The translations under genes were made by a program, and so were the position numbers. Shown here one piece after another: positions 1 through 64,000 of a stretch of 64,000 nt of DNA. The DNA comes from a virus. Its lineage: Duplodnaviria; Heunggongvirae; Uroviricota; Caudoviricetes. Below the pieces are notes generated by a model, which was not told where the DNA came from, ran no database searches, and saw nothing but the letters and a program-made list of their open reading frames with translations. Positions within the stretch are counted from its first letter, which is position 1; each line of letters opens with the position of its first letter. The stretch is taken from the IMG/VR virus record IMGVR_UViG_3300028031_000001, positions 1-64,000 of that record; one strand, given 5' to 3'.

Positions 1-11
1 ATATCGTTGGT

Positions 12-401
12 ATGTACAATGATATAACTGATTTAGCTACTGGTCGCGATATTGCTATTACTCGCAAAGGTACTGGCTTTGATACAACATATAATGTTGT
101 ACCAACGGCAGCACCATCTGTGGTGGATGTCAGTATTATGGCTAACGCTATAAATATTGACGCCGTAGTTGATCAACGATCTCCAGTAGGGGAGGCACGG
201 GCTCTTACGACAGTAGCTAAGATCGTAGGTATTGAAGTAGCCGAAAGACCAGCCATAGCTTCCACATCTGTAGCGGGTTCTCTAGGGACAGACGCAGCAG
301 AAGCAGAATATGTGGATGATTCGCCGGTTGTTGTTGAAGCGGAATTAGACTCGGAAGAAGACTTGCTTGCAGGTCTTGATAAAGAGCTAGATTCTCTGTA
401 A
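12..401 (+). CDS. Hypothetical protein with an acidic C-terminal tail. It may be the C-terminal part of an ssDNA-binding protein whose start lies upstream of the window.
   Basis: The ORF runs from the window edge. It has an Ala/Val-rich body and an acidic C-terminus (DSEEDLLAGLDKELDSL) like SSB tails. It sits next to recombination genes and is followed by a terminator. Confidence 0.35.
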   Translation: MYNDITDLATGRDIAITRKGTGFDTTYNVVPTAAPSVVDVSIMANAINIDAVVDQRSPVGEARALTTVAKIVGIEVAERPAIASTSVAGSLGTDAAEAEYVDDSPVVVEAELDSEEDLLAGLDKELDSL

Positions 402-407
402 AACTTT

Positions 408-431
408 GGGGGTGGATTCTCACCCCCTTTT
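408..431 (+). terminator. Rho-independent terminator
   Basis: GGGGGTG-gattct-CACCCCC hairpin followed by TTTT. Confidence 0.7.
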
Positions 432-451
432 ACCTTTTCTAAGGAAAGCCT

Positions 452-1378
452 ATGCCCTTTATGTTAATCGATGGTAACTCAGTTGGATACGCCGCCCAAT
501 ACGCAACCAAGTTAGTGGTTGACGGTATGGAGGTTCAGGCTATATACAATTCGTTACACACATTGAAAAAACTGAAGGCTGAGTACCCCGATTACGTTAT
601 GCTTATCCTGTGGGATGGTAGAGCGCAATTCAGATTTGATGCCTTGCCGGATTACAAAAGCGACAGGGACGACACTCATCACAAAGAAGTAAACAGGACT
701 GCGTATTCCATACAAGCTCCTGTCCTGCGAAAGATGGTTGGTCACTTAGGTTTTACACAAGTAGTTGCCCCAAATTTTGAGGCCGACGATCTGGCAGGTT
801 ATTTTACGACAAAGTTTAACGACAAGACTATCGAGCTAATAACTGGTGACAAGGACTGGCTACAACTTATTACGCCAAAAGTTTCTTGGCACGATCCCAG
901 ATACAGCCCCGGTACGTTTTGTAACTGGAGAGGCTTTCGAGACTTTACCAACTACGAGACTACTGCCAAGTTTTTAGAGGGGAAGGCATTGATTGGTGAT
1001 AAATCAGACAATATAAGCGGGGTAGGTGGTATAGGCCCAGTCGCTTCAGAAGGAATTATGAAAAACTTCGGCTCTGTAGCTGGGCTACTAAAGTGGTACA
1101 AAATCGCAGGGCCGCTTGATAAGAAGAACGTTCCCCAAGATTTGTCGAGAGTTCGGGGTAAGGTTAATAAATTTTGCGAGAGCGAAGACGCTCAAAAGAT
1201 ATTCAAAAGAAATATGGGTATAATGAATTTATCCAACTCAACGATACTGGAACAGGTAAAAAGTAACATTCAGATTGACAAAGGTAAGAAGGATATGAAG
1301 GCGTTCCACGATATGTGCGCTGAATTATCATTCTTATCTATCACAAGAAATATAGAAAAGTGGGGTAATATTACATGA
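452..1378 (+). CDS. 5'-3' exonuclease / flap endonuclease (T4 RNase H / T5 D15 family)
   Basis: Acidic residue clusters (EADDLAGY, GDKDW) and the helix-hairpin-helix motif GDKSDNISGVGGIGPVAS are typical of the FEN/5' nuclease family. Confidence 0.85.
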   Translation: MPFMLIDGNSVGYAAQYATKLVVDGMEVQAIYNSLHTLKKLKAEYPDYVMLILWDGRAQFRFDALPDYKSDRDDTHHKEVNRTAYSIQAPVLRKMVGHLGFTQVVAPNFEADDLAGYFTTKFNDKTIELITGDKDWLQLITPKVSWHDPRYSPGTFCNWRGFRDFTNYETTAKFLEGKALIGDKSDNISGVGGIGPVASEGIMKNFGSVAGLLKWYKIAGPLDKKNVPQDLSRVRGKVNKFCESEDAQKIFKRNMGIMNLSNSTILEQVKSNIQIDKGKKDMKAFHDMCAELSFLSITRNIEKWGNIT

Positions 1379-2421
1379 GCAAAGTAACAGAAAATATTCT
1401 TTCAATACTAGATGCTGAAATAGGGGAAAACGCACGTAGTCTAGGTGTAGCCGGATATTTAAATACTGGTATAGCAGAGCTGAATGAATCAGTTAATGGT
1501 AGTATCGATGGTGGATTTCCTATGGGCAGATTGATTGAAATATTCGGCCCAGCATCTTGCGGCAAAACATTCTTAGCTACTATGATGATGAAGTCCGCAC
1601 AGGAAGCTGGGGGAATCGCCGGCTTCTCAGATCATGAACGTTCGTTTGAACCAGTATTAGCACGAAGTCTCGGTTTAGATTTAGACCCTAGTAAATTTCG
1701 GTATGTAAGGCCGCAAACTTTTGAAGAGTCAATTGAAATTGCGGTAAAATTTTGCGAAGTAGTCCGTAAAAACAAACTGATACCCAAAGAAGCTCCCCTA
1801 ATATGGGTGTTTGATTCCGTCGCATCTATGGTACCTCACTCAAAATTATTTGACAGTGATGGGAGTAGAAGAGATATTGGTTCGTACAAAATGAATGATA
1901 AGCTTGCTTTAGCTATGTCATGCAGTCAAAGCTACCCTGTATTAGCTCAGTTTTGTGAAGATAATAATATGATGGCGCTCTTATTAAACCAAACCAGACT
2001 GAAGCCCGGATTAGTTTTTGGAGACCCCACCACAACACCCGGTGGACAAGCGGCTGAGTTTTACACGTCTGTACGGCTTAGTATAGGTAGGAAAATGATA
2101 TATGCCGGAACCGGCCCCAATAAAGACGCGGTTGGTTTTGAAATAACATCTAAAGCTGTTAAAAATAAAGTCGCTAGACCCTTCAAAACTGCCAAATGGA
2201 ATGTTATATTTAATGACGGGTTAGGGGTTCAAATTGATCAGGTGGCAACTAACCTAGATTTTGCTGATAAGTTGGGTCTATTAAAGAAGAGTGGAAAGCG
2301 ATACATTTGGGAGGATGGTAGCCCAATTTATCTAAAAGCTTTAATCAAGAAACTTAAAAAAGAAGATAATGGTTTGGAGAAAATTATGAAGTTAATTAGA
2401 GATTCGAAGGTTAAATCGTGA
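1375..2421 (+). CDS. RecA/UvsX-like recombinase
   Basis: GRLIEIFGPASCGKTFLATMMM is a RecA-type Walker A in RecA-like context (FSDHERSFEP..LGLDLD). The protein is 348 aa. Confidence 0.85.
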   Translation: MSKVTENILSILDAEIGENARSLGVAGYLNTGIAELNESVNGSIDGGFPMGRLIEIFGPASCGKTFLATMMMKSAQEAGGIAGFSDHERSFEPVLARSLGLDLDPSKFRYVRPQTFEESIEIAVKFCEVVRKNKLIPKEAPLIWVFDSVASMVPHSKLFDSDGSRRDIGSYKMNDKLALAMSCSQSYPVLAQFCEDNNMMALLLNQTRLKPGLVFGDPTTTPGGQAAEFYTSVRLSIGRKMIYAGTGPNKDAVGFEITSKAVKNKVARPFKTAKWNVIFNDGLGVQIDQVATNLDFADKLGLLKKSGKRYIWEDGSPIYLKALIKKLKKEDNGLEKIMKLIRDSKVKS

Positions 2422-3428
2422 AGCCATATATAATTATGTCAGACCTTCACTTCCATAACTGGTCTCAGTTCGCTACCACGAATTCTGATATGGTGAATTC
2501 AAGACTGCAAAATATTTTAGACGCCGTTGATTACGCTATAGAATGTTTGGTTGCGAAAGGTGGTAATCGGGTGTATATAGCGGGAGATGTATTTCACACA
2601 AGAGGTGCTGTACAGACCTCCGTATTGAATCCGGTATTAAGCCACTTCAAACGTCAAATCAACAAAGGAATTGAGTTCAGGATAATTCCGGGCAACCATG
2701 ACTTGGGAACAAAAGATACTCATTGGATTGGAAATGCGATTCAGAGTCTAGAAGGTATTGGATGTGAAGTAATAACTGCCCCAACAATATTTCCTGATGA
2801 TAAGGTGGTTATGTTCCCGTGGTATGACGATCTGGATAAATTACGTTTAGATATGAAAGTAAAGTATACGGGTGGATACTCCGCTATAATACACGCACCC
2901 TTAAATGATGTCATAAGGGGCATACCAAATTTAGGATTTGACCCTGCCGATTTGGAAACTATTGGGTATCGCAGAATTTATGTAGGTCATTACCACAACC
3001 ACAAAAATTTCAATAACAGGGTGTACTCTATCGGCTCATTGACCCACCAAACTTGGTCAGATGTGAATTCTACTTCCGGATTTATATTAGAGGCTGATGG
3101 AATTATTTCACATCTGGAAACAAAATCCCCAAAATTTGTAGACTCTGGAGGCATATCGCCAGTTTTAGAAAATAATTACATTCGCCATACCACCAATACC
3201 AGCAATGCCGCCAAAATAGAGCAATTTAGAAAGTCGTTTTATTCTAAAGGCGCTCTTGGTGTACAGATTAAGTCAGAGCCTGTAGTAGAATTTACTAGAA
3301 CAGTAAAATCGAAAGGTGATAACCCAACATTAGTCGAGTCTATGTCTAGTTGGGCGGATGAAAATATAATTAAGGATAAAGAAAAAATTCTTATAGAAGC
3401 TAATAAAATATTAGGGGATGTGTTATGA
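2418..3428 (+). CDS. Mre11/SbcD-like nuclease (gp47-like)
   Basis: Calcineurin-like phosphoesterase motifs DLHFHN, GDVFH, IPGNHD and GHYH. The gene is translationally coupled to the downstream SbcC-like gene. Confidence 0.8.
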   Translation: MKPYIIMSDLHFHNWSQFATTNSDMVNSRLQNILDAVDYAIECLVAKGGNRVYIAGDVFHTRGAVQTSVLNPVLSHFKRQINKGIEFRIIPGNHDLGTKDTHWIGNAIQSLEGIGCEVITAPTIFPDDKVVMFPWYDDLDKLRLDMKVKYTGGYSAIIHAPLNDVIRGIPNLGFDPADLETIGYRRIYVGHYHNHKNFNNRVYSIGSLTHQTWSDVNSTSGFILEADGIISHLETKSPKFVDSGGISPVLENNYIRHTTNTSNAAKIEQFRKSFYSKGALGVQIKSEPVVEFTRTVKSKGDNPTLVESMSSWADENIIKDKEKILIEANKILGDVL

Positions 3429-5353
3429 AAATAACCTCTGTACAAATAAAGAATTTTCTATCTATAGGTAGTATAGAATGCTCTCTAGAAGACAAGGGAT
3501 TGGTGTTAATACAAGGCGAAAATCTTGATGATACATCTCAAGATAGCAACGGCTCTGGAAAGTCTAGCTTGCCCGACGCAATAAGTTGGTGCCTATATGG
3601 TGTAACCGCTCGTGGTCAAACCGGTGATGCGGTTATTAATAAAAAATCTGGTAAGAATTGTTACGTATCCGTAATTCTAACGGATGAAGATCAAACTTGG
3701 ATAGTTATTAGAAATAGAAAAAACGGTGTGGAAAAAAACCGCTTAAAGCTTACCGGTTATGGTAAGGGTGGGATAATGCAAGACCTCGCTAAAGGAACTG
3801 ATAAATTAACGCAGGTTGTGCTAAATGAAATTTTAGGATGTTCTCAAGAAGTATTTATGGCTGCGGTATATGCAGGACAAGAGCATATGCCCGATTTACC
3901 ATCTATGACGGATAAAGCCTTAAAGGTTCTTGTAGAAGAAGCGGCTGGAATAGACGTCTTACAACGAGCGTTTGAAGTGGCTAAAGTTAACCTAAATACA
4001 GCTAAGACGCGCATAGATAGTATAAAGGCGGTGGTTGACTCGGCCAGACAGAGGTGTGTAACCATAGACGCGGATGTAAATTTTCAAGACAAGCAATCTG
4101 CTATCTGGATAAAGAGTAACGAAACAACCATCTGTGATTTAAAAATAAAAGCCAAATCAACTTCCACAACACTACAGGAATCAGTTGTTGGTGATAAAAG
4201 TTTACTTGAAGATCGATTATTATTAGTTAGAAAAATAATATTTGATTCTCCTAACGTTGAAAATAAAAGAGAGGAGCTTCAAAGTCATGTCGCTAAAGCA
4301 CATAGAGTGTTAGATGTACAAAATAACGAATTAAGAAATGCAAAAAAAACGCATCAAGTTTGCGCAAAAAACTTAACAAATGTAAAGGCAGCAATGGATG
4401 GGAATTGCGAAACGTGTGGTAGAAAACATGACGAAGTTAGCAGAGCAGCGTCTATAAAGGTTAGTAAAGCTACGTGGCAAGTCTCGGAAGATGCTATTAT
4501 TAAGTTAGAAGCTTTTATAATTGGCGCTAATAATGAAGTAGATAAACGCGTAAAAGCGCTTAATGTTTTTCAAAAGAATGTACCAGATTTGAGTGCGGAA
4601 TTAAACGAAAAAGGTTGTATAGTTGCTGAAATTCAAAAAATAGAAATGGCGCAAAATAGAAAAGACCTACTAACCAAATTTTTACAAGATCAGATCGATC
4701 ACATAAAAAAAGTTAAGAACGAAATAAATCCTCACCTCTCAGCTAAAGAGCGATCTTTACAACAAAGAGTCGAGCAGGAGGAGATCATCGATCTTTCTGG
4801 AATAGATATGCATGAAGCTGAAGAACAAATTCGGATATCTGAGGGTGTACATAAGATGTTTGGGCAATCTGGCGTCAGGGCTCATATATTAGATACAGTT
4901 ACGCCATTCTTAAATTCTCAAACAAATACTTATTTAACAGCGCTTACTGACGAAAATATATCTGCGGTATGGAGTACATTAACTAAGAAGGCAGATGGTA
5001 GCTTAAAAGAGAGTTTTAACATCTCAGTTACTTCAAAAACTGGCGCTGAATCGTTCAGAGGGCTTTCTGGGGGCGAAAAACGAAAAGTTAGGCTAGCATG
5101 TAGCATGGCCCTACAAGACCTCGTGAGTAGCCGCGCAACTAAGCCTATACAGCTATATATAGCTGATGAAATCGACGACGCACTAGATGAACAAGGTTTG
5201 GAAAGGCTAATGGGAATTCTGGATAAAAAAGCGAAGGATAAGGGCACAGTCTTGGTTATTTCACATAATTCACTATCCGATTGGATCAGGCAGGTAGTAA
5301 CGATACAAAAGAGAGACGGTCTATCATCTATGGTCGGAAATTCGTTAAAATAA
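3425..5353 (+). CDS. Rad50/SbcC-like ATPase (gp46-like)
   Basis: N-terminal Walker A QGENLDDTSQDSNGSGKSS. Long coiled-coil middle with a CxxC zinc hook (CETCGRK). C-terminal ABC signature LSGGEKRKV and Walker B LYIADEID. Confidence 0.85.
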   Translation: MKITSVQIKNFLSIGSIECSLEDKGLVLIQGENLDDTSQDSNGSGKSSLPDAISWCLYGVTARGQTGDAVINKKSGKNCYVSVILTDEDQTWIVIRNRKNGVEKNRLKLTGYGKGGIMQDLAKGTDKLTQVVLNEILGCSQEVFMAAVYAGQEHMPDLPSMTDKALKVLVEEAAGIDVLQRAFEVAKVNLNTAKTRIDSIKAVVDSARQRCVTIDADVNFQDKQSAIWIKSNETTICDLKIKAKSTSTTLQESVVGDKSLLEDRLLLVRKIIFDSPNVENKREELQSHVAKAHRVLDVQNNELRNAKKTHQVCAKNLTNVKAAMDGNCETCGRKHDEVSRAASIKVSKATWQVSEDAIIKLEAFIIGANNEVDKRVKALNVFQKNVPDLSAELNEKGCIVAEIQKIEMAQNRKDLLTKFLQDQIDHIKKVKNEINPHLSAKERSLQQRVEQEEIIDLSGIDMHEAEEQIRISEGVHKMFGQSGVRAHILDTVTPFLNSQTNTYLTALTDENISAVWSTLTKKADGSLKESFNISVTSKTGAESFRGLSGGEKRKVRLACSMALQDLVSSRATKPIQLYIADEIDDALDEQGLERLMGILDKKAKDKGTVLVISHNSLSDWIRQVVTIQKRDGLSSMVGNSLK

Positions 5354-5422
5354 TGAAAATACTTCTGGCTTTTTGCGAAAGTATAAGTTAAGATATATTA
5401 AATCAAAAACAGGAATAAAACT

Positions 5423-5872
5423 ATGACAGAGACTTATATAATAAATGACAAAGGCGCAGCACTGGAAGTATCACCGACAAGTTGGAACAGGTTGCAGGAT
5501 ACTGTTGACGAATATATATTGGTCACGACGAAAGTTAGCCAATCGTATACCACACAATATACGAACAGCAGCTTCAGCAGACCGGCGTTTCCTATAGAGA
5601 TTCATCTACAATTTACAGGTGGTCGTGTAGGTAAAGGAAAAGTTCAGAAATTCATTCTTGAATTCAAACCCAGAGACCCCATCACTCGAAAGGGTAAAGA
5701 GGTTAAGCAGATTGAAATTCTATTGAGCGAATTGGTTGATAAGGTTAATGGTGGACAGCGCTTGTTTGACAAGTTAACAGGAACTATGGGGGTTTTGCCT
5801 TCCGCCCCCACTATACACCCTTTAGAAGAAGACAGGTTTCAAGGCATTGCGGGGTACGGCGATTTTTCATGA
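5423..5872 (+). CDS. Hypothetical protein
   Basis: 149-aa ORF in an operon-like array; no recognisable motif. Confidence 0.45.
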   Translation: MTETYIINDKGAALEVSPTSWNRLQDTVDEYILVTTKVSQSYTTQYTNSSFSRPAFPIEIHLQFTGGRVGKGKVQKFILEFKPRDPITRKGKEVKQIEILLSELVDKVNGGQRLFDKLTGTMGVLPSAPTIHPLEEDRFQGIAGYGDFS

Positions 5873-6417
5873 AAGTTCTAGGTGTCGATATTAGTATGAA
5901 TAATTTAGGACTATCATTAGGAGAGCTTGATGATCATACTTTAGCACTCAGCTTTACAGAGTTAATTACAATTAAAACTAAAAAAGATGGCAAGTTCATA
6001 AAGCAGTTTAACCAAAGGATGGATGACCTTAGAAGGGCTAGACTTTTAGTTGAAGGCTTTCGGGAAATGGAAGAGAAGTGCGAAATTATTTTTGTAGAGC
6101 TGCCACATGGATCGCAGAGTTCTAGAGCCATGACTTCTTATGGGATGTCTATAATGCTAATGGCATATACCTTAAAGCCGGTCATAGTAGTAACGCCGAA
6201 CCAAGTTAAGGTTGTGGCTACGCATTACGGAGAAGCTTCTAAGAAGGAAATGGTTAAGTGGGCTTCGGATAAATACCCAAACGCTACATGGAAAAAATCG
6301 AAAGCTGGGGTTATTTACGAGAATAATGAACATAATGCGGATGCGATTGCGGCGGTAGAGGCTGGAATTTTACTGGATAGCTTTGTTAATGCCAAAATAA
6401 TGATGGAATATTTATGA
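5869..6417 (+). CDS. RuvC-like Holliday junction resolvase
   Basis: N-terminal MKVLGVDIS and C-terminal NEHNADAIAAVEAG resemble the RuvC catalytic Asp clusters (GIDPG ... DAADALAIA). Confidence 0.55.
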   Translation: MKVLGVDISMNNLGLSLGELDDHTLALSFTELITIKTKKDGKFIKQFNQRMDDLRRARLLVEGFREMEEKCEIIFVELPHGSQSSRAMTSYGMSIMLMAYTLKPVIVVTPNQVKVVATHYGEASKKEMVKWASDKYPNATWKKSKAGVIYENNEHNADAIAAVEAGILLDSFVNAKIMMEYL

Positions 6418-6884
6418 TCACTTTAAAAGCTATAGCTATTAAAGGTGGTATTCACATATCTTGGAAATTAAATAATGTTTGCGAATATACAGAATTTGTA
6501 AAAGTTTTTTCTAGCCCAACATCAAAATTTGTAGATGCTAAATTAATATACGAAGGGGTATCTGAATATTTCAACCATTACTTTGACCAAAAATTAAGAA
6601 GTCTTATAGGTAAAACGAGATATTATTTCGCATATGTTGTGAAAGAAAAAAATGCGGTAGTTTTTAACCAAAATGATTCTGTCGTATTTGCAAAGGGTGG
6701 GGACATTGCAAAAGAATTGATATTAACCCCATCACAAGCCTCTATGGTTGGCCCTGAGGTAAATATACAAGTAAATAAGGCAAGGCTCAACAAAAAAGAA
6801 AGGTTAGCAATTCAATGGGAAAAAACAAAAATAAAACTTGACCTTGAAATAGACCAAGAATTTAGTAAAGATTTTTTATTTTAA
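6414..6884 (+). CDS. Hypothetical protein
   Basis: 156-aa ORF with overlapping start and stop with neighbours. Confidence 0.45.
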   Translation: MITLKAIAIKGGIHISWKLNNVCEYTEFVKVFSSPTSKFVDAKLIYEGVSEYFNHYFDQKLRSLIGKTRYYFAYVVKEKNAVVFNQNDSVVFAKGGDIAKELILTPSQASMVGPEVNIQVNKARLNKKERLAIQWEKTKIKLDLEIDQEFSKDFLF

Positions 6885-6907
6885 ACAACCAGCGGTAAGG
6901 AAGTTAT

Positions 6908-9232
6908 ATGTCGAATCAGATGACAACGTATCAAGAATATATTCATATGTCCCGGTACGCAAGATGGATAGATGATAAGGGTAGAAGAGAAACATGGGAA
7001 GAAACGGTAGATAGATATTGCGACTTTTTTATCAACAGGGTTAAGGGTAAGTCGGCTATCACTGCGGCAAAGATTGATACGGAATTAAGAAATGCCATCA
7101 AGGATATGCAAGTAATGCCATCTATGCGCTGTATGATGTCAGCAGGCCCAGCACTAGAGAAATCTAATGTTGCTGGATATAACTGCTCAGCTATCGCGAT
7201 AGATCATATACGATCTTTTGACGAGATTCTTTATATTTTAATGTGCGGTACTGGCGTAGGTTTTTCAGTAGAAAGACAGTTTATTGTAAAATTACCTGAA
7301 GTTGCGGAAGATTTTCACAAAACAGACACAGTTATTCAAGTTCCGGATAGCAAAATAGGTTGGGCGAAATCCTTTAAAGAGTTAATTTCTCTACTGTATA
7401 ATGGCCAAATTCCAAAATGGGATATGTCCAAAGTTCGAGCAGAGGGCGAAGTTCTTAAAACATTTGGTGGTAGGGCATCCGGCCCCGCACCACTAAATGA
7501 TTTATTTGATTTCTCCGTAGCTTTGTTTTTAAGCGCCAAAGGGCGAAAATTAACATCGGTAGAGTGTCATGACTTAGTATGTAAAGTGGCGGAGATCGTA
7601 GTCGTGGGCGGCGTAAGGCGATCCGCGCTAATATCACTATCTAATCTTAGTGATGACCGTATGAGAGCCGCTAAAACAGGCCAATGGTGGATAGACAACC
7701 CTCAACGCGCACTAGCTAATAACTCGGCAGTTTATACGGATAAGCCAAACTTTGAGACGTTTATGAGTGAGTGGATAAGTATGTATGAATCGAAGGCAGG
7801 AGAGCGTGGAATATTTTCTAGAAAAGCGTCTAAAATACAAGCTGGAAAGAATGATCGTCGAAATTCGGATCACGAATTTTTAACAAATCCATGTTGCTTC
7901 GTTGGAAATATGAAACTCCTAACCGATGAAGGTTATAAAACTTTCGGAGAATTGGCGATGCACGAGGCTGTACAGATAGTAAACTGTAACGGCGATGTTA
8001 GCGAAGGTAAGGTTTGGAAGGTCGGAACAAAAGATGTAGTTACCATATCTTTTCCTGAAATTCTAAAGAAAAGACCTATTATATGTACCCCCGATCATAT
8101 CTTTATGTTGTCGGATGGTAGGGAGTGTAGAGCGGACGATTTAAAAGGTAGAACTCTTAAAAGTTTTGGTAGATTTGTCTGGTCACTTCCAATTATCGTT
8201 GCAGATGTGCAAAAGAGTAAAGCACAGCGGGACGTATATGACTTCACAGAACCCAGAACTCACTGGGGAGTGGTAGAGGGGGTCGTAGTTCACAACTCTG
8301 AAATCATTTTACGCCCACAACAATTTTGTAACCTTAGTGAGGTTGTTGTACGTAATGGAGATAGTCTAGATACTCTCAAAGAGAAGGTAAGGCAAGCAAC
8401 CATATTAGGTACGATTCAATCTACATTGACGGACTTTAAATATATACGCAAAATTTGGGAAAAAAATACCGAAGAAGAGCGCTTATTGGGAGTTAGTTTA
8501 ACCGGTATATATGATCATAATTTGCTAGGTGGAAAAACAAAAACTCTAGAAGGGAAAACGCTTCCGCAAGTTTTGGAGATTTTGAAACAAATAGCTATAG
8601 ACACAAATAAAGAATGTGCCGATAAACTTGGTATACCAGAAAGTACAGCGATAACGTGTGTCAAGCCTAGCGGAACTGTTAGCCAATTGGTAGATTCTGC
8701 ATCTGGCATCCACGCAAGGTTTGCGGAGTATTATATACGCAGAGTTAGAAGTGATAAGAAAGACCCTATCACACAATTTATGATTGATAAGGGGTTTCCT
8801 TATGAAGATGAAGTTACTAACGAATCTACGGTCGTATTTTCGTTTCCACAAAGTGCCCCTGCCGGCATGACATACACAAGCGAAGTATCAGCTACAGATC
8901 AGCTTAAACTGTGGGAGACTTACCAACGTTATTGGTGTGAGCACAAACCAAGCATTACCGTATACTACTCTGATGATGAATTTTTAGGAGTAGGACAATG
9001 GGTTTGGGATAATTTGGATGATATCAGCGGCATTTCATTTTTGCCAAGAGCCGACCACGTATACCGACAGCCACCTTATGAAGAAATTGACAAGGCTGAA
9101 TTTATGAAACTTCAGTCGGAAATGCCGGTGCTTGGTGGTTGGGGTATGTTATCAACATACGAATCTTCAGATATGACCACAGCTAGTCAGGAATTATCTT
9201 GTAGCAGCGCGGAGGGTTGTGATGTCATCTAA
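6908..9232 (+). CDS. Ribonucleotide reductase large subunit, likely class II (NrdJ-like), interrupted by a mini-intein
   Basis: Active-site motif NPC|SEI is split by an insertion. The C-terminus is Cys-rich (CSSAEGC). No NrdB partner gene is seen in the window. Confidence 0.8.
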   Translation: MSNQMTTYQEYIHMSRYARWIDDKGRRETWEETVDRYCDFFINRVKGKSAITAAKIDTELRNAIKDMQVMPSMRCMMSAGPALEKSNVAGYNCSAIAIDHIRSFDEILYILMCGTGVGFSVERQFIVKLPEVAEDFHKTDTVIQVPDSKIGWAKSFKELISLLYNGQIPKWDMSKVRAEGEVLKTFGGRASGPAPLNDLFDFSVALFLSAKGRKLTSVECHDLVCKVAEIVVVGGVRRSALISLSNLSDDRMRAAKTGQWWIDNPQRALANNSAVYTDKPNFETFMSEWISMYESKAGERGIFSRKASKIQAGKNDRRNSDHEFLTNPCCFVGNMKLLTDEGYKTFGELAMHEAVQIVNCNGDVSEGKVWKVGTKDVVTISFPEILKKRPIICTPDHIFMLSDGRECRADDLKGRTLKSFGRFVWSLPIIVADVQKSKAQRDVYDFTEPRTHWGVVEGVVVHNSEIILRPQQFCNLSEVVVRNGDSLDTLKEKVRQATILGTIQSTLTDFKYIRKIWEKNTEEERLLGVSLTGIYDHNLLGGKTKTLEGKTLPQVLEILKQIAIDTNKECADKLGIPESTAITCVKPSGTVSQLVDSASGIHARFAEYYIRRVRSDKKDPITQFMIDKGFPYEDEVTNESTVVFSFPQSAPAGMTYTSEVSATDQLKLWETYQRYWCEHKPSITVYYSDDEFLGVGQWVWDNLDDISGISFLPRADHVYRQPPYEEIDKAEFMKLQSEMPVLGGWGMLSTYESSDMTTASQELSCSSAEGCDVI
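7895..8296 (+). other. Mini-intein (134 aa) in the RNR active-site motif
   Basis: Starts with Cys (CFVGNMKLLTDEGY, block A). Has a TPDH block B and block F/G VYDFTEP...VVVHN, followed by the +1 Ser. Removing it restores NPCSEI. There is no room for a homing-endonuclease domain. Confidence 0.75.
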
Positions 9233-9434
9233 AAAACGACCAACATTTGAAAGGCTTCCAGAATCTCAAAAGGTTCAAAAACAAACCATTCTTAAAATGG
9301 GCATTCCTTACACAAGCGATTTAACCCAAAGGATGATGTGTATCTTAATTAATGGCGCAAATAAAAGGGAATGGCGGGATAAACTTAAAAATTCCGGATT
9401 ATGGAAAAAAGGAGTAAAAAGAAATGGACAATAG
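9219..9434 (+). CDS. Hypothetical small basic protein
   Basis: 71-aa ORF that overlaps the RNR stop codon. Confidence 0.35.
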   Translation: MMSSKKRPTFERLPESQKVQKQTILKMGIPYTSDLTQRMMCILINGANKREWRDKLKNSGLWKKGVKRNGQ

Positions 9435-9801
9435 CAAAACTATAGTTTATTATGCAAGAAATGAAGGGTTATATTTTACATATCAGGAAGATCGTGACAT
9501 AGAAACGATAGAGCAATTAGGTTTTGAAGTGGCTGATTTTCCAAAAAAATATGAAATACATAAAGAGAAGTCTAAGGTTGATGGGGATGTGATGGCATTA
9601 TTTCATAAGGTAATTGAGGAGTGTTATATTTTATTTTTCCGCAGGCTGATAAATGGTAAAATTAGCGCTGGAGTTTTTAGCGAAATAAAGTTCGCTCAGA
9701 AATTAGGTATACCGGTTTTGGAGTTACCAACAATTATGCCGTCTGACGGCTTAAGCGTTGAAGAGACAAGATGTGTATTGCGATACCTTGGAGAGAGATA
9801 A
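9424..9801 (+). CDS. Nucleoside 2-deoxyribosyltransferase-like / DUF4406-like Rossmann protein
   Basis: GKISAGVFSEIKFAQKLGIPVLEL resembles the catalytic Glu motif (SxGxxxExGxAxAxGKPV) of the deoxyribosyltransferase/Rcl family. Confidence 0.4.
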   Translation: MDNSKTIVYYARNEGLYFTYQEDRDIETIEQLGFEVADFPKKYEIHKEKSKVDGDVMALFHKVIEECYILFFRRLINGKISAGVFSEIKFAQKLGIPVLELPTIMPSDGLSVEETRCVLRYLGER

Positions 9802-10265
9802 TGATAAGTCCAATTGATAAATTTATTACAGAAAGTAATGCGATTGAGGGTATTTTTGGAAACCCAACACACGCAGAAAGAGATGAGCTTATGAGATTTA
9901 TCGATCTGGATGAGCTTACAGTAATAGATGTGACAAAATTTGTTAGAGTTTATCAACCAGACGCGAAGTTAAGGAAAACTGTAGGTTTAAACGTTCGGGT
10001 TGGAAGTTATCTTCCGCCAGAAGGTGGCCCAAGGGTTTTAGATAATCTTAAATCAATATTACACTCCGCAAATTTAGAAGAGGACTCAGGGCCGAATTCT
10101 GCGTATTATATACATCATAGATACGAAAGCCTACACCCATATACAGATGGTAATGGCCGCTCAGGAAGGGCGATATGGCTTTGGCAAATGGGACAAAGAG
10201 GTTTTGGGTTACCATTTCTACAATCATTTTATTATCAAGCGCTAGACGCTGGACACAGGGGTTAG
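9771..10265 (+). CDS. Fic/Doc family protein (putative AMPylase)
   Basis: Canonical Fic motif HPYTDGNGRSGR (HPFx[DE]GNGR). Confidence 0.8.
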   Translation: MCIAIPWREIMISPIDKFITESNAIEGIFGNPTHAERDELMRFIDLDELTVIDVTKFVRVYQPDAKLRKTVGLNVRVGSYLPPEGGPRVLDNLKSILHSANLEEDSGPNSAYYIHHRYESLHPYTDGNGRSGRAIWLWQMGQRGFGLPFLQSFYYQALDAGHRG

Positions 10266-10267
10266 GT

Positions 10268-10483
10268 ATGAATAAGATAATAGTTAATATATTTTTTGCG
10301 TTATTTTTTATAATATTTTTTGTAGGGGTAGGGCTTCCATTTCTATTTTCTGCAAAGAGTATGATTGCGGTGGTATTGGGTTTTACTCTTATACCATTTA
10401 TAATTATAGTGGTGATATGGTTTTTTAAACGTATTTTTAAATTGATAAATGAGGAGATGGAAAATGTTGAAATTGATAAATAG
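10268..10483 (+). CDS. Small two-helix membrane protein, a possible NfeD-like partner of the SPFH protein
   Basis: An internal ATG (MNKIIVNIFF...) with an AGG RBS sits inside tracked ORF 10175..10483. It has two hydrophobic helices, and its end overlaps the SPFH gene start. Confidence 0.45.
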   Translation: MNKIIVNIFFALFFIIFFVGVGLPFLFSAKSMIAVVLGFTLIPFIIIVVIWFFKRIFKLINEEMENVEIDK

Positions 10484-11342
10484 TTTTAAATTAGTAGGGG
10501 TTTTGCTATTTGCATTCGCACTGGCAGGATGTGATAAAGTACCGGCGGGTAACGTAGGCGTAAAAGTCTTCTTACTAGGTGGCGAAAAGGGTGTTGATCA
10601 TGTAGAGTTAGGTGTAGGGCGTTACTGGATTGGCTTTAATGAAGACCTGTTTATCTTTCCAACATTTACACAGAATTATAACTGGACGCAAAGTCGATCT
10701 GAAGGATCAGAAAATGACGAGTCTATCACGTTTCAAACTGTAGAAGGATTAAGTTTAGGCGCTGATGTGGGTATTAGCTATGCAATCAATCCCGAAATGG
10801 TTAGCAGTGTATTTGTTAAGTATAGACGTGGGATAAACGAAATCACGGATACGTTTCTAAGGAATATGGTACGTGACGCGTTTGTTGCAGAAGCTTCTAC
10901 CCTTGGCGTTGAAGCGGTATATGGAACTGGCAAGATTGCCCTTATAACGGCTGTAGAAGATCGTGTACGTAGTCAAGTGTCGGATATAGGAATTAATATT
11001 GAACGTATCTATTTTATTGGTGAACTTCGATTGCCTCCTGCCGTAACTGCCGCAATTAATGCTAAAATTGAGGCAACTCAGAAATCGCAGACACGCAGAA
11101 ATGAAGTAGCGATGGCTAAAGCTGAGGCTGACAAGGTGATTGAACATGCTCGTGGTGCTGCGGAATCTGTTTTGCTTGCAGCTTCAGCAGAAGCGACTGC
11201 TATCAATCTTAAGGGCGAAGCATTGCGTAAAAACCCTGAGATTCTTCAACTTAACGCGCTTGAAAAGTGGGATGGTACTTTGCCTAAGTTCTTAGGTGGA
11301 CAAGAGCCAATGCCGTTTATCGATCTAGCGGTAGCAAACTAA
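10449..11342 (+). CDS. SPFH/band-7 (prohibitin/HflC-like) lipoprotein
   Basis: Signal peptide with lipobox LAGC. SPFH-like core with an Ala/Glu-rich coiled coil (AEADKVIEHARGAAESV). Confidence 0.7.
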   Translation: MRRWKMLKLINSFKLVGVLLFAFALAGCDKVPAGNVGVKVFLLGGEKGVDHVELGVGRYWIGFNEDLFIFPTFTQNYNWTQSRSEGSENDESITFQTVEGLSLGADVGISYAINPEMVSSVFVKYRRGINEITDTFLRNMVRDAFVAEASTLGVEAVYGTGKIALITAVEDRVRSQVSDIGINIERIYFIGELRLPPAVTAAINAKIEATQKSQTRRNEVAMAKAEADKVIEHARGAAESVLLAASAEATAINLKGEALRKNPEILQLNALEKWDGTLPKFLGGQEPMPFIDLAVAN

Positions 11343-11353
11343 GTAGAATGATA

Positions 11354-11380
11354 TCGATACCCGTTAGTAGCGGGTATCGA
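11354..11380 (+). terminator. Perfect 10-bp hairpin downstream of the SPFH gene; possibly a terminator without a T-tract
   Basis: TCGATACCCG-ttagtag-CGGGTATCGA; the 3' flank is not T-rich. Confidence 0.3.
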
Positions 11381-11403
11381 AACTCTAATAAAAAGGAAGT
11401 AAG

Positions 11404-12243
11404 GTGGAATTAATGAACAATGTTGATCACCAATATTTACAACATATGCGCAGACTATTAGACGTTGGAGCTGAATCTGAGAATAGAACAGACACAAAGA
11501 CCTTAAGTATATTCGGACATCAAATGAGGTTCGATCTACGAAAAGGATTCCCCATTGTTACTACTAAGAAAGTATTTATGAAGGGAGTTATTCACGAACT
11601 TATCTGGTTTTTATCAGGCTCTACAAACATTAAGTACCTAGTAGAAAATGATGTTCATATATGGGATGAATGGGCAGACGATAATGGTGAATTAGGCCCG
11701 GTCTATGGCTCACAATGGAGAGATTGGAAATCTGAGCGTGGTGCAAGTATAGACCAAATCCGCGAATTGGAAAACGATTTATTATTTAAACCAAATTCTA
11801 GACGAATGATAGTAACTGCATGGAACCCCGGAGTACTGCATAAACAGGCTCTACCGCCATGTCATTTGTTATTTCAATTTGGAACAGAGTTGATTCCAAA
11901 TGCAGGTGGTATGAGATATCTTAACTGCCATTTGTACCAACGATCAGCAGACTGGTTCTTAGGCGTACCCTTTAACATATCAAGCTATGCTCTATTAATG
12001 ATGATTATAGCAAGGCGTGTAGGTATGATACCTAAGACGTTCGTACATTCTTTCGGTGATACACATCTATACGTCAATCACAAAATACAGGCTGATATTC
12101 AATTAGGAAGAAAGGGATATGTCTTACCAGAAATGATTATCAATCCGGAGTCTCAAATTAAGATAGACAACTACAAGTACTCGGATTTCGAATTGATAAA
12201 CTACAAACATGATTCAGGATTAAAAGGTGAGGTAGCAGTATGA
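11404..12243 (+). CDS. thyA: Thymidylate synthase
   Basis: Full-length match to ThyA hallmarks (MRFDLRKGFPIVTTKK, PPCHLLFQF with the catalytic Cys, DTHLY). Confidence 0.9.
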   Translation: MELMNNVDHQYLQHMRRLLDVGAESENRTDTKTLSIFGHQMRFDLRKGFPIVTTKKVFMKGVIHELIWFLSGSTNIKYLVENDVHIWDEWADDNGELGPVYGSQWRDWKSERGASIDQIRELENDLLFKPNSRRMIVTAWNPGVLHKQALPPCHLLFQFGTELIPNAGGMRYLNCHLYQRSADWFLGVPFNISSYALLMMIIARRVGMIPKTFVHSFGDTHLYVNHKIQADIQLGRKGYVLPEMIINPESQIKIDNYKYSDFELINYKHDSGLKGEVAV

Positions 12244-12566
12244 TTAAATTAAAACATAACGGCCAAATATATAAATTTTTGGACAAATATAGGGAGCACA
12301 ACGTAACTACCCAATTCTGCCCAATGGCAAGGCAGCTTATTTATAAACGGATTCTTTTGGTTATAGCTGTAGTTTTTCTACCCTTCTTTGCGGTTGGAAT
12401 AATTCTAACTCCGCTACATTGGTTTTACGCATTCTGGGGTATGCCGTTCGCATATGATGACTCCGTAATTGGTATATTCGTTAAAATGTCTATGCTAGTG
12501 GAGGGTTTAATAGTAGGTATAGTAATTTGGATTTTTGCAGATATGGCATGTCGAAAATTATTCTAA
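12240..12566 (+). CDS. Membrane protein
   Basis: Hydrophobic helices. Confidence 0.45.
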   Translation: MIKLKHNGQIYKFLDKYREHNVTTQFCPMARQLIYKRILLVIAVVFLPFFAVGIILTPLHWFYAFWGMPFAYDDSVIGIFVKMSMLVEGLIVGIVIWIFADMACRKLF

Positions 12567-12835
12567 GTATCTATAAATAATTCAAAGGTAGTTGACAATA
12601 CGGTAGAGATGATATCCGCAGTACATAATAAATTTTGTCCAATAATCGAATGGGAAGAAAAATAAATGAATCATATTTTAAAGTCAACCGGTCAGACTGT
12701 TTATTTAATAGGCGGTACTGGTAAGTGGATAGATATATTAATTCCTTTCGGGTTTAAATCTAAGGCTGGATATCTTGGGTCGATACAAAAAGTTCGGAAA
12801 GAAAAAATAAAATCCGTAAAGTCTGGATATGGCGC

Positions 12836-13177
12836 GTGATAAAAAAGTTAAAAGACGGTTCAGATTCTACGGCAGAGCCGAAAGTTAAGGGCCATAGAAG
12901 ATATCGTAATAAGATGAAAAAAAAGGGTTATACCTCTGTTTTGTTGTGGATATCTAAGGATCAAAGCAATTTTTTAGATAGAATAGCAAAAATTATGGTA
13001 GTAAGTAGGTCTGAAGCGGCTAGACATCTAATGTTTAAAAGTGGTAGAAAGCTTCAAAAGGCTGGGTTAGTACCTCCCGACATTATTGTGCCAGATATAG
13101 ACGAAAAAGATTTTGAAGTTCCAAAAGACTTTGGAGAATTTGATGGAGTTACTAGCTTTAAGGGAGATGAATTTTGA
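12836..13177 (+). CDS. Putative ribbon-helix-helix DNA-binding protein
   Basis: Basic N-terminus and a CopG-like segment LLWISKDQSNFLDRIAKIMVVSRSEAARHLM. Confidence 0.4.
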   Translation: MIKKLKDGSDSTAEPKVKGHRRYRNKMKKKGYTSVLLWISKDQSNFLDRIAKIMVVSRSEAARHLMFKSGRKLQKAGLVPPDIIVPDIDEKDFEVPKDFGEFDGVTSFKGDEF

Positions 13178-13458
13178 GTGATCCAGTATTTATTGAAGAA
13201 CCAGAGGAAGAATTACCCACAACGCTTATAGAGCTTCTAACTGAAGATAGTATAAACAAATTTAAAGTGATTATTATTTATGGAGATATTATAACTATGA
13301 GAGTTATGTTATCTAAACTAAATTCTTATTATATCCCAGCACAAGGCCAAACAATTAATATTCATTTGGATAGCGGGTTGCATAAAATAAGATTTAAAAA
13401 TCGCAAAATAGCAAAAATTGCAGAATCTAATTTAAATGAAATATTGGAAAATTTATAA
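13174..13458 (+). CDS. Hypothetical protein
   Basis: 94-aa ORF with overlapping stop and start. Confidence 0.4.
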   Translation: MSDPVFIEEPEEELPTTLIELLTEDSINKFKVIIIYGDIITMRVMLSKLNSYYIPAQGQTINIHLDSGLHKIRFKNRKIAKIAESNLNEILENL

Positions 13459-14120
13459 TGGAGAAATATAAGATGACAGGCTTTCAGAAGGTAAAACAGT
13501 TTTGCAGAACTTTTGGTCATGCGTGTAGAAATACAGCTACTCAAATTGACGAAACAACATCTAGACTACGCCTAACTTTAATCGTTGAGGAGACTGCGGA
13601 AGTAGTCGGTGCATACATAGGTAATGCGCAACATAAACATCACCTAAAAGCGGCTCAAGAACATATTTTGATTGCGGAAAAACTTATACAGGAGGCTCAG
13701 AATTATGAATTTTTAGATATCGATCTTGAAAATCTAGCTAAAGAGTTAACTGACGTTAATTATGTAGTTTACGGAGCTGGCGCGGCATTCGGGTTAAATC
13801 TTGACGAGTGTATGGCCGCAGTTCACACAAGTAACATGAGTAAGTTAAACGATGATGGTAGACCTGAATTTAATGATATAGGTAAGGTAGTTAAAGGTGG
13901 TAATTACAAAGAGCCGGACATCGCTGGAATAATTTTTCCAGAACCTTTAGTCGGATTCCATAACGACCCTAGCTATAAAGGTGGGTCGGTTAAAGATGGC
14001 CAATTTACTGGCGAATTAGAAGGTAAAGAAATTTTTGCGCCTTTAAAAAACACCAACAAAGTATATACTGGTAAGGGAAAAATAAAAGATAGAAACGCCC
14101 CAACAAAAGAAGATAAATAA
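13458..14120 (+). CDS. MazG-like nucleoside triphosphate pyrophosphohydrolase
   Basis: LIVEETAEVV contains the MazG EExxE motif, and there is a downstream ExxD (ELTDVNY). Confidence 0.5.
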   Translation: MEKYKMTGFQKVKQFCRTFGHACRNTATQIDETTSRLRLTLIVEETAEVVGAYIGNAQHKHHLKAAQEHILIAEKLIQEAQNYEFLDIDLENLAKELTDVNYVVYGAGAAFGLNLDECMAAVHTSNMSKLNDDGRPEFNDIGKVVKGGNYKEPDIAGIIFPEPLVGFHNDPSYKGGSVKDGQFTGELEGKEIFAPLKNTNKVYTGKGKIKDRNAPTKEDK

Positions 14121-14737
14121 TGGCTATCGGTCTAATAGGCGCTCATAGGGTGGGTAAAACCACCCTAGCAGCAGCAGCGGCAGAAAAGTCAAACATTCCA
14201 TTCATTCCTACAAACTTATCCGCAATTTTGAGGCGTGAAAAAATAGATTTATCTAAGCCAATAGATATCATGCGAAAGATGGAGATACAGCAGATGCTTT
14301 TGGACGAGACTGTAGAGTTGTTTAAAACTCAACAGGGCTCGTATATAACCGATAGGACTCCACTTGATATGCTGGCCTATGTATTAGCGGAAATAGGCCC
14401 ACATGCGTCTCTAGAGGCTTCAGAGTCTATATTAAAGTACTCTAAAGACTGCTTTACACATACAAACCAATTATTTGATCTAATCGTGCTCGTACAACCG
14501 GGAATTGAAATCAAACAAGATATTAAAAAAGAAACGGCACCTATAAACCAAGCATATATAGAAACTTTAAACTATATTATGACTGGACTTATTTATAATG
14601 AATCCTGCACCCCTAAAAAGTTTATAATTCAAAGGGATTGTATAGATTTCGATAAAAGAGCGGAAATTATTGCGCATTTTTTATCCATTTTAGATAATTC
14701 GAAAAATTATTATCCGGAAGGTACAGTTTTTCATTGA
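14120..14737 (+). CDS. P-loop kinase of the AAA_28 / NadR-kinase-like family
   Basis: Walker A IGLIGAHRVGKTTL at the N-terminus. The size and layout fit small nucleotide or nucleoside kinases. Confidence 0.55.
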   Translation: MAIGLIGAHRVGKTTLAAAAAEKSNIPFIPTNLSAILRREKIDLSKPIDIMRKMEIQQMLLDETVELFKTQQGSYITDRTPLDMLAYVLAEIGPHASLEASESILKYSKDCFTHTNQLFDLIVLVQPGIEIKQDIKKETAPINQAYIETLNYIMTGLIYNESCTPKKFIIQRDCIDFDKRAEIIAHFLSILDNSKNYYPEGTVFH

Positions 14738-14791
14738 CATTTAAAGTTTAACGGTGTAAATTATAATCTAAATTAATACGAGCAAAATTAT

Positions 14792-15229
14792 ATGAGCGGA
14801 ATTGGTGAAAATCATAACTACGATCCTACAGACGAGATGAATCTTAAAGCTCTGAAAGCTATACAACTTTTGTGCTTTCAAAAGGAAAGTGGGGATATAT
14901 CTTACGAAAGCCTTATAGTCGGCTTAAATGCCATAAACTTAACCTCTAGAGGCTTAGTTCCGCAGGATACCAGCATAGCCATAGATAATTTAATAGGTAA
15001 AGATTTGGATCGCCCATTTAATTCTGTATCAATGTATCAAGGTGGTAATAAAATATGTATTGTGCGTAGACTGTTAGGGGCTTCTAAGGTTGACATTATG
15101 ATGTATAAAAACTATAAAGAATCTAACAAAACATATAATTGTGACGGAAAAAAAGATGCTGCCGCGATGGAAGAAAAGATAAAATTTGTATTTATTAATG
15201 AAAATTTATTGCCGATATTTCAATCTTGA
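14792..15229 (+). CDS. Hypothetical protein
   Basis: 145-aa ORF. Confidence 0.45.
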   Translation: MSGIGENHNYDPTDEMNLKALKAIQLLCFQKESGDISYESLIVGLNAINLTSRGLVPQDTSIAIDNLIGKDLDRPFNSVSMYQGGNKICIVRRLLGASKVDIMMYKNYKESNKTYNCDGKKDAAAMEEKIKFVFINENLLPIFQS

Positions 15230-15239
15230 GGAGAGTACT

Positions 15240-15608
15240 ATGAGCGATGGAAGAAACGAAAAGAAAACGTACGAACAATTGGAAGAAGAAAATTTCAGAC
15301 TCCGTAGAAAAAACAAAAATAGAGCTAAAGCTCTGCGAGATTTAAATAGAGCTATTGCTGCAAACTATTACCGACATCAAACGAGTGCCGATACAGCTCG
15401 GGGAAACGCCTTAGCTATAAACGCCGCATTAAATATGATTGGGCAATACGGCGGATTTGATGGCTCTCACCATAAAGATTGGGTATTAGACCAAACTGCT
15501 CGCCTTTTGATAGGAAATTTGCAAAGCTATAATAAGTGGGTTGCTAATCTTAAAACTGGAGATGATGGCCCGGAAACTTATTCTTATAGCGAAGGTATAG
15601 CGCCTTGA
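15240..15608 (+). CDS. Hypothetical protein
   Basis: A GAGGAG RBS lies before the ATG (MSDGRNEKK). The gene lies inside tracked ORF 15186..15608. Confidence 0.45.
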   Translation: MSDGRNEKKTYEQLEEENFRLRRKNKNRAKALRDLNRAIAANYYRHQTSADTARGNALAINAALNMIGQYGGFDGSHHKDWVLDQTARLLIGNLQSYNKWVANLKTGDDGPETYSYSEGIAP

Positions 15609-16174
15609 TAGTTACCGGATTAGATACAGAGACCACCGGCCTTTCTCAAGAGAAGGGTCATAGGTTTGTTGAAATATCAGCAATGGTATACGAGACTTTG
15701 GACGGTTCTAACTTTAAGCGGAAGCTTAAGCCCTATTGCCAACGTATAAACCCTATGAGATCGATTGACAAAAAAGCTGAAGCTGTTCACGGTATACCCT
15801 TGTCTGATTTAAAGAATGAGCCGCTTTGGGAGGATGTTGCTCCAAAGATTTTAAAAGTTATGAATATGTCTGATGTTGTGGTATGTCATAACGCAAACTT
15901 TGATATACCATTTATAATTAAGGAACTACTTCGTGTTAACCTAACATTAACATCTGACCCTGAAATATTTTGTACAATGGTAAGTGGGCGGTTAGTGACG
16001 GCTATGGGTAAGATGCCAAACCTTGGTGAGTTATGCGAAGCGTTTGACGTGGATTATGATCCAGATTCCGCTCATTCAGCGGATTATGACACACAAGTCA
16101 TGATGGACTCTTTTATAAAAGGTATACAGACAGACTTTTTTAAACTAGAATCAATAAATACATTAAGAGGTTAA
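15605..16174 (+). CDS. DnaQ-like 3'-5' exonuclease (DEDDh)
   Basis: Exo I (LDTETTG), Exo II (HNANFDIPF) and Exo III (HSADYD) motifs. Confidence 0.8.
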   Translation: MIVTGLDTETTGLSQEKGHRFVEISAMVYETLDGSNFKRKLKPYCQRINPMRSIDKKAEAVHGIPLSDLKNEPLWEDVAPKILKVMNMSDVVVCHNANFDIPFIIKELLRVNLTLTSDPEIFCTMVSGRLVTAMGKMPNLGELCEAFDVDYDPDSAHSADYDTQVMMDSFIKGIQTDFFKLESINTLRG

Positions 16175-16175
16175 G

Positions 16176-16376
16176 ATGGGAGAATTAAATGATTTTATAA
16201 AGGCAATTATAATTAAAGCCATAAGCGGCCTACAAAATATGTTTTGGTTTCTTCTTATATTAACCAATACAATATTTTTATTTATTGGTGAGAATATTTT
16301 TTTTATAGCATTAGCATTGTTCAATGTTGGGCTTTTATCCTATCAATTTTTCAAGGTAATAAAGTATGGGGCGTAG
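16176..16376 (+). CDS. Small membrane protein
   Basis: 66 aa, mostly hydrophobic. Confidence 0.35.
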   Translation: MGELNDFIKAIIIKAISGLQNMFWFLLILTNTIFLFIGENIFFIALALFNVGLLSYQFFKVIKYGA

Positions 16377-16974
16377 CTCAATAGTTGTAATAGGTGCTGC
16401 AAAAGGTGGTACTACTGCCGTAGCTGGTATTACTAGAATACTAGGGGTATATTATGGTACGCATCAAGCATTGGGCGAATGGGATAATCACCACGAAGAT
16501 GTAGAATTCTTCAATTTACTATATCGAGGAAATAATAAAGTATTTGATTTAATTAGAAAAAGAAATAATGACTCTAAAGTGTGGGGATATAAACACCCTA
16601 CACTATATAAAAAATCGCATTATAGAGATATTATGCTTAGTAATTTAATTAATCCAAAATTTATTTTTGTTACTAGAGATTTGGAAGCTATTGGGTTGAG
16701 ACGTGGGCCGGATAAAACTATAGCAGAAAGAATCGCAGATATGACTCGATTATCTATGGAACAAACAAATTTACTGAAATGGATAAATGAAAATTCTATA
16801 GATTATATATTTGTGTCATATGAAAAACTTTTAATAAATACTTTCGACACTATCGGCATAATCTCAGACTTTATAGAGACGCCCTTTAACAGCGTTATAT
16901 GTGAGAAAGCTAACAGATATATAAAAGCTGAAGCTGGGTATATAGATTTTCAAGATTTCCTTAACAATGAGTAG
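16366..16974 (+). CDS. Sulfotransferase-like protein
   Basis: A 5'-PSB-like loop (IGAAKGGTT) and a 3'-PB-like motif (FVTRDLEAIGLRR), as in the Sulfotransfer_3 family. Confidence 0.4.
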   Translation: MGRSSIVVIGAAKGGTTAVAGITRILGVYYGTHQALGEWDNHHEDVEFFNLLYRGNNKVFDLIRKRNNDSKVWGYKHPTLYKKSHYRDIMLSNLINPKFIFVTRDLEAIGLRRGPDKTIAERIADMTRLSMEQTNLLKWINENSIDYIFVSYEKLLINTFDTIGIISDFIETPFNSVICEKANRYIKAEAGYIDFQDFLNNE

Positions 16975-16994
16975 AATTAATATAGGACAAACCA

Positions 16995-17348
16995 ATGGTA
17001 AATGCGAGATTATTAGCGGGTGTGACGAAGATGGAGCAAGCCCGTAGAGCGAGAACACTTCATAAACCGATGTTGTGGAAAAGAGAAGATAATATAGATG
17101 AGGGTTCGCAAAATATGAAAAATAGGAAAAGCGCAGAAGAAATTAGGTGGGAAGCTAAAAATAAGATGGCGAAGTTAGGTATGGTAAAAACATGCCAAGA
17201 TTGTGGTCATGAAATTAGAATGCCGTATAAAAAATGCCAAAGGTGTAAATTAAAGCGGGATAAAGAGGATGCTAAAGAATTATTATTAATCGCAGATTAT
17301 GATCGGATTAATGAACAGCTAGGTGATTTGCCGGATAGCTGGTCGTAA
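16995..17348 (+). CDS. Zinc-ribbon protein
   Basis: CQDCGHEIRMPYKKCQRCK. Confidence 0.4.
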   Translation: MVNARLLAGVTKMEQARRARTLHKPMLWKREDNIDEGSQNMKNRKSAEEIRWEAKNKMAKLGMVKTCQDCGHEIRMPYKKCQRCKLKRDKEDAKELLLIADYDRINEQLGDLPDSWS

Positions 17349-17707
17349 TGCCCATTCCTTCAGAAAATTTTTATAAAATTTGTGATACATTTAGGTCACA
17401 AGTAGAGAATAGTAAACTTTTTCCAAAGATATATAATTCTTCTATTACCGGGCTTAAGGCTACCACTTTTATACTAGACGAATATGCTGAAAAAGAATTA
17501 GCACGCCCAATGTCCCAAGACACGTATAAAGAATGTGTAAAAATTCCTCTTAAAAAACGATTAAAAGATCACGCGTTAAAAGATTTATTTTATACATTAA
17601 AGGATATAGCACGCGTTAAACAATGCGAAAGTGACGAACAAGAACGTGATATGATAAAATTAGCCGAACTGGATAAGGCTGAAGAATTAGGCTATAACAG
17701 TTGGTAG
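17348..17707 (+). CDS. Hypothetical protein
   Basis: 119-aa ORF. Confidence 0.4.
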   Translation: MPIPSENFYKICDTFRSQVENSKLFPKIYNSSITGLKATTFILDEYAEKELARPMSQDTYKECVKIPLKKRLKDHALKDLFYTLKDIARVKQCESDEQERDMIKLAELDKAEELGYNSW

Positions 17708-17761
17708 AAATATAAAACTTGCAAATTATTGAATTTTACTTATATAATACTTTCCAAATAA

Positions 17762-18172
17762 ATGATGGGATGTCCATATGCAAGAACCGAGAAAAGGAAA
17801 AATAGTATGGCAAAAGTGACATACAAAACTAAGATAAAATTGTATACAAAATTAATCGCCTTAAAAGAGCGGAAAATTAAGTTAATAAATTTGCAAATCG
17901 AAATGCTGAATATTGGTATGACTATTCTAGAAAAATTTTCATACGCAAAAGAGGCTAATGAGTATAGAGATCATTTAACCAAAGATGTCTTAAATGCTCG
18001 TAAAAAATTATTTAAGGTTTGTGGGGATTATATATACCTTAAAAATGGTAAGACAGAAGAGTCTAAAATATCTAATGATTTGGGGTTATCCAGAAATTAC
18101 GCATCTATGCAGCTTTATAGGTTGAGGCATGGTGGTTTGCCAATCATTAGCGGCAATGAGGAGTCTATATAA
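17762..18172 (+). CDS. Hypothetical protein
   Basis: 136-aa ORF. Confidence 0.4.
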   Translation: MMGCPYARTEKRKNSMAKVTYKTKIKLYTKLIALKERKIKLINLQIEMLNIGMTILEKFSYAKEANEYRDHLTKDVLNARKKLFKVCGDYIYLKNGKTEESKISNDLGLSRNYASMQLYRLRHGGLPIISGNEESI

Positions 18173-18471
18173 TGCTATATTATATTTTACTTTATCTAGA
18201 AATAGGAATTTGCGTTGCCTTATTCGTCCTGTCGAGGATGTTAACTTTGCCGGGTATTAAGACGTTATTATATCCACCATTTTTTCCTATTAAAATTCAT
18301 ATGTTTACCACTTTTATTATACTAATATCTACAACGGCAATTTGGCCGATTAGGTTCTTGCAAGAATTTTACTATATATATTTGTATATATATAACACTG
18401 AATATAGAGAATTTGTCGAAACTCCCTTAATATACGCAGTAAATATAAAGGTTAAAGATAATGCTAAGTAA
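18172..18471 (+). CDS. Membrane protein
   Basis: Hydrophobic helices. Confidence 0.35.
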   Translation: MLYYILLYLEIGICVALFVLSRMLTLPGIKTLLYPPFFPIKIHMFTTFIILISTTAIWPIRFLQEFYYIYLYIYNTEYREFVETPLIYAVNIKVKDNAK

Positions 18472-18748
18472 TAAAGAATTGCTAATTATAGCGAGGCAAC
18501 TGATAATTAGCGGGGGTTGGGATTTTTCAAACCCCAATGATCCGGTAGATACTGCGTCGGAAAGTCTTACTGAACAATCTACAGCAGATCGCATTATCGC
18601 CACACATGAAGTTAAAATAAAATTAAATAAAATATCTATTGACTATTACGATCAAAGCTGGAATACTATATCTCGGAGTTTAGATAACGAATATCCATTA
18701 TACGTTATAGAGATAGCCATTGAAGAAGAGGATAAATATAATATATGA
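18461..18748 (+). CDS. Hypothetical protein
   Basis: 95-aa ORF. Confidence 0.35.
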   Translation: MLSNKELLIIARQLIISGGWDFSNPNDPVDTASESLTEQSTADRIIATHEVKIKLNKISIDYYDQSWNTISRSLDNEYPLYVIEIAIEEEDKYNI

Positions 18749-19113
18749 AAAAAATAATTTTTATAATAATTCTAGCATTTTCAATACCAGTTTATTCGCA
18801 AGGACTAAATCAAGTAATTATCAATTCCCCATGCAGCTCAATACTTTTTGTCGCCACTACCATATTTTCCGGTGACAATTTGAAAAGATATAAAAAAGAT
18901 TTGGCGTATACTTGGCCTAAACACGACCAAGATGCGTCAAAGAAAGGTGTTGAGAACATTTTGAAAGCTTTAAATGAAAGCGGGTTTGGAAGATATACGA
19001 TTTTGCATAACTACGTAAAAATATGTAGCTCTATGGCTGAAATTCCTAATACAGGGTTAACGCCAACAATAACAAAAGATAGATATATAAAGGATATGCC
19101 TTATGAGTTTTGA
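18745..19113 (+). CDS. Secreted protein
   Basis: N-terminal signal peptide MKKIIFIIILAFSIPVYSQG. Confidence 0.45.
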   Translation: MKKIIFIIILAFSIPVYSQGLNQVIINSPCSSILFVATTIFSGDNLKRYKKDLAYTWPKHDQDASKKGVENILKALNESGFGRYTILHNYVKICSSMAEIPNTGLTPTITKDRYIKDMPYEF

Positions 19114-19288
19114 AGGATATCTAGCAACACAAGTGATAACACAATGGCTAAATAGCTATTGTATCCTAAAAACTAATAAAAAGTATGCCGTTCGGGTACT
19201 ACCCAAACACGAAGGTGATTCAGGCGCTTTAGAGGGGTCATGTGTGCCTGCTGAGGAGGATTGAATACCCATACAGGGAGGGAATGAT

Positions 19289-19699
19289 ATGAGTGAAGCA
19301 CAAAACAAAGCCTACATTTTGGATGCAGATTGTGACTATAACGTTCTGGTCTATGCACCTACTCGTAACAAGGCCAGAGCGGTGGGTTTGGACGGATATG
19401 AATATATAGAAACTACCGCCCGTAGAGCCCCAGAAGCAGATAAGTGGGCAAACGAAGGAAAAGTCTTCGAGGAAATCCCCTCCCGATTGCGAGACCTCGG
19501 TTGGTGGTGCGATGATCAAGGATACTTGGGTTGCAACCAATGCGGACTACATGACTGGAGTAGAGGCGAGAACAAAGATTGGGTTGTTTGTGATTGGTGC
19601 AACCAGTGTGGTGGTTGTGGGCATGACGAAGAATGCAGAGAAGCCAGTCGAGCAATACGCCCCACCCCAGATAACACTATAGAGGGTAACTCAAATTAA
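19289..19699 (+). CDS. Cys-rich zinc-binding protein
   Basis: CNQCGLHDW...CDWCNQCGGCGHDEEC. Confidence 0.45.
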   Translation: MSEAQNKAYILDADCDYNVLVYAPTRNKARAVGLDGYEYIETTARRAPEADKWANEGKVFEEIPSRLRDLGWWCDDQGYLGCNQCGLHDWSRGENKDWVVCDWCNQCGGCGHDEECREASRAIRPTPDNTIEGNSN

Positions 19700-20013
19700 A
19701 ATATTCGATAAATTAAAATGTAGCTATGGCCTCCACGTTTGGCAGGCATATCACTGGTTAAAGCCACATTTATACTCCTATCGCCGTTGTGAAAAATGTC
19801 AGGCAGTAGAAAGAGATGAAGGATTAGGATTCTCTACTTACGATAGCACGTTCGATCATTGTCACTCTGGAAGGGATGGTGAGTGCAATTGGAATCTATG
19901 TCCTCAAAATCGCCAAGATGAGCCGATGAAAACAGGACGCCATTGCCCGCTTGATAATAACGATCTTGAGTTTGAGTTATGACCCACACAGATAACCCTA
20001 TGGAGAAATAACT

Positions 20014-20199
20014 ATGAGTGACCAACCTTCGAGTAAGTTCTGCTTGAACTTCAGATCATGGCATTGCCCAGAGTGTAACGGCAGCGGGGTTATTCCAATA
20101 GGTTCAAACGAAAATGGCTGGGAACCACAGCAATGTCAATGGTGTGACGAGTTTGACAGGCTCATGCACCACGCTTATCCAGACGTGAAGTTTGATTAA
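20014..20199 (+). CDS. Zinc-ribbon protein
   Basis: CPECNGSG ... CQWCDE. Confidence 0.4.
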   Translation: MSDQPSSKFCLNFRSWHCPECNGSGVIPIGSNENGWEPQQCQWCDEFDRLMHHAYPDVKFD

Positions 20200-20310
20200 C
20201 CATTATAGGTACTAATTCACCAGCAATTAGATAATAGAATGTAAAACAAAATTCATGCCAGCCCAGCATTATATGGTAAAATATAGTCTAAATGTTTTAA
20301 GGTAAACTTT

Positions 20311-21324
20311 ATGAAAAAACTTTTTGAAAGCAGCAAAAGTGATCTTGCAAAAATTTCTTACGCATTACGTAAAAGATATTTCGAGGAGTGTGATAAGGCC
20401 GAAGCTACAAATTTGGAGATAGGCGATTTAGAAAGGCGCATATCAGGCGAACCGACTCTGAAGCAAGAATCTATAAAGGGTTACAACAATAAAGATAGTA
20501 ACAAATCCTCAGACGAGATATTTGCCGAAAAAACTTCCCATATTAATCAAATTTATGTTGAAAACAGAGAGCTTAGAAATGAAATAAAAAGTCTTAAAAG
20601 GAATATAGAAAAGCTTTGGGGTGAGATTAGGCATAGAGAGAAATATATTTCCGAAACATCTAAACGCTTAAGGGATTCTAGACATTTATCCCAACAAGAT
20701 AAGACTTATATTAACAAAATTATACGCGAAAAGAATGATGTTGTACGCAGGCTAGGTGAGGAAAATTCTAAACTTTTTGCATTACGAAAAAAAATAAAAG
20801 ATGCGGAGTCGGATCGAAAACAAATTTCAGTTAATGAAAATTTTCATATAACAGACCACTACTTAGTAACTGGAAATTTGGGTGTGCATGGCCCCGGCTC
20901 TTTTAAAGTCGATATTGGCGATGGTATCGAAGTATATACAGATATTAGTATATGCAAAGATTCTAATATACGAACATACGGTATTGCGCTTGCAGAAAAG
21001 CAACGCACTGGCGTCATTAGTCGTGATATAGGTTGGTACTGGAAGATAAAACCCTCCGATCAGTTGAAATACACACAGGTGCCATTCTCGCAGGTACAAC
21101 CTCTCCCAGAGGACGTGCCTACGATAACTACAACAACCTCGAACACTAACACAAAGAAGAAGAAAAAGAAAGGGAAAATTCGGTGGTTGCTATATATAGA
21201 TGATGGGGATGTAAATAGGTATATAGACTCTATACATAAAACCAAAGAAGATGCTTTAGAGTATGCCTCCTATACTTACCCAGAATACTTACACAAAATA
21301 AAGAAAATAAAAGTTTATAAATAA
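20311..21324 (+). CDS. Coiled-coil protein with a Thr/Lys-rich low-complexity linker
   Basis: N-terminal heptad-rich segment, then TTTTSNTNTKKKKKKGK. Confidence 0.5.
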   Translation: MKKLFESSKSDLAKISYALRKRYFEECDKAEATNLEIGDLERRISGEPTLKQESIKGYNNKDSNKSSDEIFAEKTSHINQIYVENRELRNEIKSLKRNIEKLWGEIRHREKYISETSKRLRDSRHLSQQDKTYINKIIREKNDVVRRLGEENSKLFALRKKIKDAESDRKQISVNENFHITDHYLVTGNLGVHGPGSFKVDIGDGIEVYTDISICKDSNIRTYGIALAEKQRTGVISRDIGWYWKIKPSDQLKYTQVPFSQVQPLPEDVPTITTTTSNTNTKKKKKKGKIRWLLYIDDGDVNRYIDSIHKTKEDALEYASYTYPEYLHKIKKIKVYK

Positions 21325-21386
21325 AGCTTGCAATCCTTATATACCTGTATATAGTGTAGCCATCAGAAACAAAACGGGCAACGCTT

Positions 21387-22097
21387 ATGAGCAAAATGGA
21401 ATATAAATACGAGGATACATTAAAGGCTTGGCTCGAACAAATCGGTCAAGAATTTATGGACGCCGACTGTTATAATGTTATCATTGATGATATAAGTGCA
21501 GATTCGTACGACGGTTTTATAGCATTTACCAATGGTGGTTTGGCTTTAACGTGCCACGACAATGCATATTTTGCGGAATGTCGGGGTTTTAGTAAAATAG
21601 AAAATGAATACCTTTCCGGCCATTTAGAGCGTGCCAATAAAGACGCTATAGATGATTTCATCCAAGAGAATGATAAGCTTCGAGCGTTAAACGAAGAACC
21701 GGGCTTTGATATTTTGAAACACTTCCAGCAATTGGAAGATGATTACAACGAATTTAAGCGCATCCAGCCTACATTCGAAGGCTTTCCTATGATGCCAGAA
21801 TTTAACGAAACCCCCGGAAATAAATTGCGTGAAGAAATGCATAACTACATTTCAGATCATATACAAGAAGGTTTTGATTTTTACTATAAAATTAGGGTTC
21901 AATATTATAAGGCAGATAACCCTAGAAATGATAGCGGAGAAGATGAAATATTCTTTATGTTCCTAATTAATACCGACTATACTTACGGGCGTGATAAGCA
22001 TGATAACCTTTTGTACGAACGCAACGTTCTGGTACGCGACTTAGCACCTAAAGTTTTAGAGGCAATCCATGACGATATTTGGGAGTTGTTTACATGA
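21387..22097 (+). CDS. Hypothetical protein
   Basis: 236-aa ORF. Confidence 0.5.
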   Translation: MSKMEYKYEDTLKAWLEQIGQEFMDADCYNVIIDDISADSYDGFIAFTNGGLALTCHDNAYFAECRGFSKIENEYLSGHLERANKDAIDDFIQENDKLRALNEEPGFDILKHFQQLEDDYNEFKRIQPTFEGFPMMPEFNETPGNKLREEMHNYISDHIQEGFDFYYKIRVQYYKADNPRNDSGEDEIFFMFLINTDYTYGRDKHDNLLYERNVLVRDLAPKVLEAIHDDIWELFT

Positions 22098-22528
22098 AGT
22101 ATATTAAATTCACAGGTGACTATTCACAACTAAAAAATATGGGATATGAATTCCAGAAGCTCTTCGCTGGCAACTACATGCAGTGGAGTAAAGGATATAC
22201 CCGCATATGGAAAAAGGGTGGAGATGTTAGTATAGATAGACTGACCAATTATGAAGGTGCATTCTTTGAGTGGTTCAAGCGGTACTATGACAAACAAGTA
22301 CCTCTACCCACAACCAAGCATGGATTCATTCGGGTACAGCTTGATATGCAGACCGGTGAAGTCAATCTGAACGTCACAAAGTACGTAGAACAGAATAAGG
22401 CTATGATGACAGATGATAGCGTGGAATACCGGTACGAATTAACGGTATTATCTGTAAAGAATTTATCACCCCTTCTTGAACTTGTTAAGTTGGGATGGGT
22501 TGAACTGGGAGAATATGATGAAAATTAA
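22079..22528 (+). CDS. Hypothetical protein
   Basis: 149-aa ORF. Confidence 0.45.
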   Translation: MGVVYMKYIKFTGDYSQLKNMGYEFQKLFAGNYMQWSKGYTRIWKKGGDVSIDRLTNYEGAFFEWFKRYYDKQVPLPTTKHGFIRVQLDMQTGEVNLNVTKYVEQNKAMMTDDSVEYRYELTVLSVKNLSPLLELVKLGWVELGEYDEN

Positions 22529-22676
22529 AGATAAGCAGATTATTGGCTTTGATGTTAATAAGGTAGAAGCTGGTTAAAATAAATCTTGACTCCAGCTTTT
22601 ACAGGAGTAAACTAACATAATCAAAAACAGAAGCGCTCGCTTTACTTAAAGAAGCGTACTGGGAAGGGAGGATAGT

Positions 22677-22988
22677 ATGAGTTACAAAACCAAAGAGAAA
22701 TTCTACGCTTGGGTAAAAACCAATCATGGTAATAGAAAAATAGATCACACGCCACATCCGGAATTAGGGCCATTTTGTAGCTGTGCGTTAGGGCTTTTCG
22801 TTAGACATGAAAGCTCTATACAGGGTAAGTCCTTAAATGGCGAACAAATTCGAAATGTGATAGGGGAATTGGGTTCGGTTCTGCCATTTGATCTTTACGA
22901 TGCACTTTTTGGAATGGATGAATTTCAAACTTATGGTGAACTAAAAGAATATATAGCTTATGATGAAAATTGGGAATTAGGAGAATAG
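22677..22988 (+). CDS. Hypothetical protein
   Basis: An RBS GGGAGG lies before the ATG. Confidence 0.45.
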   Translation: MSYKTKEKFYAWVKTNHGNRKIDHTPHPELGPFCSCALGLFVRHESSIQGKSLNGEQIRNVIGELGSVLPFDLYDALFGMDEFQTYGELKEYIAYDENWELGE

Positions 22989-22989
22989 T

Positions 22990-23211
22990 ATGATGAAATC
23001 AGGATACATAACAATTAGAGATGAAAAAATTATCGGTACTATAACCGATACAGAAAATGGTAAGCACGTCGTACTGGACTCGCCAGAAGCTCTAGAGACA
23101 TATTTGGAAGTGTATGGCCCCGCTAAATGCTCTTCTTTAATCGACTTCCCAGAGGATTACGGAGTGAATCAGGGGTTCTTAAATTATGTAATGGGTGGTG
23201 TAATTTCTTAA
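22990..23211 (+). CDS. Hypothetical protein
   Basis: 73 aa, in tandem with the upstream gene. Confidence 0.35.
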   Translation: MMKSGYITIRDEKIIGTITDTENGKHVVLDSPEALETYLEVYGPAKCSSLIDFPEDYGVNQGFLNYVMGGVIS

Positions 23212-23273
23212 ATAATAAATTGACATAGTGTGGTTTAGAGTTCACAATAGTTACAAATAAACAGGTAAAGTAT

Positions 23274-23465
23274 ATGAGACAATTTGATGTACAGTTTAAA
23301 CCAACGGGGAAAAGAAATGGCCCAGAATTTAGATTCGAATTGAATTTCAACGGCATTAAGGCTGAGACTCAAGAAGCCGCTATCAAAGATGCGACAGAAT
23401 TTCTAAAAAGTTATAGGGTTAGCTTAGTAACCGAACAAGTAACTACAAAGTTTGATCCGTCATGA
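23274..23465 (+). CDS. Hypothetical protein
   Basis: 63-aa ORF. Confidence 0.3.
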   Translation: MRQFDVQFKPTGKRNGPEFRFELNFNGIKAETQEAAIKDATEFLKSYRVSLVTEQVTTKFDPS

Positions 23466-23580
23466 CTCGGGATTCTAAAGCCGGTAAGATATTATGCCGA
23501 GAAGTCGTTTCTATAGTTTTATGGCCTTTATTATTAGTTGGTATACTTTATCTATTAACTTTGTTGTAGGGGGTATATTT

Positions 23581-23805
23581 ATGAATAAATTCCAGATACC
23601 AAAAAACGTGTTAGAAGAAATCGAATACCAAATCGCTAGATGTTATTTGAATTACCCCGACAACCTTAGAGCATACAGGGTATCGGATAGATATGGTAAG
23701 CCGGAATTCATAGCATCTGTTAAAACTGGGTGTTGCAGATTCTGGGAAGGCTCTGCACTGGTAGATGGTGAACTTTGGGTTATAGGGTGTAACTATGGAC
23801 ACTGA
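23581..23805 (+). CDS. Hypothetical protein
   Basis: An internal start MNKFQIPKN after a GGGGG RBS lies inside tracked ORF 23494..23805. Confidence 0.35.
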   Translation: MNKFQIPKNVLEEIEYQIARCYLNYPDNLRAYRVSDRYGKPEFIASVKTGCCRFWEGSALVDGELWVIGCNYGH

Positions 23806-24166
23806 AAATAAAAGGGTATATGGAAAGTGGGCTGGTAATACTAATGGGACTCCAGCGGTACAGGGTAAATGCAAAGAGTCTATAAGGGGAGATTTCTGGA
23901 GTTTCAACCAATGCACTAACAACGCCAAGAAAGATGGTTACTGTTTAATGCATCATCCTGATAAAGTAAAAGCGCGTAGGGATAAACAAGACGCCAAATG
24001 GGAAATGGAGCGGGAAATTTCACAACGCCCATATAAAAAGCGTTTATTGTACTGGGAGACTTTAACGAAAATTGCTAATGGCGGCATCAATGATCCAGTA
24101 GGGTACGCAAAAATGGTGTTGGGCGCGAGCCACGAAGAGGTGGACAGGCTGTTAGATGATAAGTGA
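23795..24166 (+). CDS. Hypothetical Cys/His-containing protein
   Basis: CKESIRGDFWSFNQCTNN..CLMHH. Confidence 0.4.
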   Translation: MDTENKRVYGKWAGNTNGTPAVQGKCKESIRGDFWSFNQCTNNAKKDGYCLMHHPDKVKARRDKQDAKWEMEREISQRPYKKRLLYWETLTKIANGGINDPVGYAKMVLGASHEEVDRLLDDK

Positions 24167-24380
24167 ACTAAAATTGGTTGACCAAATTGAATCTGAGGGC
24201 TGGGAATTGTACACCCGTACCAATTGCAGGGGTCAGCATAACCAAAATACATCTTGGTTTGCGACTAGAGAAGGTTATACGCCTATATTTTTGTCATGCG
24301 TTTTTAAAAATTCATTACCTAATCTCGATTACATGTTAGGACAATTCTGGATCAGGATTGGGTTAAAGGAAAAGTTATAA
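24156..24380 (+). CDS. Hypothetical protein
   Basis: 74-aa ORF. Confidence 0.3.
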   Translation: MISELKLVDQIESEGWELYTRTNCRGQHNQNTSWFATREGYTPIFLSCVFKNSLPNLDYMLGQFWIRIGLKEKL

Positions 24381-24580
24381 TGTCGTATTACATTTTGGTA
24401 GCTATTACCCTCTCATTTGTATTCTTTATCGTTATAGAATTAACAAAAGGAAACTACCCTAAAAATCCAAGAACAACAATTGCATTGGGAATATTTTTCG
24501 TGTTTTATGTAATATTAATTAAAGAAGTTGGGTATGTAGCAATAGACCAAGTTATTGAAAACGTTATCAGTGCGGAGTAA
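24380..24580 (+). CDS. Small membrane protein
   Basis: 66 aa, hydrophobic. Confidence 0.3.
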   Translation: MSYYILVAITLSFVFFIVIELTKGNYPKNPRTTIALGIFFVFYVILIKEVGYVAIDQVIENVISAE

Positions 24581-24583
24581 GTT

Positions 24584-25273
24584 ATGAGTAAATTTGAATG
24601 TGGTGGACTTAAGAAAGGTGAGTTATTTATAATGTCTCAAGCGATAGGTACTGGTAGAAGTTTAAGAAACGAAACCATCTTAAGGTATAAATCTGATGCG
24701 ATGCGCATACGAATGGCCGAGGAATTCGCCACACAGGCCCACAAGGGGCAGTTAAGGCGCTTTGGAGAGGGTGAGGCATACATAGAGCACCCTAAACGCG
24801 TAGCGAAGCGTGTAAGCGATGCTAGACTTTCTGTAGAAGCTATACAATCCGCCTTATTGCACGATGTGGTTGAAGATTGTGATGTTACATCGGAACAAAT
24901 CTATAAAAAGTTTGGGGATGTAGTTGGTCGATACGTTGACGTTATGACCGACATACCATATATAAAAGGTGGCCCGAATCGAGCTGCTAGAAAAGAAATA
25001 ACAAGAAATAAATTCCTATTGCTTCAGGGTCTTGAGTCAATCGAGGTTGCAACAATCAAGGTAGCTGATTGTATTGATAATGCCGTTAGTATTAAAGAAA
25101 ATGACCCTGATTTTTGGAGGGTATTTCGTAAAGAAATATTTGCACTATCCGGAATATTGACTCTAGCAGAGCCTAATATGCATGATAAACTACGGGATAT
25201 TCTTGAAATGCCTCGTAGAATACACACTAAAAAGGTATTAAGTTTATGGGAATATGGGGAACTAAAAATTTAA
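24584..25273 (+). CDS. HD-domain (p)ppGpp hydrolase-like protein (small alarmone hydrolase, SpoT/Mesh1 family)
   Basis: AHKGQLRRFGEGEAYIEHPKRVA ... ALLHDVVEDCDVT matches the RelA/SpoT HD hydrolase motifs (HxGQxR, HDVVEDT). Confidence 0.8.
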   Translation: MSKFECGGLKKGELFIMSQAIGTGRSLRNETILRYKSDAMRIRMAEEFATQAHKGQLRRFGEGEAYIEHPKRVAKRVSDARLSVEAIQSALLHDVVEDCDVTSEQIYKKFGDVVGRYVDVMTDIPYIKGGPNRAARKEITRNKFLLLQGLESIEVATIKVADCIDNAVSIKENDPDFWRVFRKEIFALSGILTLAEPNMHDKLRDILEMPRRIHTKKVLSLWEYGELKI

Positions 25274-25286
25274 GATAAAGCTTGAC

Positions 25287-25316
25287 TATAACGTCCCATG
25301 CTATATATTAACACTA
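25287..25316 (+). promoter_or_regulatory. Sigma70-like promoter
   Basis: TTGACT -35 element and a TATATT -10-like element about 16-17 nt downstream, ahead of gene 25332. Confidence 0.35.
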
Positions 25317-25331
25317 TCAAAGATAAAATAA

Positions 25332-25604
25332 ATGGGTAAATATATGAATAAAGAAGAATTCGTTAAACAGATTAACCAGTTACGCCGCGACCACAGTAAA
25401 AGCGTAAAGAATAAATTTTCGGACTGGTATTTTTTTACTGGCAAGGTAGAAGGTATACCAGTTCATATAAAGGGGTATGAAACCCATATCCAAATTTTTA
25501 ATACGCCATACTTTAAAGACGGAAGTGTTTACGATTTGTCTGTAAAAGGGTTTACCGAATACCTTGAAAAAACAGCAGCTAGCGCTATTAAGGCTGGCTT
25601 ATAA
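25332..25604 (+). CDS. Hypothetical protein
   Basis: 90-aa ORF. Confidence 0.4.
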   Translation: MGKYMNKEEFVKQINQLRRDHSKSVKNKFSDWYFFTGKVEGIPVHIKGYETHIQIFNTPYFKDGSVYDLSVKGFTEYLEKTAASAIKAGL

Positions 25605-25629
25605 ATAAATATAATATTGGGAGGTAAGT

Positions 25630-25827
25630 ATGGAAGATTTAGTGAAGGTACTTTTAACGGCTAGCTTAACATTTGTAATATCTTTTCTTTTTATAAGATT
25701 TTCGCGATATAATTTTGAAATACATTCTCCTAAAACCGCTGTAGCGGTACTGACAATACTTTTCTTATCTCTAGGAGTTATTTTTGTATCTCCGATAATT
25801 TACATAATTTGGCTAATCTGGATGTAA
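25630..25827 (+). CDS. Small membrane protein
   Basis: 65 aa, hydrophobic. Confidence 0.3.
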   Translation: MEDLVKVLLTASLTFVISFLFIRFSRYNFEIHSPKTAVAVLTILFLSLGVIFVSPIIYIIWLIWM

Positions 25828-25844
25828 TTAATATATAAAAATAA

Positions 25845-25873
25845 TCCTTGACTGTAGTATTTATAGGGGTATA
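25845..25873 (+). promoter_or_regulatory. Promoter-like element TTGACT-N16-TATAGT overlapping a conserved ATAGGGGTATAG motif
   Basis: CCTTGACTgtagtatttataggggTATAGT ahead of gene 25916. The same GGGGTATAG motif recurs at 27345. Confidence 0.4.
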
Positions 25874-25915
25874 GTAAATAACATCAACAATATAAACATT
25901 AAAAGGAACACGCCC

Positions 25916-26122
25916 ATGATGATACTTAACTACCAAAGCAAGAAAGAACTTAAAGAAAATATTGGTAACCGATTACAATATACCGAAACTTCGATGTTTG
26001 GGCCTGAGTACTTAAGCAATGGCACCTTTGCTGGTTGCAACCGCCCTCACCTTACTGGTTACAAGCGTGAGTTCTTCGCTAAAGTAACTATCCAAAACGA
26101 TTTAATCAAAAGTGTTGTTTAG
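25916..26122 (+). CDS. Hypothetical protein
   Basis: 68-aa ORF. Confidence 0.35.
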   Translation: MMILNYQSKKELKENIGNRLQYTETSMFGPEYLSNGTFAGCNRPHLTGYKREFFAKVTIQNDLIKSVV

Positions 26123-26124
26123 CT

Positions 26125-26316
26125 ATGAAATCTCTTAAAATCAATATCCATCCCCACGCTTGCTTGTATAATTCTTTTGTAGCAACATTTGACGATTACG
26201 ATGGCGCTCCAGATGCGAATTATCATCCAATCGGTCAAGGATGTACCGAAAAAGACGCTGTAATTGATTTGATTGATGACTGGATAGAAAGCGGGAGAAA
26301 TTTTAATGATTATTGA
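26125..26316 (+). CDS. Hypothetical protein
   Basis: 63-aa ORF. Confidence 0.3.
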   Translation: MKSLKINIHPHACLYNSFVATFDDYDGAPDANYHPIGQGCTEKDAVIDLIDDWIESGRNFNDY

Positions 26317-27001
26317 ATCAAATAAAACTCAAATGCATAAATTCTCTAATGGGCATAAAGTTCTTGCGCATAAGCATCCGAATGGGGGTGGGTGGGTTGC
26401 GGAAACTGCATATGTCGCAAAAACTGCGTATGTTGGTTTATATGCTGAAGTATTAGACTGTAGCCATATGTATGGTAATAGTAAGATGCATGAACGCAGC
26501 CAGATGCATGGTAATAGTAAGATGTATAGTAATAGTAGGATGTATGGTAATAGTAAGATGCATGGTAATAGTAGGATGCATGACAATAGTAGGATGCATG
26601 ACAATAGTAGGATGCATGAACACAGCCAGATGCATAACCACAGCCATATGCATGACAATAGTAGGATGCATGAACGCAGCCAGATGTATGACCGCAGCTA
26701 TATGTGTGGTAATAGTAGGATGTATGACCTCAGTAGGATATATAACCGCAGCTATATGTGTGGTGAGGCAATATTAAAAAATCGACAGGTTTGTTATGGG
26801 ATTACAAGGTCTGATGGGTATAGCTTTATATATATCGACTATTTCGAATCAGAACCGCATGTTCAAGCGGGCTGTAGAAATTTTACTATGGACGAAGCTA
26901 AAACACACTGGTTAAATACTCGCGGTGGAACGAAATTAGGTACGGAAACTATGTTGATTCTGCATTTATTGAAAATACAGTACGAAATTCAAAATAATTA
27001 A
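26306..27001 (+). CDS. Hexapeptide-repeat (left-handed beta-helix-like) protein
   Basis: An N-terminal [V]xxxAY hexads region, then about 17 consecutive hexads S[KR]M[HY]xN. The C-terminus is non-repetitive. The repeat is encoded by 18-bp DNA tandem repeats. Confidence 0.6.
   Translation: MIIESNKTQMHKFSNGHKVLAHKHPNGGGWVAETAYVAKTAYVGLYAEVLDCSHMYGNSKMHERSQMHGNSKMYSNSRMYGNSKMHGNSRMHDNSRMHDNSRMHEHSQMHNHSHMHDNSRMHERSQMYDRSYMCGNSRMYDLSRIYNRSYMCGEAILKNRQVCYGITRSDGYSFIYIDYFESEPHVQAGCRNFTMDEAKTHWLNTRGGTKLGTETMLILHLLKIQYEIQNN
26458..26766 (+). repeat. About 17 tandem 18-bp repeats (GGTAATAGTAGGATGCAT-like) encoding the hexapeptide repeats
   Basis: Direct reading of the sequence; the repeats are contiguous with no spacers. 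Confidence 0.8.
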
Positions 27002-27012
27002 CCGGAGATACT

Positions 27013-27252
27013 ATGAAAATAATCAAAAAAACCAATTATGTTGTAACGACTCAAGAATGGCAAAACGGACTATCGGCAGAGCCTATAGCCGGAGGGGTAA
27101 AAGTCTTACCGGCTCGCACTTTCGTTGAAAACGAATTCGAATGCGAGACCGATTACGAAGTCCGTACTATCCTTGGTAAAGGTAAATTCAACCGAATGTA
27201 TCAAGTTACGAGCCCTGTAGGTTTGCCGGTTCATCAGTTTGGCCCATTTTGA
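27013..27252 (+). CDS. Hypothetical protein
   Basis: 79-aa ORF with a GGAG RBS. Confidence 0.4.
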   Translation: MKIIKKTNYVVTTQEWQNGLSAEPIAGGVKVLPARTFVENEFECETDYEVRTILGKGKFNRMYQVTSPVGLPVHQFGPF

Positions 27253-27367
27253 AAAACGAACAGCGAATAAAAGATTTCATTTTGGGCTGGACATTGATGG
27301 GTGTAGCGTGTATATTTCTTGTATTAATAACTAACACCTAAAACAAATTTCATAGGGGTATAGCATT

Positions 27368-27673
27368 ATGGCTAAATCAAAACTAACATATACAAACTTT
27401 AAAAAATTCGTATCTGGACAACCAAAAGATAAAGAAATAAATCATCGGAGTCATTGGGGCGCTTGTTCAATTGGAGATTTCTATGTATCAAACGGTTTTA
27501 CCCGAGATCAAGCTTATAAGGCTTTTGATAGTAAAATTCTCAGGAACGTAGAAAACAGATTCCGTTTACAATTACCAGAGGAAGTGGTAAGAATTTTAAG
27601 TACCCCCTCAACAGCGGAAAAGATAGCCCCAACCTACGGGAAACTTAATCAATTCCTACAGGAGAATGTGTAA
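27368..27673 (+). CDS. Hypothetical protein
   Basis: 101-aa ORF preceded by a GGGGTATAG motif. Confidence 0.4.
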   Translation: MAKSKLTYTNFKKFVSGQPKDKEINHRSHWGACSIGDFYVSNGFTRDQAYKAFDSKILRNVENRFRLQLPEEVVRILSTPSTAEKIAPTYGKLNQFLQENV

Positions 27674-28047
27674 TGAGTAAACAAGAAAAACAGAAACTAT
27701 TTGACACCTCTTACTTGCATATCATGCGGCAGGGTGAGCCTAGCATACAAAACAGTCTATGTGTCTATAAAAGCGATTCTGGCTTATCTTGTGCTGCCGC
27801 ACCATTTATAATCAATTATCACCCACAAATGGAGGAAAACGACTTCTGTAACGTAATCAAAGATTTCCCAGAAGATGTAGACCCTATAGCCGTTAATAAT
27901 GCAAATTTTGTAGTACTTTTGCAAAAAGCTCACGACTTTTCTAAGGATATAAATAATTCCCGCTTCTTAGAAAAATATAAAGAAATAATGGCCGGCATAT
28001 CACATAACTACGGCCTGACTATACCGGACGTAGGGCAGGTATTATGA
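27673..28047 (+). CDS. Hypothetical protein
   Basis: 124-aa ORF. Confidence 0.4.
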   Translation: MSKQEKQKLFDTSYLHIMRQGEPSIQNSLCVYKSDSGLSCAAAPFIINYHPQMEENDFCNVIKDFPEDVDPIAVNNANFVVLLQKAHDFSKDINNSRFLEKYKEIMAGISHNYGLTIPDVGQVL

Positions 28048-28235
28048 ATGCATTAGCTAAAATTTTTCAAACCGTAGCAATGATAGGGCTAATATTAACC
28101 TCTATTATATCGATAGTTTTACCATATGACCCCGACCTCCAATCTGAATTGTTATATATTCAGTTAAAACTTTTGGTTATTGGGTATTATAGTATCATGG
28201 CTTTTGTCATCCCAAACCTGAAAATGAAAAAGTAA
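28044..28235 (+). CDS. Small membrane protein
   Basis: 63 aa, hydrophobic. Confidence 0.3.
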   Translation: MNALAKIFQTVAMIGLILTSIISIVLPYDPDLQSELLYIQLKLLVIGYYSIMAFVIPNLKMKK

Positions 28236-28902
28236 TTCATGCTATGCCAGCATTTTCAGGAACTACCAATATATATCAATCCTTAATGTTTTCAATGAGT
28301 TATAAGCATAGCTCCAAAAGAGATAACAGCCCATTCAACTACACCCAACCCACCTATTCTTAAAACACCCCTCCCAAGCAGATAAATACTTAAACCAGCT
28401 TTTATATAAACCCAACTGTATTTATATCTTAATTATCAATGACTTACTATAAACAATCCCACACCGCGTTACACTTTAGACGACGTAGTATCTTAATAAA
28501 GCATAGTAAATCACCTAAAAACAGATATCTATTACTTTTTGGAATACATCAATCTACATACTTTCTTATTGGGAATATATGACCCATTTTACCTTTGATA
28601 TTAGCTCAATTCCACTTTAAAGGTTGTTATTTGTTTTATGTACCTATAAAAATGGTTAAATGGATATGTAGAAGCTTATGTGGGCTCTGTGGCTGTATTT
28701 AAAATGAAAAGGAACCCCGTTACCCAGATAATGACTAAAACGTCTCCACCGGGCTTAAATTCATTGTATTTCTTTTCGGATATAAGAAAGGAAGAGAAAG
28801 CAATTTGGATTTTGAGTTCCATAAATTTTTATAAAAGGGGAGCTTTCTTAATAGAGAAAAAAATGAAGACCTCTGGGGATATATTCAAATATACAGACAT
28901 AA

Positions 28903-28972
28903 TAATATCCTAATATTTAAACATAGTAATATCTTAATATTTGAATATTCGTATATAGCAATATCTTAATAT
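28903..28972. repeat. Three iteron-like copies of AATATC(C/T)TAATATT in a 1.6 kb non-coding region
   Basis: Copies begin near 28905, 28927 and 28958. Each has an internal palindrome AATATT. The flanks are AT-rich. Confidence 0.5.
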
Positions 28973-29788
28973 TCAAATATGGTCACGCAGGAACAGTTCT
29001 TCTTCAGAATCCAAAGCTGCGGGATACTACTTTTGGATGTTATATTTTATTCAAATCCTTTTATACCTTATTGATTGATAGGAAATGTATTAGAACATAG
29101 GTGGTACGCCATGTATAGCTATTTATGGTTTATTTCTATATAGGGGTTAGAGACTCTGTAGTATCCTGTAAGAGGTGTTTTCAAAAGTAATAGCGTGGTA
29201 TAGGTTAGGGTTTAAAGCGTGTCAGAATGGGCTGTATAAGGCGTATATGGTGCGTATATAGATTTTTATAGTATACCGAATAAGGCGAAAAGAAATATTT
29301 TGTGGCTAAAATGGAATTTTTTCACAATTTTAGCAAGCCCTATATGCATTTTATTTACAATACGCAATAATATTCCCCTATTGGCTAATTTCACAGAATA
29401 ATATACCCCCAAAACCCCTTTAAACAGAATATTATGCCTATTTGCGTATTTCTCACCTCAAAACCTTGACTTTCCGGATGTCAATAGTTTCAGATTAAAT
29501 AAATATACGCTTTAATTGTTTTTTTGTGCTAAAATTATAGTAACGTGTTGATTTTGCTGTAGTTTCTTAAATATTAGACAGGTTCGGTGTTTATCTTCGC
29601 CGAATCTGCCAGCGCCAAAGCTATTATAACCTAAAAAAAACATCAAAAACAAGCTATTTATTGAGAAAAAAATCGTTGGGGATTTAATTTGTGTTTTCAA
29701 TGATAATGCGGTCTGTAGAGCTACACATTCTTGTTTCCCTACGGGAAGAGACTTTTTATATTAAAGGGGCGATATGATAGGTAAAAAA

Positions 29789-29808
29789 AATGCCCCGTGA
29801 GGGGCATT
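29789..29808 (-). terminator. Rho-independent terminator for minus-strand gene 29825..30091; the hairpin is flanked by A8 on the + strand
   Basis: AATGCCCC-gtga-GGGGCATT. On the minus strand it is followed by TTTTTTTT. Confidence 0.7.
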
Positions 29809-29824
29809 AGAGAGAGTTTGGCGG

Positions 29825-30091
29825 CTATTGGTCTGCGTAATAATCTTTGTTTAATGCTTTAGCCGCATCAAACGCATAACTCGCAAACGGGAAAGGCATA
29901 TAACCTTTATGCCAGACCCAATTTAATTTTTCGGCCCTGCCCCCATCATTCCCCAAAAGAAAATATACGCGGTATGCTTCGCCACCATTGAAATGGCTTA
30001 ATGCATCAGGTTGAGCTGAATAAGGATAATGATCTGTATCTATACTATGTGCTTGAATGCCGCCAGTTGCTTGAATTTGTGTTGCTTTCAT
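29825..30091 (-). CDS. Hypothetical protein
   Basis: 88-aa ORF flanked by terminators. Confidence 0.45.
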   Translation of the reverse strand: MKATQIQATGGIQAHSIDTDHYPYSAQPDALSHFNGGEAYRVYFLLGNDGGRAEKLNWVWHKGYMPFPFASYAFDAAKALNKDYYADQ

Positions 30092-30136
30092 GTTAATTGC
30101 TCTTATTGGTTAGTAGAAATTGATTATTGCATAAAA

Positions 30137-30158
30137 AAAGGGCTAATGAAAGCCCTTT
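30137..30158. terminator. Bidirectional rho-independent terminator
   Basis: AAAGGGCT-aatgaa-AGCCCTTT flanked by an A-run upstream and a T-run downstream. Confidence 0.65.
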
Positions 30159-30470
30159 TTAGATTTTGTTTTGGACTATACCAGCTCCCTGCTACGCTTC
30201 AACGCATTAGACTTGTCCAGCCTTGCTTGCTTTGCTTTTCGTTGCCAGAGCTTGTCCTGCGCTGATTCTGAATGCGCTAATGCTAATTGAAATGCTTTTA
30301 ATTTTGATCTGCTCATAAATCCTCCGGTAACTGGCTGTCTAATTCGCCTTCGATGTCATATCGAAGATCATTATTATACATTGCCTCTTTTAGATATTCG
30401 TATACATCCGCTTTCGTTGGTTTTTCGTCAAATTCTAACGTTATTTCGACTCTCATTTTTCTATTCCCCT

Positions 30471-31088
30471 TTATTGTGGCAAAATTGCCGATACATGTAG
30501 TGCAGATACATCGTATCCGCTCCCATATATATTATTGTTGCGGTCTGCTACGTATTCACACCATGAATTCCAAAGTGTCTCGCAACCACCTATATTATTG
30601 ACTAGTTTATGATAATCAGAAATGATTTTGTTTCTGAGTTTATCGGTTTTAGCATTCTTGAATCTAGCGGCGCTGAATGTATTTGAATTAAGATCAAAGC
30701 GCTTGATATTGTGTGAATCAATACAGCCGGACAATCCAAAGCACAATTGAATCATAAAACCACCTTTAACTACACCTAAGCCCGGCAAGCCAGCAAAGTA
30801 CAACAAAAGCGCGTGCTCCGCATCAGACTCGGTTTTGCTTTGTTGGTGTATACGCATGGTAGTGTCGAAAATGCCTTGCATATTGTCCTGTGAATAGTTC
30901 CAAGCCCTTTGTTTGAAGCCAAAAAGGTATTTACTGCTTTCTTTGATATTATCTATGTCGCCCATAATATCTGGAGTTTGGTTTAAATTTTGCTGAATAG
31001 TAGCTAATACGAATTGATAAACTCTAGCCATGTTTTCTGGGTTAGTTTGGGCGAATACGCCTATTTTCTTTTGGTGCGTGTTAAACAT
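30471..31088 (-). CDS. Hypothetical protein
   Basis: 205-aa ORF; no motif recognised. Confidence 0.5.
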   Translation of the reverse strand: MFNTHQKKIGVFAQTNPENMARVYQFVLATIQQNLNQTPDIMGDIDNIKESSKYLFGFKQRAWNYSQDNMQGIFDTTMRIHQQSKTESDAEHALLLYFAGLPGLGVVKGGFMIQLCFGLSGCIDSHNIKRFDLNSNTFSAARFKNAKTDKLRNKIISDYHKLVNNIGGCETLWNSWCEYVADRNNNIYGSGYDVSALHVSAILPQ

Positions 31089-31089
31089 T

Positions 31090-31296
31090 TTAAATTCCTA
31101 ATTCTTTATTGAGTCTGCTTTCACTTGCTAGCAATTGCCGGATATCGTACTTAATATTGTTGAGCGTGATATCTATCATGCGCCGCGAAATCAGAAAACC
31201 GATCTCCCATGTTTTGACGTGTTGTAGTTCAGCCCGCAATAGATCAAGTGTTGCTTTTACGCTTTGCAGTTGTTTACGCTTTTCTAGTCTATCCAT
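31090..31296 (-). CDS. Hypothetical coiled-coil protein
   Basis: 68 aa; directly upstream of and coupled to 30471..31088. Confidence 0.4.
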   Translation of the reverse strand: MDRLEKRKQLQSVKATLDLLRAELQHVKTWEIGFLISRRMIDITLNNIKYDIRQLLASESRLNKELGI

Positions 31297-31751
31297 TTTC
31301 GTTTTCCTCTGAATTGGCCCCCATTATCATAAGTACTCTATAGTCTGTCAACCGATTGAGTAAAAATAAGTCATTTATTTTCGAGGCTCTGAAATGCTTT
31401 GTGGGCGGGCATATCTGACTGAAGGTAGCTTAGCTACGTTCGCGAAAATAAAACTGTTTAGAACGCAATTGGCGAAAGTCAAGCGTTATTTGAATTAATT
31501 TAGTTTCGAAATGTGTTGACTTTCAATTTATAGGTCTCTGGCTCCCTGTATTGCGTTCTAAGGCGTTTTATTTATACCGGTACAATGGCATTGCTAAGTC
31601 AGAAATTCACTAATAAGAATGTTTTGCATCAAGAACCGTGCCAGCTATTTATTTGGCGTAGCCTTGGTGTTTGTCTCTCCCGTTAACCAGAACATACAAC
31701 CACTATACCAGCTTTACACGCCAATACAAGCTTTTTATTTTATTTATTTTC

Positions 31752-31785
31752 TTGACTCTGTGAGTGCGAGGCGCATAATGACTGT
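31752..31785 (+). promoter_or_regulatory. Sigma70-like promoter
   Basis: TTGACT-N16-CATAAT lying 25 nt upstream of the ATG at 31810. Confidence 0.45.
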
Positions 31786-31809
31786 ACCTTAATTAAAACG
31801 AGTATCAAA

Positions 31810-32313
31810 ATGAACCATATCCAAGCATTCTTTACCTTCTTAATATCTATATCCTTTATGGGGGCTATATGCTGGTATACGTACCATGAGATACGCACCA
31901 GCCTAGAAGAGATCAAGCCTATAGCTGGCTGTAACGTAGCAGAGCACGTCTATTTTGTATCTGCTTGCTTGTCTCACCTCTCTGATGCAGATAACAGCAT
32001 TCGTAGCAATGTATTGAGTGGATACCTTTCCAACACTAACCACAGGCATATCGATGGCTGCTATGAAGGTATGGCAGAGGATAGCTATGCAGTATGCGGC
32101 AGTACCGACTATGGTCTATTACAGGCTATTAAGACCGGTTTACTGTGGGGGCAGCATAGCATTCTACATGTGAACGTAGAACGTATCTGCACGCTTCACT
32201 TTATGGCCGGCGGTAGTGAGGTAATCGGCAAACTGTACTCTCAATGGGATAAACCGATTGATACAGATTACTCACACGACGCACGTACAGGTCTGTACTG
32301 GACGATAAGCTAG
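31810..32313 (+). CDS. Membrane-anchored protein; a solitary + strand gene inside the - strand block
   Basis: N-terminal TM helix (FFTFLISISFMGAICWY). It has its own promoter and is Cys/His-rich. Confidence 0.5.
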   Translation: MNHIQAFFTFLISISFMGAICWYTYHEIRTSLEEIKPIAGCNVAEHVYFVSACLSHLSDADNSIRSNVLSGYLSNTNHRHIDGCYEGMAEDSYAVCGSTDYGLLQAIKTGLLWGQHSILHVNVERICTLHFMAGGSEVIGKLYSQWDKPIDTDYSHDARTGLYWTIS

Positions 32314-32641
32314 TATAGGCGTGCGCTAGTATACATGCGTACTAGCGCGTAGTAGGCGTGCTCTGGTGCAGGTGTTGGATAGGGTACTGGATAAGAGAAT
32401 CAGTGTGTATAATGATATGAAAAATAAATTGTTAAATGTGTTGACTGCGAGGTAAGGTATATGATACGGCTTTGAGTTTGTCATTAGGGGAATATCGTCT
32501 GTCAATAGCTTAGAGGGGTGTGCAATATGTTCCAAGCCGGTCATGAAACATTTTACACATTTTATTCCACAACCCTTACATATGCCCCACACCCCTTATA
32601 AAAAATATGACCATAACTCATTGAATTTAAACAAATTCTTT

Positions 32642-32827
32642 TTAGAGCCCAAACCGATCATCCAAATCTCTCGAAGGATCATAACTTTCACAATCTGGAG
32701 CCATACAATTTTGCCAGTGCTCATCTGAAGTTGGGGCTGGACAAATTGAATAAAACACATGACACGTATCACACCGGTAATGAGTTACTGGAATTGCATA
32801 TTCATTCATGGATTCATACAGTCTCAT
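32642..32827 (-). CDS. Small Cys-rich protein
   Basis: CDTCHVF..CPAPTSDEHWQNCMAPDC. Confidence 0.4.
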   Translation of the reverse strand: MRLYESMNEYAIPVTHYRCDTCHVFYSICPAPTSDEHWQNCMAPDCESYDPSRDLDDRFGL

Positions 32828-32830
32828 ATT

Positions 32831-33004
32831 TCACTCTTTACCCTTCAATTCCCGAAAACGCCTATTTTCCCAATATCTCTCAAAACACTCCTGATGGACA
32901 CGCTGAAAATTGGCGTATGCTATCTCAGCGTCTGCGTAACAATCTTGCTCTTCGAAGTCATGAAATATAGAACAACAGTTGTCCCTTCCGCAAATATAAC
33001 ACAT
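32831..33004 (-). CDS. Small Cys-rich protein (57 aa; not in the ORF track because it is under 60 aa)
   Basis: MCYICGRDNCCSIFHDFEEQDCYADAE... The frame is unbroken on the minus strand and tandem with 32642..32827. Confidence 0.35.
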   Translation of the reverse strand: MCYICGRDNCCSIFHDFEEQDCYADAEIAYANFQRVHQECFERYWENRRFRELKGKE

Positions 33005-33082
33005 ATTATTTCTCCATACCCTTACATATTGCCCACAGCCCTTTATTCACTAGCATTAAGTATATATTTATTTGCTATATGC

Positions 33083-33298
33083 TCATACACCTTCCGCAAT
33101 CGTATTGTCTTTGACCGGGGTGAGGCGTTGGTTCCATAAAATGGCGGCTTGCTTGTTGCTTAAACTCCCCGCTGGCCCATCTGTTTCGCAATTACCGCAG
33201 GAAATATAGTGCAAATGTTTTCCGTTAGTCTGTGGCAGTATTTCAAAATCTAACTCTTTCCTCTCACCACAAAACGGGCAGGGTTTTAGTTCACTCAT
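33083..33298 (-). CDS. Lar-like zinc-ribbon protein (restriction-alleviation family)
   Basis: MSELKPCPFCGERK ... CGNCE matches the Lar family N-terminal signature. Confidence 0.5.
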   Translation of the reverse strand: MSELKPCPFCGERKELDFEILPQTNGKHLHYISCGNCETDGPAGSLSNKQAAILWNQRLTPVKDNTIAEGV

Positions 33299-33301
33299 GC
33301 T

Positions 33302-33496
33302 CTACCTCCGCGAAGTAAATGGGACTAGCAACGAAACCAGTATCAAAAACCAACACGCAAAAAGAAGAACTTTAAGCCCACGAATCGGGTCTGGTTCCAA
33401 CAATATAGGCAGTAGGAACGCCGCCACATTCACCATAAAGAAACTGGCGCACACGGTTAGCTGAAAAATAGTATAGCAATGCTCTTTTCTGCTCAT
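33302..33496 (-). CDS. Small membrane protein
   Basis: 64 aa with two hydrophobic helices. Confidence 0.35.
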   Translation of the reverse strand: MSRKEHCYTIFQLTVCASFFMVNVAAFLLPILLEPDPIRGLKVLLFACWFLILVSLLVPFTSRR

Positions 33497-33499
33497 GCT

Positions 33500-33862
33500 C
33501 TACCTCTTGGATTCTTGCTTCATTAAATACGCCATAGTTTTATGAACACTTGGCCTACCTTGCCAACGTAGCTCCGGGTACTCGTAAGCGATAAAGGCAC
33601 TTCCAAATGTGGCAATAAAATTATTCATTTCATCCACAGCGCCTTTTGCGGCTCTTTTATAGATACCCTCCAATAGCATAATTTCGTGAACGTGGTCGCT
33701 CATTCTTTTTCTTAATCCTCCTCGGCTGGTACACATGACACCTCTAAAGAAGGGCATCCCGCCCAGTCGCATTCTAAAGCGGGAAATCTGTTCCCATTCT
33801 GTTCCCACCAAGTTTCGAAACCTTCTTCTGTGTTTTTTCCGAGAGGTTGGTTCCACCACCAT
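33500..33862 (-). CDS. Hypothetical protein
   Basis: 120-aa ORF. Confidence 0.4.
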   Translation of the reverse strand: MVVEPTSRKKHRRRFRNLVGTEWEQISRFRMRLGGMPFFRGVMCTSRGGLRKRMSDHVHEIMLLEGIYKRAAKGAVDEMNNFIATFGSAFIAYEYPELRWQGRPSVHKTMAYLMKQESKR

Positions 33863-33908
33863 TGAAAGAATTCTACTGCAATTGTTTTGGTTGTATCTTT
33901 TTCAAGAC

Positions 33909-34259
33909 TCATAACTCCGCCCCACTATCTTTCTGAAGGTGGAACATTTCAGTAATTACGTCTGTATATCTGGACATCGCACCTGTCAAACTGTGGCCAT
34001 CTTTAACAGCCAGTATTAGTTTAGATGCTGCAATTATTAGCGTGGTGGAGCTTTCTATCTGATTTAGTTCCACTTTAACTGGGTTATTTGAATTCATATC
34101 TCCTCCGGGGTTGTTTATTACAATCTTTTTTGGTATTGGTTTAACCTCTATTTTGCAGTCTGAACAATACAATATGTTAAATCCCTCTGAAGGAAGAAAT
34201 CCATATCGCAGCGTACCATTACACATTCCACAGGTGCATGGGCCTCCTGCTTGACTCAT
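33909..34259 (-). CDS. Zinc-finger protein
   Basis: CTCGMCNGT ... CSDCK. Confidence 0.4.
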   Translation of the reverse strand: MSQAGGPCTCGMCNGTLRYGFLPSEGFNILYCSDCKIEVKPIPKKIVINNPGGDMNSNNPVKVELNQIESSTTLIIAASKLILAVKDGHSLTGAMSRYTDVITEMFHLQKDSGAEL

Positions 34260-34284
34260 CGTCTATCACTCCATATATTTTTTC

Positions 34285-34470
34285 TCATTCTTCTTCCAGA
34301 TAACTTATATACTCTTCCAGAACTTGTATTTCGAAGTCGTTTTCCTGGACATCTCCCATTAAAAATCCCGATTCCGTTTCGTCAGTAATTAAATTGATCT
34401 TATGATAAATTGCACTATTGTGTAGATATAAACATTCTACCCTATTTTTTAATATTCCTATATCGCTCAT
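34285..34470 (-). CDS. Hypothetical acidic protein
   Basis: 61-aa ORF. Confidence 0.3.
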   Translation of the reverse strand: MSDIGILKNRVECLYLHNSAIYHKINLITDETESGFLMGDVQENDFEIQVLEEYISYLEEE

Positions 34471-34964
34471 CTCTTTTCTCCAAGGTTTATAATTTTAATT
34501 CCGTGATCCAAAGCCGCCCTTAGGGCCTGACCCGTACCACCTTTGACTTCTCCTCCGGGTGTCCAGCAGATTACCACGTCAACCGGCGTATCTAAGTTCT
34601 CCCCGAACATGATGTGCATATTACGTCCGTGGAACAGCTTAGCTGCGTCTGAACACCTACCCCACGCGGGATGGTAATCCATTGCCATTCCAAAAGCTTC
34701 ATCCGAGACGTTGTAGTAATAGAGTAGATATGAAAACTCTTTTAGGTGCAAATTGTGTGAAGCCCAAGGTTTAAATATCTCCGCTCGATCAGCGGCACTC
34801 TCAAAAGCGTAGTCTGCTCCATCTGCATGACCTGAACGCAGTATCCAGTTGTCATCTGTTTTTTTGTTAAACCTATGAGCTATTCCGCCCATGAGTCTCA
34901 ACACGTTGTCTGGTGTCTTGCGTGCTCCAATTCCTGCGTAGTATTTATACATATTTTCACTCAT
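34467..34964 (-). CDS. Standalone SLOG-domain (LOG/DprA/DUF2493-like Rossmann) protein
   Basis: N-terminal YAGIGARKTP and C-terminal TPGGEVKGGTGQAL resemble SLOG motifs (GxGxR ... PGGxGTxxE). Confidence 0.5.
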   Translation of the reverse strand: MSENMYKYYAGIGARKTPDNVLRLMGGIAHRFNKKTDDNWILRSGHADGADYAFESAADRAEIFKPWASHNLHLKEFSYLLYYYNVSDEAFGMAMDYHPAWGRCSDAAKLFHGRNMHIMFGENLDTPVDVVICWTPGGEVKGGTGQALRAALDHGIKIINLGEKR

Positions 34965-35275
34965 AATTTATGCGCTCTACCAGCCTTAGAATCTTTGTAT
35001 GTACAAGTTAGCCAAGGAACCCAAGAGAGGTATTTGTTGATCCAATCCGTTACCTTTAGTACATGTACGTAATGCTGATCGTATTCCTTTTGGGTGAGTA
35101 AAGGGAATCCACACAATATACACTTCTTTTTAACCAGATTAATATCTATGGTGAAGGGCAGGCTTTCGATTCCGCATTTATCACAGATTAAGGTTGACTC
35201 AGGCCACACTACTTTCTTTTCATCCATACTACCCCCTAACTCTTCTACCAAGTTCTCTAAGCATGACTCTCGCAC
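34961..35275 (-). CDS. Zinc-ribbon protein
   Basis: CDKCG ... CILCG. Confidence 0.4.
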   Translation of the reverse strand: MRESCLENLVEELGGSMDEKKVVWPESTLICDKCGIESLPFTIDINLVKKKCILCGFPLLTQKEYDQHYVHVLKVTDWINKYLSWVPWLTCTYKDSKAGRAHKL

Positions 35276-35420
35276 ACACGGCTATCATCAACTGCTTATT
35301 ATTTTCGGGTACGTCTTCCCAAGCTACTGCACTGGCCTTCCTCGTTTCGTATGCGAATGTTGGTGCCAGCTCTTCATACTGCTCGTGGAAAAATTTGGCT
35401 AGTTGTTCTGCTTCAGTCAT
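35229..35420 (-). CDS. Hypothetical protein
   Basis: 63-aa ORF. Confidence 0.3.
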   Translation of the reverse strand: MTEAEQLAKFFHEQYEELAPTFAYETRKASAVAWEDVPENNKQLMIAVCARVMLRELGRRVRG

Positions 35421-35557
35421 GAAGGTCTACCTCCGCCCAGAAAGTACCGTCTATCCATCTGGTCATAACCCTACCTCGCACGCAACTATGCTCTGATATA
35501 TCATCCATGCTCCGAGGTATTCAAAGCGAACAAATACGTCTATGTGCTCCATCATTG

Positions 35558-36100
35558 TCATATTAACAACCTCATTACCCGTCCGACTTCTTCTCGCATA
35601 TCCTGTTCGTCCGGTTGGTTGTCGAAGGCGTGCTCTATATCAGACCCCTGATCAAGGCACACTATCTGGGCTCTGTATCCATCGACCACACTGGTCTTTA
35701 CCATCATCGTAACCGCTAAGTCTGAGTCTGGTGAGCTGTCGTGAAACATACCGGGGTTTCCGTAACCGTAGGTAGTACCGGCTTCGTAAAATGTAGCGCC
35801 AATACGGCTACACAAACATGGGCCGATTAATTCAAGCCTGCTACTCTTACTACCGGGAGTACCTTGTTGCCATAAATCGGCGTTACCGTCATGGTGAGTC
35901 TTTACTGCAAACATTTCATGCCGCAGCGTACCTATTAACACGGTACTGTTGAATGTAAATCTATGGTCATGTATCCGAGCGTTTTGCACTCTGGTAGCTG
36001 GGAAGTCTTTGCTCCATATATGCAAACGCACATCTGGGGACATATAAACTTGTATGAATCCGTTGCCGTGGAAACGTGGAGTTAGTGGCTTATTCATCAT
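35558..36100 (-). CDS. Hypothetical protein, possibly a cupin / metal-dependent oxygenase-like fold
   Basis: His-rich segments (HGNGF, IHDHRF, HHDGN). Confidence 0.35.
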   Translation of the reverse strand: MMNKPLTPRFHGNGFIQVYMSPDVRLHIWSKDFPATRVQNARIHDHRFTFNSTVLIGTLRHEMFAVKTHHDGNADLWQQGTPGSKSSRLELIGPCLCSRIGATFYEAGTTYGYGNPGMFHDSSPDSDLAVTMMVKTSVVDGYRAQIVCLDQGSDIEHAFDNQPDEQDMREEVGRVMRLLI

Positions 36101-36281
36101 CAGCCTCTTCTAGGTGGATATCCAGTTTACGCTGTTTCTCCATCGCCTTCTCCAATATTATTCTGGATTTTTGATAGGTTTCGAACTTCGTTTGTTGCCT
36201 ATCGATTTCACGCATACATGTTTGTTCTAAGCTCAATAAGATATTAGCCGCGAACTGTATTTCTTGATATTCTTTCCTCAT
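36090..36281 (-). CDS. Hypothetical coiled-coil protein
   Basis: 63-aa ORF. Confidence 0.3.
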   Translation of the reverse strand: MRKEYQEIQFAANILLSLEQTCMREIDRQQTKFETYQKSRIILEKAMEKQRKLDIHLEEADDE

Positions 36282-36423
36282 ATCTTCGCTACCTCTACCA
36301 GTTTGCCAAACTCGTCACACCATTGACACTGCTGTGGTTCCCATCCATCATTGTTGCAATTACAAGGTACGGATTGACGTACCTCTGCAAGTAATTCTTG
36401 GAGATCACCTTGGGAGATATCGA

Positions 36424-36831
36424 TCATGTTTCGTACCAAGCGTCAGGTATTATGAAGGAGTCTGGGAAGGTGGGAGCTATTCCACAATAACTTGGCTCCC
36501 TCTCATTTTCATAAATGTAATAGAAGTAACTACCCAGAGCCCCTAAATATGTTGCTCTTTTCTCAGTGAACCCAATAACTTCTTCATAGGTAGGCACCTT
36601 AGACCAATCAATTTCCCTCTCAGAAGGCCCCTTACCCGTAAAGTCAGTTCTATGGAGTGATGGGTATTTAGCAGACACCAATATCCTTCCCTCCTCTGTA
36701 TAAGAAACATCATTCACCTCTAAAGGGTAGTGAGTACCATCCTGTCCATCCGAAGCCTTCACAGGGAACCAACCCTCAGAGTCACTATCAGATATAAATA
36801 CCGTGTCACCCACTTTAAATGTATCGCACAT
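36424..36831 (-). CDS. Hypothetical protein
   Basis: 135-aa ORF. Confidence 0.45.
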   Translation of the reverse strand: MCDTFKVGDTVFISDSDSEGWFPVKASDGQDGTHYPLEVNDVSYTEEGRILVSAKYPSLHRTDFTGKGPSEREIDWSKVPTYEEVIGFTEKRATYLGALGSYFYYIYENEREPSYCGIAPTFPDSFIIPDAWYET

Positions 36832-37313
36832 TACGAATCTCCCAATTTAGATGCTAAATATATAAGCATACAAGTAGACAGGATATATATAAAAACGTTC
36901 AAGTATTCTGATATAAAATTTTCAACTTTATTGCGCATCATCGCTTTCCAACACAGACCATTCACAAGTAAATTTTATATAGTCGATAAAACTACCTACT
37001 TGAAGTTCTAATTTTTTAGTAGCGCCTAGCTGATCGCAATTATCGATTAAACCGCCTATAGCCTCTGCGTTTTTTTTCAGATTTATCGCCGCATCCGGAT
37101 AAAAATATTATAAATGCAAAAATTAAAAATTTATCTTTCATTTAGATTTTTCTCAAAAACGTTAAGTATTTCCTGTACCGTAATTTCTTCATTATCAATG
37201 GCGGCTTCGATACAGCCTAAAAATAATTCTTCATCTTCTTTTCTATCATAGTATAGAAATTTAGCCATGAGGTCTGATGCTACGGCTAATATTAATTCTC
37301 TTCTATTCATAAT

Positions 37314-37514
37314 TTAAAAACTCCATATTATTTTGTAAGCGTAGTATATTGAACCAATTAAGCCGATAATCACAAATACGGCAAAAAATAATATTTGAAT
37401 GGTATGGTCTTCTGCCCAATTTGGATTGCGTTTTGTAATGTTGTGAATTATCCTACCAAATACTAAGTAAGGTATCATATATGAAGCAAACATCTGTGCA
37501 AAATATAGTGTCAT
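37314..37514 (-). CDS. Small membrane protein
   Basis: 66 aa, hydrophobic. Confidence 0.35.
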   Translation of the reverse strand: MTLYFAQMFASYMIPYLVFGRIIHNITKRNPNWAEDHTIQILFFAVFVIIGLIGSIYYAYKIIWSF

Positions 37515-37656
37515 TTTATTTCCGACCTTTTTAATTGTTTATCTAATTTTTCCGCGATATCTAGATGATATTCGGCTTCTTTCTTATGTATACGAATAAC
37601 TTCTTTTAATCGCATAACTCTGCTATGCCGCTCAACCATCGGTTTAAGTTCTGGAT

Positions 37657-37929
37657 TCATGGTTGCCACTCCCCCTCATACCTGTTGTCAACCTTGTCCT
37701 CGACTATAAGCTGGTCAACCCTTTTTTGGGCTTGGTCTATGGAGTCAAAAAACTGCGTTGTGTAGCGTAGAGGAGTGCCTTTGGAATAATATTCTACATA
37801 TATATCACTAACAATTTCATCTATCCATTCTTTTCTCCAAAAACCAGCTTGTATAGTTATATTCCTCTTTTTTCTTATGTGGTATTTTTCAGACTTCCTA
37901 TTCCTAACTATTTGATATTGTGTGTTCAT
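37657..37929 (-). CDS. Hypothetical protein
   Basis: 90-aa ORF. Confidence 0.35.
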   Translation of the reverse strand: MNTQYQIVRNRKSEKYHIRKKRNITIQAGFWRKEWIDEIVSDIYVEYYSKGTPLRYTTQFFDSIDQAQKRVDQLIVEDKVDNRYEGEWQP

Positions 37930-37938
37930 ATTTTTCCC

Positions 37939-38133
37939 CTAGTAATATTGCTCTTCTTCTTCGGATAATTTTTTACTATAAATGAAATGTTTCATGCAGT
38001 AGGATTTGTAAGATATTACAGAATTATACTCTCTAACATAAACATCGTGCTCTCCATTTGACCACGATTTAACGACTACACCTATTAGATCACCTTCTAC
38101 CACAACCACGTTTGAGAATTGAAATTTATTCAT
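37939..38133 (-). CDS. Hypothetical protein
   Basis: 64-aa ORF. Confidence 0.3.
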   Translation of the reverse strand: MNKFQFSNVVVVEGDLIGVVVKSWSNGEHDVYVREYNSVISYKSYCMKHFIYSKKLSEEEEQYY

Positions 38134-38135
38134 TA

Positions 38136-38300
38136 TTCGTGTACCTCATACCAACCCTCTACCCCGGCCCACTCATTAGCATAGTCTTCGACCATTTGAT
38201 CGAGGTTGATGCTATCTATATCAACCATTTCTGTAATCTCGTCCATATCAACTCCGGCGAAATCACAACAACCATAAAATGTTACCTTGACTTTTTTCAT
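38136..38300 (-). CDS. Hypothetical small protein (55 aa; below the ORF-track cutoff)
   Basis: MKKVKVTFYGCCDFAGVDMDE... fills the gap between flanking minus-strand genes. The tracked + strand ORF 38112..38312 here is its antisense. Confidence 0.3.
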
Positions 38301-38518
38301 GCTTGTTCGTAATTTTCTAAAAAGAATAACCCAGCAACAAGCTGTTGGTCTTCCGGGTCTTTCGGGTTGTGCGCGATCATATCTCCCGGTATAGGTGAAC
38401 CATTGTTCCTGTCGGCTGCTGATATCGACACCCTTGTCATGTCGGTATCTTTATCCCAAGGACGCATTGGTTGCAAACTCTTTTTTCTGTATAAGGTGTA
38501 GTCTTCAATTTCATTCAT
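38297..38518 (-). CDS. Hypothetical protein
   Basis: 73-aa ORF. Confidence 0.35.
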   Translation of the reverse strand: MNEIEDYTLYRKKSLQPMRPWDKDTDMTRVSISAADRNNGSPIPGDMIAHNPKDPEDQQLVAGLFFLENYEQA

Positions 38519-38567
38519 AAACGCCTTCCTTTGGATTTGTGCATATCTACATTCTTCAGGTTATGAT

Positions 38568-38879
38568 TTATATGTCATACCCTCTTAAATCGGAAGTAAA
38601 GTAGTTACTAGCTATTGTACGCAACTCATAACTAACTTCATGAGGTTTAAGTTCAACTATCTCGCCTAGCAAATTTATAAAAACTATATGTTGGTTTGCT
38701 TTATCTATCCAATAACATTGTTGTTTTTGTTTTGGCTTGCTGTAGCCATTATACACTGGAGTGCCTGATTTTGTACGCCTAAGATACTTGTGTTTATATT
38801 CGTCTTCAGACAAATTATTCAAAATATCCTTAAGGGTCTTTCGATCTTTGTATTCCTTAAGCCACATTCGTTTTTTCAC
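38568..38879 (-). CDS. Hypothetical protein
   Basis: 103-aa ORF coupled to the downstream NAMPT-like gene. Confidence 0.4.
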   Translation of the reverse strand: MKKRMWLKEYKDRKTLKDILNNLSEDEYKHKYLRRTKSGTPVYNGYSKPKQKQQCYWIDKANQHIVFINLLGEIVELKPHEVSYELRTIASNYFTSDLRGYDI

Positions 38880-40327
38880 GACCCATTTAGACGTTCTCTG
38901 ATTTCGGACAGCGTGGTTATATTTTTTATTTCACTATCTAGGAAAACAGTCTGTAAAAGACCCCCCTGTTCTTCTTCCGAGGTACATTGATCTTTGATAG
39001 ACCCGTCATGCTCGACGCGAAGCAAACCCTTTGCGGATCGCTTAAGTCCATTGTCGGTCTTTGGGTCTTTGAAGATTTCGCGATGCTCACCATCAACAAT
39101 ACCATAAGTCGCTTTGACCGCAAATCCGTGCGTGTCCCGAGTCACCATTTGGTACGTAAAGCTGCCTACTCCAAATACAATATTGCTAGATGCAAAACCA
39201 GCGGCTTCTAAATTACTTAAAATCTCATCAGCACGGTCGTAAGTGATGCTGTCTCCATATATCAAACCGATATGTGGATTAAGAACTTTGTAACCCTGTT
39301 CATTGTCAGTTCCACCAAATGTATCCCAAAGACATTGAATAGTTCCCTGAGCAATAGCGGAATCATCCGATTCGTAGTCGCCACAAATTATTTTAACCGG
39401 GTCTCCCGAGTCTGGCCGAATTACCACCTTTCCATCACGAGCTAATATTTTATCCTTAAGTTGCGGTAAGAATTCTGTAATAACTTTCCAGTAGTCCCAT
39501 GAGTCAGATACGATAGATACAATCCCTTTGGGATATACATCCTCTATCAATTCTCTAAAGGTTTCAATCTCGTTATCTTTTCCTCTTAGACACATAACGG
39601 AATGCTCTGTAGCGGGAACTGACATACCTATGATTTCGCTATCGCTGTCGGCTCCGTAGTAATTCTCTAGGAAATCAATTGCGGGAATGGTATCCGTACC
39701 TAAGAAACTTAACAAATGCCCGGCACCGCTCATAGACGCGGCCTCAACACCCGGTAAACCCCTCATAGAGAAGTCGTGTGCCTGAAAGTCTACACCGTCG
39801 GTTGTTCCGGTTGTTTGTATTGCATATTTATCAAGTAGTTGGCGATATTTATCCGCAGTACTTGCGGAAGTCATGGGTAACCACAAACTTGTTGATAATA
39901 AAGTCTCTAAGTAATTAACCAACCAAGAAAAGTCCGCGTGGGTGTTGGTTATAGTAAGCATTGGAACTCTATGGTCGCATCGAGTGCCTTCCGGAAGAGC
40001 TTTGATTAGTAGGGGAAGATATCCCAAATCCCACAAAGCCGCGACATGGCTGACGCCTACAGAGTCTTCACCAAGTGCGTTATCAAGGCGGCGTTTGTAT
40101 CGGCTAACAACTTTAGCTTTATTAACGCTAAAAAAATCTTCGTCAAACTGTTTCATTAAGTATTCTAAAATAAAATACTGAATGCCAAATACGACCGTGT
40201 AATCCATTCCGGAATAAGGCCCGCCGCGAGGCGTTAAATTTGAATAAATTTTAGTTGTCTTAGCCGGATACTGCTGAATATGTCCAACCTTATAAAAATC
40301 GGTTAAATGTATAGGGTGTAATTTCAT
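38876..40327 (-). CDS. Nicotinamide phosphoribosyltransferase-like protein (NadV/NAMPT family; an alternative reading is Namat of NARP1)
   Basis: 483 aa. NAMPT-family features run across the whole length (the Tyr-rich N-terminus FYKVGH, GTDT, SDSWDYW, GVGSF). Confidence 0.75.
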   Translation of the reverse strand: MKLHPIHLTDFYKVGHIQQYPAKTTKIYSNLTPRGGPYSGMDYTVVFGIQYFILEYLMKQFDEDFFSVNKAKVVSRYKRRLDNALGEDSVGVSHVAALWDLGYLPLLIKALPEGTRCDHRVPMLTITNTHADFSWLVNYLETLLSTSLWLPMTSASTADKYRQLLDKYAIQTTGTTDGVDFQAHDFSMRGLPGVEAASMSGAGHLLSFLGTDTIPAIDFLENYYGADSDSEIIGMSVPATEHSVMCLRGKDNEIETFRELIEDVYPKGIVSIVSDSWDYWKVITEFLPQLKDKILARDGKVVIRPDSGDPVKIICGDYESDDSAIAQGTIQCLWDTFGGTDNEQGYKVLNPHIGLIYGDSITYDRADEILSNLEAAGFASSNIVFGVGSFTYQMVTRDTHGFAVKATYGIVDGEHREIFKDPKTDNGLKRSAKGLLRVEHDGSIKDQCTSEEEQGGLLQTVFLDSEIKNITTLSEIRERLNGS

Positions 40328-41085
40328 AATACTCTTCCTTTTGGTGTGTAAATTTCGTCTATCAATCCATCAAAAACTTTAAAACCTTTTGTGAAAAAAC
40401 CATGCGATACACAAAGTATTATTTTTTTCGCACCATGCTTGCGCAACTTCTTTGCTATCTCTATGAAGGTTCTTCCTCCATCACAGATATCATCCACTAT
40501 AACGCAGGTTTTGTCAAGAACTTTTTCATAATCATGTACTATGGTTTTTAAAATTTTGCCCGTTGCCAACTGCCTAACTTTGGAGCAGTGGACTAGCCCG
40601 CCAATATTTTCAGAATGTACTTCTGCAAGTTTCTCCGACTTGTGAATGGCTCCAGCGTCTGGAGCAACAATAATCCACCCCTTTTCTAGACACGATAATG
40701 CTCCGAAAAAATTTGCGAACTGCGGAATTGATATGCAGTTATTAATTAATGCTGAAGTAACTGGCGAATGGGGGTCGAGAATTTGTACCCTTGAAAATTC
40801 GAGATTATTTACCAGATCAGTAAAAACTTTGATGGACAAAGACTCGCCCTTAGTCATTACGCGGTCTTGCCTACTAAAGGGCACATAATGCATTATCAAC
40901 AAACCAAGACTCAAATTGCAGCGTTTGATGGCGTCACAAACCAATAGAAGGTCTATAATACTGTCAGAACCATCGAACTCAAATCTAACATTAATAATTT
41001 CGCTCGTAATATTACTAACTTTTACATTCCTCTCTCCACATGGAAAGGAAAAAAATCTTACGTCCGCACCTGTTAATCTTATCAT
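40324..41085 (-). CDS. Ribose-phosphate pyrophosphokinase-like protein (Prs family; an alternative reading is ADP-ribose pyrophosphate synthetase Adps of NARP1)
   Basis: PRPP-binding motif VIVDDICDGGRTF. At 253 aa it is shorter than canonical Prs of about 315 aa. The gene is translationally coupled to the NAMPT-like gene. Confidence 0.65.
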   Translation of the reverse strand: MIRLTGADVRFFSFPCGERNVKVSNITSEIINVRFEFDGSDSIIDLLLVCDAIKRCNLSLGLLIMHYVPFSRQDRVMTKGESLSIKVFTDLVNNLEFSRVQILDPHSPVTSALINNCISIPQFANFFGALSCLEKGWIIVAPDAGAIHKSEKLAEVHSENIGGLVHCSKVRQLATGKILKTIVHDYEKVLDKTCVIVDDICDGGRTFIEIAKKLRKHGAKKIILCVSHGFFTKGFKVFDGLIDEIYTPKGRVL

Positions 41086-41199
41086 TTTTGCACCCTCTTT
41101 ACCCTACACCCATATGTATTTTTCAATTAACAAGTTAGGGTATGTTATGTGATCCGAATGCTTATCTGGTAATGCCGCATCACATACCCTCATTGCTAC

Positions 41200-41604
41200 T
41201 TAATCTTCCTTTTGTGTGGTACAGAAGGCATCTAAAGCTCCGGAATCACCCTGTGCGTTCAATAGTAGTTGTCCAGAGTTCTTTACGTTATTAGCTGCAA
41301 TTTCGCAAGCGGTTAAATTTCCAAAAGTAATCACCGCACTTTCGTAATTGCTGTTAGCAATTGCCAGTATGTTTAGATTATGCTTGCTTGTTTTGTCGCC
41401 AGTAGATTTTTTATCAGTCTTGTACGTGTGACAACCACCCAAAATCCTACTATGGTTTGAATTTTCAGATACAAACTGGGATACTCGCTTTATTGCGCGT
41501 TGCTCCAAAACTACTGTACCCAAACACAAATCATCTTTAATCTTCTGATGACTAATGTTAAACTGTCCACTTACTAACGCGATTATTATCAATATTTGTG
41601 TCAT
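41200..41604 (-). CDS. Secreted protein
   Basis: Signal peptide MTQILIIIALVSGQ. Confidence 0.45.
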   Translation of the reverse strand: MTQILIIIALVSGQFNISHQKIKDDLCLGTVVLEQRAIKRVSQFVSENSNHSRILGGCHTYKTDKKSTGDKTSKHNLNILAIANSNYESAVITFGNLTACEIAANNVKNSGQLLLNAQGDSGALDAFCTTQKED

Positions 41605-41647
41605 TCTACTCTCCTCGTTGTGGGCAGAATTGCCCGGTACTTAAAAT

Positions 41648-41974
41648 TTACTTTCTTGTGAAGGGCTCTTTAACCCAACCGCGAATGTAATTCTCTTTAA
41701 TAAATCCGCTACCCATTATTTTCTTTTTGTCAGCAGCAGCTTTCTTGAACTCATCTGTTTCAAGAAAAATAAAATTTTGTTTGGATTTTTTAACTTCGGA
41801 TTTAGGCTTACCCGAGAAAAGCTTAAAACTGTCCAGTAAACCGGATAGATCGCTTTGCACGATATTAACTATATCTTTTCTGCTTGCCTTGCGTTTATTT
41901 GTCTTTCCATCCAGAAAGTTCGCAATAAGACTTCGCTGTTCATCTGATAAATCTATTTGTATGTTTATCTTCAT
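41648..41974 (-). CDS. Hypothetical basic protein
   Basis: 108-aa ORF. Confidence 0.4.
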   Translation of the reverse strand: MKINIQIDLSDEQRSLIANFLDGKTNKRKASRKDIVNIVQSDLSGLLDSFKLFSGKPKSEVKKSKQNFIFLETDEFKKAAADKKKIMGSGFIKENYIRGWVKEPFTRK

Positions 41975-42001
41975 ATTTTGTATTTCTTTTGATTATTTGT
42001 A

Positions 42002-42490
42002 TTACAGTACCAGACTCCTGAGACTATGTCCAACGCTATTTTTAATCTCTCCACTCTTTTCATCTTTCTTTTTGTTGTAAGCGTCTAAAAGTTCTTTCGT
42101 GACAGCCTCCGCCTCATCTAAAGAATCTCTAATTGCAGTAAAGGCTTCTATCATATAGTTTAATTTTTTAAGCCTTTGTTGTTTGCTTTTGCTACCGGCT
42201 TCGAAACAGTAATCCAATTCTATTTGTCTGCTACAGTCTCGAATTGTAATATAAGATTCGACATCACCATAAGATGTTGCCATTACAGCCCAACTTATAG
42301 CTCCAGTATCTCGATGTCTAGGGGGATTTAACCACCTCCTGCCGCTAGCTATAATCTTATCTGTCATTACCAATCTCCATGAAATATTATAAGAAATAAG
42401 GTGAATATAAATGACTGCCAAAACTCCGGTTCCCAAATATACCAACCAATCGCCTGACCTAACTCTAAAAGTATATGAACAATTAACCAT
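42002..42490 (-). CDS. Membrane-anchored protein
   Basis: N-terminal TM helix (LVYLGTGVLAVIYIHLI). Confidence 0.45.
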   Translation of the reverse strand: MVNCSYTFRVRSGDWLVYLGTGVLAVIYIHLISYNISWRLVMTDKIIASGRRWLNPPRHRDTGAISWAVMATSYGDVESYITIRDCSRQIELDYCFEAGSKSKQQRLKKLNYMIEAFTAIRDSLDEAEAVTKELLDAYNKKKDEKSGEIKNSVGHSLRSLVL

Positions 42491-42505
42491 AAATAAATCA
42501 TAATG

Positions 42506-42799
42506 TCAACCTATTTCTCGCCTTTTCCTAGCTTTAATAATTATTTCGTTCCTATATGCATTAATTATATTTATCATACCGGTGTGATAAAATTTCCAAT
42601 ATTTTGTATCATTTATATGACTAACAACGGCCCTTAAAGATTTTGATCGTTTTAGAATTTGCTCTAAAGTGTCTTGAGCTTCGGAATCCAAATTAAGATC
42701 GCCGTTATTCCTCATTTTAGTCATACAAGATCGCATAGTGACTCTAATTCTTCTACTTTTTTTAGCCTTGCTTGGTCTTTTTTTTACACTAGTGACCAT
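42506..42799 (-). CDS. Hypothetical basic protein
   Basis: 97-aa ORF. Confidence 0.35.
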   Translation of the reverse strand: MVTSVKKRPSKAKKSRRIRVTMRSCMTKMRNNGDLNLDSEAQDTLEQILKRSKSLRAVVSHINDTKYWKFYHTGMINIINAYRNEIIIKARKRREIG

Positions 42800-43266
42800 G
42801 ACACACCTCCGTCTGCAAGCTTTGTTTTTTTAACTTTTCTCATTAGGGATAATTCTTTCATTCTCAAAACCCCATCAAACGGAAAAAAATTCTCTATTTC
42901 TGATTCTAAAATTGGTTTGTTCGGAATAGCTGATTCCGTAACAACCATTGATTTTAGAACAATCTCTCTCTCTTTTTCCCCAACACGCTCTTTAGCCTCA
43001 AAATATTCTTGTTTCTGGGCCTTGTCAGCACTTTGGGGGGGGTTTCCAGAGTCAGCGGTGGCTTTGTCTATCTTTAGAATAACCTGCTCCAGACTGGCTA
43101 CAGTTTCTTGTAGTAAGTTTATTTCGTTTATACATCTAGAAACTAAGCTCGAAATTACCATTATTGCCGGAGAATTAACCGAATCTTTGTTATTGCCAAA
43201 TAAACTAAGTAGGCTGTGCATCTCCCCAATAAGGGTATGAATTCTCCCTTCCTGCTTTTTATCCAT
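42784..43266 (-). CDS. Hypothetical protein
   Basis: 160-aa ORF. Confidence 0.45.
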   Translation of the reverse strand: MDKKQEGRIHTLIGEMHSLLSLFGNNKDSVNSPAIMVISSLVSRCINEINLLQETVASLEQVILKIDKATADSGNPPQSADKAQKQEYFEAKERVGEKEREIVLKSMVVTESAIPNKPILESEIENFFPFDGVLRMKELSLMRKVKKTKLADGGVSWSLV

Positions 43267-43267
43267 A

Positions 43268-43549
43268 CTATTTTATCTCAAAAGATAACTTAGGAACTAA
43301 AACGCTTAGTTCGTGCTTTATACTTTTCATTATACCAATAGCCTCTTCCATCCCAACTACTTTGGACGTTCTAAGCATTCGATCAGCAAGGGCGTTTACC
43401 GTGCCTTCAAATGTGGGATAATAACCGACGGGCGTCCAAGTAACCTTTAGTTCACCAGTTTTTTTATTCCTATAAGCCTTTGAGTTTTTCAAAATCCATT
43501 GGTGTTCGTCCGTTTCGATTCTGTAATCTTCGTTTATTGGTATAATCAT
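43268..43549 (-). CDS. Hypothetical protein
   Basis: 93-aa ORF. Confidence 0.4.
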   Translation of the reverse strand: MIIPINEDYRIETDEHQWILKNSKAYRNKKTGELKVTWTPVGYYPTFEGTVNALADRMLRTSKVVGMEEAIGIMKSIKHELSVLVPKLSFEIK

Positions 43550-43558
43550 AATATTCTC

Positions 43559-43798
43559 CTAATGAAGGCAGTTTGTAATTCCGTAAAAATACCAGCCGCT
43601 GTATTTGTACGGGGGAATTGTGAATGTTGAGGTATATCCATTTTCAAATATTATCTGGCATCTATGCCAGTGGCTTGAGCCGTTATATATTCTAAATATC
43701 GATTGGCCATATCTGTTTATATCATATTGAGTGGTTAATCCGTCCGCACTAAAAGTTGTGCATAATAGTAGAATAACAATTAGTAAGAGTGTTTTCAT
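43559..43798 (-). CDS. Outer-membrane lipoprotein, o-spanin-like
   Basis: Signal peptide with lipobox LLLC-T. It is small (79 aa) and lies directly downstream of an i-spanin-like gene. Confidence 0.5.
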   Translation of the reverse strand: MKTLLLIVILLLCTTFSADGLTTQYDINRYGQSIFRIYNGSSHWHRCQIIFENGYTSTFTIPPYKYSGWYFYGITNCLH

Positions 43799-44103
43799 TC
43801 TGGGCCAATCCCCATTATAGACTCTCTAGCTTGTTTATAACTTGTGACTCTAAATTTGGCATCGTCATACATAGTGTTTTCCCAACCTTGTAAAGTATTG
43901 CCATCGCGAATTTTTTCTTCCCAAGCTCTAATATTATCAGAATCAATCTGGAGTCTAATTTCTATAAAAGCTAATCTACTTTGTTCTGAATCCCTATTGG
44001 TCTGTTCTATAGTCTGAAACGTTAGATACATCCACGTAACCATCCCAGCAACCATAGCTATTAAAGTTCCTAAAGAAACTGGGTCGAATTCAAATTTTTT
44101 CAA
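43795..44103 (-). CDS. i-spanin-like inner-membrane protein
   Basis: N-terminal TM helix (LGTLIAMVAGMVTWMYL) followed by a periplasmic helical domain. Its stop overlaps the start of the lipoprotein gene. Confidence 0.5.
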   Translation of the reverse strand: MKKFEFDPVSLGTLIAMVAGMVTWMYLTFQTIEQTNRDSEQSRLAFIEIRLQIDSDNIRAWEEKIRDGNTLQGWENTMYDDAKFRVTSYKQARESIMGIGPE

Positions 44104-44795
44104 AATCTAAACTCTATCTTTGCAGACACACTGGTTAGGTTTTTCGTGTTTCTCTGGAGCCAGCAGCAACCGTTGTCCAGTCCCGCTGTCGGCCCATTGT
44201 ATGCGTCCAAATCTTCCCCCAAGCGCAAGTGCCTGACGGTTAACGACGCGCCTATATATTCTTTTAATTCCCATAACAAACCTAACCTTGCCCCATAGCC
44301 TTTGCTTAAACTATATCGGGCGTTTTCAAATGACACGTTACCCCACGGATCGAGTGGTAACCTAAAATCCTGCCGTCTGTGTACCAAGTCAAGAGTATCT
44401 ACCACGGCTTCCAACTCTTGTCTCCTATGACCGCTTGTATCCAGATCGGGCCAATATACCCCTACATCAGCAAGTACCTTCCAATGCTTTGTAATCTCAA
44501 ATTGCCCACCGACAAACGCACCGAGCATATTCATATTTCCCAAACCTTGACCTTGCAATGTTACTTTTGGGTCTTCGTAAGAAACTCCAACATACGCGTT
44601 ATCGAAATGTATTCGACCTTCGTAAATGGCTGTTGGGTGAACAGAGGTATCGTCATACGATGCGTATCCGGTGGCCAACACGTACTCAACCGCTGATGCG
44701 GAAAGCGTCAAAAAAAGTGATGCGCCTATAGCGACAAATGCCAATATAAGCGATAGGTAAAACGTTTTTACTGGGTTAAGTTTGTTTGTATTCAT
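44100..44795 (-). CDS. Putative outer-membrane beta-barrel protein (MipA/OmpV-like)
   Basis: Signal peptide, alternating hydrophobic beta-strand pattern and a C-terminal ...KIEFRF ending in Phe. Confidence 0.45.
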   Translation of the reverse strand: MNTNKLNPVKTFYLSLILAFVAIGASLFLTLSASAVEYVLATGYASYDDTSVHPTAIYEGRIHFDNAYVGVSYEDPKVTLQGQGLGNMNMLGAFVGGQFEITKHWKVLADVGVYWPDLDTSGHRRQELEAVVDTLDLVHRRQDFRLPLDPWGNVSFENARYSLSKGYGARLGLLWELKEYIGASLTVRHLRLGEDLDAYNGPTAGLDNGCCWLQRNTKNLTSVSAKIEFRF

Positions 44796-45108
44796 AATTC
44801 TCTCCCTTCTCCGTTACATCGTTTACAAAGTATATAGTTTTTTTCATTTTTAGCTGAGACCGTATGATTAAAAGGGTCTCTAGAAAGTCCGCTACCTTTG
44901 CACAAATAGCAATGCGGTCTTTTCTTCGAGTTCATTACCCACTCGCTAATTTGTTTTTCAGTTATTATATTACACCCGGAATTATATAGTGATCGGGTCT
45001 AGAAAGTAATGCTGATGGGGCGCACCACCAATAAGATATTTCTGGGGAAAAAAATGTTATACAGAAAAATATTATCACAGTAACCCAAGTAAAAAACATA
45101 AATTTCTC

Positions 45109-45627
45109 CTATCCTAATTCCATCAACTTCTTAATTTGTTCTAATTTAAAATTTACATTAGAAGTGTGTTGGCAAAATTGTACGCCAATACCTCCGCGAT
45201 TTGTCCATTCATCTAATACGGACTGCCTGTCGTCTATAAGGATCGCTGCGGGCTGGGCAAAAGCTCCCTTACCTACCGTATTCATACAGAATGCCATAGG
45301 TATATCTCGAATACCTTGAGCTGCTAACCAATCAATCTTTTGTATGGCAATCTCGTTGTGGTATCTGCCGCCACCAGTGCTGGTCATAATACACGGATTA
45401 TAGCCCAATTCTTTGACGTCGAAAAATAATTGTATACCAGTTTTAACCGGCTCAAGGGTAGAAAAAAAACGGTTAGAGTGTACGTCCCTATTCCAATAAG
45501 CTTCTGCGATGTCTGGATCGTTTATAAGCTGTTCCACATTACTTAGACCGCTGACGCCATACCATTCCAAAAATGCTTTGTCAAAGTTCGCCAAAACTCC
45601 ATCCATATCAAAATATAAGTGCTTCAT
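45109..45627 (-). CDS. HAD-family 5'(3')-deoxyribonucleotidase
   Basis: N-terminal MKHLYFDMDGVLANFDKAF (DxDGVL motif I of the NT5C family). Confidence 0.75.
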   Translation of the reverse strand: MKHLYFDMDGVLANFDKAFLEWYGVSGLSNVEQLINDPDIAEAYWNRDVHSNRFFSTLEPVKTGIQLFFDVKELGYNPCIMTSTGGGRYHNEIAIQKIDWLAAQGIRDIPMAFCMNTVGKGAFAQPAAILIDDRQSVLDEWTNRGGIGVQFCQHTSNVNFKLEQIKKLMELG

Positions 45628-45631
45628 ATGC

Positions 45632-45916
45632 TTACTCCTGCCCGTATCTGTATCTTATTGCTCTTGCTTTTTTTATGTATTCGTACGCAGGTACGAACCT
45701 GCAAACCCCATCCTTTTGGAATTCACAATCTTTGATTACTTTTATTCGAATTGGTTCAACAGAAATTTGTTCACACTTTCGTTCTAAAAGTGTAAACGCC
45801 TCAGTTATAGTATTGTTTTTATCTGCTTTAGTGAAATTTACAACTGTGCCGATTGATATCACTATTAGCAATATAATCTCTAAATAATGAAGGGTTTTGT
45901 TTCTGGGTGTATTCAT
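45632..45916 (-). CDS. Membrane-anchored or secreted small protein
   Basis: Hydrophobic N-terminus LEIILLIVISIGTVV. Confidence 0.4.
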   Translation of the reverse strand: MNTPRNKTLHYLEIILLIVISIGTVVNFTKADKNNTITEAFTLLERKCEQISVEPIRIKVIKDCEFQKDGVCRFVPAYEYIKKARAIRYRYGQE

Positions 45917-46044
45917 GCTAATAATATTCCTTATAATTTTAATTTTAAAAGCCTACCCAGCCGTTAAGCCGGGAGGGAGTAATCAACAAGACAAAGCTAT
46001 TAAGCCAGAAATTCCTTTATTTGTCAAGATTTATTTTAACCAAT

Positions 46045-46115
46045 TGGCGGGCTGACAGAGAGTCGAACTCTGCGATCCAAGTTTTGGAGGCTCTGACGTA
46101 CCCAGTACCCAACCC
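46045..46115 (-). tRNA. tRNA-like gene, anticodon undetermined
   Basis: Clean T-arm CAGAG-TTCGACT-CTCTG, a G:U-rich acceptor stem and an encoded CCA. No canonical anticodon arm could be folded by hand. Confidence 0.35.
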
Positions 46116-46120
46116 TTAAT

Positions 46121-46207
46121 TGGAGGAAGACAGAGGGTTTGAACCCCGACCGGTTACAGCCCCTATGGGTTCAAACCATATTGCCGACCACTTCAGCGGT
46201 GCCTTCC
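46121..46207 (-). tRNA. tRNA-Ser(TGA), type II
   Basis: Acceptor GGAAGGC/GTCTTCC. Anticodon stem TATGG/CCATA with loop TTTGAAC. Long variable arm and encoded CCA. Confidence 0.6.
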
Positions 46208-46921
46208 TTAACAGGTGTTGGTTGAATCTTCTTCGTCTGATGCTTTGGATAAAAAATCTTCAACAGATTCGCCGATATTTATTGTGTCGCTGCCGCTTGT
46301 GGTATATGCACTTGCGACTGCGTTATTAGATGATGAATATAAAGCCGTGGTGTTACTCAAAGACCGCATCATCACTCCACGTTGTCCGGGTTCAAAGTTA
46401 ACCTTCAAACCTTGAAATGTAGAAAATTGGGCTTGAGCCTGTAGCCCTTCACCCAAATAGGTAAATAACCAACCTTGCTTTGTCATTTGAGCGATTAGCT
46501 CATCTAGAGCGTGTTTGGTATATCCCTTACTTGCATTTTCATCACCATCCGTATGTGTGATAAATTGTACAGGTCTATCTTCAAATCTAAATTTTTGAAT
46601 AACCAATCCCATAGCGTCATAGAGTGGCGTCCACCCACCGATTCTATAGTCATCGGTTGTTAAGTCCTTAACTCTACCCGGACTTTCTTGGAAAATTCTT
46701 TCTTCCAAGTTGTCGCTCTCAAACGTATATAGGGATAGCGTCTTAGCTGTTTTAAGGATTGATGTTTTATATTCGTTGAACGTAGATACGACAGTATTAC
46801 GATGAGAATTCATCGAGCCGGAAGCGTCTAGCAGAATAACGACGTGAGGCTTTCTCGCGTTGCTTTTCGGGGTGGACGTTACGTTCAACGGGTTTGATAT
46901 GATTTCCATATCTTTCTCCAT
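46208..46921 (-). CDS. von Willebrand factor A (vWA) domain protein
   Basis: MIDAS motif in VVILLDASGSM. The overall length is typical of a vWA domain. Confidence 0.65.
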   Translation of the reverse strand: MEKDMEIISNPLNVTSTPKSNARKPHVVILLDASGSMNSHRNTVVSTFNEYKTSILKTAKTLSLYTFESDNLEERIFQESPGRVKDLTTDDYRIGGWTPLYDAMGLVIQKFRFEDRPVQFITHTDGDENASKGYTKHALDELIAQMTKQGWLFTYLGEGLQAQAQFSTFQGLKVNFEPGQRGVMMRSLSNTTALYSSSNNAVASAYTTSGSDTINIGESVEDFLSKASDEEDSTNTC

Positions 46922-46953
46922 TGATTGAATGTTTGGAAATTATACGCCTTAAA

Positions 46954-47250
46954 CTATTTGTTGTCAAGAGCCTTGTATTTCATGTTAATTCTGTAGATCG
47001 CCTGTGATTTGCACCAATCCATCCACGGTGCTCTACAATCCCCTTGGATGTGTATACCATTCTTCTGAAAAATACAACCGCCCGGACATTTTTGCCTTGC
47101 TATCTTTTGAAGTTCCATATCTTTAAATTTATCATCGTAACCTTGGAACATATTATTTCTCCAAACTGTGTTATATAACGAACAACTAATTGCCCAATTG
47201 TTCATTATATAAGACAATTGGCAGGCCCGCCTCGAATCGAACGAGGTCAT
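46954..47250 (-). CDS. Cys-rich hypothetical protein
   Basis: 98-aa ORF (CPGGCIFQKNGIHIQGDC). Confidence 0.4.
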   Translation of the reverse strand: MTSFDSRRACQLSYIMNNWAISCSLYNTVWRNNMFQGYDDKFKDMELQKIARQKCPGGCIFQKNGIHIQGDCRAPWMDWCKSQAIYRINMKYKALDNK

Positions 47251-47293
47251 GGAAGATTCAAAATCTCCTGTGTTCCCACTTCACCACGAACCT
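47219..47293 (-). tRNA. tRNA-Gln(TTG)
   Basis: T-arm CCTCG-TTCGATT-CGAGG, anticodon loop TTTTGAA, acceptor AGGTTCG/CGGGCCT and encoded CCA. Confidence 0.6.
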
Positions 47294-47299
47294 ATTGAT

Positions 47300-47386
47300 T
47301 GGAGGAGAGAGTCAGAATTGAACTGAAAACTGTGAAATTCGCACTGGTTAGCAACCGTACCCTATAACCATATAGGATCACTCTCC
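47300..47386 (-). tRNA. tRNA-like gene, possibly type II, anticodon undetermined
   Basis: T-loop TTCAATT, acceptor GGAGAGT/TCTCTCC and a D-arm, but no clean anticodon stem. Confidence 0.3.
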
Positions 47387-47395
47387 AAAATTAGT

Positions 47396-47470
47396 TGGTG
47401 GGTCTACCGAGCAACGATCTCGGACAGTCTGATTAAAAGTCAGATATGCTGCCAATTACATCATAGACCC
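47396..47470 (-). tRNA. tRNA-Lys(TTT)
   Basis: Full cloverleaf: acceptor GGGTCTA/TAGACCC, anticodon stem TCTGA/TCAGA with loop CTTTTAA, encoded CCA. Confidence 0.7.
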
Positions 47471-47712
47471 AAAGTTTGATTGCAACTTTGCTGGTCTGGC
47501 TTAATGATGCGGATCAATTCTCTTGACCCTGTTGTTCCTGTATTCATTTTAGTTCCTTAGTAGTGAGGGTTTTGACCATCACGTAATCTTTTATCTGCCG
47601 CAGCTTCAAAGCCTTGTTCGAAGATTCGTCCTATTTTTTTGATAGACGTTTCAATAAGAATCAATAATTTTAGAGTTTCTGCTGTTGTCATTTTCATTTC
47701 AATTCCTTAATT

Positions 47713-47788
47713 TGGTAGGCCCGGAGAGACTCGAACTCTCATAAATCTGGTTAGAAGCCAGATGCCTGTCCAGTTAGACTACGAGCCT
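47713..47788 (-). tRNA. tRNA-Arg(TCT)
   Basis: Full cloverleaf: T-arm GAGAG-TTCGAGT-CTCTC, anticodon loop CTTCTAA, encoded CCA. Confidence 0.7.
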
Positions 47789-48008
47789 ATAAATCTTCAA
47801 CCTCTTCTAAAGGTTGAAATGTTCCATGTTTAGGGTCTGAATCATAATGGTATTCTAAATCTTCAAAAACTTCCCCAAACTTGCTTCGATCACCCAAAAA
47901 ACCCTCTCCATTCCAGGAACCATAGTTGAAATTTCTTCCGATTCCACGGTACAATTGTCCGAATTTCATATCTTCTAGTTTTAAATAATTATCTTTTAAG
48001 TAATTCAT
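47787..48008 (-). CDS. Hypothetical small protein within the tRNA array
   Basis: 73-aa ORF between tRNA genes. Confidence 0.35.
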   Translation of the reverse strand: MNYLKDNYLKLEDMKFGQLYRGIGRNFNYGSWNGEGFLGDRSKFGEVFEDLEYHYDSDPKHGTFQPLEEVEDL

Positions 48009-48025
48009 AATAATATTCTCGTTAT

Positions 48026-48097
48026 TGGCTCACCCACTTGGAGTCGAACCAAGAAAAATTTCCTTCGTAGGGAAATGGCATTCCTATCGCTGGGTGA
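48026..48097 (-). tRNA. tRNA-Arg(ACG)
   Basis: T-arm CTTGG-TTCGACT-CCAAG, anticodon stem TTTCC/GGAAA with loop CTACGAA, encoded CCA. Confidence 0.65.
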
Positions 48098-48103
48098 ATT
48101 GTT

Positions 48104-48179
48104 TGGTACGGGTAGAAGGTTATGCTCCTCCGGTAAGCGCTTATAAGACGCCCGTTTTCACTAATTAAACTATACCCGC
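48104..48179 (-). tRNA. tRNA-Ile(TAT)-like gene with a non-canonical T-loop AGCATAA
   Basis: Acceptor GCGGGTA/TACCCGT, D-stem GTTT/AAAC, anticodon loop CTTATAA, encoded CCA. The T-loop lacks a TTC. Confidence 0.35.
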
Positions 48180-48542
48180 ACAATGCGGGTTATCTCTGTG
48201 TCCATCACTTAATCTCCTGATTGGGCCAGTGCTCGTTAAACAATCTTGATGGTTGGCTCGTGCCAATCCATTTCTTATAAATCAGCTTGTCGCCGAAATA
48301 AACGAAAAGATTGTTATCTATTTTGACTGAGCGCATACAATCTCCTAATAAGTCGGGGCGGAAGAATCGAACTTCCTTGCGCACTGCGACTGGCTGCTCC
48401 AGCAAACCCCCATTGTTTGGTGCGGGGCTGAGTAGTTGCACCTCAGATTTCTAATACTCTGTCACAGGTTATGATCCTATTTGGAGACGCAAAAGTTATC
48501 ACGCTGTACAAACGCTTCCGTCTTGCTTACACCCGCGTTACT

Positions 48543-48617
48543 TGGTAGACCTACGAGGTTATGCTCCCCGGTTGCTCGCGTATCAGACGAGTGCCTTCAC
48601 TATTAGACGATAGGTCA
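48543..48617 (-). tRNA. tRNA-Ile(GAT)-like gene with the same unusual T-loop AGCATAA
   Basis: Anticodon stem CTCGT/GCGAG with loop CTGATAC, T-stem CGGGG/CCTCG and a CCA-like 3' end. Confidence 0.4.
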
Positions 48618-48691
48618 ATAAAATATTCTATCATTTAAGACATCTTAGAAGCGTTAAAGTTTCGTAATATATCACAAATGACACCTAAATT

Positions 48692-48761
48692 TGGGGTGAC
48701 GTAGAGAATCGAACTCTTTAGTTCCGGATCACAACCGGGCCTTCTCCCTGAGAAACGCCAC
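48692..48761 (-). tRNA. tRNA-His(GTG)
   Basis: Acceptor GTGGCGT/ACGTCAC with a C discriminator. Anticodon loop TTGTGAT. T-loop TTCGATT. Encoded CCA. Confidence 0.5.
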
Positions 48762-48999
48762 ATCTTTAAACTTAATACATACTTAAGTCGTCTTTAAGGG
48801 TCTAATATGGCCTTAAAGCAACATTATAAAATTGAACCATATTGGTTTGAAATAAGCAAATTCAACCGTATTGGTTTATTTCGTGATATTCAACTAATAT
48901 GGTTGAATTGGTCAAGGCGGCGTGTTCTGCCCACGCTCCTCCGAGTTCCAAACCCGGCAGCTTATCTGAACTTGCCCTCGCCAAGAAGGTTTTAAAATT

Positions 49000-49085
49000 T
49001 GGTACTCCGAGAAAGATTTGAACTTTCAATCCCTTACGGGCGCTGGTTTCTAAAACCAGAGTGTATACCGTTCCACCACCGGAGC
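49000..49085 (-). tRNA. tRNA-Leu(TAG), type II
   Basis: T-arm GAAAG-TTCAAAT-CTTTC, anticodon stem CTGGT/ACCAG with loop TTTAGAA, long variable arm, encoded CCA. Confidence 0.7.
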
Positions 49086-49143
49086 ATTGTTCTTAGACTT
49101 GACACTTCGACTCTAATTGTCTCATGTGAGAGGTCTGTAAAAT

Positions 49144-49229
49144 TGGTACATCCGGAGAGACTCGAACTCTCAATCCATCTCAGGCGTTGGATTTTAAGTC
49201 CAATGTGTATCCCATTCCACCACAGATGC
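49144..49229 (-). tRNA. tRNA-Leu(TAA), type II
   Basis: T-arm GAGAG-TTCGAGT-CTCTC, anticodon stem TTGGA/TCCAA with loop CTTAAAA, long variable arm, encoded CCA. Confidence 0.7.
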
Positions 49230-49317
49230 ATAAATAATGCAGAACGTCATTACCGGCATCAGCCTCGACCTTAAAGGTTACGTGACCTCATATCCAAAGA
49301 TATGTCTGTTGGGTCAA

Positions 49318-49396
49318 TTTGGTCGCCAAGGTGGGAGTCGAACCCACGTCTGTTCTGCTTATGAGGCAGAGCTGGTGCCACTCCAGTCACTCGGCA
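49318..49396 (-). tRNA. tRNA-Met/Ile2(CAT)
   Basis: T-arm GTGGG-TTCGACT-CCCAC, anticodon stem TCTGC/GCAGA with loop CTCATAA, encoded CCA. The 5' boundary is uncertain by about 1 nt. Confidence 0.55.
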
Positions 49397-49467
49397 TTAA
49401 TTTTTACTTAAAACTTTCATTATCCGCAAGTTTTGCGGAAAATACGGCTATTAATCTCCGCAATTTT

Positions 49468-49553
49468 TGGTGTGCGTGGTAAGGAATCAAACCTACCAAG
49501 CCCAGAGGCGACGGGGTTACAATCCGCCAGCTTTCTCAGTTGCATACACGCAC
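49468..49553 (-). tRNA. Putative tRNA-Tyr(GTA), type II
   Basis: Perfect acceptor GTGCGTG/CACGCAC, loop TTGTAAC in an imperfect stem, long variable arm, encoded CCA. The T-arm is non-canonical. Confidence 0.4.
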
Positions 49554-49567
49554 ATTGTCAAAAAAAA

Positions 49568-49641
49568 TGGTATTCCCTGCGGGTACTGACCCCGCGCCGT
49601 CTGGTTGAAAGCCAGATATTCTACCATTAAACTAAGGGAAT
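49568..49641 (-). tRNA. tRNA-Glu(TTC)
   Basis: Perfect acceptor ATTCCCT/AGGGAAT, anticodon stem TCTGG/CCAGA with loop CTTTCAA, T-stem GCGGG/CCCGC, encoded CCA. Confidence 0.6.
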
Positions 49642-49676
49642 AATTCCCTAAGCCTCTTGTCCTGCGTATGTATACA

Positions 49677-50084
49677 TTATTTTCTCCCAAATTCTCTTCT
49701 ATTTCTCGAAACTCTTCGAGCGTTTGCAGATTTACAAAGTTCACAACTACACTGGTAGCTTCTAGACTTATATCTGCGCATTGTTCCATGTTCTGGAACT
49801 CCAAATTCATTCTTATAATCTTGTTTTGTTTTTTTTATGTGACACGGTTTACACCTTATGGTACATTTTTCCAATTCTTTATTTCGTCTAGGAATTGCCC
49901 AAGACCATATTCTGTGTGACACTTTATCTTTTGGGTCTTTATGGTCAATTTCTAAAGATAGCATCGATCCGCAATCTGTACAACCATCTTGTCCGTTTTC
50001 TTCAAACCAATCGCTTCTTCTTTTTGCGATCCATTCTCTAGCATATTTTCTTCTCGCTTCCAAATTTTTTATTGGCATAATCAT
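49677..50084 (-). CDS. HNH endonuclease embedded in the tRNA array
   Basis: HNH motif (LEIDHKDPKDK...H) plus zinc ligands (CTDCGS ... CKPCH ... CSCELC). Confidence 0.7.
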   Translation of the reverse strand: MIMPIKNLEARRKYAREWIAKRRSDWFEENGQDGCTDCGSMLSLEIDHKDPKDKVSHRIWSWAIPRRNKELEKCTIRCKPCHIKKTKQDYKNEFGVPEHGTMRRYKSRSYQCSCELCKSANARRVSRNRREFGRK

Positions 50085-50141
50085 AATCCTATTATTTAGG
50101 GTTCAATTATACATAAAAGCACAATTATGTCAACATAAATT

Positions 50142-50216
50142 TGGAGCCCTTACGACGATTTGAACGCCGGTCTTCTGATTACAAAACAGTGGCTCTACCA
50201 ATTGAGCTATAAAGGC
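50142..50216 (-). tRNA. tRNA-Thr(TGT)-like gene
   Basis: Canonical D-arm TAGCTCAATTGGTAGAGC, T-arm CGGCG-TTCAAAT-CGTCG and encoded CCA. The anticodon stem has A:A and T:T mismatches around loop TTTGTAA, or a 9-nt loop. Confidence 0.45.
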
Positions 50217-50319
50217 ATATCTTAAATTTGGTCGTGAGACTTTCACTCACTCTCGCTTTCCAGTACGCGCATATAGGTAGCGTCTTCGCGTTTCAGATTC
50301 TGATGAGAATCTAAAGCTT

Positions 50320-50391
50320 TGGTGGATCGACAGAGTAACGATCTCTGCCTTCCGCATTGCAAGTGCAGAGTCTGTCCCATACAGCCAACCC
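50320..50391 (-). tRNA. tRNA-Ala(TGC)
   Basis: T-stem CAGAG/CTCTG, anticodon stem CTGCA/TGCGG with loop CTTGCAA, encoded CCA. Confidence 0.55.
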
Positions 50392-50533
50392 AATAACCTA
50401 ATTATTGCACAACACAATAACCTAAAATTTGTACGATCATAAGTTTACTGACATTAACCGTGCTTGGTCTGGCAAAGGGATTTTGCGGTTCCCAATGGTT
50501 TCCGGCGCACTCGAAAGTACGACTCCTAGTATT

Positions 50534-50610
50534 TGGACAGTAGAGTCGGAATTGAACCGACGTAAAGCGAGTTTGCAATCCGCTGCCTAAGCCATTCGAG
50601 CCATCTACTG
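50534..50610 (-). tRNA. tRNA-Cys(GCA)
   Basis: Perfect acceptor CAGTAGA/TCTACTG, T-arm GTCGG-TTCAATT-CCGAC, anticodon loop TTGCAAA, encoded CCA. Confidence 0.6.
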
Positions 50611-50611
50611 T

Positions 50612-50686
50612 TGGCGCACTAAGATGGGATCGAACCACCGACGCGTGAGGCTTCAACCCACCGCTCTACCACTGAGCTACAAGTGC
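50612..50686 (-). tRNA. tRNA-Phe(GAA)
   Basis: D-arm TAGCTCAGTGGTAGAGC, anticodon stem GTGGG/CTCAC with loop TTGAAGC, T-loop TTCGATC, encoded CCA. Confidence 0.65.
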
Positions 50687-50951
50687 TTAAAATTAGTGAT
50701 CGGTCTAGGTCTCCATTTATTCCCCAACTTGGGAGACTCCACGCGACCCGAAGGTTTCTGCTTTCGCTTCATCAGGCGTAAAATGTCGGGCTAGATGTCT
50801 ACAATGTCAACCAATCTGGTAGACCAACGCTCTTTCTGCCTTTCGGCAATTCTTTAATTCTTACCCCGCCTTTAATTAAGTTGTCTTTACAACTCCCCTT
50901 TATTGGTATGCCGGGGACAGTGGATTTTGCAGGCGGTCACTGTTGCGCTCT

Positions 50952-51025
50952 TGGTGCTCGGTGTTGAAATCGAATCAACGTCTCCTACTTGTAAGGAAGG
51001 TGCTAATCCCCTCAGCTAACCGAGC
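50952..51025 (-). tRNA. tRNA-Val(TAC)
   Basis: Perfect acceptor GCTCGGT/ACCGAGC, T-arm GTTGA-TTCGATT-TCAAC, anticodon loop CTTACAA, encoded CCA. Confidence 0.6.
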
Positions 51026-51321
51026 TAATTTGTTTCCTTTTCAGATTTTTATATTCTCTATTTCTTTTGCACCACGGACAATCTCCGTGTGAACGGCAAG
51101 TTCTATCTATAGACTTGCTGCCTGTGTAAGATTTTCTATTCGTTCGTGACATAAATATCCTAATATGGTGGGACAGACGCCGCTACAGCATCACCGATTA
51201 CGTTAATTATTCATAACCTACACATTTTTCGCTTTAGTAATTACTCTAAACCGACGTGTGTCGAAGGAGATTGTCGCATGACTCTCATCCTACCGCTCTA
51301 CTTTGAGCTACATCCCATGTT

Positions 51322-51396
51322 TGGTGCGTCGTCAGAGTCTCGAACTCTGCTTTCAAGGTTGGAAACCTTGCACATCGCCTACAATGTTTACAACGC
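51322..51396 (-). tRNA. tRNA-Gly(TCC)
   Basis: Acceptor GCGTTGT/ACGACGC, anticodon stem CAAGG/CCTTG with loop TTTCCAA, T-arm CAGAG-TTCGAGA-CTCTG, encoded CCA. Confidence 0.7.
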
Positions 51397-51429
51397 AATA
51401 ATCGTTTCATTTTTTGCAACGATTTAAAT

Positions 51430-51511
51430 TGGTGGAGCTGGAGCGATTCGAACGCTCGTCCGAGAGTTTCCCAATGGGCTTTACCTCTCGTCGAAACCAA
51501 AACACAGCCCC
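51430..51511 (-). tRNA. tRNA-like gene (82 nt), anticodon undetermined
   Basis: Perfect T-arm GAGCG-TTCGAAT-CGCTC, acceptor GGGGCTG/CAGCTCC and encoded CCA. The internal arm is atypical, with a 6-bp stem enclosing 18 nt. Confidence 0.35.
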
Positions 51512-51698
51512 TTATTTAAATTGTGTCGTTGATGGGGGATCGTCCCCATGCCTCCCCTACTCTATTTCAAGGCGAACTACATTATTCCACAACAACAAAA
51601 CTTCTCTAGCACATTTGATTATATCGCTACGAGCGAAACCATCTCTGGTAGTCTGCGAACGATACCTAAGTACCCTAGTACGTATCCGCTTGTTAATT

Positions 51699-51773
51699 TG
51701 GCGATCACGGTGAGAATCGAACTCACGACACGAGGATAGACAATCCACTGCTTAACCATTCAGCTTCGCAACC
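51699..51773 (-). tRNA. tRNA-Asp(GTC)-like gene
   Basis: T-arm GTGAG-TTCGATT-CTCAC, a G:U-rich acceptor, anticodon loop TTGTCTA in a stem with one T:T mismatch, encoded CCA. Confidence 0.45.
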
Positions 51774-51851
51774 TTAATTCTTTGACCACCTTTTGTTATT
51801 GCTTCTGCATTTACCTTAGCAGACCGCTCACGGGGCCGATGTCCTAGCCAG

Positions 51852-52214
51852 TTAAATAACCCTCATAATTTCTGCACGGGCTTTTATCAATTTTGAAATA
51901 TCTTGCATCGCGCCTCTGAAACTTAAAGTTTCTCCAGACGCATGGTCTGTAACTATATTTCGCTCCGCGTGGTACGTTCTAATTCTGACACTTCCAGCTC
52001 TAAATCGTTCCGTATCTTCGTGTAAACTTTTCAATACTCTCGATTTGCATACGGCAAGGGCGTTCTTTTTGTTTGTTTCGCGAGACTTGCTTCCCGTGCC
52101 TTGCGCTTTAATACCAGTAGATAAGTGTGTTACTCTACAACAATTTTGATGCTTGTTGCGATGCTGTCCACCCTTACCCGTTCCAGAAAACCATTCGATT
52201 TTATACTCATCCAT
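51852..52214 (-). CDS. RF-1 domain peptidyl-tRNA hydrolase (ArfB/YaeJ-like ribosome-rescue factor)
   Basis: GGQ motif in context: SGTGKGGQHRNKHQN...THL..TG. The protein is short (120 aa) with a basic C-terminal tail, like ArfB. Confidence 0.65.
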   Translation of the reverse strand: MDEYKIEWFSGTGKGGQHRNKHQNCCRVTHLSTGIKAQGTGSKSRETNKKNALAVCKSRVLKSLHEDTERFRAGSVRIRTYHAERNIVTDHASGETLSFRGAMQDISKLIKARAEIMRVI

Positions 52215-52636
52215 AATGGTAGTCCCTAGCCAGTTTCTTTTGTTTGTACCACTTCAGCCATTTACCAGTATTTGATTTTGACTTTTGAAGTTTTATACTT
52301 TTGTGACGCATTTTAACCTTAAATTAGTGGTTGTATTTTTGTGTCCGTCAGATGATTACCCTTACTATATTTGGGACTCTCCGATAGTTTTGTATACAAC
52401 CGTAGGGTTTAGCTCCCTCTGTAACGGTGAACTAAGGTATTCCCGTAGCTATGTTCCGATACAACTCTTTAATGCCAGTAGGTATATTTACGCTACCCGA
52501 GGTTCTTAACATTTGCTCTGCACAACCCACTGCAACATCAAAACTTTTATATTTCCCTAGCCCGCGTCTTACCGTCTGCGAAGGCGTAGGGCATACGATA
52601 CGTAGTCTAATGACCAATGAGACGCATCTTTCTTTT

Positions 52637-52713
52637 TGGCTGGCAATCAAGGGCTTGAACCTTGCGCGGTCGGATTAACAGTCCGTCGCCCACACCCGGT
52701 GGGCCTATTGCCA
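52637..52713 (-). tRNA. tRNA-Asn(GTT)
   Basis: Perfect acceptor TGGCAAT/ATTGCCA, T-arm CAAGG-TTCAAGC-CCTTG, anticodon loop CTGTTAA, encoded CCA. Confidence 0.55.
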
Positions 52714-52975
52714 ATAATTAAATCAGCTTCTCGGTGGTTTCCTAGTGAGGCTTGTTAGAAGGGGTGGGGACTTAAATTTTTTACTATCTTCTTTTAGCCT
52801 CTCTAGCGTTGCACCGAGAGGCTGCAAAGCTAAGATCAATCGATCATATTGAGGGGGCGCTGATCTTCCAGCCACGGACTTGTCGCCGAGCCTGACCCCG
52901 TAATCTCGAAATGTTTGGTTGACCTAAAATAATTCATGCAAGTATTATGCTCCTATTTAATTCAATTGTCAAGTT

Positions 52976-54673
52976 TTATTTTGACTTTTTCGAAAATCCA
53001 AGCGCTAAATAATCAAATTTGGCTACGATGTTCTCACAGAACCCCTCAGTCTCACTTATAATATCAAGGCGTTCTTTATAATGCCGGTATAAATGGTTGT
53101 TGTTTCTGTCTTCAAAATCAACAACGAAAGCAACGTTAGGGCCGAACTTTTTTTCTCTCAATCCGCGACCTACCCTCTGGCGCAAATTAACTTCAGCCTT
53201 TCCTCCGCCAGCTAGTATTATCATACCTACGCTAGGAACGTCCACACCAACGTCTAAAATAGTTGATCCTATTAAAACATCAATCCGCCCACTTTTCAAC
53301 TGGTTTAACGCAAACTCTCTTTGTTCTTGGCTATCCTTTCCAGATATAAATACAGACTTTAGACCATTCATAACCATCATCCGTTTTAGAAGCTCACCAT
53401 GTTTTGTATGATTAACCAAAACCATCGTGGTTAATCCATAACTTTTCGCCTCTTTGGCCTCGACAATAACGGAATTGTTTCGCTTCTTGTTTTCGGTGAT
53501 ACCCATCTTATAGGCTTTCGTCCACGAGGCTGATCTGGTTAGGCCCGGAACTTTCTCAACCTTGATATATTTAAAATATGGCTTAGCTAAAATTCCAGAG
53601 TTAATCAAAAGTTTTTCAGAAACCTTGATTCCGATTGGGCCTGTGCAAGCCATTAGCCTCATATTTGCTTCTTGGTTATCTTTCATAAACGGAGTTGCTG
53701 TCAAAGCTAGCCTATACCAAGCATTGCTACATGCGTTAGATATATTATAATACCCATTTCCAGAAACTTCATGAGCCTCCTCCAAACAAAAAAATCCTAT
53801 AGTTTTTAAGAACTTAATAGTCTCTTTTCTTTTTATTTTAGATAATTCCACGGTTTTTATTATTTTATCTCGAACCTCGTCATTGTTTATAGGGTTTGCA
53901 GCAATAACAGATTTCCTTACCTCGGCTATTTTCTGTTTTAAAAGCTTAGGAACTTTGCTTAAGGTGTTGGTTTCGGTGGGTAAATTGTTTGCGCGCATAA
54001 CTTCGATAATTTTTTTCTCAAGATTTTTATAATATTTATCCATAACTTTTTTGGTTTCTGTCTCAAGCGTTTTTTCTTCTAACCGAGCAGCCAAGGTTCC
54101 AACAGTAGCAAAATTTGCCCCTTTAGAATTTGGAGCCCACTTTCCATCTCCAAGATATCCAGCCCATTCGCCCATAGTTTCTTCAAAATTATTTGCCATT
54201 TGATACATAAGGCTTTTTCTAGATGTTAAAAATAAAGTTGGTAAGCCAATTCTAGAATAACAGAGTTTAAAAACTCGACTTTTCCCACCACCGGTTGCTA
54301 TTTGGGCAATCATACCTCGAAGCGATAAAACTCTGCCTACAACTTCTGGTTGAAATTTGTACCTATGATCGTCTGGAAATTCATCAACCTTGGGGGTTTT
54401 GGGGCCGGTAGGTTCAGGGGCATCACGACTGTGGGTGATGACGTTATAGCCACCCATCTCCAATTTTTTTTTAACCATCCGAACAAATCCGGCTGGGAAA
54501 CTATTGGTCGCCATACTAAAATGTGAATTATATCCATCCCAATTGCCAGCATTCATATGTTCAAAACCAGCTACTTTAAAAGATAAAATTTCCGATATAA
54601 GATATCGCAAGTCGTTATCCGGGTTATGGAGCTTCGCTTTAACTGGATTAAATAATATAACCGCTTGCAGCAA
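52976..54673 (-). CDS. Superfamily-2 DNA helicase (DEAD/DEAH-box; UvsW/RecG-like)
   Basis: Walker A ATGGGKS. DEAH-like motif II FFCLEEAHEV. Motif III LALTATPF. Motif VI QRVGRGLR. Confidence 0.75.
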   Translation of the reverse strand: MLQAVILFNPVKAKLHNPDNDLRYLISEILSFKVAGFEHMNAGNWDGYNSHFSMATNSFPAGFVRMVKKKLEMGGYNVITHSRDAPEPTGPKTPKVDEFPDDHRYKFQPEVVGRVLSLRGMIAQIATGGGKSRVFKLCYSRIGLPTLFLTSRKSLMYQMANNFEETMGEWAGYLGDGKWAPNSKGANFATVGTLAARLEEKTLETETKKVMDKYYKNLEKKIIEVMRANNLPTETNTLSKVPKLLKQKIAEVRKSVIAANPINNDEVRDKIIKTVELSKIKRKETIKFLKTIGFFCLEEAHEVSGNGYYNISNACSNAWYRLALTATPFMKDNQEANMRLMACTGPIGIKVSEKLLINSGILAKPYFKYIKVEKVPGLTRSASWTKAYKMGITENKKRNNSVIVEAKEAKSYGLTTMVLVNHTKHGELLKRMMVMNGLKSVFISGKDSQEQREFALNQLKSGRIDVLIGSTILDVGVDVPSVGMIILAGGGKAEVNLRQRVGRGLREKKFGPNVAFVVDFEDRNNNHLYRHYKERLDIISETEGFCENIVAKFDYLALGFSKKSK

Positions 54674-54749
54674 AATTTGCCTCGTTGTTGATTATTTCGA
54701 CAAATGTAAGTATAATACCCTACATTAGTAAATTTTTTGAGGAAATAAA

Positions 54750-55418
54750 TTGAAAATTTTAAATTTAGACCCCGCTGATTTATCACCTAACCCGTGGAAT
54801 CCTAACATAGTAGACCCCATTAATCAAGGAAAATTAAAAGAATCTTTATTGGTTGATGGTATTCAAAAACCTATACTGGTTAGAACCCTAAAAGATGGAA
54901 AGGTTCAAATTATAGATGGGCAACATAGGGTTGCTGCTGCAATAGAAATTGGATTAAAAACAATACCTTGCGCCGATGTTGGAGATATCCCAGATGGCAA
55001 GGCGAAGAAAATCACATTGATCGCTAACAACCGCTATGGTGAGGATGATGCAGACTTGATGGCGGCTTTGCTTGGCGATGAAGATTTATGCGACATGAAA
55101 GAACTCTTAGCGACTCTTCCGTATGAAGAATCTCAGTTAGAATCATACTTTGAGCATATAAATTTAAATGATGAGTTGGCTGATGTAGATGATCTAGACG
55201 ATGATTTAGACCTCGGTATCGAACAAAACTCCGCGCCTAGAACTCACCAAGTATTAAGATTCAAAGTTTCTATGGAAGATTCTGTACAGCTTGGCGAACT
55301 TATAACATCAACCAGACACGAACAAGGTTTTACAGGAAGCGATGATTTAACCAACTCTGGAGATGCTTTGGTTTATATATTGCTAAACAGCGGAAAATTG
55401 GTTGGAGACTCCGAATGA
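54750..55418 (+). CDS. ParB-like nuclease-domain protein
   Basis: ParB/Srx N-terminal motif (IIDGQHRVAAA) followed by an acidic C-terminal half. Confidence 0.6.
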   Translation: MKILNLDPADLSPNPWNPNIVDPINQGKLKESLLVDGIQKPILVRTLKDGKVQIIDGQHRVAAAIEIGLKTIPCADVGDIPDGKAKKITLIANNRYGEDDADLMAALLGDEDLCDMKELLATLPYEESQLESYFEHINLNDELADVDDLDDDLDLGIEQNSAPRTHQVLRFKVSMEDSVQLGELITSTRHEQGFTGSDDLTNSGDALVYILLNSGKLVGDSE

Positions 55419-55567
55419 GTGCTGGAAAAGAGAAATCGTCTTACGATATGATTAGGGAAGAGTTAGAAGATTTGACCGAAGAGTCTGTTCCGGAGCTTGA
55501 GCCGGAAAGAGATTTTACATTCGAAAATACGGAATTTGCGGTTGAAGATTTAGATTCTGATTATTAA
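55415..55567 (+). CDS. Small acidic protein (50 aa; below the ORF-track cutoff)
   Basis: Its ATG overlaps the ParB-like stop (MSAGKEKSSYDMIREELEDL...). Confidence 0.25.
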   Translation: MSAGKEKSSYDMIREELEDLTEESVPELEPERDFTFENTEFAVEDLDSDY

Positions 55568-55582
55568 AATTGAGGAACGATT

Positions 55583-55918
55583 ATGTACATAACCGAAAAA
55601 CAGTCGAATGTTATGGTTATCGTGTTAGCGGGTAACAAAAATGATGATGGTGTTGTGATTTCTTGGTGCGATATTTATCAGATAAAAGATCGCGTCCCGC
55701 ACAAGGTTACGAGGGAGGCAATTAATGACACTTTGTTAGCCCTAAAACGGAAAGGATTTGTCGATATAAAACCCCGAGCTGAGACTAGAAACGGAACGAG
55801 AAGGAATATTTACCTCCCAACTAACGCCGCATTCGATTTATTGGATTTAACCCCAAAACCAGAACCTGAAGCGGATTTTGAAATAAGAGAATCCCTTGAA
55901 TTTACTGGGCTTGAGTAA
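55583..55918 (+). CDS. Hypothetical protein, possibly a winged-helix DNA binder
   Basis: 111-aa ORF with a GAGGAA RBS. Confidence 0.4.
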   Translation: MYITEKQSNVMVIVLAGNKNDDGVVISWCDIYQIKDRVPHKVTREAINDTLLALKRKGFVDIKPRAETRNGTRRNIYLPTNAAFDLLDLTPKPEPEADFEIRESLEFTGLE

Positions 55919-56277
55919 GGTTGGCGATTCCATGTTGCACTTTTAAGTGCTCCCTACGAAGTATAATATATACATATAGTAAATATACGCATATATACAA
56001 TATACTATCTTTGAGGGGATGAAAAAAAGTGCAACATATAATGTAGAAATAATGGAGATATTTAATTGAGAGAATTTATGAGTTTTTTTAACTTAACAAA
56101 ATACAGAAATCAGAGCTGCGGATCAGCGAAGCTTTGTTTAGATTTATACAGCCTCGGAAATGTAAGTTTCTTAAGATACAAAAATGTGTTAAAATATATA
56201 CTGAATTTTAAGAACTCCTCAGAGAACCGGGTCTCATCTGCTCAGATGCAGACCCATTTTTTTGGAATCCGGTAATC

Positions 56278-56922
56278 ATGCCTGATTCATCAAAAGTAAA
56301 ACCTAAAGACCGAAGTAAAATTAGTAAGCGTCGGCTTACCCCTGCCGAATGGAAAAAAGCTAAAGCTATGCGGGCGGAACAAGGATTTACCATACAAGAA
56401 ATAGCGGAATCGTTTAATGTTTCTCACCAAGCGGTACAATCTAGATTAGCCAAAGACGGCGTAAAGCAAGGAGTGACGAACAAAGAAATTAAAAATAAAA
56501 AAGAGTTGATAATCGCTAATGACGCTCAAGAAATGTTAGTCAAAGGGTCGGACATAACCGTATTAGCCCTTCAAGGGGTTGAATGGTTACAAAAGAGGTC
56601 TCTGAAGCTCTTCACAGAGGCTGTAACGGAGGGAAGGCCATTAGTCACAATAGGGGACGATCAGAAGGTAATACGTACCATGCTGAACAATATGAAGCTA
56701 TGTCACGACGTTTCAGATATGATTATTCAAAATTACAAACAATTTGATGAGAAAGATGTTCCGGTATTAATTTTGAAATCTATGACCAAAGAGGATGAGC
56801 AGGCCGTTCGAGAAGCAGGCGACGAAGTTGGTGATTTGATGGGAGACTCAGGAACACCAAAAACGAATCCAGAATCCAGTTTTGACGATTCTGTAGTTAT
56901 TATTGGTGGTGAGAACGAATAA
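56278..56922 (+). CDS. Putative terminase small subunit
   Basis: N-terminal HTH (FTIQEIAESFNVSHQAVQSRL). It sits immediately upstream of, and overlaps, the large terminase gene. Confidence 0.45.
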   Translation: MPDSSKVKPKDRSKISKRRLTPAEWKKAKAMRAEQGFTIQEIAESFNVSHQAVQSRLAKDGVKQGVTNKEIKNKKELIIANDAQEMLVKGSDITVLALQGVEWLQKRSLKLFTEAVTEGRPLVTIGDDQKVIRTMLNNMKLCHDVSDMIIQNYKQFDEKDVPVLILKSMTKEDEQAVREAGDEVGDLMGDSGTPKTNPESSFDDSVVIIGGENE

Positions 56923-58196
56923 TGGCTGGAATAGCAGCTAAGGCCGTTGGTTCCAATATCAGTACAATAATGCTGCATAGGGGACAAACAGAGGTTCATA
57001 ATTCGAACGCAAGATTTAAAGTTGTTGTAGCTGGGCGTCGTTGGGGCAAATCGATGCTGGCTTTAATCAGTCTGATTAAATGGGCTCAAATACCGGGCTC
57101 AAGGGTTTGGTACGTAGCACCATCATATAGATTAGCAAAGCAAATTATTTGGGACGAATTAAAGGCCGCAGTTCCAAGGAATTGGGTTAAAAAAATTCAC
57201 GAAACAGAACTTTCAATTAGATTAGTAAATGGATCAATAATCGAATGCAAAGGTGCTGATGACCCAAACGGATTACTTGGTGTTGGACTAAACTACGTTA
57301 TCTTGGATGAGTTTCAAGATATGAAAGAAAATGTTTGGAAAAGGTCTTTACGACCAACCTTAGCGAGAGATCGCGGACACGCCATGTTCATCGGAACACC
57401 TCGTGGGTATAACCTGCTTTACGACGTACATATGTTGGGACAAGACCCAGATAATAAAATGTGGGATAGTTGGGTTTTTCCAACCGTGACATCCCCATTT
57501 ATTCCCTCTGAAGAAATTGAACAAGCACGGTCTGATATGGATATAAAAACATTCAGACAGGAGTTTGAAGCAAGCTTTGAAAATATGTCAGGACGGGTAT
57601 ATTACCAATTTGATAGAAATATTCATACCGGAAAATTTCCATTTAATCCAGACCTTCCGATTTGGGTAGGGCAAGATTTTAATATCGACCCTATGGCCAC
57701 TGCAATTATGCAACCTCAGCGAGACGGATCAATACATGTTGTTGATGAGATTTATAAACACGGATCAAATACTTTGGAAATATGTGATATTCTAGAACAA
57801 AGATATTACAAGTATATGGGAAAAAATAACGGACAGGTTTGTATATATCCAGACCCAGCAGGTACTGCAAGACAACATGCCCGAGGAGAATCAGACCTTG
57901 ATATATTTAGAGAGCGTGGATTTAATTACATAAAGTTTAGGCGGAAGCATCCTAGAATATCTGATAGAGTTAACGCGGTTAATCGTATGCTCATGGACGC
58001 GAATGGTCAGGTTCGTATGCACGTTGATTCAAAATGCAAAAACGTAATAAAATCTTTCGAGCAAGTTTTATACAAAGAGGGAACTCCGGATATTGATAAA
58101 CGTCCTAGCGTCGAGCACATTACAGACGCTTTGGGTTATCCAATTGAGCTAGAATATCCAACAAGGAAGATCGTCATTGCTGGGCGCTCACTGTAA
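56922..58196 (+). CDS. Terminase large subunit
   Basis: Terminase-type Walker A (VVVAGRRWGKS) and Walker B (LDEF), a C-terminal nuclease-like region, then the portal gene. Confidence 0.8.
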   Translation: MAGIAAKAVGSNISTIMLHRGQTEVHNSNARFKVVVAGRRWGKSMLALISLIKWAQIPGSRVWYVAPSYRLAKQIIWDELKAAVPRNWVKKIHETELSIRLVNGSIIECKGADDPNGLLGVGLNYVILDEFQDMKENVWKRSLRPTLARDRGHAMFIGTPRGYNLLYDVHMLGQDPDNKMWDSWVFPTVTSPFIPSEEIEQARSDMDIKTFRQEFEASFENMSGRVYYQFDRNIHTGKFPFNPDLPIWVGQDFNIDPMATAIMQPQRDGSIHVVDEIYKHGSNTLEICDILEQRYYKYMGKNNGQVCIYPDPAGTARQHARGESDLDIFRERGFNYIKFRRKHPRISDRVNAVNRMLMDANGQVRMHVDSKCKNVIKSFEQVLYKEGTPDIDKRPSVEHITDALGYPIELEYPTRKIVIAGRSL

Positions 58197-58275
58197 CGGG
58201 TTTCGTTTAGGGGGTTATTGATTGAGACTTATTAGCTTGGTATAATACACACTAATAAGTCGAGTTTACTATTTC

Positions 58276-59832
58276 GTGACTGAAAAGAAAAGCATTTTAC
58301 AGACTCTAACAGAGCGCAGACATCCGGATTACGTTTCTATGTTACCGCACTGGGAATTTATGGAAGCAACTTATGTCGGCGGAAGAGATTGGTTTTTAAA
58401 TAATATTTTTCAATACATGAAAGAAGGCCCGACAGAGTATGCAGACAGGCTAGAAAGAGCTTATAGATTTAACCATACCAGAGAAGTGGTAGATTTGGTT
58501 AATAAATATTTGTTTAGAGGTTCTGTGGTAAGAAACGAACACGACGCTTCAGACGCGTTAAATGGTTTTTGGAAAAAAGCGACATTGCAAGGTCTGGACA
58601 TGACAGAATTTATGAAGATTGTTTCTACAAAATCTTCGATAGGTGGAAGACCTTGGGTGATAGTCGATAACGCAACAGGCGTTATTCCGGAAAACGCTTC
58701 ACAAGCAGATACAGAAAAGTCGAATGTATACGCTTATGTTGTAGCCCCAAAAGACGTTTTAGATATGAGTTATGATAGTCGCGGAGTTTTAAACTGGATT
58801 TTAATACGAGAGTACAGCCGAGACGATAACGATCCGCTAATGGACTCCGGAATAGTTGAAGAACGGTTTAGACTCTGGACTAGACAAGATTGGATTTTGG
58901 TTGGAGAAACCGGCCCAGCAGACTCAAGAAGATTTGAAATTTTAGATCAGGGTATTCACGCTTTAGGAGAAGTTCCGGCGGTTAAGGTTGATAACGCTAT
59001 AACTGACGATCCTTGGAGTTGCCCAGCACTAATAACGGACGTAGCGTATTTGGATAGAGCTACAGCGAATTACGCTTCAAATTTAGATGCGATAATTCAA
59101 GACCAAACATTCTCACAACTGGCAATGCCGGCCCAGAATGTGCTTCCGGGAGATGACGCGTATAACGCAATTCTGGATATGGGAACAAAAAGAATATTTT
59201 TATATGATGGTGAGGGTGGACAGGCTCCACAATACTTAAGCCCAGACCCTAAACAGGCTGCGCTAATTATAACAGCCATCCAACAATTGATAAATGAAAT
59301 TTATCACACAGTTGGTTTAGCTGGAGAAAGAACTAAAGAAGATAATTCTTCTGGTATAGACAACTCATCCGGAGTAGCCAAAGCATTTGACTTTGAAAGA
59401 GTCACGGCGTTACTAGCTCAAAAGGCAGACTCATTAGAGACTGCGGAAAATAAGATAGCGAGACTTGTTTCACTTTGGGCGGGAGAAGACACACCGGAAG
59501 AAGATTTAATTACATATTCTGAAACCTTTGAAATGCGCGGATTGCAACAAGAGCTAGCTATAGCATTACAGCTAAGCGCAATTAATGTTCCGGAGTATAT
59601 GAGGTCAGAGCAGATGAAGGGGGTAGCAGAACACCTATTTCCTAAATTGAGTGCTGATCAGAAAAAAGAAATGATAGAAGCTATCGAGAAATGGGAGGCA
59701 AGGCTGGAAGAAACTTCAGCGGCTGAACTGCAAAATAGCAAAGAGAGTAGCGCAATTGTAGAAGAATCCAAGCGTAATAGAAGTAACGCGGGTGACAAAC
59801 AAAGTGCTACGAAAAGTCGAGATACCGACTAA
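58276..59832 (+). CDS. Portal protein
   Basis: 518 aa; its position after the large terminase and its size fit a portal. Confidence 0.65.
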   Translation: MTEKKSILQTLTERRHPDYVSMLPHWEFMEATYVGGRDWFLNNIFQYMKEGPTEYADRLERAYRFNHTREVVDLVNKYLFRGSVVRNEHDASDALNGFWKKATLQGLDMTEFMKIVSTKSSIGGRPWVIVDNATGVIPENASQADTEKSNVYAYVVAPKDVLDMSYDSRGVLNWILIREYSRDDNDPLMDSGIVEERFRLWTRQDWILVGETGPADSRRFEILDQGIHALGEVPAVKVDNAITDDPWSCPALITDVAYLDRATANYASNLDAIIQDQTFSQLAMPAQNVLPGDDAYNAILDMGTKRIFLYDGEGGQAPQYLSPDPKQAALIITAIQQLINEIYHTVGLAGERTKEDNSSGIDNSSGVAKAFDFERVTALLAQKADSLETAENKIARLVSLWAGEDTPEEDLITYSETFEMRGLQQELAIALQLSAINVPEYMRSEQMKGVAEHLFPKLSADQKKEMIEAIEKWEARLEETSAAELQNSKESSAIVEESKRNRSNAGDKQSATKSRDTD

Positions 59833-59884
59833 AGCATAGCCAAGCGAATGGCCTGACCGAGATACTGGTCTAAAGGAGAAAAGC

Positions 59885-60757
59885 ATGACAACAGAAGAAC
59901 TGGCTGCAAAAGCAGCAGCAGACGCGGCGTTACTTAAAGCGGCAGAAGATGCCACGGCAGTAGCAACAAAATCTGCGGAAGACGCAGCAACTAAGGCGGC
60001 AGATGAGTTAGCAGCTCTTCAAACCAAACTGGATGCGGCATTGGTTGGAGAAGGTACTTCTGAAGAAGAAGCAAAACTCCTTAAAGAGGTTATGAAGCGA
60101 AAAGATAGTGAGAAATCTGTGAAGGCAGAGCTTGCTACAAAACAAGCAGAGTTGGACAAGCTAACGAACGCTCTGGGTGGTTTAGAAATATCTGATATAT
60201 CAGAAATTATTGATGGTCAGAAAAAAGCCGCAACGAAAAAATTAGAAGATGAGGGAAAGTACAAACAGATCATCGAAAGCATGGGAGAGCAGCACACGAA
60301 AGCTGTTGAAGACATGAAAGCAACAATCGATGCTTTGAACGTTGATTTGAAAACAGCAACATCAAGTCAACAAGAATTAACTATTGGTCGTGCATTTGGC
60401 GATTCGGCATTTGTTAGAGAAAGTTCTACACTGCCAGTCTCAATAGCGCGAGCGACTTTCGAAGGAAACTTCGATATTGAAAATGGCACTGTTGTAGCGT
60501 ACAACAAGCCTAAAGGTGTAGAAGGTAGAGCACCATTAGTCGATGCCGACGGAAGTGGTAAGTCTTTTGAAGACGCTATTAAGCAACTTTATAACGACCA
60601 TCCAGACAATAAAACGCTACTAAAGACGAAGCAGAAGCAAGGTGCTGGCTCTTCAACTGATGTATCGAAAAGTATCGCGCAAAACGATGACAAGGTCAAA
60701 TTTAAAGGTCTTGATAGAATCGCTAACGCATTAAATAAGAATGCGGCAGCATCATAA
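59885..60757 (+). CDS. Scaffolding protein
   Basis: Ala/Glu/Lys-rich, predicted alpha-helical coiled coil, between the portal and capsid genes. Confidence 0.55.
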   Translation: MTTEELAAKAAADAALLKAAEDATAVATKSAEDAATKAADELAALQTKLDAALVGEGTSEEEAKLLKEVMKRKDSEKSVKAELATKQAELDKLTNALGGLEISDISEIIDGQKKAATKKLEDEGKYKQIIESMGEQHTKAVEDMKATIDALNVDLKTATSSQQELTIGRAFGDSAFVRESSTLPVSIARATFEGNFDIENGTVVAYNKPKGVEGRAPLVDADGSGKSFEDAIKQLYNDHPDNKTLLKTKQKQGAGSSTDVSKSIAQNDDKVKFKGLDRIANALNKNAAAS

Positions 60758-60826
60758 AATTAGCCGAAAGGCTGTAGGTGTGAACCTCGATGATGCCGTC
60801 TTTAAACATGCCTAAAGGAGAACAAC

Positions 60827-61732
60827 ATGGCACTTTTAAAAACCGAAGCTGACAAGCTGTCGAACAACGACCTTGTAGCTGGAGTCATCGAGGAAATCAT
60901 TGAGAAAGATGGTCTTTTCGCCCTATTACCCTTCAGTAAGACGAATGGTAAAGCATACGTTTACAACCGAGAAGCGACAAACTCTCAGGCGATATTCATT
61001 GATCCTAATGATGTAATCACCGAAGAAGCGTCAACCTTCACATCAGTTACTACTCAGCTACGAATTATCGCTGGCGACGTAGATGTTGATAAGTTCCTAG
61101 AAGGAACTGAAAGTGATACAAACAATCAGAAAGCAATTCAAATCGCTGCGAAAGCAAAAGGTATTGCTCGAACATTTAGAAGTGCCATCATCAATGGCGA
61201 TAATGGCGTAAACGCTAAACAGTTTGATGGTCTGAACGCGATTGTTACAGCCACAGGAAACGAAGTTATTTCCGCAGTTAACGGCGCATCTCTAACTCTA
61301 GCTATGCTAGACGAGCTTGCAGACGCAGTGCCTAACGGCCCCGACTTTTACATGATGCGCTCTGGAACATTTCGTGCGCTGAAAGTATTGTGGAGACTGG
61401 CTGGTGGTAATACAGGTGGATTGCTGCAAATTGATAACTTCGGTTTGTCAGTTCCCGCACATGATGGTATACCAATCATCATAAACGATTACATTTCTGG
61501 AGCAGAAACTCAAGGTACTAACGGCGCTACAGCACGTATCTACGCAGTTCGAGCAAATGAAGTAGATGGCTTCCACGGCCTTTATGGCGGGGAAAATGCC
61601 GGGTTCGTTGTTGAAGATATCGGAACGGTTCAAAATAAAGACGCGACTCGTACTCGTGTGAAGTGGTATTGTGGTGTGGCTCTTAAGTCAACACAATCAG
61701 CAGCTTCATTAAACGGTATTACGAACGTTTAA
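60827..61732 (+). CDS. Major capsid protein
   Basis: 301 aa with a strong GGAG RBS, positioned after the scaffold gene. Confidence 0.55.
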   Translation: MALLKTEADKLSNNDLVAGVIEEIIEKDGLFALLPFSKTNGKAYVYNREATNSQAIFIDPNDVITEEASTFTSVTTQLRIIAGDVDVDKFLEGTESDTNNQKAIQIAAKAKGIARTFRSAIINGDNGVNAKQFDGLNAIVTATGNEVISAVNGASLTLAMLDELADAVPNGPDFYMMRSGTFRALKVLWRLAGGNTGGLLQIDNFGLSVPAHDGIPIIINDYISGAETQGTNGATARIYAVRANEVDGFHGLYGGENAGFVVEDIGTVQNKDATRTRVKWYCGVALKSTQSAASLNGITNV

Positions 61733-61782
61733 TTAAACAGAATTGGCGACCCTTCGGGGTCGTCGCATTCTTTGGAGAGATA

Positions 61783-62283
61783 ATGCCAATATTAAGAATT
61801 ATTCAAGAGGGTTTTGAAGGATTTACCGGTATGCTTGGAGAAGTAGACTTTAAAAACGGTATCTCAGTCGAAGTTATAAGTAAGAACGAGGCAGCGCGAA
61901 TGGCTGGCATAATGGGTATTGTTGAGCATGACACGGGTCGCAACCCGTCCAAAACTCAAGACCTTATAGACGACAGAAATAAAAGCATTCGAGAGATGAA
62001 GTTGTCGCAAATGGCTAAAATTAAAAAAGACGCCATAATGATAGAAAAAAAAGAGGCTGGTGTTAAGCTTGAACTTCAAGAAGATGGGCAAGTTATAGAA
62101 ACCAAACCAGATGTTCCAGAAGAAGTTGTTCATAGTTACGACTATTCTATAGAAGAACTTACCTATATTGCCGACAATGAAGGGATATACGGTATTAGAG
62201 ATTTTGCGGCCAAATACGATATAAGAGGCCCATCAATAAAAGCCATTATAGATTCATTAATGGCTGTTCAAAAAAAGTCTTAA
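61783..62283 (+). CDS. Head-associated hypothetical protein
   Basis: 166-aa ORF in the head module. Confidence 0.4.
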   Translation: MPILRIIQEGFEGFTGMLGEVDFKNGISVEVISKNEAARMAGIMGIVEHDTGRNPSKTQDLIDDRNKSIREMKLSQMAKIKKDAIMIEKKEAGVKLELQEDGQVIETKPDVPEEVVHSYDYSIEELTYIADNEGIYGIRDFAAKYDIRGPSIKAIIDSLMAVQKKS

Positions 62284-62320
62284 ATGAATTTAAAAATAGC
62301 TATAGCTAAAGGAGTTAACA

Positions 62321-62719
62321 ATGGCAGCTAAGTGGTTTCATCCCGACGTAATGGACGACGGGTTAAGTATTTTGAGAGCGTCGGCAGACGGTGGTCTTGT
62401 AACAACTATGCATTTGATTAGCGCGTATGCTGTAGCAGATAGCAGAGCTACTGTGGTTGCAAATTCTTTAGGAAGTGTTTCTATCATAGCTAGTGATGGG
62501 GTTTTGGAGAATGGTAGTGCGGCGAACACTCGAAGAGTTCGTATTATAGCAAAAACTATTACCGCGAGCGCCACGGACGGAGCGCCAGATTTACACATCG
62601 CACTTATAGATGCTACAAAAGTATACGCAGTTACTGATGAAACTTCTGACCAACCAATCACTAGTGGAAACCAAATCAACGTTCCCACTTTCAACATGCA
62701 AAACAACCAACCAACATAA
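62321..62719 (+). CDS. Structural hypothetical protein
   Basis: 132-aa ORF with a GGAG RBS. Confidence 0.4.
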   Translation: MAAKWFHPDVMDDGLSILRASADGGLVTTMHLISAYAVADSRATVVANSLGSVSIIASDGVLENGSAANTRRVRIIAKTITASATDGAPDLHIALIDATKVYAVTDETSDQPITSGNQINVPTFNMQNNQPT

Positions 62720-62761
62720 TAGTTAGTTAGTTATTATATACAGGCGTTAAAGAACCTCTGG

Positions 62762-63337
62762 TTGTTTCAAGACGCCCAGAGGTTTTTTATTATGGGAAAA
62801 ATTTGTACTGTAAACGGGATTAGATCAAAAGGTGAAGGTTCGACAGATTTGCTAGGTCAGGAACTTAGAAATCTAAGTTATGAAGTTTTAGATATTAATC
62901 AAGAAATTCGACATACTTGGAATGTTAGAGACAAAGGTACAGTAAAAAGGGATGTTGAAAAAATACTTGATTTGTCTTCAGATGGAGACATAATGGCTGG
63001 GCATAGTTATGGCGGATATAAAATTGCCGAAGCTATGAAAAAAAGAAATTATAAAGCGGTGTTTTTGTTTAGGCCCGCTATGGATAGAGATTATGGTTTT
63101 ATCCACAGAGAGACAAAAATATACTGCATATATTCTAAAAAAGATGTAACGATATGGTTCGGATCAACGTTGTTGTTTCATAAATTTGGAGCGGCAGGAG
63201 CTAAAGGATTTAGGGATGATTTGGTTACAAATATCAAATCAAAAGGCGGCTGGGGGCACAGTTCCGACTTTAATCCTCTAAAACAAAGACAATACTGGGC
63301 CAATTATATAGCGAGGTTATACCCAAATGAAATTTAA
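62762..63337 (+). CDS. Alpha/beta-hydrolase (esterase/lipase-like) protein
   Basis: Nucleophile elbow GHSYGG (GxSxG). Confidence 0.5.
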   Translation: MFQDAQRFFIMGKICTVNGIRSKGEGSTDLLGQELRNLSYEVLDINQEIRHTWNVRDKGTVKRDVEKILDLSSDGDIMAGHSYGGYKIAEAMKKRNYKAVFLFRPAMDRDYGFIHRETKIYCIYSKKDVTIWFGSTLLFHKFGAAGAKGFRDDLVTNIKSKGGWGHSSDFNPLKQRQYWANYIARLYPNEI

Positions 63338-63593
63338 AAATATATTTCTGATAACAGTTTTTGCAGTCCTTACTGCCTGCGCAACCCAACTTAAGATAGG
63401 TGAGAATGATGTGTCGATTTCTCTATTAGAAGTGGATACAGTAGCCGGTGTTACTCCGGGCGCACGAATAGAGGCGGATGGCTGTGTCATGATTATTAGA
63501 AACGCTGACAAACTAACTGAAGTTAAGTCTCTTGAGGCAATAAATATGAAGACTGACGATTGCAGTTTTGGCAAAGAGGCGGTGACAGAATGA
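63327..63593 (+). CDS. Lipoprotein
   Basis: Signal peptide with lipobox LTAC. Confidence 0.55.
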   Translation: MKFKNIFLITVFAVLTACATQLKIGENDVSISLLEVDTVAGVTPGARIEADGCVMIIRNADKLTEVKSLEAINMKTDDCSFGKEAVTE

Positions 63594-64000
63594 AGTATTT
63601 AATTGGAATAATTCTTTTATTTTCTGCAATTTCGGTTGGTGCGGTCGAAGTCCCAAAAACTTGGAATAAACCTGTAGTGGATCAGAACGGAAACACCATT
63701 CCGGATGGGATGCTTTGGGGGTATACGGTTGCATGGAGAATAATGAACCCAGCGTCATCGGATTGCTTATTTAACTTGGGCGCATTAACTGTGGATACAG
63801 ATTACGACGAACAAAGAAAAATTGCAGAGGATGTTTGTTACAACTTAAGCCCCAACAATGCCGGGTCTTTTGTGGATATTCCAGACCCAGACGTGCTGAG
63901 TCATACTAATGACGCTGATGCCGGTACGCTGCGTATGTATCGAATTTCAGCTCAATATTGGAAAGACGATAGGACGGGAAAAAATATGAATGGTAGACAA
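63590..64000 (+). CDS. Secreted protein (partial; continues beyond the window)
   Basis: Signal peptide MKYLIGIILLFSAISVGA; the ORF is open to the window end. Confidence 0.4.
   Translation, partial: MKYLIGIILLFSAISVGAVEVPKTWNKPVVDQNGNTIPDGMLWGYTVAWRIMNPASSDCLFNLGALTVDTDYDEQRKIAEDVCYNLSPNNAGSFVDIPDPDVLSHTNDADAGTLRMYRISAQYWKDDRTGKNMNGRQ

Follow-up and report, generated by a model that had tools for sequence, protein, structure and literature searches.

A probable class 1 mini-intein in the active-site loop of a phage class II ribonucleotide reductase

The reductase gene and its in-frame insert

The stretch of phage DNA analyzed here (64,000 nucleotides; hereafter, the window) carries on its plus strand an open reading frame, 6908..9232, that translates into 774 amino acids without interruption, frameshift or stop codon. 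A homologue search returned an identical protein (P0001) on a contig of about 108.6 kb. A first-pass annotation of the window had described this gene as a ribonucleotide reductase (RNR) split by a 134-residue intein at 7895-8296, and translation of the DNA confirmed the in-frame insert to the base, with both of its edges falling exactly on codon boundaries (Cys1, tgc, 7895-7897; Asn134, aac, 8294-8296). The features of the locus are as follows.

6908..9232, plus strand: class II (RTPR-like) ribonucleotide reductase with predicted intein, complete precursor gene; 774 aa, 87.35 kDa, stop codon included
6908..7894, plus strand: N-extein, 329 aa, with C-terminal end ...TNPC (from the motif, the DNA and the alignment to 1L1L)
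7892-7894: last N-extein codon, tgt, the -1 Cys and predicted thiyl-radical Cys, equivalent to Cys408 of the L. leichmannii RTPR
7895..8296, plus strand: predicted class 1 mini-intein, Cys1 to Asn134, 134 aa, 15.11 kDa (from profiles, relatives and the AF2 model)
7895..7936, plus strand: intein block A (CFVGNMKLLTDEGY), with Cys1 as the putative nucleophile of the first acyl shift (invariant residues in 25 relatives)
8087..8098, plus strand: intein block B, TPDH, Thr65 to His68 (invariant residues in 25 relatives; DNA read)
8162..8200, plus strand: short linker, about residues 90-102, the probable scar of an endonuclease deletion (gap relative to the LAGLIDADG-bearing relatives P0002, P0003, P0005 and P0014)
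8231..8296, plus strand: intein blocks F and G (DVYDFTEPRTHWGVVEGVVVHN), with Asp116, penultimate His133 and terminal Asn134 (invariant residues in 25 relatives)
8297..9232, plus strand: C-extein, 311 aa plus stop codon, starting with Ser+1 (tct, 8297-8299) (from the alignment and the DNA)

The insert thus reads CFVGNMKLLTDEGY...IICTPDH...DVYDFTEPRTHWGVVEGVVVHN, comes directly after ...FLTNPC and before SEIILRP, and joins the flanking protein in frame at NPC|CFVG...VVVHN|SEI, where the bars mark the two junctions. No GC contrast was seen between the intein (0.38-0.45) and the rest of the gene (0.34-0.47), and there is therefore no sign of a recent foreign origin. Neither direct nor inverted repeats of note flank the insert, the sole repeat being a 13-nt chance pair. 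Neighboring genes encode a RuvC-like resolvase, a Fic-domain protein and unknowns.

Profile searches and a sequence alignment to 1L1L place the host enzyme among class II, RTPR-like RNRs, the class that the first-pass annotation had suggested. It matched TIGR02505 (RTPR) with an E-value of 1.5e-91 and scored above the cut-off for PF21995, the B12-RNR insertion domain (33.2 bits against 27). Removal of the intein raised the TIGR02505 score from 282.8 to 307.7 bits, so that the equivalog cut-off of 340.05 was missed partly because of the insert; as the excised sequence still falls below it, we call the enzyme RTPR-like rather than an RTPR equivalog. Searched against the PDB, the spliced sequence matched only 1L1L, the adenosylcobalamin-dependent ribonucleoside-triphosphate reductase (RTPR) of Lactobacillus leichmannii (E 6.9e-40), in an alignment that crossed the junction without a break and set TNPCSEI...FCNL against N406, C408, E410 and C419 of that enzyme (tnpcseiilrp against TNPCGEISLAN(415)). 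The catalytic Asn-x-Cys-x-Glu loop, the second active-site Cys and the C-terminal Cys pair were all found; within the C-extein, Ser+1 is followed by the Glu410 equivalent, the FCNL Cys equivalent to Cys419 and the C-terminal pair CSSAEGC. Of known proteins, the L. leichmannii enzyme is the nearest to the host and shares with it TNPC(G/S)EI..CNL, PF21995 and TIGR02505, but has Gly where the window's enzyme has Ser after the radical Cys, and is longer (739 aa, against 640 aa for the spliced window enzyme). In line with the earlier remark that no NrdB gene was visible, no match to an NrdB-like small subunit was found in the annotated genes up to ~10 kb to each side or in ten large open reading frames from the rest of the window.

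Anatomy, fold and predicted splicing of the insert

The intein blocks A, B and F/G recognized in the first-pass annotation are all present, and their key residues were found to be invariant across 25 relatives (C1, F2, M6, L8, T10 and G13 in block A; T65, D67 and H68 in block B; D116, F117, E119, P120, W124, G125, H133 and N134 in blocks F/G). The in-frame insert, Cys1, the TxxH of block B, the block F Asp, the terminal His-Asn and Ser+1 together are those of a class 1 intein. Searches with intein HMMs, a check that the annotation had recommended, gave a score above the cut-off for the NCBIfam model of the intein N-terminal splicing region (TIGR01445, 30.7 bits against 24.5, E 4.8e-7) and one below the gathering threshold for the Pfam intein model PF14890 (32.6 bits against 35.8, E 8.6e-8). 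When a profile built from the 25 relatives was run over the window in all six frames, the open reading frame at 6908..9232 was the only match (E 1e-60; next best, 0.056), and hence no second intein of the same family was detected in the window.

A PDB sequence search with the intein alone yielded weak matches (E 0.4-1.3), and identification against known structures therefore rests on fold comparison instead. The AF2 model of the intein (pLDDT 94.3, pTM 0.87) produced 58 Foldseek matches in the PDB at E <= 0.001, the best with an E-value of 2.4e-8 and TM-scores reaching 0.80. The 50 listed among these 58 comprise only inteins, bacterial intein-like (BIL) domains and hedgehog autoprocessing (HINT) domains, with inteins in the lead and mini-inteins first, and the matches include Ssp DnaB, Npu DnaE (TM 0.80), Npu DnaB, Mtu RecA, gp41-1 and NrdJ-1 (8UBS). 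The structure predicted for the insert is that of a HINT fold. Together with the profile scores and the intein-less homologues described below, these matches go far beyond what chance would give.

The first-pass annotation had noted that excision of the insert restores the RNR motif NPCSEI. Consistent with this, 87 of the 120 best homologues are devoid of an intein, read TNPCSEIILR contiguously and measure 621-671 aa, a range that includes the 640 aa of the excised sequence. Homologues from cultured phages (Lentibacter ICBM2, Roseobacter CRP phages, HMO-2011, phiM6 and Pseudomonas NP1-like) matched the query in two pieces at 82-88% coverage, most of them at 82-85%; since the insert makes up 17% of the query, these homologues lack it. 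They were reached at the protein level, as no match came up when the gene was run by megablast against 50,697 phage records; the phage has no close cultured relative.

We conclude that the 134-aa insert, in the finger loop of a class II, RTPR-like RNR from a phage, is very probably a genuine class 1 mini-intein of HINT fold that has lost its endonuclease and would, judging from the conservation of its catalytic residues, splice by the canonical mechanism. It lies between the predicted thiyl-radical Cys (-1) and the Ser preceding the catalytic Glu, and the 87-kDa precursor, made with its active-site loop divided by a 15-kDa domain, should be inactive. Splicing would begin with an N-to-S acyl shift by Cys1 at the Cys(-1)-Cys1 peptide bond; the hydroxyl of Ser+1 would then attack the thioester to form a branched ester, and cyclization of Asn134 to a succinimide, aided by His133, would free the intein. 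A final O-to-N shift would create the Cys-Ser peptide bond of a 72-kDa enzyme with a native TNPCSEI loop. The computed masses are 87.35 kDa for the precursor, 72.26 kDa for the excised and joined exteins and 15.11 kDa for the intein.

Given that the insertion site directly adjoins the redox-active radical Cys, that the N-junction is a vicinal Cys-Cys and that the intein has four cysteines, splicing might conceivably be conditional. The intein would then act as a post-translational switch, for instance a redox switch operating via Cys(-1)/Cys1 or via C31, C64 and C78, and would delay RNR activation until conditions in the infected cell are right. Conditional splicing is documented in other inteins, RadA being one example (PMC4513877), and Cys76 of NrdJ-1, the CTPDH Cys equivalent to C64 of the window's intein, has been mutated to limit disulfide formation. 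Yet C64 is not invariant, the consensus CTPDH giving way to V or A at this position in some relatives, and many close phage homologues do without any intein. A functional meaning has been argued for the clustering of inteins at the active sites of replication and dNTP enzymes (PMC4760082), but their placement there is accounted for equally well if imprecise loss is selected against and homing targets are conserved (PMC2814812). The sequence data do not require any switch, and we regard one as improbable.

An unexcised, splicing-dead relic, which would imply either that the RNR is non-functional or that the insertion is tolerated, is in our view very improbable. The missing endonuclease is a mark of decay, and another RNR might be encoded elsewhere in the genome, as the window represents only 64 kb of the ~108.6-kb contig. 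However, all of the residues for the four splicing steps are intact and match the invariant columns of the lineage, the reading frame has neither frameshift nor stop codon, and the exteins are full length and keep the catalytic Asn/Cys/Glu, the Cys419 equivalent and the C-terminal Cys pair. Moreover, from what is established about the RNR barrel (1L1L), a 15-kDa domain inside the finger loop, beside the radical Cys, would be intolerable unless excised. It is barely credible that the insert is something other than an intein, be it a domain peculiar to this RNR lineage or a Hint domain, of the BIL or another type, that leaves its flanks unligated. BIL domains do occur among the structural matches (6y75, 2lwy) because the HINT fold is common to both. 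Against this reading, the enzyme is essential and the motif that the insert interrupts is strictly conserved; a +1 nucleophile and a terminal His-Asn set the insert apart from typical BILs; it passes the TIGR01445 cut-off; and LAGLIDADG homing endonucleases are found in its relatives, whose positions are classic intein sites of RNRs.

Endonuclease loss and possible one-codon displacement in an RNR intein lineage

Most relatives of the probable mini-intein are 309-331 aa long and harbor a LAGLIDADG domain (PF14528) that aligns to a gap in the window's intein, the missing segment amounting to roughly 180-200 aa. Neither PF14528 nor any other endonuclease domain was detected by profile search in the 134-aa intein, whose linker at this position is the one part of the AF2 model predicted with low confidence (residues 91-100, pLDDT 68); P0011 retains a remnant of the LAGLIDADG domain. 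The presence of the endonuclease in relatives exactly where the window has its short linker agrees with the earlier description of a mini-intein lacking a homing endonuclease, and points to an endonuclease-deleted element derived from a LAGLIDADG-containing ancestor. No free-standing endonuclease was found among the neighboring open reading frames. Having lost its endonuclease, the element would now be immobile on its own and at a late stage of the homing cycle. Its closest intein relatives are only about 59% identical, and there is thus no near-identical allele, intein-free or endonuclease-containing, by which to date these events.

An exhaustive HMMER search assigned the window's intein to a large lineage of RNR inteins, with roughly 160 members, whose usual site is NP|C-x-E, directly before the thiyl-radical Cys, with Cys+1. 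About 119 of the 150 best database relatives occupy this site, the commonest RNR intein site, and Ser+1 is indeed the less usual residue, as had been noted. Inteins at NP|C-x-E share with that of the window the pattern CFTGDM(K/R)LLT...(C)T(P/A)DH...(Y/F)DF(T/S)E...THWGVVEG...HN, but sit one codon upstream, use the catalytic Cys itself as +1 nucleophile and mostly keep their LAGLIDADG endonuclease, whereas the window's intein is at NPC|S with Ser+1 and no endonuclease. One such intein, in the 'intein-containing RnR' of Nodularia phage vB_NspS-kac65v162 (MK605244), retains its LAGLIDADG endonuclease and is 40% identical to the window's intein over the splicing domain; P0013, P0019 and P0021 reach 48-52%.

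By these comparisons, the NPC|S form appears as a one-codon-displaced minority within the lineage, in which a third form, NPC|C-E, is also found. A neighbor-joining tree built from 37 splicing domains had a star-like shape and no more than 30% support at any relevant node, such that neither the number nor the direction of one-codon shifts can be resolved from it; the forms were compared instead by nearest-neighbor and mean-identity statistics. Clean clades of the displaced forms were not seen: all five NPC|C-E inteins have an NP|C intein as nearest neighbor, and three NP|C inteins are nested among NPC|S ones. Such a pattern suggests an ability of inteins to slide, repeatedly, from one codon to its neighbor where the host offers a nucleophile. 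The window's intein may be placed, with a likelihood that we would put slightly below even, as an offshoot, displaced by one codon, of the RNR intein lineage that is most widespread; it would have moved from NP|C-x-E to NPC|S-E, with Ser+1, in a phage RTPR-like clade whose loop reads NPC-S-E. Non-allelic inteins are as a rule unrelated, and sliding, if true, would make an exception. A literature search for contiguous NrdJ inteins at NPC|SEI or for intein sliding returned nothing specific, an absence that is no proof of novelty.

Comparison with NrdJ-1 and other known inteins

The window's element is unexceptional: the class to which it belongs is large and known, its site has been described before, and it leaves current understanding of inteins and RNRs unchanged. 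For annotation, the 774-aa open reading frame is best entered as a 640-aa RTPR-like reductase plus a predicted 134-aa intein. For biology, it adds a further case of an intein beside the RNR radical Cys, in a marine-type phage, and with its relatives provides a data set on changes of insertion register and of +1 nucleophile.

The mini-inteins Ssp DnaB (1MI8), Npu DnaE (4KL5) and Npu DnaB (4O1R) and the Mtu RecA splicing domain (3IFJ) share with the window's intein the HINT fold, the class 1 catalytic residues and a size of about 130-150 aa (Foldseek E 2e-8 to 1e-7, TM-score 0.74-0.80), but are only 18-22% identical to it and reside in other host proteins at other insertion sites.

The site itself, NPC|SEI, is that of the split intein NrdJ-1 (PMC2677866, PMC13123727), described by Dassa et al. 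in 2009 from the GOS metagenome of Lake Gatun (PMC2677866), for which a fused structure is available (PDB 8UBS). Between its native NPC and SEI exteins, NrdJ-1 splices in vitro with a half-life of 26 s and strictly requires Ser+1 (PMC13123727); it ranks among the fastest and most extein-tolerant of known split inteins. As a compact, contiguous Ser+1 intein with the same junction, the window's intein joins roughly 50 natural mini relatives as candidates for protein-engineering screens. The two inteins have in common the insertion site, Cys1, the CTPDH of block B, the terminal VHN, Ser+1, a HINT fold and a probable phage origin. NrdJ-1, in contrast, is naturally split into halves of 105 aa and 40 aa encoded by two open reading frames with a free-standing endonuclease gene between them, whereas the window's intein is part of one contiguous reading frame whose neighbors show no endonuclease match. 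For the comparison, the NrdJ-1 sequence was machine-read from a supplement and the last residues of its N-fragment were reconciled by eye; the result is independent of those residues. Identity between the two was 22% by BLASTP (E 3e-5) and 28% over aligned columns, and NrdJ-1 fell outside the window's lineage in the neighbor-joining tree and had no close relative among the 270 proteins collected. The idea that NrdJ-1 is a split form of the window's lineage was rejected on these grounds. Being 22-28% identical to the window's intein and unlike any member of its lineage, NrdJ-1 belongs to a separate lineage, and two lineages of inteins thus occupy the same site.

Boundaries, identity and proposed splicing of the insert

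The ribonucleotide reductase (RNR) precursor is encoded by a single reading frame, within which translation and the junction DNA (aat cca tgt | tgc ttc ... cac aac | tct gaa; bars denote extein/intein junctions throughout) placed the insert at exactly the coordinates proposed in the first-pass annotation:

6908..9232, + strand: RNR precursor ORF with intein, 774 aa, uninterrupted
7895-8296, + strand: intein insert, 134 aa, protein residues 330-463

The translated insert, CFVGNMKLLTDEGY...IICTPDH...DVYDFTEPRTHWGVVEGVVVHN, is flanked by ...FLTNPC on its left and SEIILRP... on its right. The next ORF (9219-9434, + strand, GTG start), for which no family match was found, overlaps the 3' end of the RNR gene by 14 nt, an arrangement that suggests tight translational coupling.

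Assignment of the insert as a putative endonuclease-less class 1 intein, located at an already described RNR site, is supported. Compared with intein HMMs, as the first-pass annotation had proposed, the insert scored above the cut-off of TIGR01445 (intein N-terminal splicing region; 30.7 bits versus 24.5) and matched Pfam PF14890 with an E-value of 8.6e-8, at a score slightly under the gathering threshold. The blocks A, B and F/G recognised in that annotation were borne out by an alignment with 24 relatives, in which C1, F2, M6, L8, T10, G13, T65, D67, H68, D116, F117, E119, P120, W124, G125, H133 and N134 were invariant; these positions span blocks A, B, F and G and include every class 1 splicing residue. 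The AlphaFold2 model of the intein built from the same alignment had a mean pLDDT of 94.3 and a pTM of 0.87, and was soft at residues 91-100 only. Searched against the PDB with Foldseek, it yielded 58 matches at E <= 0.001, headed by Ssp DnaB (1MI8, E 2.4e-8), Npu DnaE (4KL5, TM 0.80), Npu DnaB, the Mtu RecA splicing domain and gp41-1; NrdJ-1 (8UBS) was also among the matches, and hedgehog and BIL domains ranked lower.

Following the canonical class 1 pathway, splicing would begin with an N-to-S acyl shift by Cys1 at the Cys329-Cys330 bond and proceed through trans-esterification by Ser+1 and cyclisation of Asn134 assisted by His133 to an O-to-N shift that would restore TNPCSEI. The precursor (computed mass 87.35 kDa) is predicted to yield a spliced enzyme of 72.26 kDa and an intein of 15.11 kDa.

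The host reductase and its surroundings

Upon excision of the insert in silico, the RNR matched TIGR02505 (adenosylcobalamin-dependent ribonucleoside-triphosphate reductase) with an E-value of 1.5e-91 and 307.7 bits, below the equivalog cut-off of 340; with the insert kept, the score was 282.8 bits, spread over three fragments. PF21995, which models the B12-dependent RNR insertion domain, scored above threshold, and the sole PDB sequence match of the excised RNR was Lactobacillus leichmannii RTPR (1L1L, E 6.9e-40). This alignment crosses the junction unbroken, pairing tnpcseiilrpqqfcnl with TNPCGEISLANGEPCNL; in its chain numbering, the -1 residue corresponds to Cys408, the +2 residue to Glu410, the Asn to Asn406 and the downstream Cys to Cys419. 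In RTPR, Cys408 is the thiyl-radical cysteine, which means that the finger loop is split by the intein directly behind this residue. Among the RNR neighbours and the large ORFs scanned, no small-subunit RNR family was found, which fits a class II enzyme.

In a search of ~5.8 billion proteins, of which the best 120 matches were parsed, homologues of the window's RNR fell into three size classes. The motif TNPCSEIILR(P/S) was contiguous in 87 of the 120, each 621-671 aa long, and the window protein minus its insert (640 aa) lies mid-range of these intein-less homologues. About 30 others carried an insert exactly at NPC|...|SEI, mostly of 309-331 aa with LAGLIDADG (Pfam PF14528); small inserts were few (127 aa in database relatives P0006 and P0065, 129 aa in P0020 and 147 aa in P0011). 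Homologues from cultured phages (Lentibacter phage ICBM2, Roseobacter CRP phages, Puniceispirillum phage HMO-2011, Sinorhizobium phiM6 and Pseudomonas NP1-like phages) matched in two pieces covering 82-88% of the query (most 82-85%), and therefore all lack the insert. The earlier reading of a class II RNR with no visible NrdB, whose NPCSEI motif is restored by excision, is supported.

A replication/repair module (gp32-like SSB, 5'-3' exonuclease, RecA, SbcCD-like pair and RuvC-like resolvase) lies upstream of and around the RNR. Other features of the window, which is phage DNA, are:

9771-10265, + strand: small protein with a weak Fic-domain match, between RNR and thymidylate synthase
10449-11342, + strand: Band_7/SPFH-family membrane protein, between RNR and thymidylate synthase
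11404-12243: thymidylate synthase
38876-41085, - strand: nicotinamide/nicotinate phosphoribosyltransferase (NAMPT; PF04095, PF18127) and adjoining PRPP-synthetase-like gene
56922-58196: large terminase
60827-61732: major capsid protein

The NAMPT and PRPP-synthetase-like pair looks like phage-encoded NAD salvage. A protein identical to the window's RNR is found on a metagenomic contig of ~108.6 kb. Immediately ahead of the point at which the window begins, this contig encodes a replicative polymerase of the Pol III alpha type (L001:1-1630; PHP, DNA_pol3_alpha, HHH_6), and the same product also matches uracil-DNA glycosylase family PF03167.

Endonuclease content and insertion register

Full-length relatives harbor both LAGLIDADG motifs, LAGF(M/I)LGDG... 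and GL(F/Y)SANG, in exactly the place that is taken up in the window's intein by the linker KSFGRFVWSLPIIV. The mini-intein of the first-pass annotation is therefore one from which the endonuclease has been deleted. P0011 retains a fragment of the LAGLIDADG domain (FFAGF). Linkers differ among P0006, P0065, P0020 and the window, which suggests that endonucleases may have been deleted independently. Since the endonuclease is gone and no free-standing one was found in the ORFs adjoining the RNR, the intein should now be vertically inherited, as in a late phase of the homing cycle.

With the 134-aa intein as query, HMMER was run exhaustively over 1.84 billion cluster representatives and returned 263 clusters at E <= 1e-3 (170 at E <= 1e-10). 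Approximately 119 of the best 150 relatives had the junction N-P|C-x-E (x being G in 73, S in 21 and A in 19), the classical site at which the radical Cys is the +1 residue, so that Ser+1 is indeed less usual than Cys in this lineage, as first noted; NPC|S-E occurred in six and NPC|C-E in four. Among all proteins collected, 46 of 122 classical-site inteins and 7 of 30 NPC|S inteins were mini-inteins. Among cultured phages, relatives of the intein itself were confined to Nodularia phages, in their 'intein-containing RnR' genes (GSNP|CFTGDMRLL...THWGVVEGRIAHN|CGEILL), in which LAGLIDADG is present.

Our reading is that the window's intein may be a branch of the major RNR intein lineage displaced by one codon. 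Such a displacement would be viable only because the radical Cys is followed by Ser (or Cys) in this RNR clade. Mean identity was 49.5% among NPC|S inteins and 43.1% between NPC|S and NP|C inteins, the latter on par with the NP|C background (42.3%). The nearest neighbour was an NP|C intein for five of five NPC|C-E inteins, and three NP|C inteins of the phage RTPR-like clade had NPC|S inteins as nearest neighbours. Support in a neighbour-joining tree was too low to count displacement events; the lack of clean clades among displaced forms suggests repeated one-codon shifts, with the +1 nucleophile changing.

Three registers around the radical Cys are seen in a single lineage, NP|C-x-E (majority), NPC|S-E (window) and NPC|C-E, exemplified by P0013, P0019, P0021, P0011, P0134, P0154, P0201, P0248 and locus L002:1531-4980. 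Two of the proteins in the same phage RTPR-like clade contain two inteins each, the other sites being VVGGVRR|C...VVVHN|SALISL in P0020 and FGGRA|C...FVSHN|SGPDPL in P0013, the latter insert seemingly with an HNH-type endonuclease.

Relation to NrdJ-1 and other inteins at the site

Among bacterial proteins, RNR ranks second in intein richness, with 211 on record (PMC4760082). Dassa et al. 2009 (PMC2677866) reported that contiguous inteins in RNR lie most often directly N-terminal to the thiyl-radical Cys, and that NrdJ-1 and NrdJ-2, two split inteins found at phage-like GOS loci, are placed one residue further C-terminal, at a then-new site. Besides NrdJ-1, at least three more intein families occupy NPC|SEI (P0034, P0062, P0093, P0037, P0078), with 23-27% identity to the intein of the window; their C-termini are atypical, ending in ...VASN or ...VTGN without the penultimate His, or, in P0078, in ...VTGQ with Gln in place of the terminal Asn.

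NrdJ-1 is reported to have an obligate Ser+1 and to splice with a half-life of 26 s with its native exteins, NPC and SEI (2026 study, PMC13123727); the window's intein therefore lies at the NrdJ-1 site. Unlike NrdJ-1, which is split, the window's intein is contiguous, and the two are just 22-28% identical. No close relative of NrdJ-1 was found among the 270 proteins collected. The window's intein and NrdJ-1 are separate lineages that share one site.

Follow-up and report, generated by a model that had tools for sequence, protein, structure and literature searches.

Comparative genomics has linked viral SLOG domains to Macro, NADAR, Nudix and DUF4326 domains, and has predicted a role for them in sensing cADPR-like signals, or in degrading these through attack on the ribosyl-adenine bond, in a paper that called the domains experimentally uncharacterised (Iyer, Burroughs, Anantharaman and Aravind, Viruses; Iyer et al. 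2022, PMC9503650). Since 2022, experiments have assigned functions to some of these linked domains. In T4, AdfN (NADAR) and AdfM (Macro) strip DNA of ADP-ribose and so overcome DarTG1 and DarTG2. A Macro protein associated with NARP1 dephosphorylates soluble ADPR-1''P, and an action on soluble ADPR phosphates has been predicted or demonstrated for both DUF4326 and the Poa1p-like Macro of Pseudomonas phage PAK_P4 (PMC9503650 among the sources).

SLOG domains are also found in proteins that bind DNA and in bacterial immunity. In HpDprA the arginines R52, R143 and R170, equivalent to R139, R234 and R261 of ShosA, are needed for ssDNA binding, and their mutation abolishes it (PMC12961424). ShosA itself (PDB 8ZVA) is the DprA-like antitoxin of ShosTA, a host protein of more than 300 aa that has a SAM domain, forms a dimer, binds RecA and adjoins a PRTase toxin. 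The SLOG domain of ThsA (type I Thoeris, PDB 7UXS) binds an ADP-ribose-derived ligand, and is fused to a SIR2/effector in a protein encoded with the TIR protein ThsB. Among phage SLOGs, the only one with an experimental phenotype that our literature search found is ORF83 of PhiDruSM1, the deletion of which sensitises the phage to nuclease-type Avs3 (Avs type III) and lowers plating, the same effect as is seen when the DNA ligase is deleted. For the phage family phrog_768, no experimental paper on any member was found in the searchable literature.

Here we analyse a phrog_768 member encoded by a virus of the Caudoviricetes. The window, i.e., the whole stretch of DNA analysed, comprises 64,000 nucleotides (positions 1 to 64,000 of IMG/VR record IMGVR_UViG_3300028031_000001). 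We compare its sequence, predicted structure and genomic context, and those of its relatives, with the systems described above.

The SLOG gene and its surroundings

The gene lies on the minus strand at 34467..34964 and encodes a protein of 165 aa, a standalone SLOG domain of the phrog_768 family, the N-terminus of which reads MSENMYKYYAGIGARKTP; M5, at 34952 on the same strand, is a candidate alternative start. Overlaps of the ATGA type at both ends embed the gene in a tightly packed array. Upstream, the TGA of a 104-aa ORF with two CxxC pairs (34961..35275, minus strand) overlaps the ATG of the SLOG gene, which suggests that the two are translationally coupled, and downstream the ATG of a 61-aa ORF (34285..34470, minus strand) overlaps its TGA. 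Both flanking ORFs are given as context only: PHROG and Pfam searches with the 104-aa protein were empty and no homologue of it adjoins a SLOG gene across 80 viral loci, and the 61-aa protein has neither a PHROG nor a Pfam match.

The array is a dense series of co-directional small ORFs that spans about 54.7 kb to 29.8 kb of the minus strand and ends there at a strong terminator-like hairpin. Several ORFs near the SLOG gene contain CxxC pairs, and one neighbour in the array is a Lar-like restriction-alleviation protein. A scan for promoters and terminators was uninformative, with 29 promoter-like sites against 35.8 expected. A scan with PHROG and Pfam placed a Nampt-like gene at 38876-40327 and a Prs-like gene, which overlaps it, at 40324-41085; they form a NARP1-type pair 3.9 kb upstream of the SLOG gene. 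The sequence-only reading of this DNA had described a lone SLOG-domain ORF in a minus-strand block rich in small zinc-ribbon proteins, 4 kb from an NAD+ module, and this description is correct in all its elements: the ORF is real, several of its neighbours carry CxxC pairs, and the NAD+ module is the Nampt/Prs pair.

Among all ORFs of at least 40 aa in the 64 kb window there was no NADAR, DUF4326, Macro, phrog_2072, 2OG oxygenase, Toprim or YAcAr, and the scanned neighbours of the SLOG gene gave no match to TIR or SIR2. None of 13 neighbouring window proteins recurred in the 80 viral loci, save for one match to a deoxyribonucleotidase-like ORF. Nothing closely related to the phage at the DNA level turned up in the phage collection searched: megablast with the 33-37 kb region gave no match, and similarity to other phages is weak, residing in terminase and portal and shared with phages of about 84-120 kb.

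Family, fold and conserved pocket

The protein matches phrog_768, named "DprA-like DNA recombination-mediator protein", with E=3.8e-48, its residues 5-164 aligning to positions 2-169 of the 191 in the profile. Searches of Pfam, NCBIfam, PADLOC and PDB sequences with the single protein were all empty, and Pfam DprA (PF02481) returned nothing for it at E<=10. Among 57 homologues, 53 have weak Pfam DprA matches, the best at 4.6e-6, which stay below the gathering score (e.g., 19.7 bits against a cut-off of 29.6 for homologue P0137), and two match PF10686 weakly. A PDB search with the family profile (A1) gave no better than E=0.15, to HpDprA.

Relatives were detected by tblastn in 1061 of 50,697 phage records, i.e., about 2% of sequenced phages, all of them below 60% identity and 982 with a query coverage of at least 80%. 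Their phages include Pakpunavirus, T4-like Straboviridae, phi92/rV5-like, N4-like, Ackermannviridae and others, and their annotations range from hypothetical to DprA-like and 'YspA SLOG family'. When 1.84 billion cluster representatives (50% identity) were searched with a profile, 6,503 relatives were recovered, 3,010 of them at E<=1e-30, and relatives of an ICE-type homologue used as the query (P0085) occur on only 30 of 72,556 plasmids. An identical protein is on record on a metagenomic contig of 108,641 bp, and the nearest non-identical relative shares 53-56% identity. The window protein is thus one more diverged member of a known, abundant phage family.

AlphaFold2, run with the 57-sequence alignment, predicted a single domain (pLDDT 94.1, pTM 0.89) with the three-layer alpha/beta Rossmannoid architecture and five-stranded sheet of the SLOG superfamily; all 165 aa fall inside this one fold, in agreement with the earlier claim of a SLOG domain and no other. 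In a structure search with the model, DprA came out on top, followed by the molybdenum-cofactor carrier protein (12.5), TM1055 and LOG enzymes (10-12) and YpsA (11.6). With Foldseek, the 12 best PDB matches were all ShosA or DprA. Against viral models, the best matches were phage proteins of the same family (TM about 0.8), with YAcAr/DUF2493-type SLOGs of phages and giant viruses ranking below them. Judged on the predicted model, the nearest known relatives of the protein are therefore DNA-binding members of the superfamily and not the Thoeris sensor. The earlier reading had drawn an analogy with ThsA and proposed comparison with the ThsA, LOG and DprA folds; the comparison upholds the SLOG fold and places LOG lower than DprA/ShosA, while the ThsA analogy fails, ThsA lying outside the Foldseek top 50.

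Five motifs stand out in the family alignment, all encoded on the minus strand. For comparison, the cores of DprA, Smf and ShosA were rebuilt from PDB alignments and added to the family alignment, with the offset of the HpDprA numbering deduced from the construct. Motif 1 (residues 9-18, YAGIGARKTP; 34911..34940) covers strand 1 and a glycine-rich loop, with G11, G13 and P18 invariant and Y9, I12, R15 and T17 at least 90% conserved; by hmmsearch and MAFFT it corresponds to IGTRRPTP of HpDprA, which brings R15 onto the arginine of the DprA GxR motif (HpDprA R52). Motif 2 (residues 42-51, LRSGHADGAD; 34812..34841) forms strand 2 and the following loop and is the equivalent of SGxAxGxD in DprA, with L42, G45, A47 and D51 invariant and R43, S44, G49 and A50 at least 90% conserved. 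Motif 3 (residues 98-101, HPAW; 34662..34673) is a loop that joins helices 3 and 4 and is peculiar to the family; it has invariant H98 and at least 90% conserved P99 and W101, and is matched by a gap or by unrelated residues in the aligned DprA sequences. Motif 4, an invariant RN pair in helix 4 (residues 114-115; 34620..34625), falls on RNR of DprA, ShosA and Smf, so that R114 aligns with HpDprA R143 and ShosA R234. Motif 5 (residues 133-149, CWTPGGEVKGGTGQALR; 34518..34568) runs from strand 4 through a glycine-rich loop into helix 5; T135, G142 and G143 are invariant and C133, W134, G138, T144, A147 and R149 at least 90% conserved, and its alignment with SGSMSSAR of HpDprA matches R149 to HpDprA R170 and ShosA R261.

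The residues that make up the SLOG pocket (G11/G13/R15, H98/W101, R114/N115 and G142/G143/T144) are all invariant or at least 90% conserved. They include the motifs quoted in the sequence-only reading, and the pocket corresponds to the ligand site that PMC9503650 gives as canonical for SLOG domains. All three ssDNA-binding arginines of DprA are present in the window protein, as R15, R114 and R149, and each is invariant or at least 90% conserved in the family. Since R15 and R114 occupy phosphate-binding positions that are conserved across SLOG families, only R149 is specific to DprA, being common only to the DprA lineage among the sequences compared. From their conservation, the invariant D51, H98, N115 and T135 look more like parts of an enzyme or of a site for a specific small ligand than of a generic DNA binder. 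The isoelectric point is uninformative as a proxy for DNA binding, with a family median of 7.7, a broad spread and a value of 6.7 for the window protein.

ADP-ribose partners of the relatives

Among the best 150 family representatives, 54 are multi-domain proteins, and their Pfam fusion partners comprise DUF4326 (13), NADAR (10, plus one of the T4 gp30.3 type), Macro (3), YAcAr (3), DUF7831 (3) and MazG (1). None of these 54 carries a recombinase, SSB, DprA SAM or wHTH/DML1 domain according to Pfam.

The neighbours of the SLOG gene were surveyed in 80 IMG/VR viral loci by unbiased clustering, followed by Pfam and iterative searches. Recurrent partners were DUF4326 (11 of the 80 loci; in L036 and L038 it is fused in frame to SLOG), NADAR (6 loci), a Poa1p-like Macro (3 loci) and phrog_2072 (13 loci), the last of which is Macro-like (hhalign against a Macro alignment, 85% probability, E=6e-6). 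At least one partner lies no more than 1.5 kb from the SLOG gene in 18 of the 80 loci, and all 33 partner genes are on the strand of the SLOG gene. Partners are concentrated near the gene: their density reaches 9.6 per 100 kb inside the first 1.5 kb and drops to 0.22 per 100 kb at a distance of 6-10 kb. Neither recombinase nor nucleotide-biosynthesis genes were found as recurrent neighbours across the 80 loci.

A conserved link between the SLOG gene and an NAD module was considered and rejected: within 10 kb of the SLOG gene, Nampt is found in 2 of the 80 viral loci and Prs in one. NARP1 has been reported in at least 4% of phages. These frequencies are no higher than that background, and therefore the proximity of the NAD module in the window is not a feature of the family. 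The connection to NAD proposed from the window thus holds in a different form, through the fusions and neighbours that tie the family as a whole to ADP-ribose chemistry, and not through the distance to the NAD module.

Individual phages differ in gene order. In PAK_P4, Prs and Nampt are followed by the Poa1p-like Macro and then by two small ORFs and SLOG, which is the recently described NARP1-AP arrangement; in Jiaodavirus the SLOG gene comes immediately after an RNA ligase; and in further phages it sits amid anonymous small genes. In bacterial chromosomes, 59 ICE-like loci, which represent one subclade of the family only, hold DUF4326 (44), a Toprim/DUF7146 primase-like protein (51), YAcAr (43), 2OG-Fe(II) oxygenase (27) and NADAR (25). 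Here SLOG and its partners form shuffled operons, with SSB, relaxase and integrases close by. Many of the supporting loci, viral and bacterial, come from a few lineages (N4-like phages and one ICE clade) and are thus not statistically independent, but the fusions and gene orders are diverse enough to speak for a genuine functional link.

Candidate functions and comparison with known systems

A counter-defence accessory role, exerted on nucleic-acid-linked or soluble ADP-ribose derivatives, is plausible for this protein. The window itself does not distinguish between these readings because the SLOG gene stands alone there, and the weighing is done on the family. We rank a role directed at ssDNA first, ahead of one in soluble signalling, and tentatively propose that the protein binds a nucleotide moiety on single-stranded nucleic acid and acts beside ADP-ribose-removing enzymes. 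In this reading the family is a sister lineage of the Rossmann-like core of DprA and ShosA that retains a complete SLOG ligand pocket and, in it, the three arginines with which DprA and ShosA hold ssDNA, supplemented by the family-specific His-Pro-x-Trp loop. Its ligand may be a nucleotide moiety on single-stranded nucleic acid, plausibly ssDNA that is ADP-ribosylated or prone to ADP-ribosylation. The protein would serve as an early-expressed accessory factor in counter-defence or repair, working in the pathway of NADAR, Macro and DUF4326 alongside or instead of the enzymes that remove ADP-ribose, and in the window phage it would act alone.

The nucleic-acid role is favoured because of the similarity to DprA and ShosA, the arginine triad, and the partners and neighbours with DNA or RNA as their target (NADAR, Macro/AdfM, AlkB-like oxygenase, primase, SSB and RNA ligase). 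Several observations count against it. PF02481 is missed, the SAM and C-terminal domains are lacking, and no partner is encoded in the 64 kb window; the pI of the family is not consistently basic; two of the three arginines, R15 and R114, belong to SLOGs at large; the invariant D51, H98, N115 and T135 speak against a generic DNA binder; and soluble ADPR phosphates are the predicted or demonstrated substrates of the commonest partner, DUF4326, and of the Poa1p-like Macro in PAK_P4.

A more specific form of the ssDNA-directed reading is that phrog_768 proteins are 'lesion readers' on ssDNA and not enzymes acting on soluble signals. A DprA-derived pocket would recognise bases that carry ADP-ribose or another modification on single-stranded DNA of phages or conjugative elements, and the protein would then shield the DNA from DarT-type ADP-ribosyltransferases or hand the lesion over to NADAR, Macro, DUF4326 or AlkB-like enzymes. 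We regard this elaboration as speculative and rather unlikely as it stands. If it were true, the standalone copy would represent a novel type of factor directed against DarT or against DNA modification, carried by about 2% of sequenced phages and also found in the leading regions of ICEs.

The strongest rival, though a doubtful one, is that the protein captures soluble signals or toxins derived from ADP-ribose (cADPR isomers, ADPR-1''P, ADPr>P) as a sponge, or cleaves them as an N-glycosidase, and so blunts Thoeris-like or NAD-depleting immunity. This is in essence the sponge or hydrolase hypothesis of the sequence-only reading, which is already in print for viral SLOGs in general, where it is an explicit prediction (PMC9503650). 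LOG hydrolases and the ThsA sensor are SLOG precedents for it and are among the fold matches, and the polar pocket lined by D51, H98, N115 and T135 suits a small ligand or catalysis. The genomic context agrees with it too, through the family fusions to Macro, NADAR, DUF4326 and MazG, the position of SLOG shortly after the NARP1-AP genes (Prs-Nampt-Poa1p-like Macro) in PAK_P4, and the NARP1-type pair upstream in the window.

It is unlikely, in our view, that the protein is a minimal DprA unconnected with ADP-ribose, one that binds ssDNA and mediates recombination by loading either host RecA or a recombinase of the phage in support of recombination-dependent replication or repair. The top structural similarity is to DprA, the arginine triad is conserved, and 53 of 57 homologues have weak Pfam DprA matches; furthermore, SSB and primase genes occur in the ICE contexts, and DprA/Smf has been suggested as an extra ssDNA-binding protein in jumbo phages (Iyer et al. 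2021). However, the fusions of the family are to ADPr-processing domains, none of the 54 multi-domain members being joined to a recombinase, SSB, SAM or wHTH domain, and no recombinase recurs as a neighbour in the 80 viral loci. The protein, at 165 aa, is also some 40 residues shorter than the DprA core, has the HPAW loop that DprA lacks and stays below the Pfam DprA threshold.

A LOG-like phosphoribohydrolase, or another enzyme of the nucleotide pool serving phage nucleotide metabolism or DNA modification, is highly improbable: the LOG catalytic motif is not conserved, LOG ranks below DprA in both structure searches, and nucleotide-biosynthesis genes do not recur in the 80 loci. Least credible of all is an antitoxin mimic, a stable phage copy of ShosA that would neutralise ShosT-type PRTase toxins upon host transcription shut-off, since ShosA depends on a SAM domain, on dimerisation and on the binding of RecA whereas the window protein is a single SLOG domain with only 16-18% identity to it, and since the fusion partners of the family are unrelated to PRTases and the family is spread through phages well beyond what a response to one uncommon system would need.

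The window copy adds little in itself beyond another diverged member. The interest lies in the family, which is abundant (it occurs in ICEs as well as in 1061 of 50,697 phage genomes, and its clusters at 50% identity number in the thousands) and strongly conserved, and for which the database name, 'DprA-like recombination mediator', conflicts with the comparative-genomics prediction of ADP-ribose-signal processing. Establishing whether the function is directed at ssDNA or at a small molecule would put right the annotation of thousands of genes in phages, and could supply a further component of the DarT/NAD+ arms race in which phages and bacteria are engaged.

Set beside the described systems, the protein departs from each in a different way. 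The catalytic motif of LOG enzymes is PGGxGTxxE, with a conserved Glu. Compared with the LOG phosphoribohydrolases (5WQ3, 9US2 and 1WEK), the window protein has KGGTGQALR, without an acidic residue; position 146 is Q, M or T in the family, and A147 and R149 are conserved. With the ThsA SLOG it has the superfamily fold and an equivalent ligand pocket in common, but it consists of a single domain, matches no PADLOC model and has closer structural neighbours than ThsA.

PhiDruSM1 ORF83 and gp80 of Escherichia phage Seurat are likewise small, standalone and annotated 'DprA/Smf', and have the SG.A.G.D, RN and GG.GT motifs in common with the window protein. The ORF83 residues R89, N90, T112 and D114 fit Seurat gp80 (130 aa, YAcAr-type), to which ORF83 is probably equivalent on this sequence match. 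The two belong to a different SLOG family (YAcAr/DUF2493-type), and EVADES lists LOG as the best PDB match of ORF83. Identity of the window protein with the anti-Avs3 ORF83 was rejected, the A1 profile giving E=0.16 against the Seurat ORFs and hhalign a probability of 11% over 33 columns. By analogy, the anti-Avs3 phenotype may serve as a precedent from a different standalone phage SLOG.

ShosA shares 16-18% identity with the window protein, which has a single domain and no SAM domain. The Rossmann-like domain of DprA/Smf (PDB 4LJK/4LJR, 3MAJ and 3UQZ) shares 17-20% identity, yet the window protein is about 40 residues shorter than the DprA core and has neither the SAM domain nor the C-terminal DML1/wHTH domain. 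The family adds to the DprA plan the invariant HPAW loop and a CWTPGG insertion, does not reach the PF02481 threshold, and is fused to ADPr-processing domains and not to recombination proteins. The closest agreement is with phrog_768 and the viral SLOGs of PMC9503650: the window protein is, as they are, standalone, phage-encoded and located in an accessory-gene region, and Macro, NADAR and DUF4326 accompany its relatives, as fusions or as neighbouring genes, just as that paper has it.

A putative mini-Macro family beside the SLOG gene

In N4-like phages the SLOG gene is adjoined by phrog_2072, a family of about 130 aa and of unknown function which carries the pattern 'FVFGSN..G.HGAGAA...IGCGLAG'. 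Members are found in two of the loci compared with the window, at L038 1598-1996 and, as gp47 of Ruegeria phage V12, at L003 3612-4001, and in 12 more viral loci. A Pfam search returned no match for the family, and hhalign aligned it with Poa1p-like Macro proteins at 85% probability. Phrog_2072 is probably a mini-Macro family that has so far gone unannotated.

SLOG genes in named phages and in ICE-like regions

In Pseudomonas phage PAK_P4, the DprA-like CDS (132 aa; L005 4181-4579, whole region 4001-4579) probably has its deposited start codon placed too far downstream, because the tblastn match to the window's SLOG protein begins at 4001, about 180 nt upstream of the annotated start. Gp80 of Escherichia phage Seurat (L002 4156-4548) is annotated as 'GTP-binding domain', yet it is of the YAcAr/DUF2493 SLOG type, and its R89, N90, T112 and D114 match the published residues of PhiDruSM1 ORF83, an anti-Avs3 protein. 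In Jiaodavirus, represented by Klebsiella phage vB_VIPKPNUMC01 (L170 2985-4540), the phrog_768 gene lies within the head-gene region, and its start is the last base of the RNA ligase gene (phrog_548); a machine-learning annotator labels it 'virion structural protein'.

Among bacteria, ICE-like regions in many marine MAGs (L087 8001-12586; L088 8001-12547; L089-L168) hold an operon in which SLOG, NADAR, DUF4326, 2OG-Fe(II) oxygenase, DUF7146/Toprim and YAcAr genes occur in shuffled order, sometimes in several copies per genome. SSB, relaxase and integrase genes lie nearby, and the operon looks like a leading-region module for ssDNA protection or repair.

The minus-strand block and its NAD module

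Coding strand and GC skew switch together from plus to minus at ~28000-30000 and back at ~54000-55000, marking off the structural modules from the minus-strand block of accessory, tRNA and replication genes. Fifteen clustered tRNA genes (47219-52713, minus strand), including tRNA-Ile(tat), two Arg and two Leu, lie upstream of the accessory genes. On the same strand, the SLOG gene's transcription block includes a nucleotide-pool gene, a 172-aa ORF matching 5'-3' deoxyribonucleotidases (45109-45627; phrog_2643, E=9e-29), and one of the block's several CxxC mini-proteins is a 71-aa zinc-ribbon protein matching Lar restriction alleviation (33083-33298, minus strand; PF14354, E=3.4e-12; phrog_599). 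A gap of 0.6 kb separates the SLOG gene from an upstream 180-aa ORF (35558-36100, minus strand), which matches only phrog_4784, of unknown function, and was not picked up by a 2OG profile built from the ICE loci. This ORF contains an HxD-like motif, 'IHDHRF', which recalls cupin or 2OG-oxygenase metal sites.

The Prs-like (40324-41085) and Nampt-like (38876-40327) genes, both on the minus strand, overlap by 4 bp. A scan of their neighbours found no NMNAT-like gene, and no Macro phosphatase, as in the NARP1-AP form, was seen with the pair in the window. This arrangement fits the Adps+Namat pair of NARP1, rather than ordinary NAD salvage.

Follow-up and report, generated by a model that had tools for sequence, protein, structure and literature searches.

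Two adjacent genes in the stretch of DNA analyzed here (the window, 64,000 nucleotides long) very probably form a NARP1 module (NAD+ reconstitution pathway 1), consisting of the enzymes Adps and Namat. We infer both enzyme activities and the anti-defense role from the literature on homologs, which are 31-55% identical to the window proteins. In the first step, the 253-aa Adps, a stripped-down, unregulated, Prs-like enzyme, would move the β,γ-pyrophosphate from ATP to the terminal ribose of ADP-ribose (ADPR), giving ADPR-pyrophosphate (ADPR-PP). In the second, the 483-aa Namat, a Nampt-like core with an adenine-binding clamp, would swap the pyrophosphate for nicotinamide and so yield NAD+ directly; neither an NMN intermediate nor an adenylyltransferase would be needed along this route. 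During infection, NAD+ would thus be rebuilt from the two leftovers of host NADase defenses (Thoeris, DSR1/2, SIR2-HerA, SEFIR, and similar systems). The features of the locus are as follows:

40324..41085, minus strand: adps, ADP-ribose pyrophosphate synthetase (Prs-like), 253 aa, from the open reading frame list and family matches.
38876..40327, minus strand: namat, nicotinamide ADP-ribose transferase (Nampt-like), 483 aa, from the open reading frame list and family matches.
40324..40327, minus strand: ATGA overlap of the adps stop and the namat start, seen in the sequence.
41093..41097, minus strand: candidate Shine-Dalgarno-like GAGGG, 7 nt 5′ of the adps ATG, from the sequence.
40334..40339, minus strand: candidate Shine-Dalgarno-like AGGAAG within the 3′ end of adps, 6 nt 5′ of the namat ATG, from the sequence.

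The original prediction had named both genes, their sizes, and their family memberships, all of which are borne out by the open reading frame (ORF) list, the sequence, and the profile matches. The adps gene lies directly 5′ of namat on the same strand with a 4-nt overlap, the single-operon adjacency expected of NARP1: In the paper that described the pathway, such a namat-type neighbor accompanies 97% of Adps-clade genes. By itself, the ATGA overlap suggests that translation of namat may be coupled to that of adps. A scan of 37.8-42.6 kb for promoters and terminators gave no signal above shuffle expectation. A block of small ORFs of early type surrounds the pair, and neither an NrtR nor an ADP-ribosylglycohydrolase gene is close by.

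The 253-aa protein matches three Pfam families (PF00156, PF13793, and PF14572, each above its gathering score), together with PHROG phrog_619 (1.6e-72) and NCBIfam TIGR01251 (8.8e-36). In a neighbor-joining tree, it forms a clade with the validated Adps proteins that leaves out all three Prs proteins included (E. coli, B. subtilis, and the archaeal 4TWB), with 98% bootstrap support. Blastp scores are 135 bits to the Felixounavirus (Bas63-type) Adps, for which phage "garuso" served as a proxy reference, 129 bits to that of ICP1 (taken from MW794175, where the gene is frameshifted and two frames were joined for comparison), 98 bits to that of SpβL1, and 73 bits to E. coli Prs. The protein does not qualify as a housekeeping class I Prs: It scores only 55-105 bits against the NCBIfam Prs equivalog models, whose cutoffs are 296-536 bits (for example, 105 vs. 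296), so that every cutoff is missed, by two- to ten-fold, and it lacks the C-terminal module. In the alignment, six residues follow the IDEIYT strand, compared with the 44 that follow IDEVVV in E. coli Prs, and the α11-α12 module, which holds the PRPS filament-forming interface, is absent. Loss of α11-α12 has been described as the "defining evolutionary signature" of Adps (PMC13586617), and the short C terminus of the Prs-like protein, used from the outset as an argument for NARP1, therefore carries the weight given to it.

The active site points the same way. Determinants mapped from the ICP1 Adps structures are found in the window protein as F14, R72, H106, D143, K169, D198, D199, and F207. 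K169 corresponds to the catalytic β-hairpin lysine (ICP1 K185, SpβL1 K162), which is a lysine in 40 out of 40 metagenomic homologs examined; R72, H106, D143, D198, and D199 are the putative acceptor residues, all kept (ICP1 R87, H121, D161, D212, and D213). The motif VIVDDICDGGRTF, which had been reported as the PRPP-binding loop, is indeed present at residues 195-207. Within the PP loop, C201-T206 reads CDGGRT and is followed by F207 (C215-S220 and F221 in ICP1), where E. coli Prs has I-D-T-G-G-T-L; the protein also reads DPHS at the motif that is DLHA in Prs. Among the contacts to the adenine of ADPR, ICP1 F18 is conserved as F14 and R72 is also kept, and F92 is replaced by Met77 at a position that varies (M in Felixounavirus, S in SpβL1 and FADO, and M, A, or N in the 40 homologs). 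A sequence search of our PDB copy matched no Adps structure.

The second protein (483 aa) matches PF04095 (2.1e-45), PF18127, phrog_448 (1.9e-196), and NF006629 (1.1e-173). A phmmer search of the PDB gave it 558 bits for the Namat of SpβL1 (9W5X/9W5W), compared with ~231 bits for human Nampt. The experimentally validated Namats of SpβL1 and FADO share 53.5% and 54.8% identity with the window protein, respectively, compared with 30-36% for the NARP2 Nampts, whose phages carry an Nmnat gene as well. The neighbor-joining tree places it inside the Namat clade and the NARP2 Nampts (from Aeromonas phage 50AhydR13PP and Ruegeria phage RpAliso) outside, with 100% bootstrap support; KVP40 was also searched as a NARP2 reference, and positions 200-244.8 kb of it contain neither nadV nor natV. 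Placement of the two proteins by clade had been proposed as a check of the original prediction, and it groups one with Adps rather than Prs and the other with Namats rather than NARP2 Nampts.

The catalytic core of Namat is kept (F186, D212, and R304, equivalent to SpβL1 F189, D215, and R306), as is every other mapped NMN-binding residue. The SpβL1 contacts to NAD+ map to D10, Y12, F186, S187, R189, D212, A239, R304, D306, G358, D359, G388, S389, F390, T396, R397, and D398 of the window protein, all of them conserved. The SCH motif, GSFTYQMVTRD at residues 388-398, matches the Namat signature GSXΦXΦXΦTRD in both length and frame, its third position being F390 (F392 of SpβL1). NARP2 Nampts have GGGLLQ.V.RD at this site, and the SCL of the window protein is of Namat length, three to four residues longer than theirs.

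We found no sign of the adenylyltransferase that a salvage route through NMN would need. In the window, five NMNAT references had no tblastn match below E = 0.5, and CTP_transf_like is not one of the 25 families (out of 44 matched) listed from a pooled Pfam scan of 123 ORFs; both confirm the earlier statement that no NMNAT is recognizable there. It had also been stated that an NMNAT gene elsewhere in the genome would count against NARP1. With 10 kb added on either side of the window, the search reached positions 20,083-102,950 of the source contig (ENA ERZ27262698 k141_1618865; 83 kb out of 108.6 kb, or 76%) and detected no Nmnat, NadD, or NadR homolog, and its positive control worked. NARP2, which pairs a KVP40-type Nampt with an Nmnat, likewise fails to account for the locus, since the protein falls outside the NARP2 clade and no Nmnat was found in the reachable 76%. 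As a test for NARP3, which combines a NadR-like bifunctional enzyme with a PnuC-like transporter, E. coli NadR was used as a tblastn query and had no match below E = 0.8. The only AAA_28 protein (14120-14737), a hit of the pooled Pfam scan, was considered as a NadR-like riboside kinase and set aside: It has no NadR similarity and is a generic P-loop kinase beside a MazG-like gene. With regard to the variant NARP1-AP, in which a Macro-domain phosphatase gene (Adpp) lies within two genes of the pair, the flanking ORFs gave no Pfam or PHROG match, where the original study used the more sensitive HHpred, and no RyR domain (PF02026, RyDEP) is present in neighboring ORFs or among the 25 of 44 families listed from the pooled scan.

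Among characterized systems, the Bacillus phages SpβL1 and FADO (Osterman et al. 2024, bioRxiv 10.1101/2024.02.11.579819) have the same two-gene order as the window. Their Namats (9W5X/9W5W; PMC12774641) share its catalytic and NMN-binding residues and its SCH frame. Their Adps proteins have the lysine and the truncated C terminus in common with the window protein but are only 31-34% identical to it, and their PP loop is DDLSSFGGTF, compared with the Gram-negative-type DDICDGGRTF of the window. Gene spacing also differs: The adps of SpβL1 ends at the first base of namat (position 2971 of the locus), and FADO has a gap of ~37 nt. The Adps proteins of ICP1 and Felixounavirus are closer in sequence (37-40% identical), have also lost α11-α12, and have the same type of PP loop (C-D-G-x-x-S/T, then F). 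ICP1 F18, R87, H121, D161, K185, D212, and D213 all correspond to conserved residues of the window protein (PMC13586617); F92 and F223 correspond to Met77 and Glu209, states that are shared by most metagenomic homologs. The window Adps is shorter than these relatives (253 aa vs. 280-293 aa), and its Namat lacks the ~100-aa insertion of the Felixounavirus enzyme.

The nearest annotated phage record, Caudoviricetes sp. ctKR88 (MW202524), carries the same pair with the same ATGA overlap (7249-8001 and 7998-9428 of the locus compared), the proteins being 47.7% (Adps) and 57.8% (Namat) identical to those of the window. The pair and its 4-nt overlap recur in a metagenomic contig (L020; 5258-6004 and 6001-7437), with an Adps 48.1% and a Namat (P0010) 63% identical. 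In contrast, the backbones of ctKR88, a 42.6-kb podovirus-like genome, and of the window phage, which is ~108.6 kb long and tRNA-rich, are unrelated, and megablast of the window locus against the phage collection gave no DNA-level match. Since the same pair occurs on an unrelated backbone without similarity at the DNA level, it behaves, as judged from these comparisons, as a mobile cassette. NARP2 (KVP40-type Nampt with a bifunctional Nmnat/Nudix) has the Nampt fold, the catalytic core, and NAD+ as end product in common with the window pair; besides the differences in identity, clade, motif, and SCL length given above, it differs in encoding an Nmnat and no Adps.

The gene order extends to bacterial chromosomes. 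In the NrtR-regulated "prs-nadV" operons described in 2008 (Rodionov et al. 2008, PMC2330246), an Adps-type Prs paralog stands directly 5′ of a Namat-type gene, as in the window, and these operons are now regarded as bacterial NARP1 (PMC12774641). This raises an alternative that keeps the NARP1 chemistry but assigns it a different main role: general recycling of ADPR and NAD+ homeostasis during infection, as proposed for the chromosomal operons, rather than a response to specific NADase defenses. Bacterial chromosomes carry Namat homologs that are 60-62% identical to the window protein. In Fibrella aestuarina, whose Namat (P0017) is 62% identical and whose Adps-like protein has a score of 137 bits against the window Adps and 78 against E. 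coli Prs, the operon consists of NrtR, Adps, Namat, DUF4291, and ADP-ribosylglycohydrolase; NrtR regulation responds to ADPR, and one bacterial NARP1 has been reported to be catalytically active. We nevertheless consider a recycling role unlikely. None of the accessory genes of the bacterial operons, including the ADPR-sensing regulator, stands beside the phage pair, which lies instead among small early-type ORFs, and the literature reports both that deletion of NARP1 specifically sensitized Bas63 and FADO phages to SIR2-HerA and DSR2 and that ADPR-PP was detected only when a defense system was present.

A second alternative, of slightly lower probability, concerns the donor used by Namat. Two of the three adenine-stacking residues of the clamp, which forms across the dimer interface, differ from SpβL1 (R40 to P37 and Y396 to M394), and the donor selectivity of the window enzyme could be relaxed or shifted relative to SpβL1 Namat, for example, by use of both PRPP and ADPR-PP or by tuning to a modified ADPR derivative. 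P37 and M394 are each unique among the 120 closest homologs, where the pair was not seen (residue 3 of the SCL is R in 116, K in one, and P in one; position 7 of the SCH is Y in 95, H in 15, F in eight, and M in one). SpβL1 Namat with double mutations in the clamp loses activity with ADPR-PP but retains it with PRPP. These changes look less exceptional in a wider sample: Met occupies SCH position 7 in 17 out of 128 diverse representatives of the Namat clade (13%), where SCL residue 3 is very variable, and on this search of the representative library, we rejected the clamp as the mark of a new Namat subtype. In the published descriptions, SCH position 7 is "most often aromatic," and the SCL, itself called variable, stacks through a third residue R/K/Y or through the fourth; in the window protein, the third residue, Pro37, is atypical, and the fourth is Tyr38, which could stack. 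[quoted passage not shown] The residue with the largest effect among the double mutants, F392, is retained as F390, and an Adps is still encoded just 5′ of the window gene. Altered selectivity appears improbable.

The least probable reading is classical salvage, in which the Prs-like protein would make PRPP, NadV would convert it to NMN, and host NadR/NadM, or a phage Nmnat as in NARP2 encoded in the unread part of the contig, would finish the pathway; we regard it as very unlikely. The Pfam, NCBIfam, and PHROG labels are those of Prs and nicotinamide phosphoribosyltransferase, Namats make NMN from PRPP in vitro, so that some NMN is possible, 25.7 kb (24%) of the contig lies outside the Nmnat search, and two clamp residues are nonconsensus. 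Against this stand the tree positions of both proteins, the missed Prs cutoffs, the missing α11-α12 module and Adps-type PP loop, the GSFTYQ motif and longer SCL, and 83 kb free of Nmnat, together with published observations on homologs: SpβL1 Adps gave ADPR-PP from ADPR and ATP with no measurable Prs-type control product, and Osterman et al. found both pathways together in no phage. For Bas63, restoration of NAD+ was shown to be independent of host NMN-using enzymes (in a ΔpncC ΔnadR host). We prefer NARP1 over the Prs/NadV pair, as the original prediction did, since phylogenetic placement, the published determinants of both enzymes, gene order, and the absent Nmnat all agree.

The 2024 description of NARP1 placed it in 859 genomes (4.3% of phages), and structural work on both of its enzymes has been reported (Namat, 9W5X/9W5W; Adps, PMC13586617). 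The phage collection that we searched has 1,563 and 2,046 records with relatives of the window Adps and Namat, respectively. As far as sequence comparison goes, the window pair is thus the known NARP1 system, and the annotation is correct but ordinary: With the pathway, its distribution, and both enzyme structures already published, it opens no new question. It adds one more carrier, an uncultivated, tRNA-rich phage of ~108.6 kb to which nothing in the phage collection is close at the DNA level. The compact Adps (253 aa) and the natural variant of the Namat clamp may be of use in structure-function work. For the biology of these phages, the comparison with the podovirus-like genome that holds the nearest annotated copy indicates that the NARP1 cassette moves across unrelated phage backbones, and its presence here predicts that the host population of the window phage uses NAD+-depleting defenses.

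The window carries phage DNA, with small ORFs in long same-strand blocks, 15 tRNA genes, and a phage-type gene set that includes terminase, RecA, thymidylate synthase, and ribonucleotide reductase genes. By exact-protein match it corresponds to approximately positions 29.6-93.6 kb of a 108,577-bp metagenomic contig (ENA ERZ27262698 k141_1618865), and the locus has no close DNA relative in the phage collection. In the ORF list the gene pair under study reads:

41085..40324, minus strand: Prs-like ORF (adps), 253 aa
40327..38876, minus strand: Nampt-like ORF (namat), 483 aa

In the sequence, the stop codon of the 253-aa ORF is shared with the start of the 483-aa ORF (ATGA). The 253-aa protein, which has the motif VIVDDICDGGRTF at residues 195-207, exceeds the gathering scores of Pfam Pribosyltran, Pribosyltran_N, and Pribosyl_synth and matches phrog_619 (PHROG, 1.6e-72) and TIGR01251 (NCBIfam, 8.8e-36). 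The 483-aa protein matches Pfam NAPRTase (2.1e-45) and NAMPT_N, phrog_448 (PHROG, 1.9e-196), and NF006629 (NCBIfam, 1.1e-173). The ORFs, their overlap, and the family matches all agree with the adjoining Prs-like and Nampt-like genes of the original prediction.

A phage operon annotated as Prs plus Nampt in reality encodes Adps, which converts ADPR and ATP to ADPR-PP, and Namat, which converts ADPR-PP and nicotinamide to NAD+; the Adps clade is phage-dominated and apart from Prs, with a Namat neighbor in 97% of members; NARP2 pairs an Nmnat with Nampts of a separate, KVP40-type clade and lacks Adps, and NARP1 and NARP2 occur together in no phage (Osterman et al., bioRxiv 10.1101/2024.02.11.579819). 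Judged by its sequence, the pair at 41085..38876 is a predicted NARP1 module. The original prediction had preferred this reading over a classical Prs/NadV pair, citing the short Prs-like protein and the lack of an NMNAT; clade placement, kept determinants, and the failure to find Nmnat in the window and its 10-kb extensions support the preference, and published criteria back both arguments.

Among all PDB sequences, the top matches of the 483-aa protein are the Namat entries of the Bacillus phage SpβL1 (558 bits; human Nampt, ~231 bits). Identity to Namats of the reference loci is 53.5% (SpβL1), 54.8% (Bacillus phage FADO), and 51.4% (a Staphylococcus phage), and to the Nampts of three phages, two of which have a visible Nmnat, 30-36%. 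A Namat clade that includes the window protein and excludes these three Nampts is recovered in 100% of replicates (neighbor-joining, 200 bootstraps). All SpβL1 contacts to nicotinamide, the NMN ribose-phosphate, and the AMP phosphate are kept, including R304 (SpβL1 R306).

Namat structures (9W5X/9W5W) define a "selectivity clamp" with two parts, the variable loop SCL and the helix motif SCH, which reads GSXΦXΦXΦTRD (PMC12774641). The window SCL has the length of the Namat type, and the SCH, GSFTYQMVTRD, is in frame with that of Namats, F390 corresponding to SpβL1 F392; NARP2 Nampts have GGGLLQ.V.RD there. Two clamp residues differ from SpβL1 Namat: R40 is replaced by Pro37 (followed by Tyr38) and Y396 by Met394. 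Within the set of its 120 closest database homologues, the window protein is the only one with either replacement (SCL residue 3: R in 116, K in 1, P in 1; SCH position 7: Y in 95, H in 15, F in 8, M in 1). Because 17 of the 128 scorable sequences from 150 more diverse representatives have Met at SCH position 7, SCL residue 3 varies widely across those representatives, and stacking by the fourth SCL residue is allowed for (PMC12774641), we regard this as a natural clamp variant within the range of the family rather than a different enzyme, and as the pair's only apparent local peculiarity.

The 253-aa protein falls far below all NCBIfam Prs equivalog models (e.g., 105 bits vs. a cutoff of 296) and passes the broad subfamily model only, and its top PDB match, B. 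subtilis Prs, reaches 63 bits only. By blastp it scores 208 bits against the protein of ctKR88, the nearest annotated phage record with the same pair, 135 against Felixounavirus (Bas63-type) Adps, 129 against ICP1 Adps, and 98 against SpβL1 and FADO Adps versus 73 against E. coli Prs. In a neighbor-joining tree, 98% of replicates set the Adps-like proteins, the window's included, apart from the Prs of E. coli, B. subtilis, and an archaeon; their sister group is the archaeal class III Prs.

Work on ICP1 Adps structures describes the acceptor residues, a remodelled PP loop, and catalytic Lys185, and names the lost C-terminal α11-α12 module as the signature of the family (PMC13586617). ICP1 determinants map onto window Adps at F14 (ICP1 F18), R72 (R87), H106, D143, D198, and D199; the catalytic lysine is K169 (ICP1 K185; SpβL1 K162), and the PP loop is C201-D-G-G-R-T206, then F207 (ICP1 F221). 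ICP1 F92 becomes Met77, at a position variable across Adps proteins. After the IDEIYT strand the protein has just six more residues, versus 44 in E. coli Prs, and the α11-α12 module is therefore absent, so that the short C-terminus invoked in the original prediction coincides with the published signature.

We searched for an Nmnat by tblastn, using as queries two Nmnat/Nudix proteins and one nucleotidyltransferase of phages together with E. coli NadR and NadD. In the window, nothing fell below E = 0.5; in the 10-kb extensions to either side, nothing fell below E = 0.1, and the positive control of that search recovered the phage Nmnats at 5e-51. No cytidylyltransferase family appears in the precomputed Pfam lists of either extension. 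The absence of a recognizable NMNAT extends to both flanks, the search covering all but ~25.7 kb of the 108,577-bp contig. The sole AAA_28 protein (14120-14737) shows no similarity to NadR. NARP1 is known to be extended by Adpp, a phosphatase with a Macro domain (NARP1-AP), and by RyDEP, which has a RyR domain; NARP3 is a PnuC plus NadR-like pair. Among the ORFs flanking the window pair, Pfam and PHROGs show neither a Macro nor a RyR domain.

Around the pair, the minus strand carries a block of short ORFs, none with a known function. Flanking ORFs gave no Pfam or PHROG match beyond two unknown-function families and a few sub-cutoff Pfam matches, and a scan for promoters and terminators around the pair gave nothing exceeding chance. 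Two ORFs may be singled out:

38568-38879, minus strand: 99-103-aa ORF abutting the namat stop codon (ORF list)
31810-32313, plus strand: S-adenosylmethionine lyase domain ORF (PF23780, 7.1e-11)

The first, which neither Pfam nor PHROGs match, has two alternative start codons, a GTG that overlaps the namat TGA and an ATG lying 9 nt further on. It could represent an accessory gene of NARP1, so far uncharacterised, or just the small gene that comes next. The second lies on the opposite strand to the block enclosing it and is likely a second counter-defence gene of anti-restriction/anti-BREX type.

Elsewhere, the window and the contig upstream of it (L017) contain:

47219-52713, minus strand: tRNA cluster, 15 genes (ARAGORN)
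51430-51511, minus strand: tmRNA, 82 nt (Rfam RF00023, 61.6 bits vs. gathering score 47)
51852-52214, minus strand: RF-1-domain ORF (ArfB-like peptidyl-tRNA hydrolase), 340 nt upstream of the tmRNA
28235-29512: ORF-poor, AT-rich region, ~1.3 kb
9771-10265: Fic-domain protein
13458-14737: MazG-like (PRA-PH) protein, then AAA_28 P-loop kinase
24584-25273: HD_4 (RelA/SpoT-type HD) protein
45109-45627: NT5C-like 5'-nucleotidase
6908-9232: class II ribonucleotide reductase, faint intein match
L017 4685-8086: DNA polymerase III alpha (PHP), with a UDG-domain match in the same product

Rfam adds two tRNA-like matches (48546-48617 and 51702-51773). The tmRNA, not among the ARAGORN calls, consists of the tRNA-like domain alone (acceptor stem GGGGCUG/CAGCUCC with a G3:U pair, T-arm, and encoded CCA), with 14 nt in place of the model's 308-nt mRNA-like and pseudoknot part; it may be a candidate phage-encoded "tag-less" mini-tmRNA beside a ribosome-rescue factor gene. 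Coding strand and GC skew both switch within 28235-29512, which has short inverted repeats (e.g., ATATTTGAATATTCGTATAT / ATATCTTAATATTCAAATAT at 28937-28980) and possibly serves as a divergent promoter or as an origin. The Fic, MazG-like, AAA_28, HD_4, NT5C-like, and ribonucleotide reductase genes are other metabolic or host-interaction genes of the window. CobT_C, AAA_5 (MoxR-like), and guanylate kinase genes adjoin the polymerase gene.

In the phage collection, 1,563 records contain a relative of the Prs-like protein and 2,046 a relative of the Nampt-like protein, a ratio (76%) near the published 79% of Namat homologues that are Adps-associated. The nearest annotated copy lies in ctKR88, a 42.6-kb podovirus-like genome, and also has the ATGA overlap, and a 101.5-kb phage-like contig has an identical adps-namat arrangement. 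In Vibrio phage ICP1 isolate 2018_Mat_002 (MW794175; L008 2100-4443), a frameshift splits adps and a stop codon interrupts the namat N-terminus; the joined adps frames give a 280-aa protein whose numbering agrees with ICP1 Adps of the published structures, and the breaks reflect either sequencing error or NARP1 decay in this isolate.

Bacterial chromosomes carry Namat homologues with 60-62% identity to the window protein, among them one operon:

L019 4361-9174, Fibrella aestuarina BUZ 2 chromosome: NrtR, Adps-type Prs paralogue, Namat, DUF4291, ADP-ribosylglycohydrolase

This operon agrees with a "prs-nadV" regulon under NrtR that responds to ADPR, published in 2008 (Rodionov et al., PMC2330246), and with bacterial NARP1 shown active in 2026 (PMC12774641); its genes for DUF4291 and ADP-ribosylglycohydrolase may be partners of NARP1 in bacteria that have gone unstudied. 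By homology, the window pair would have putative Adps and Namat activities and a putative anti-defence role, as part of a well-known and common system, present in 859 genomes or 4.3% of phages (Osterman et al., bioRxiv 10.1101/2024.02.11.579819).
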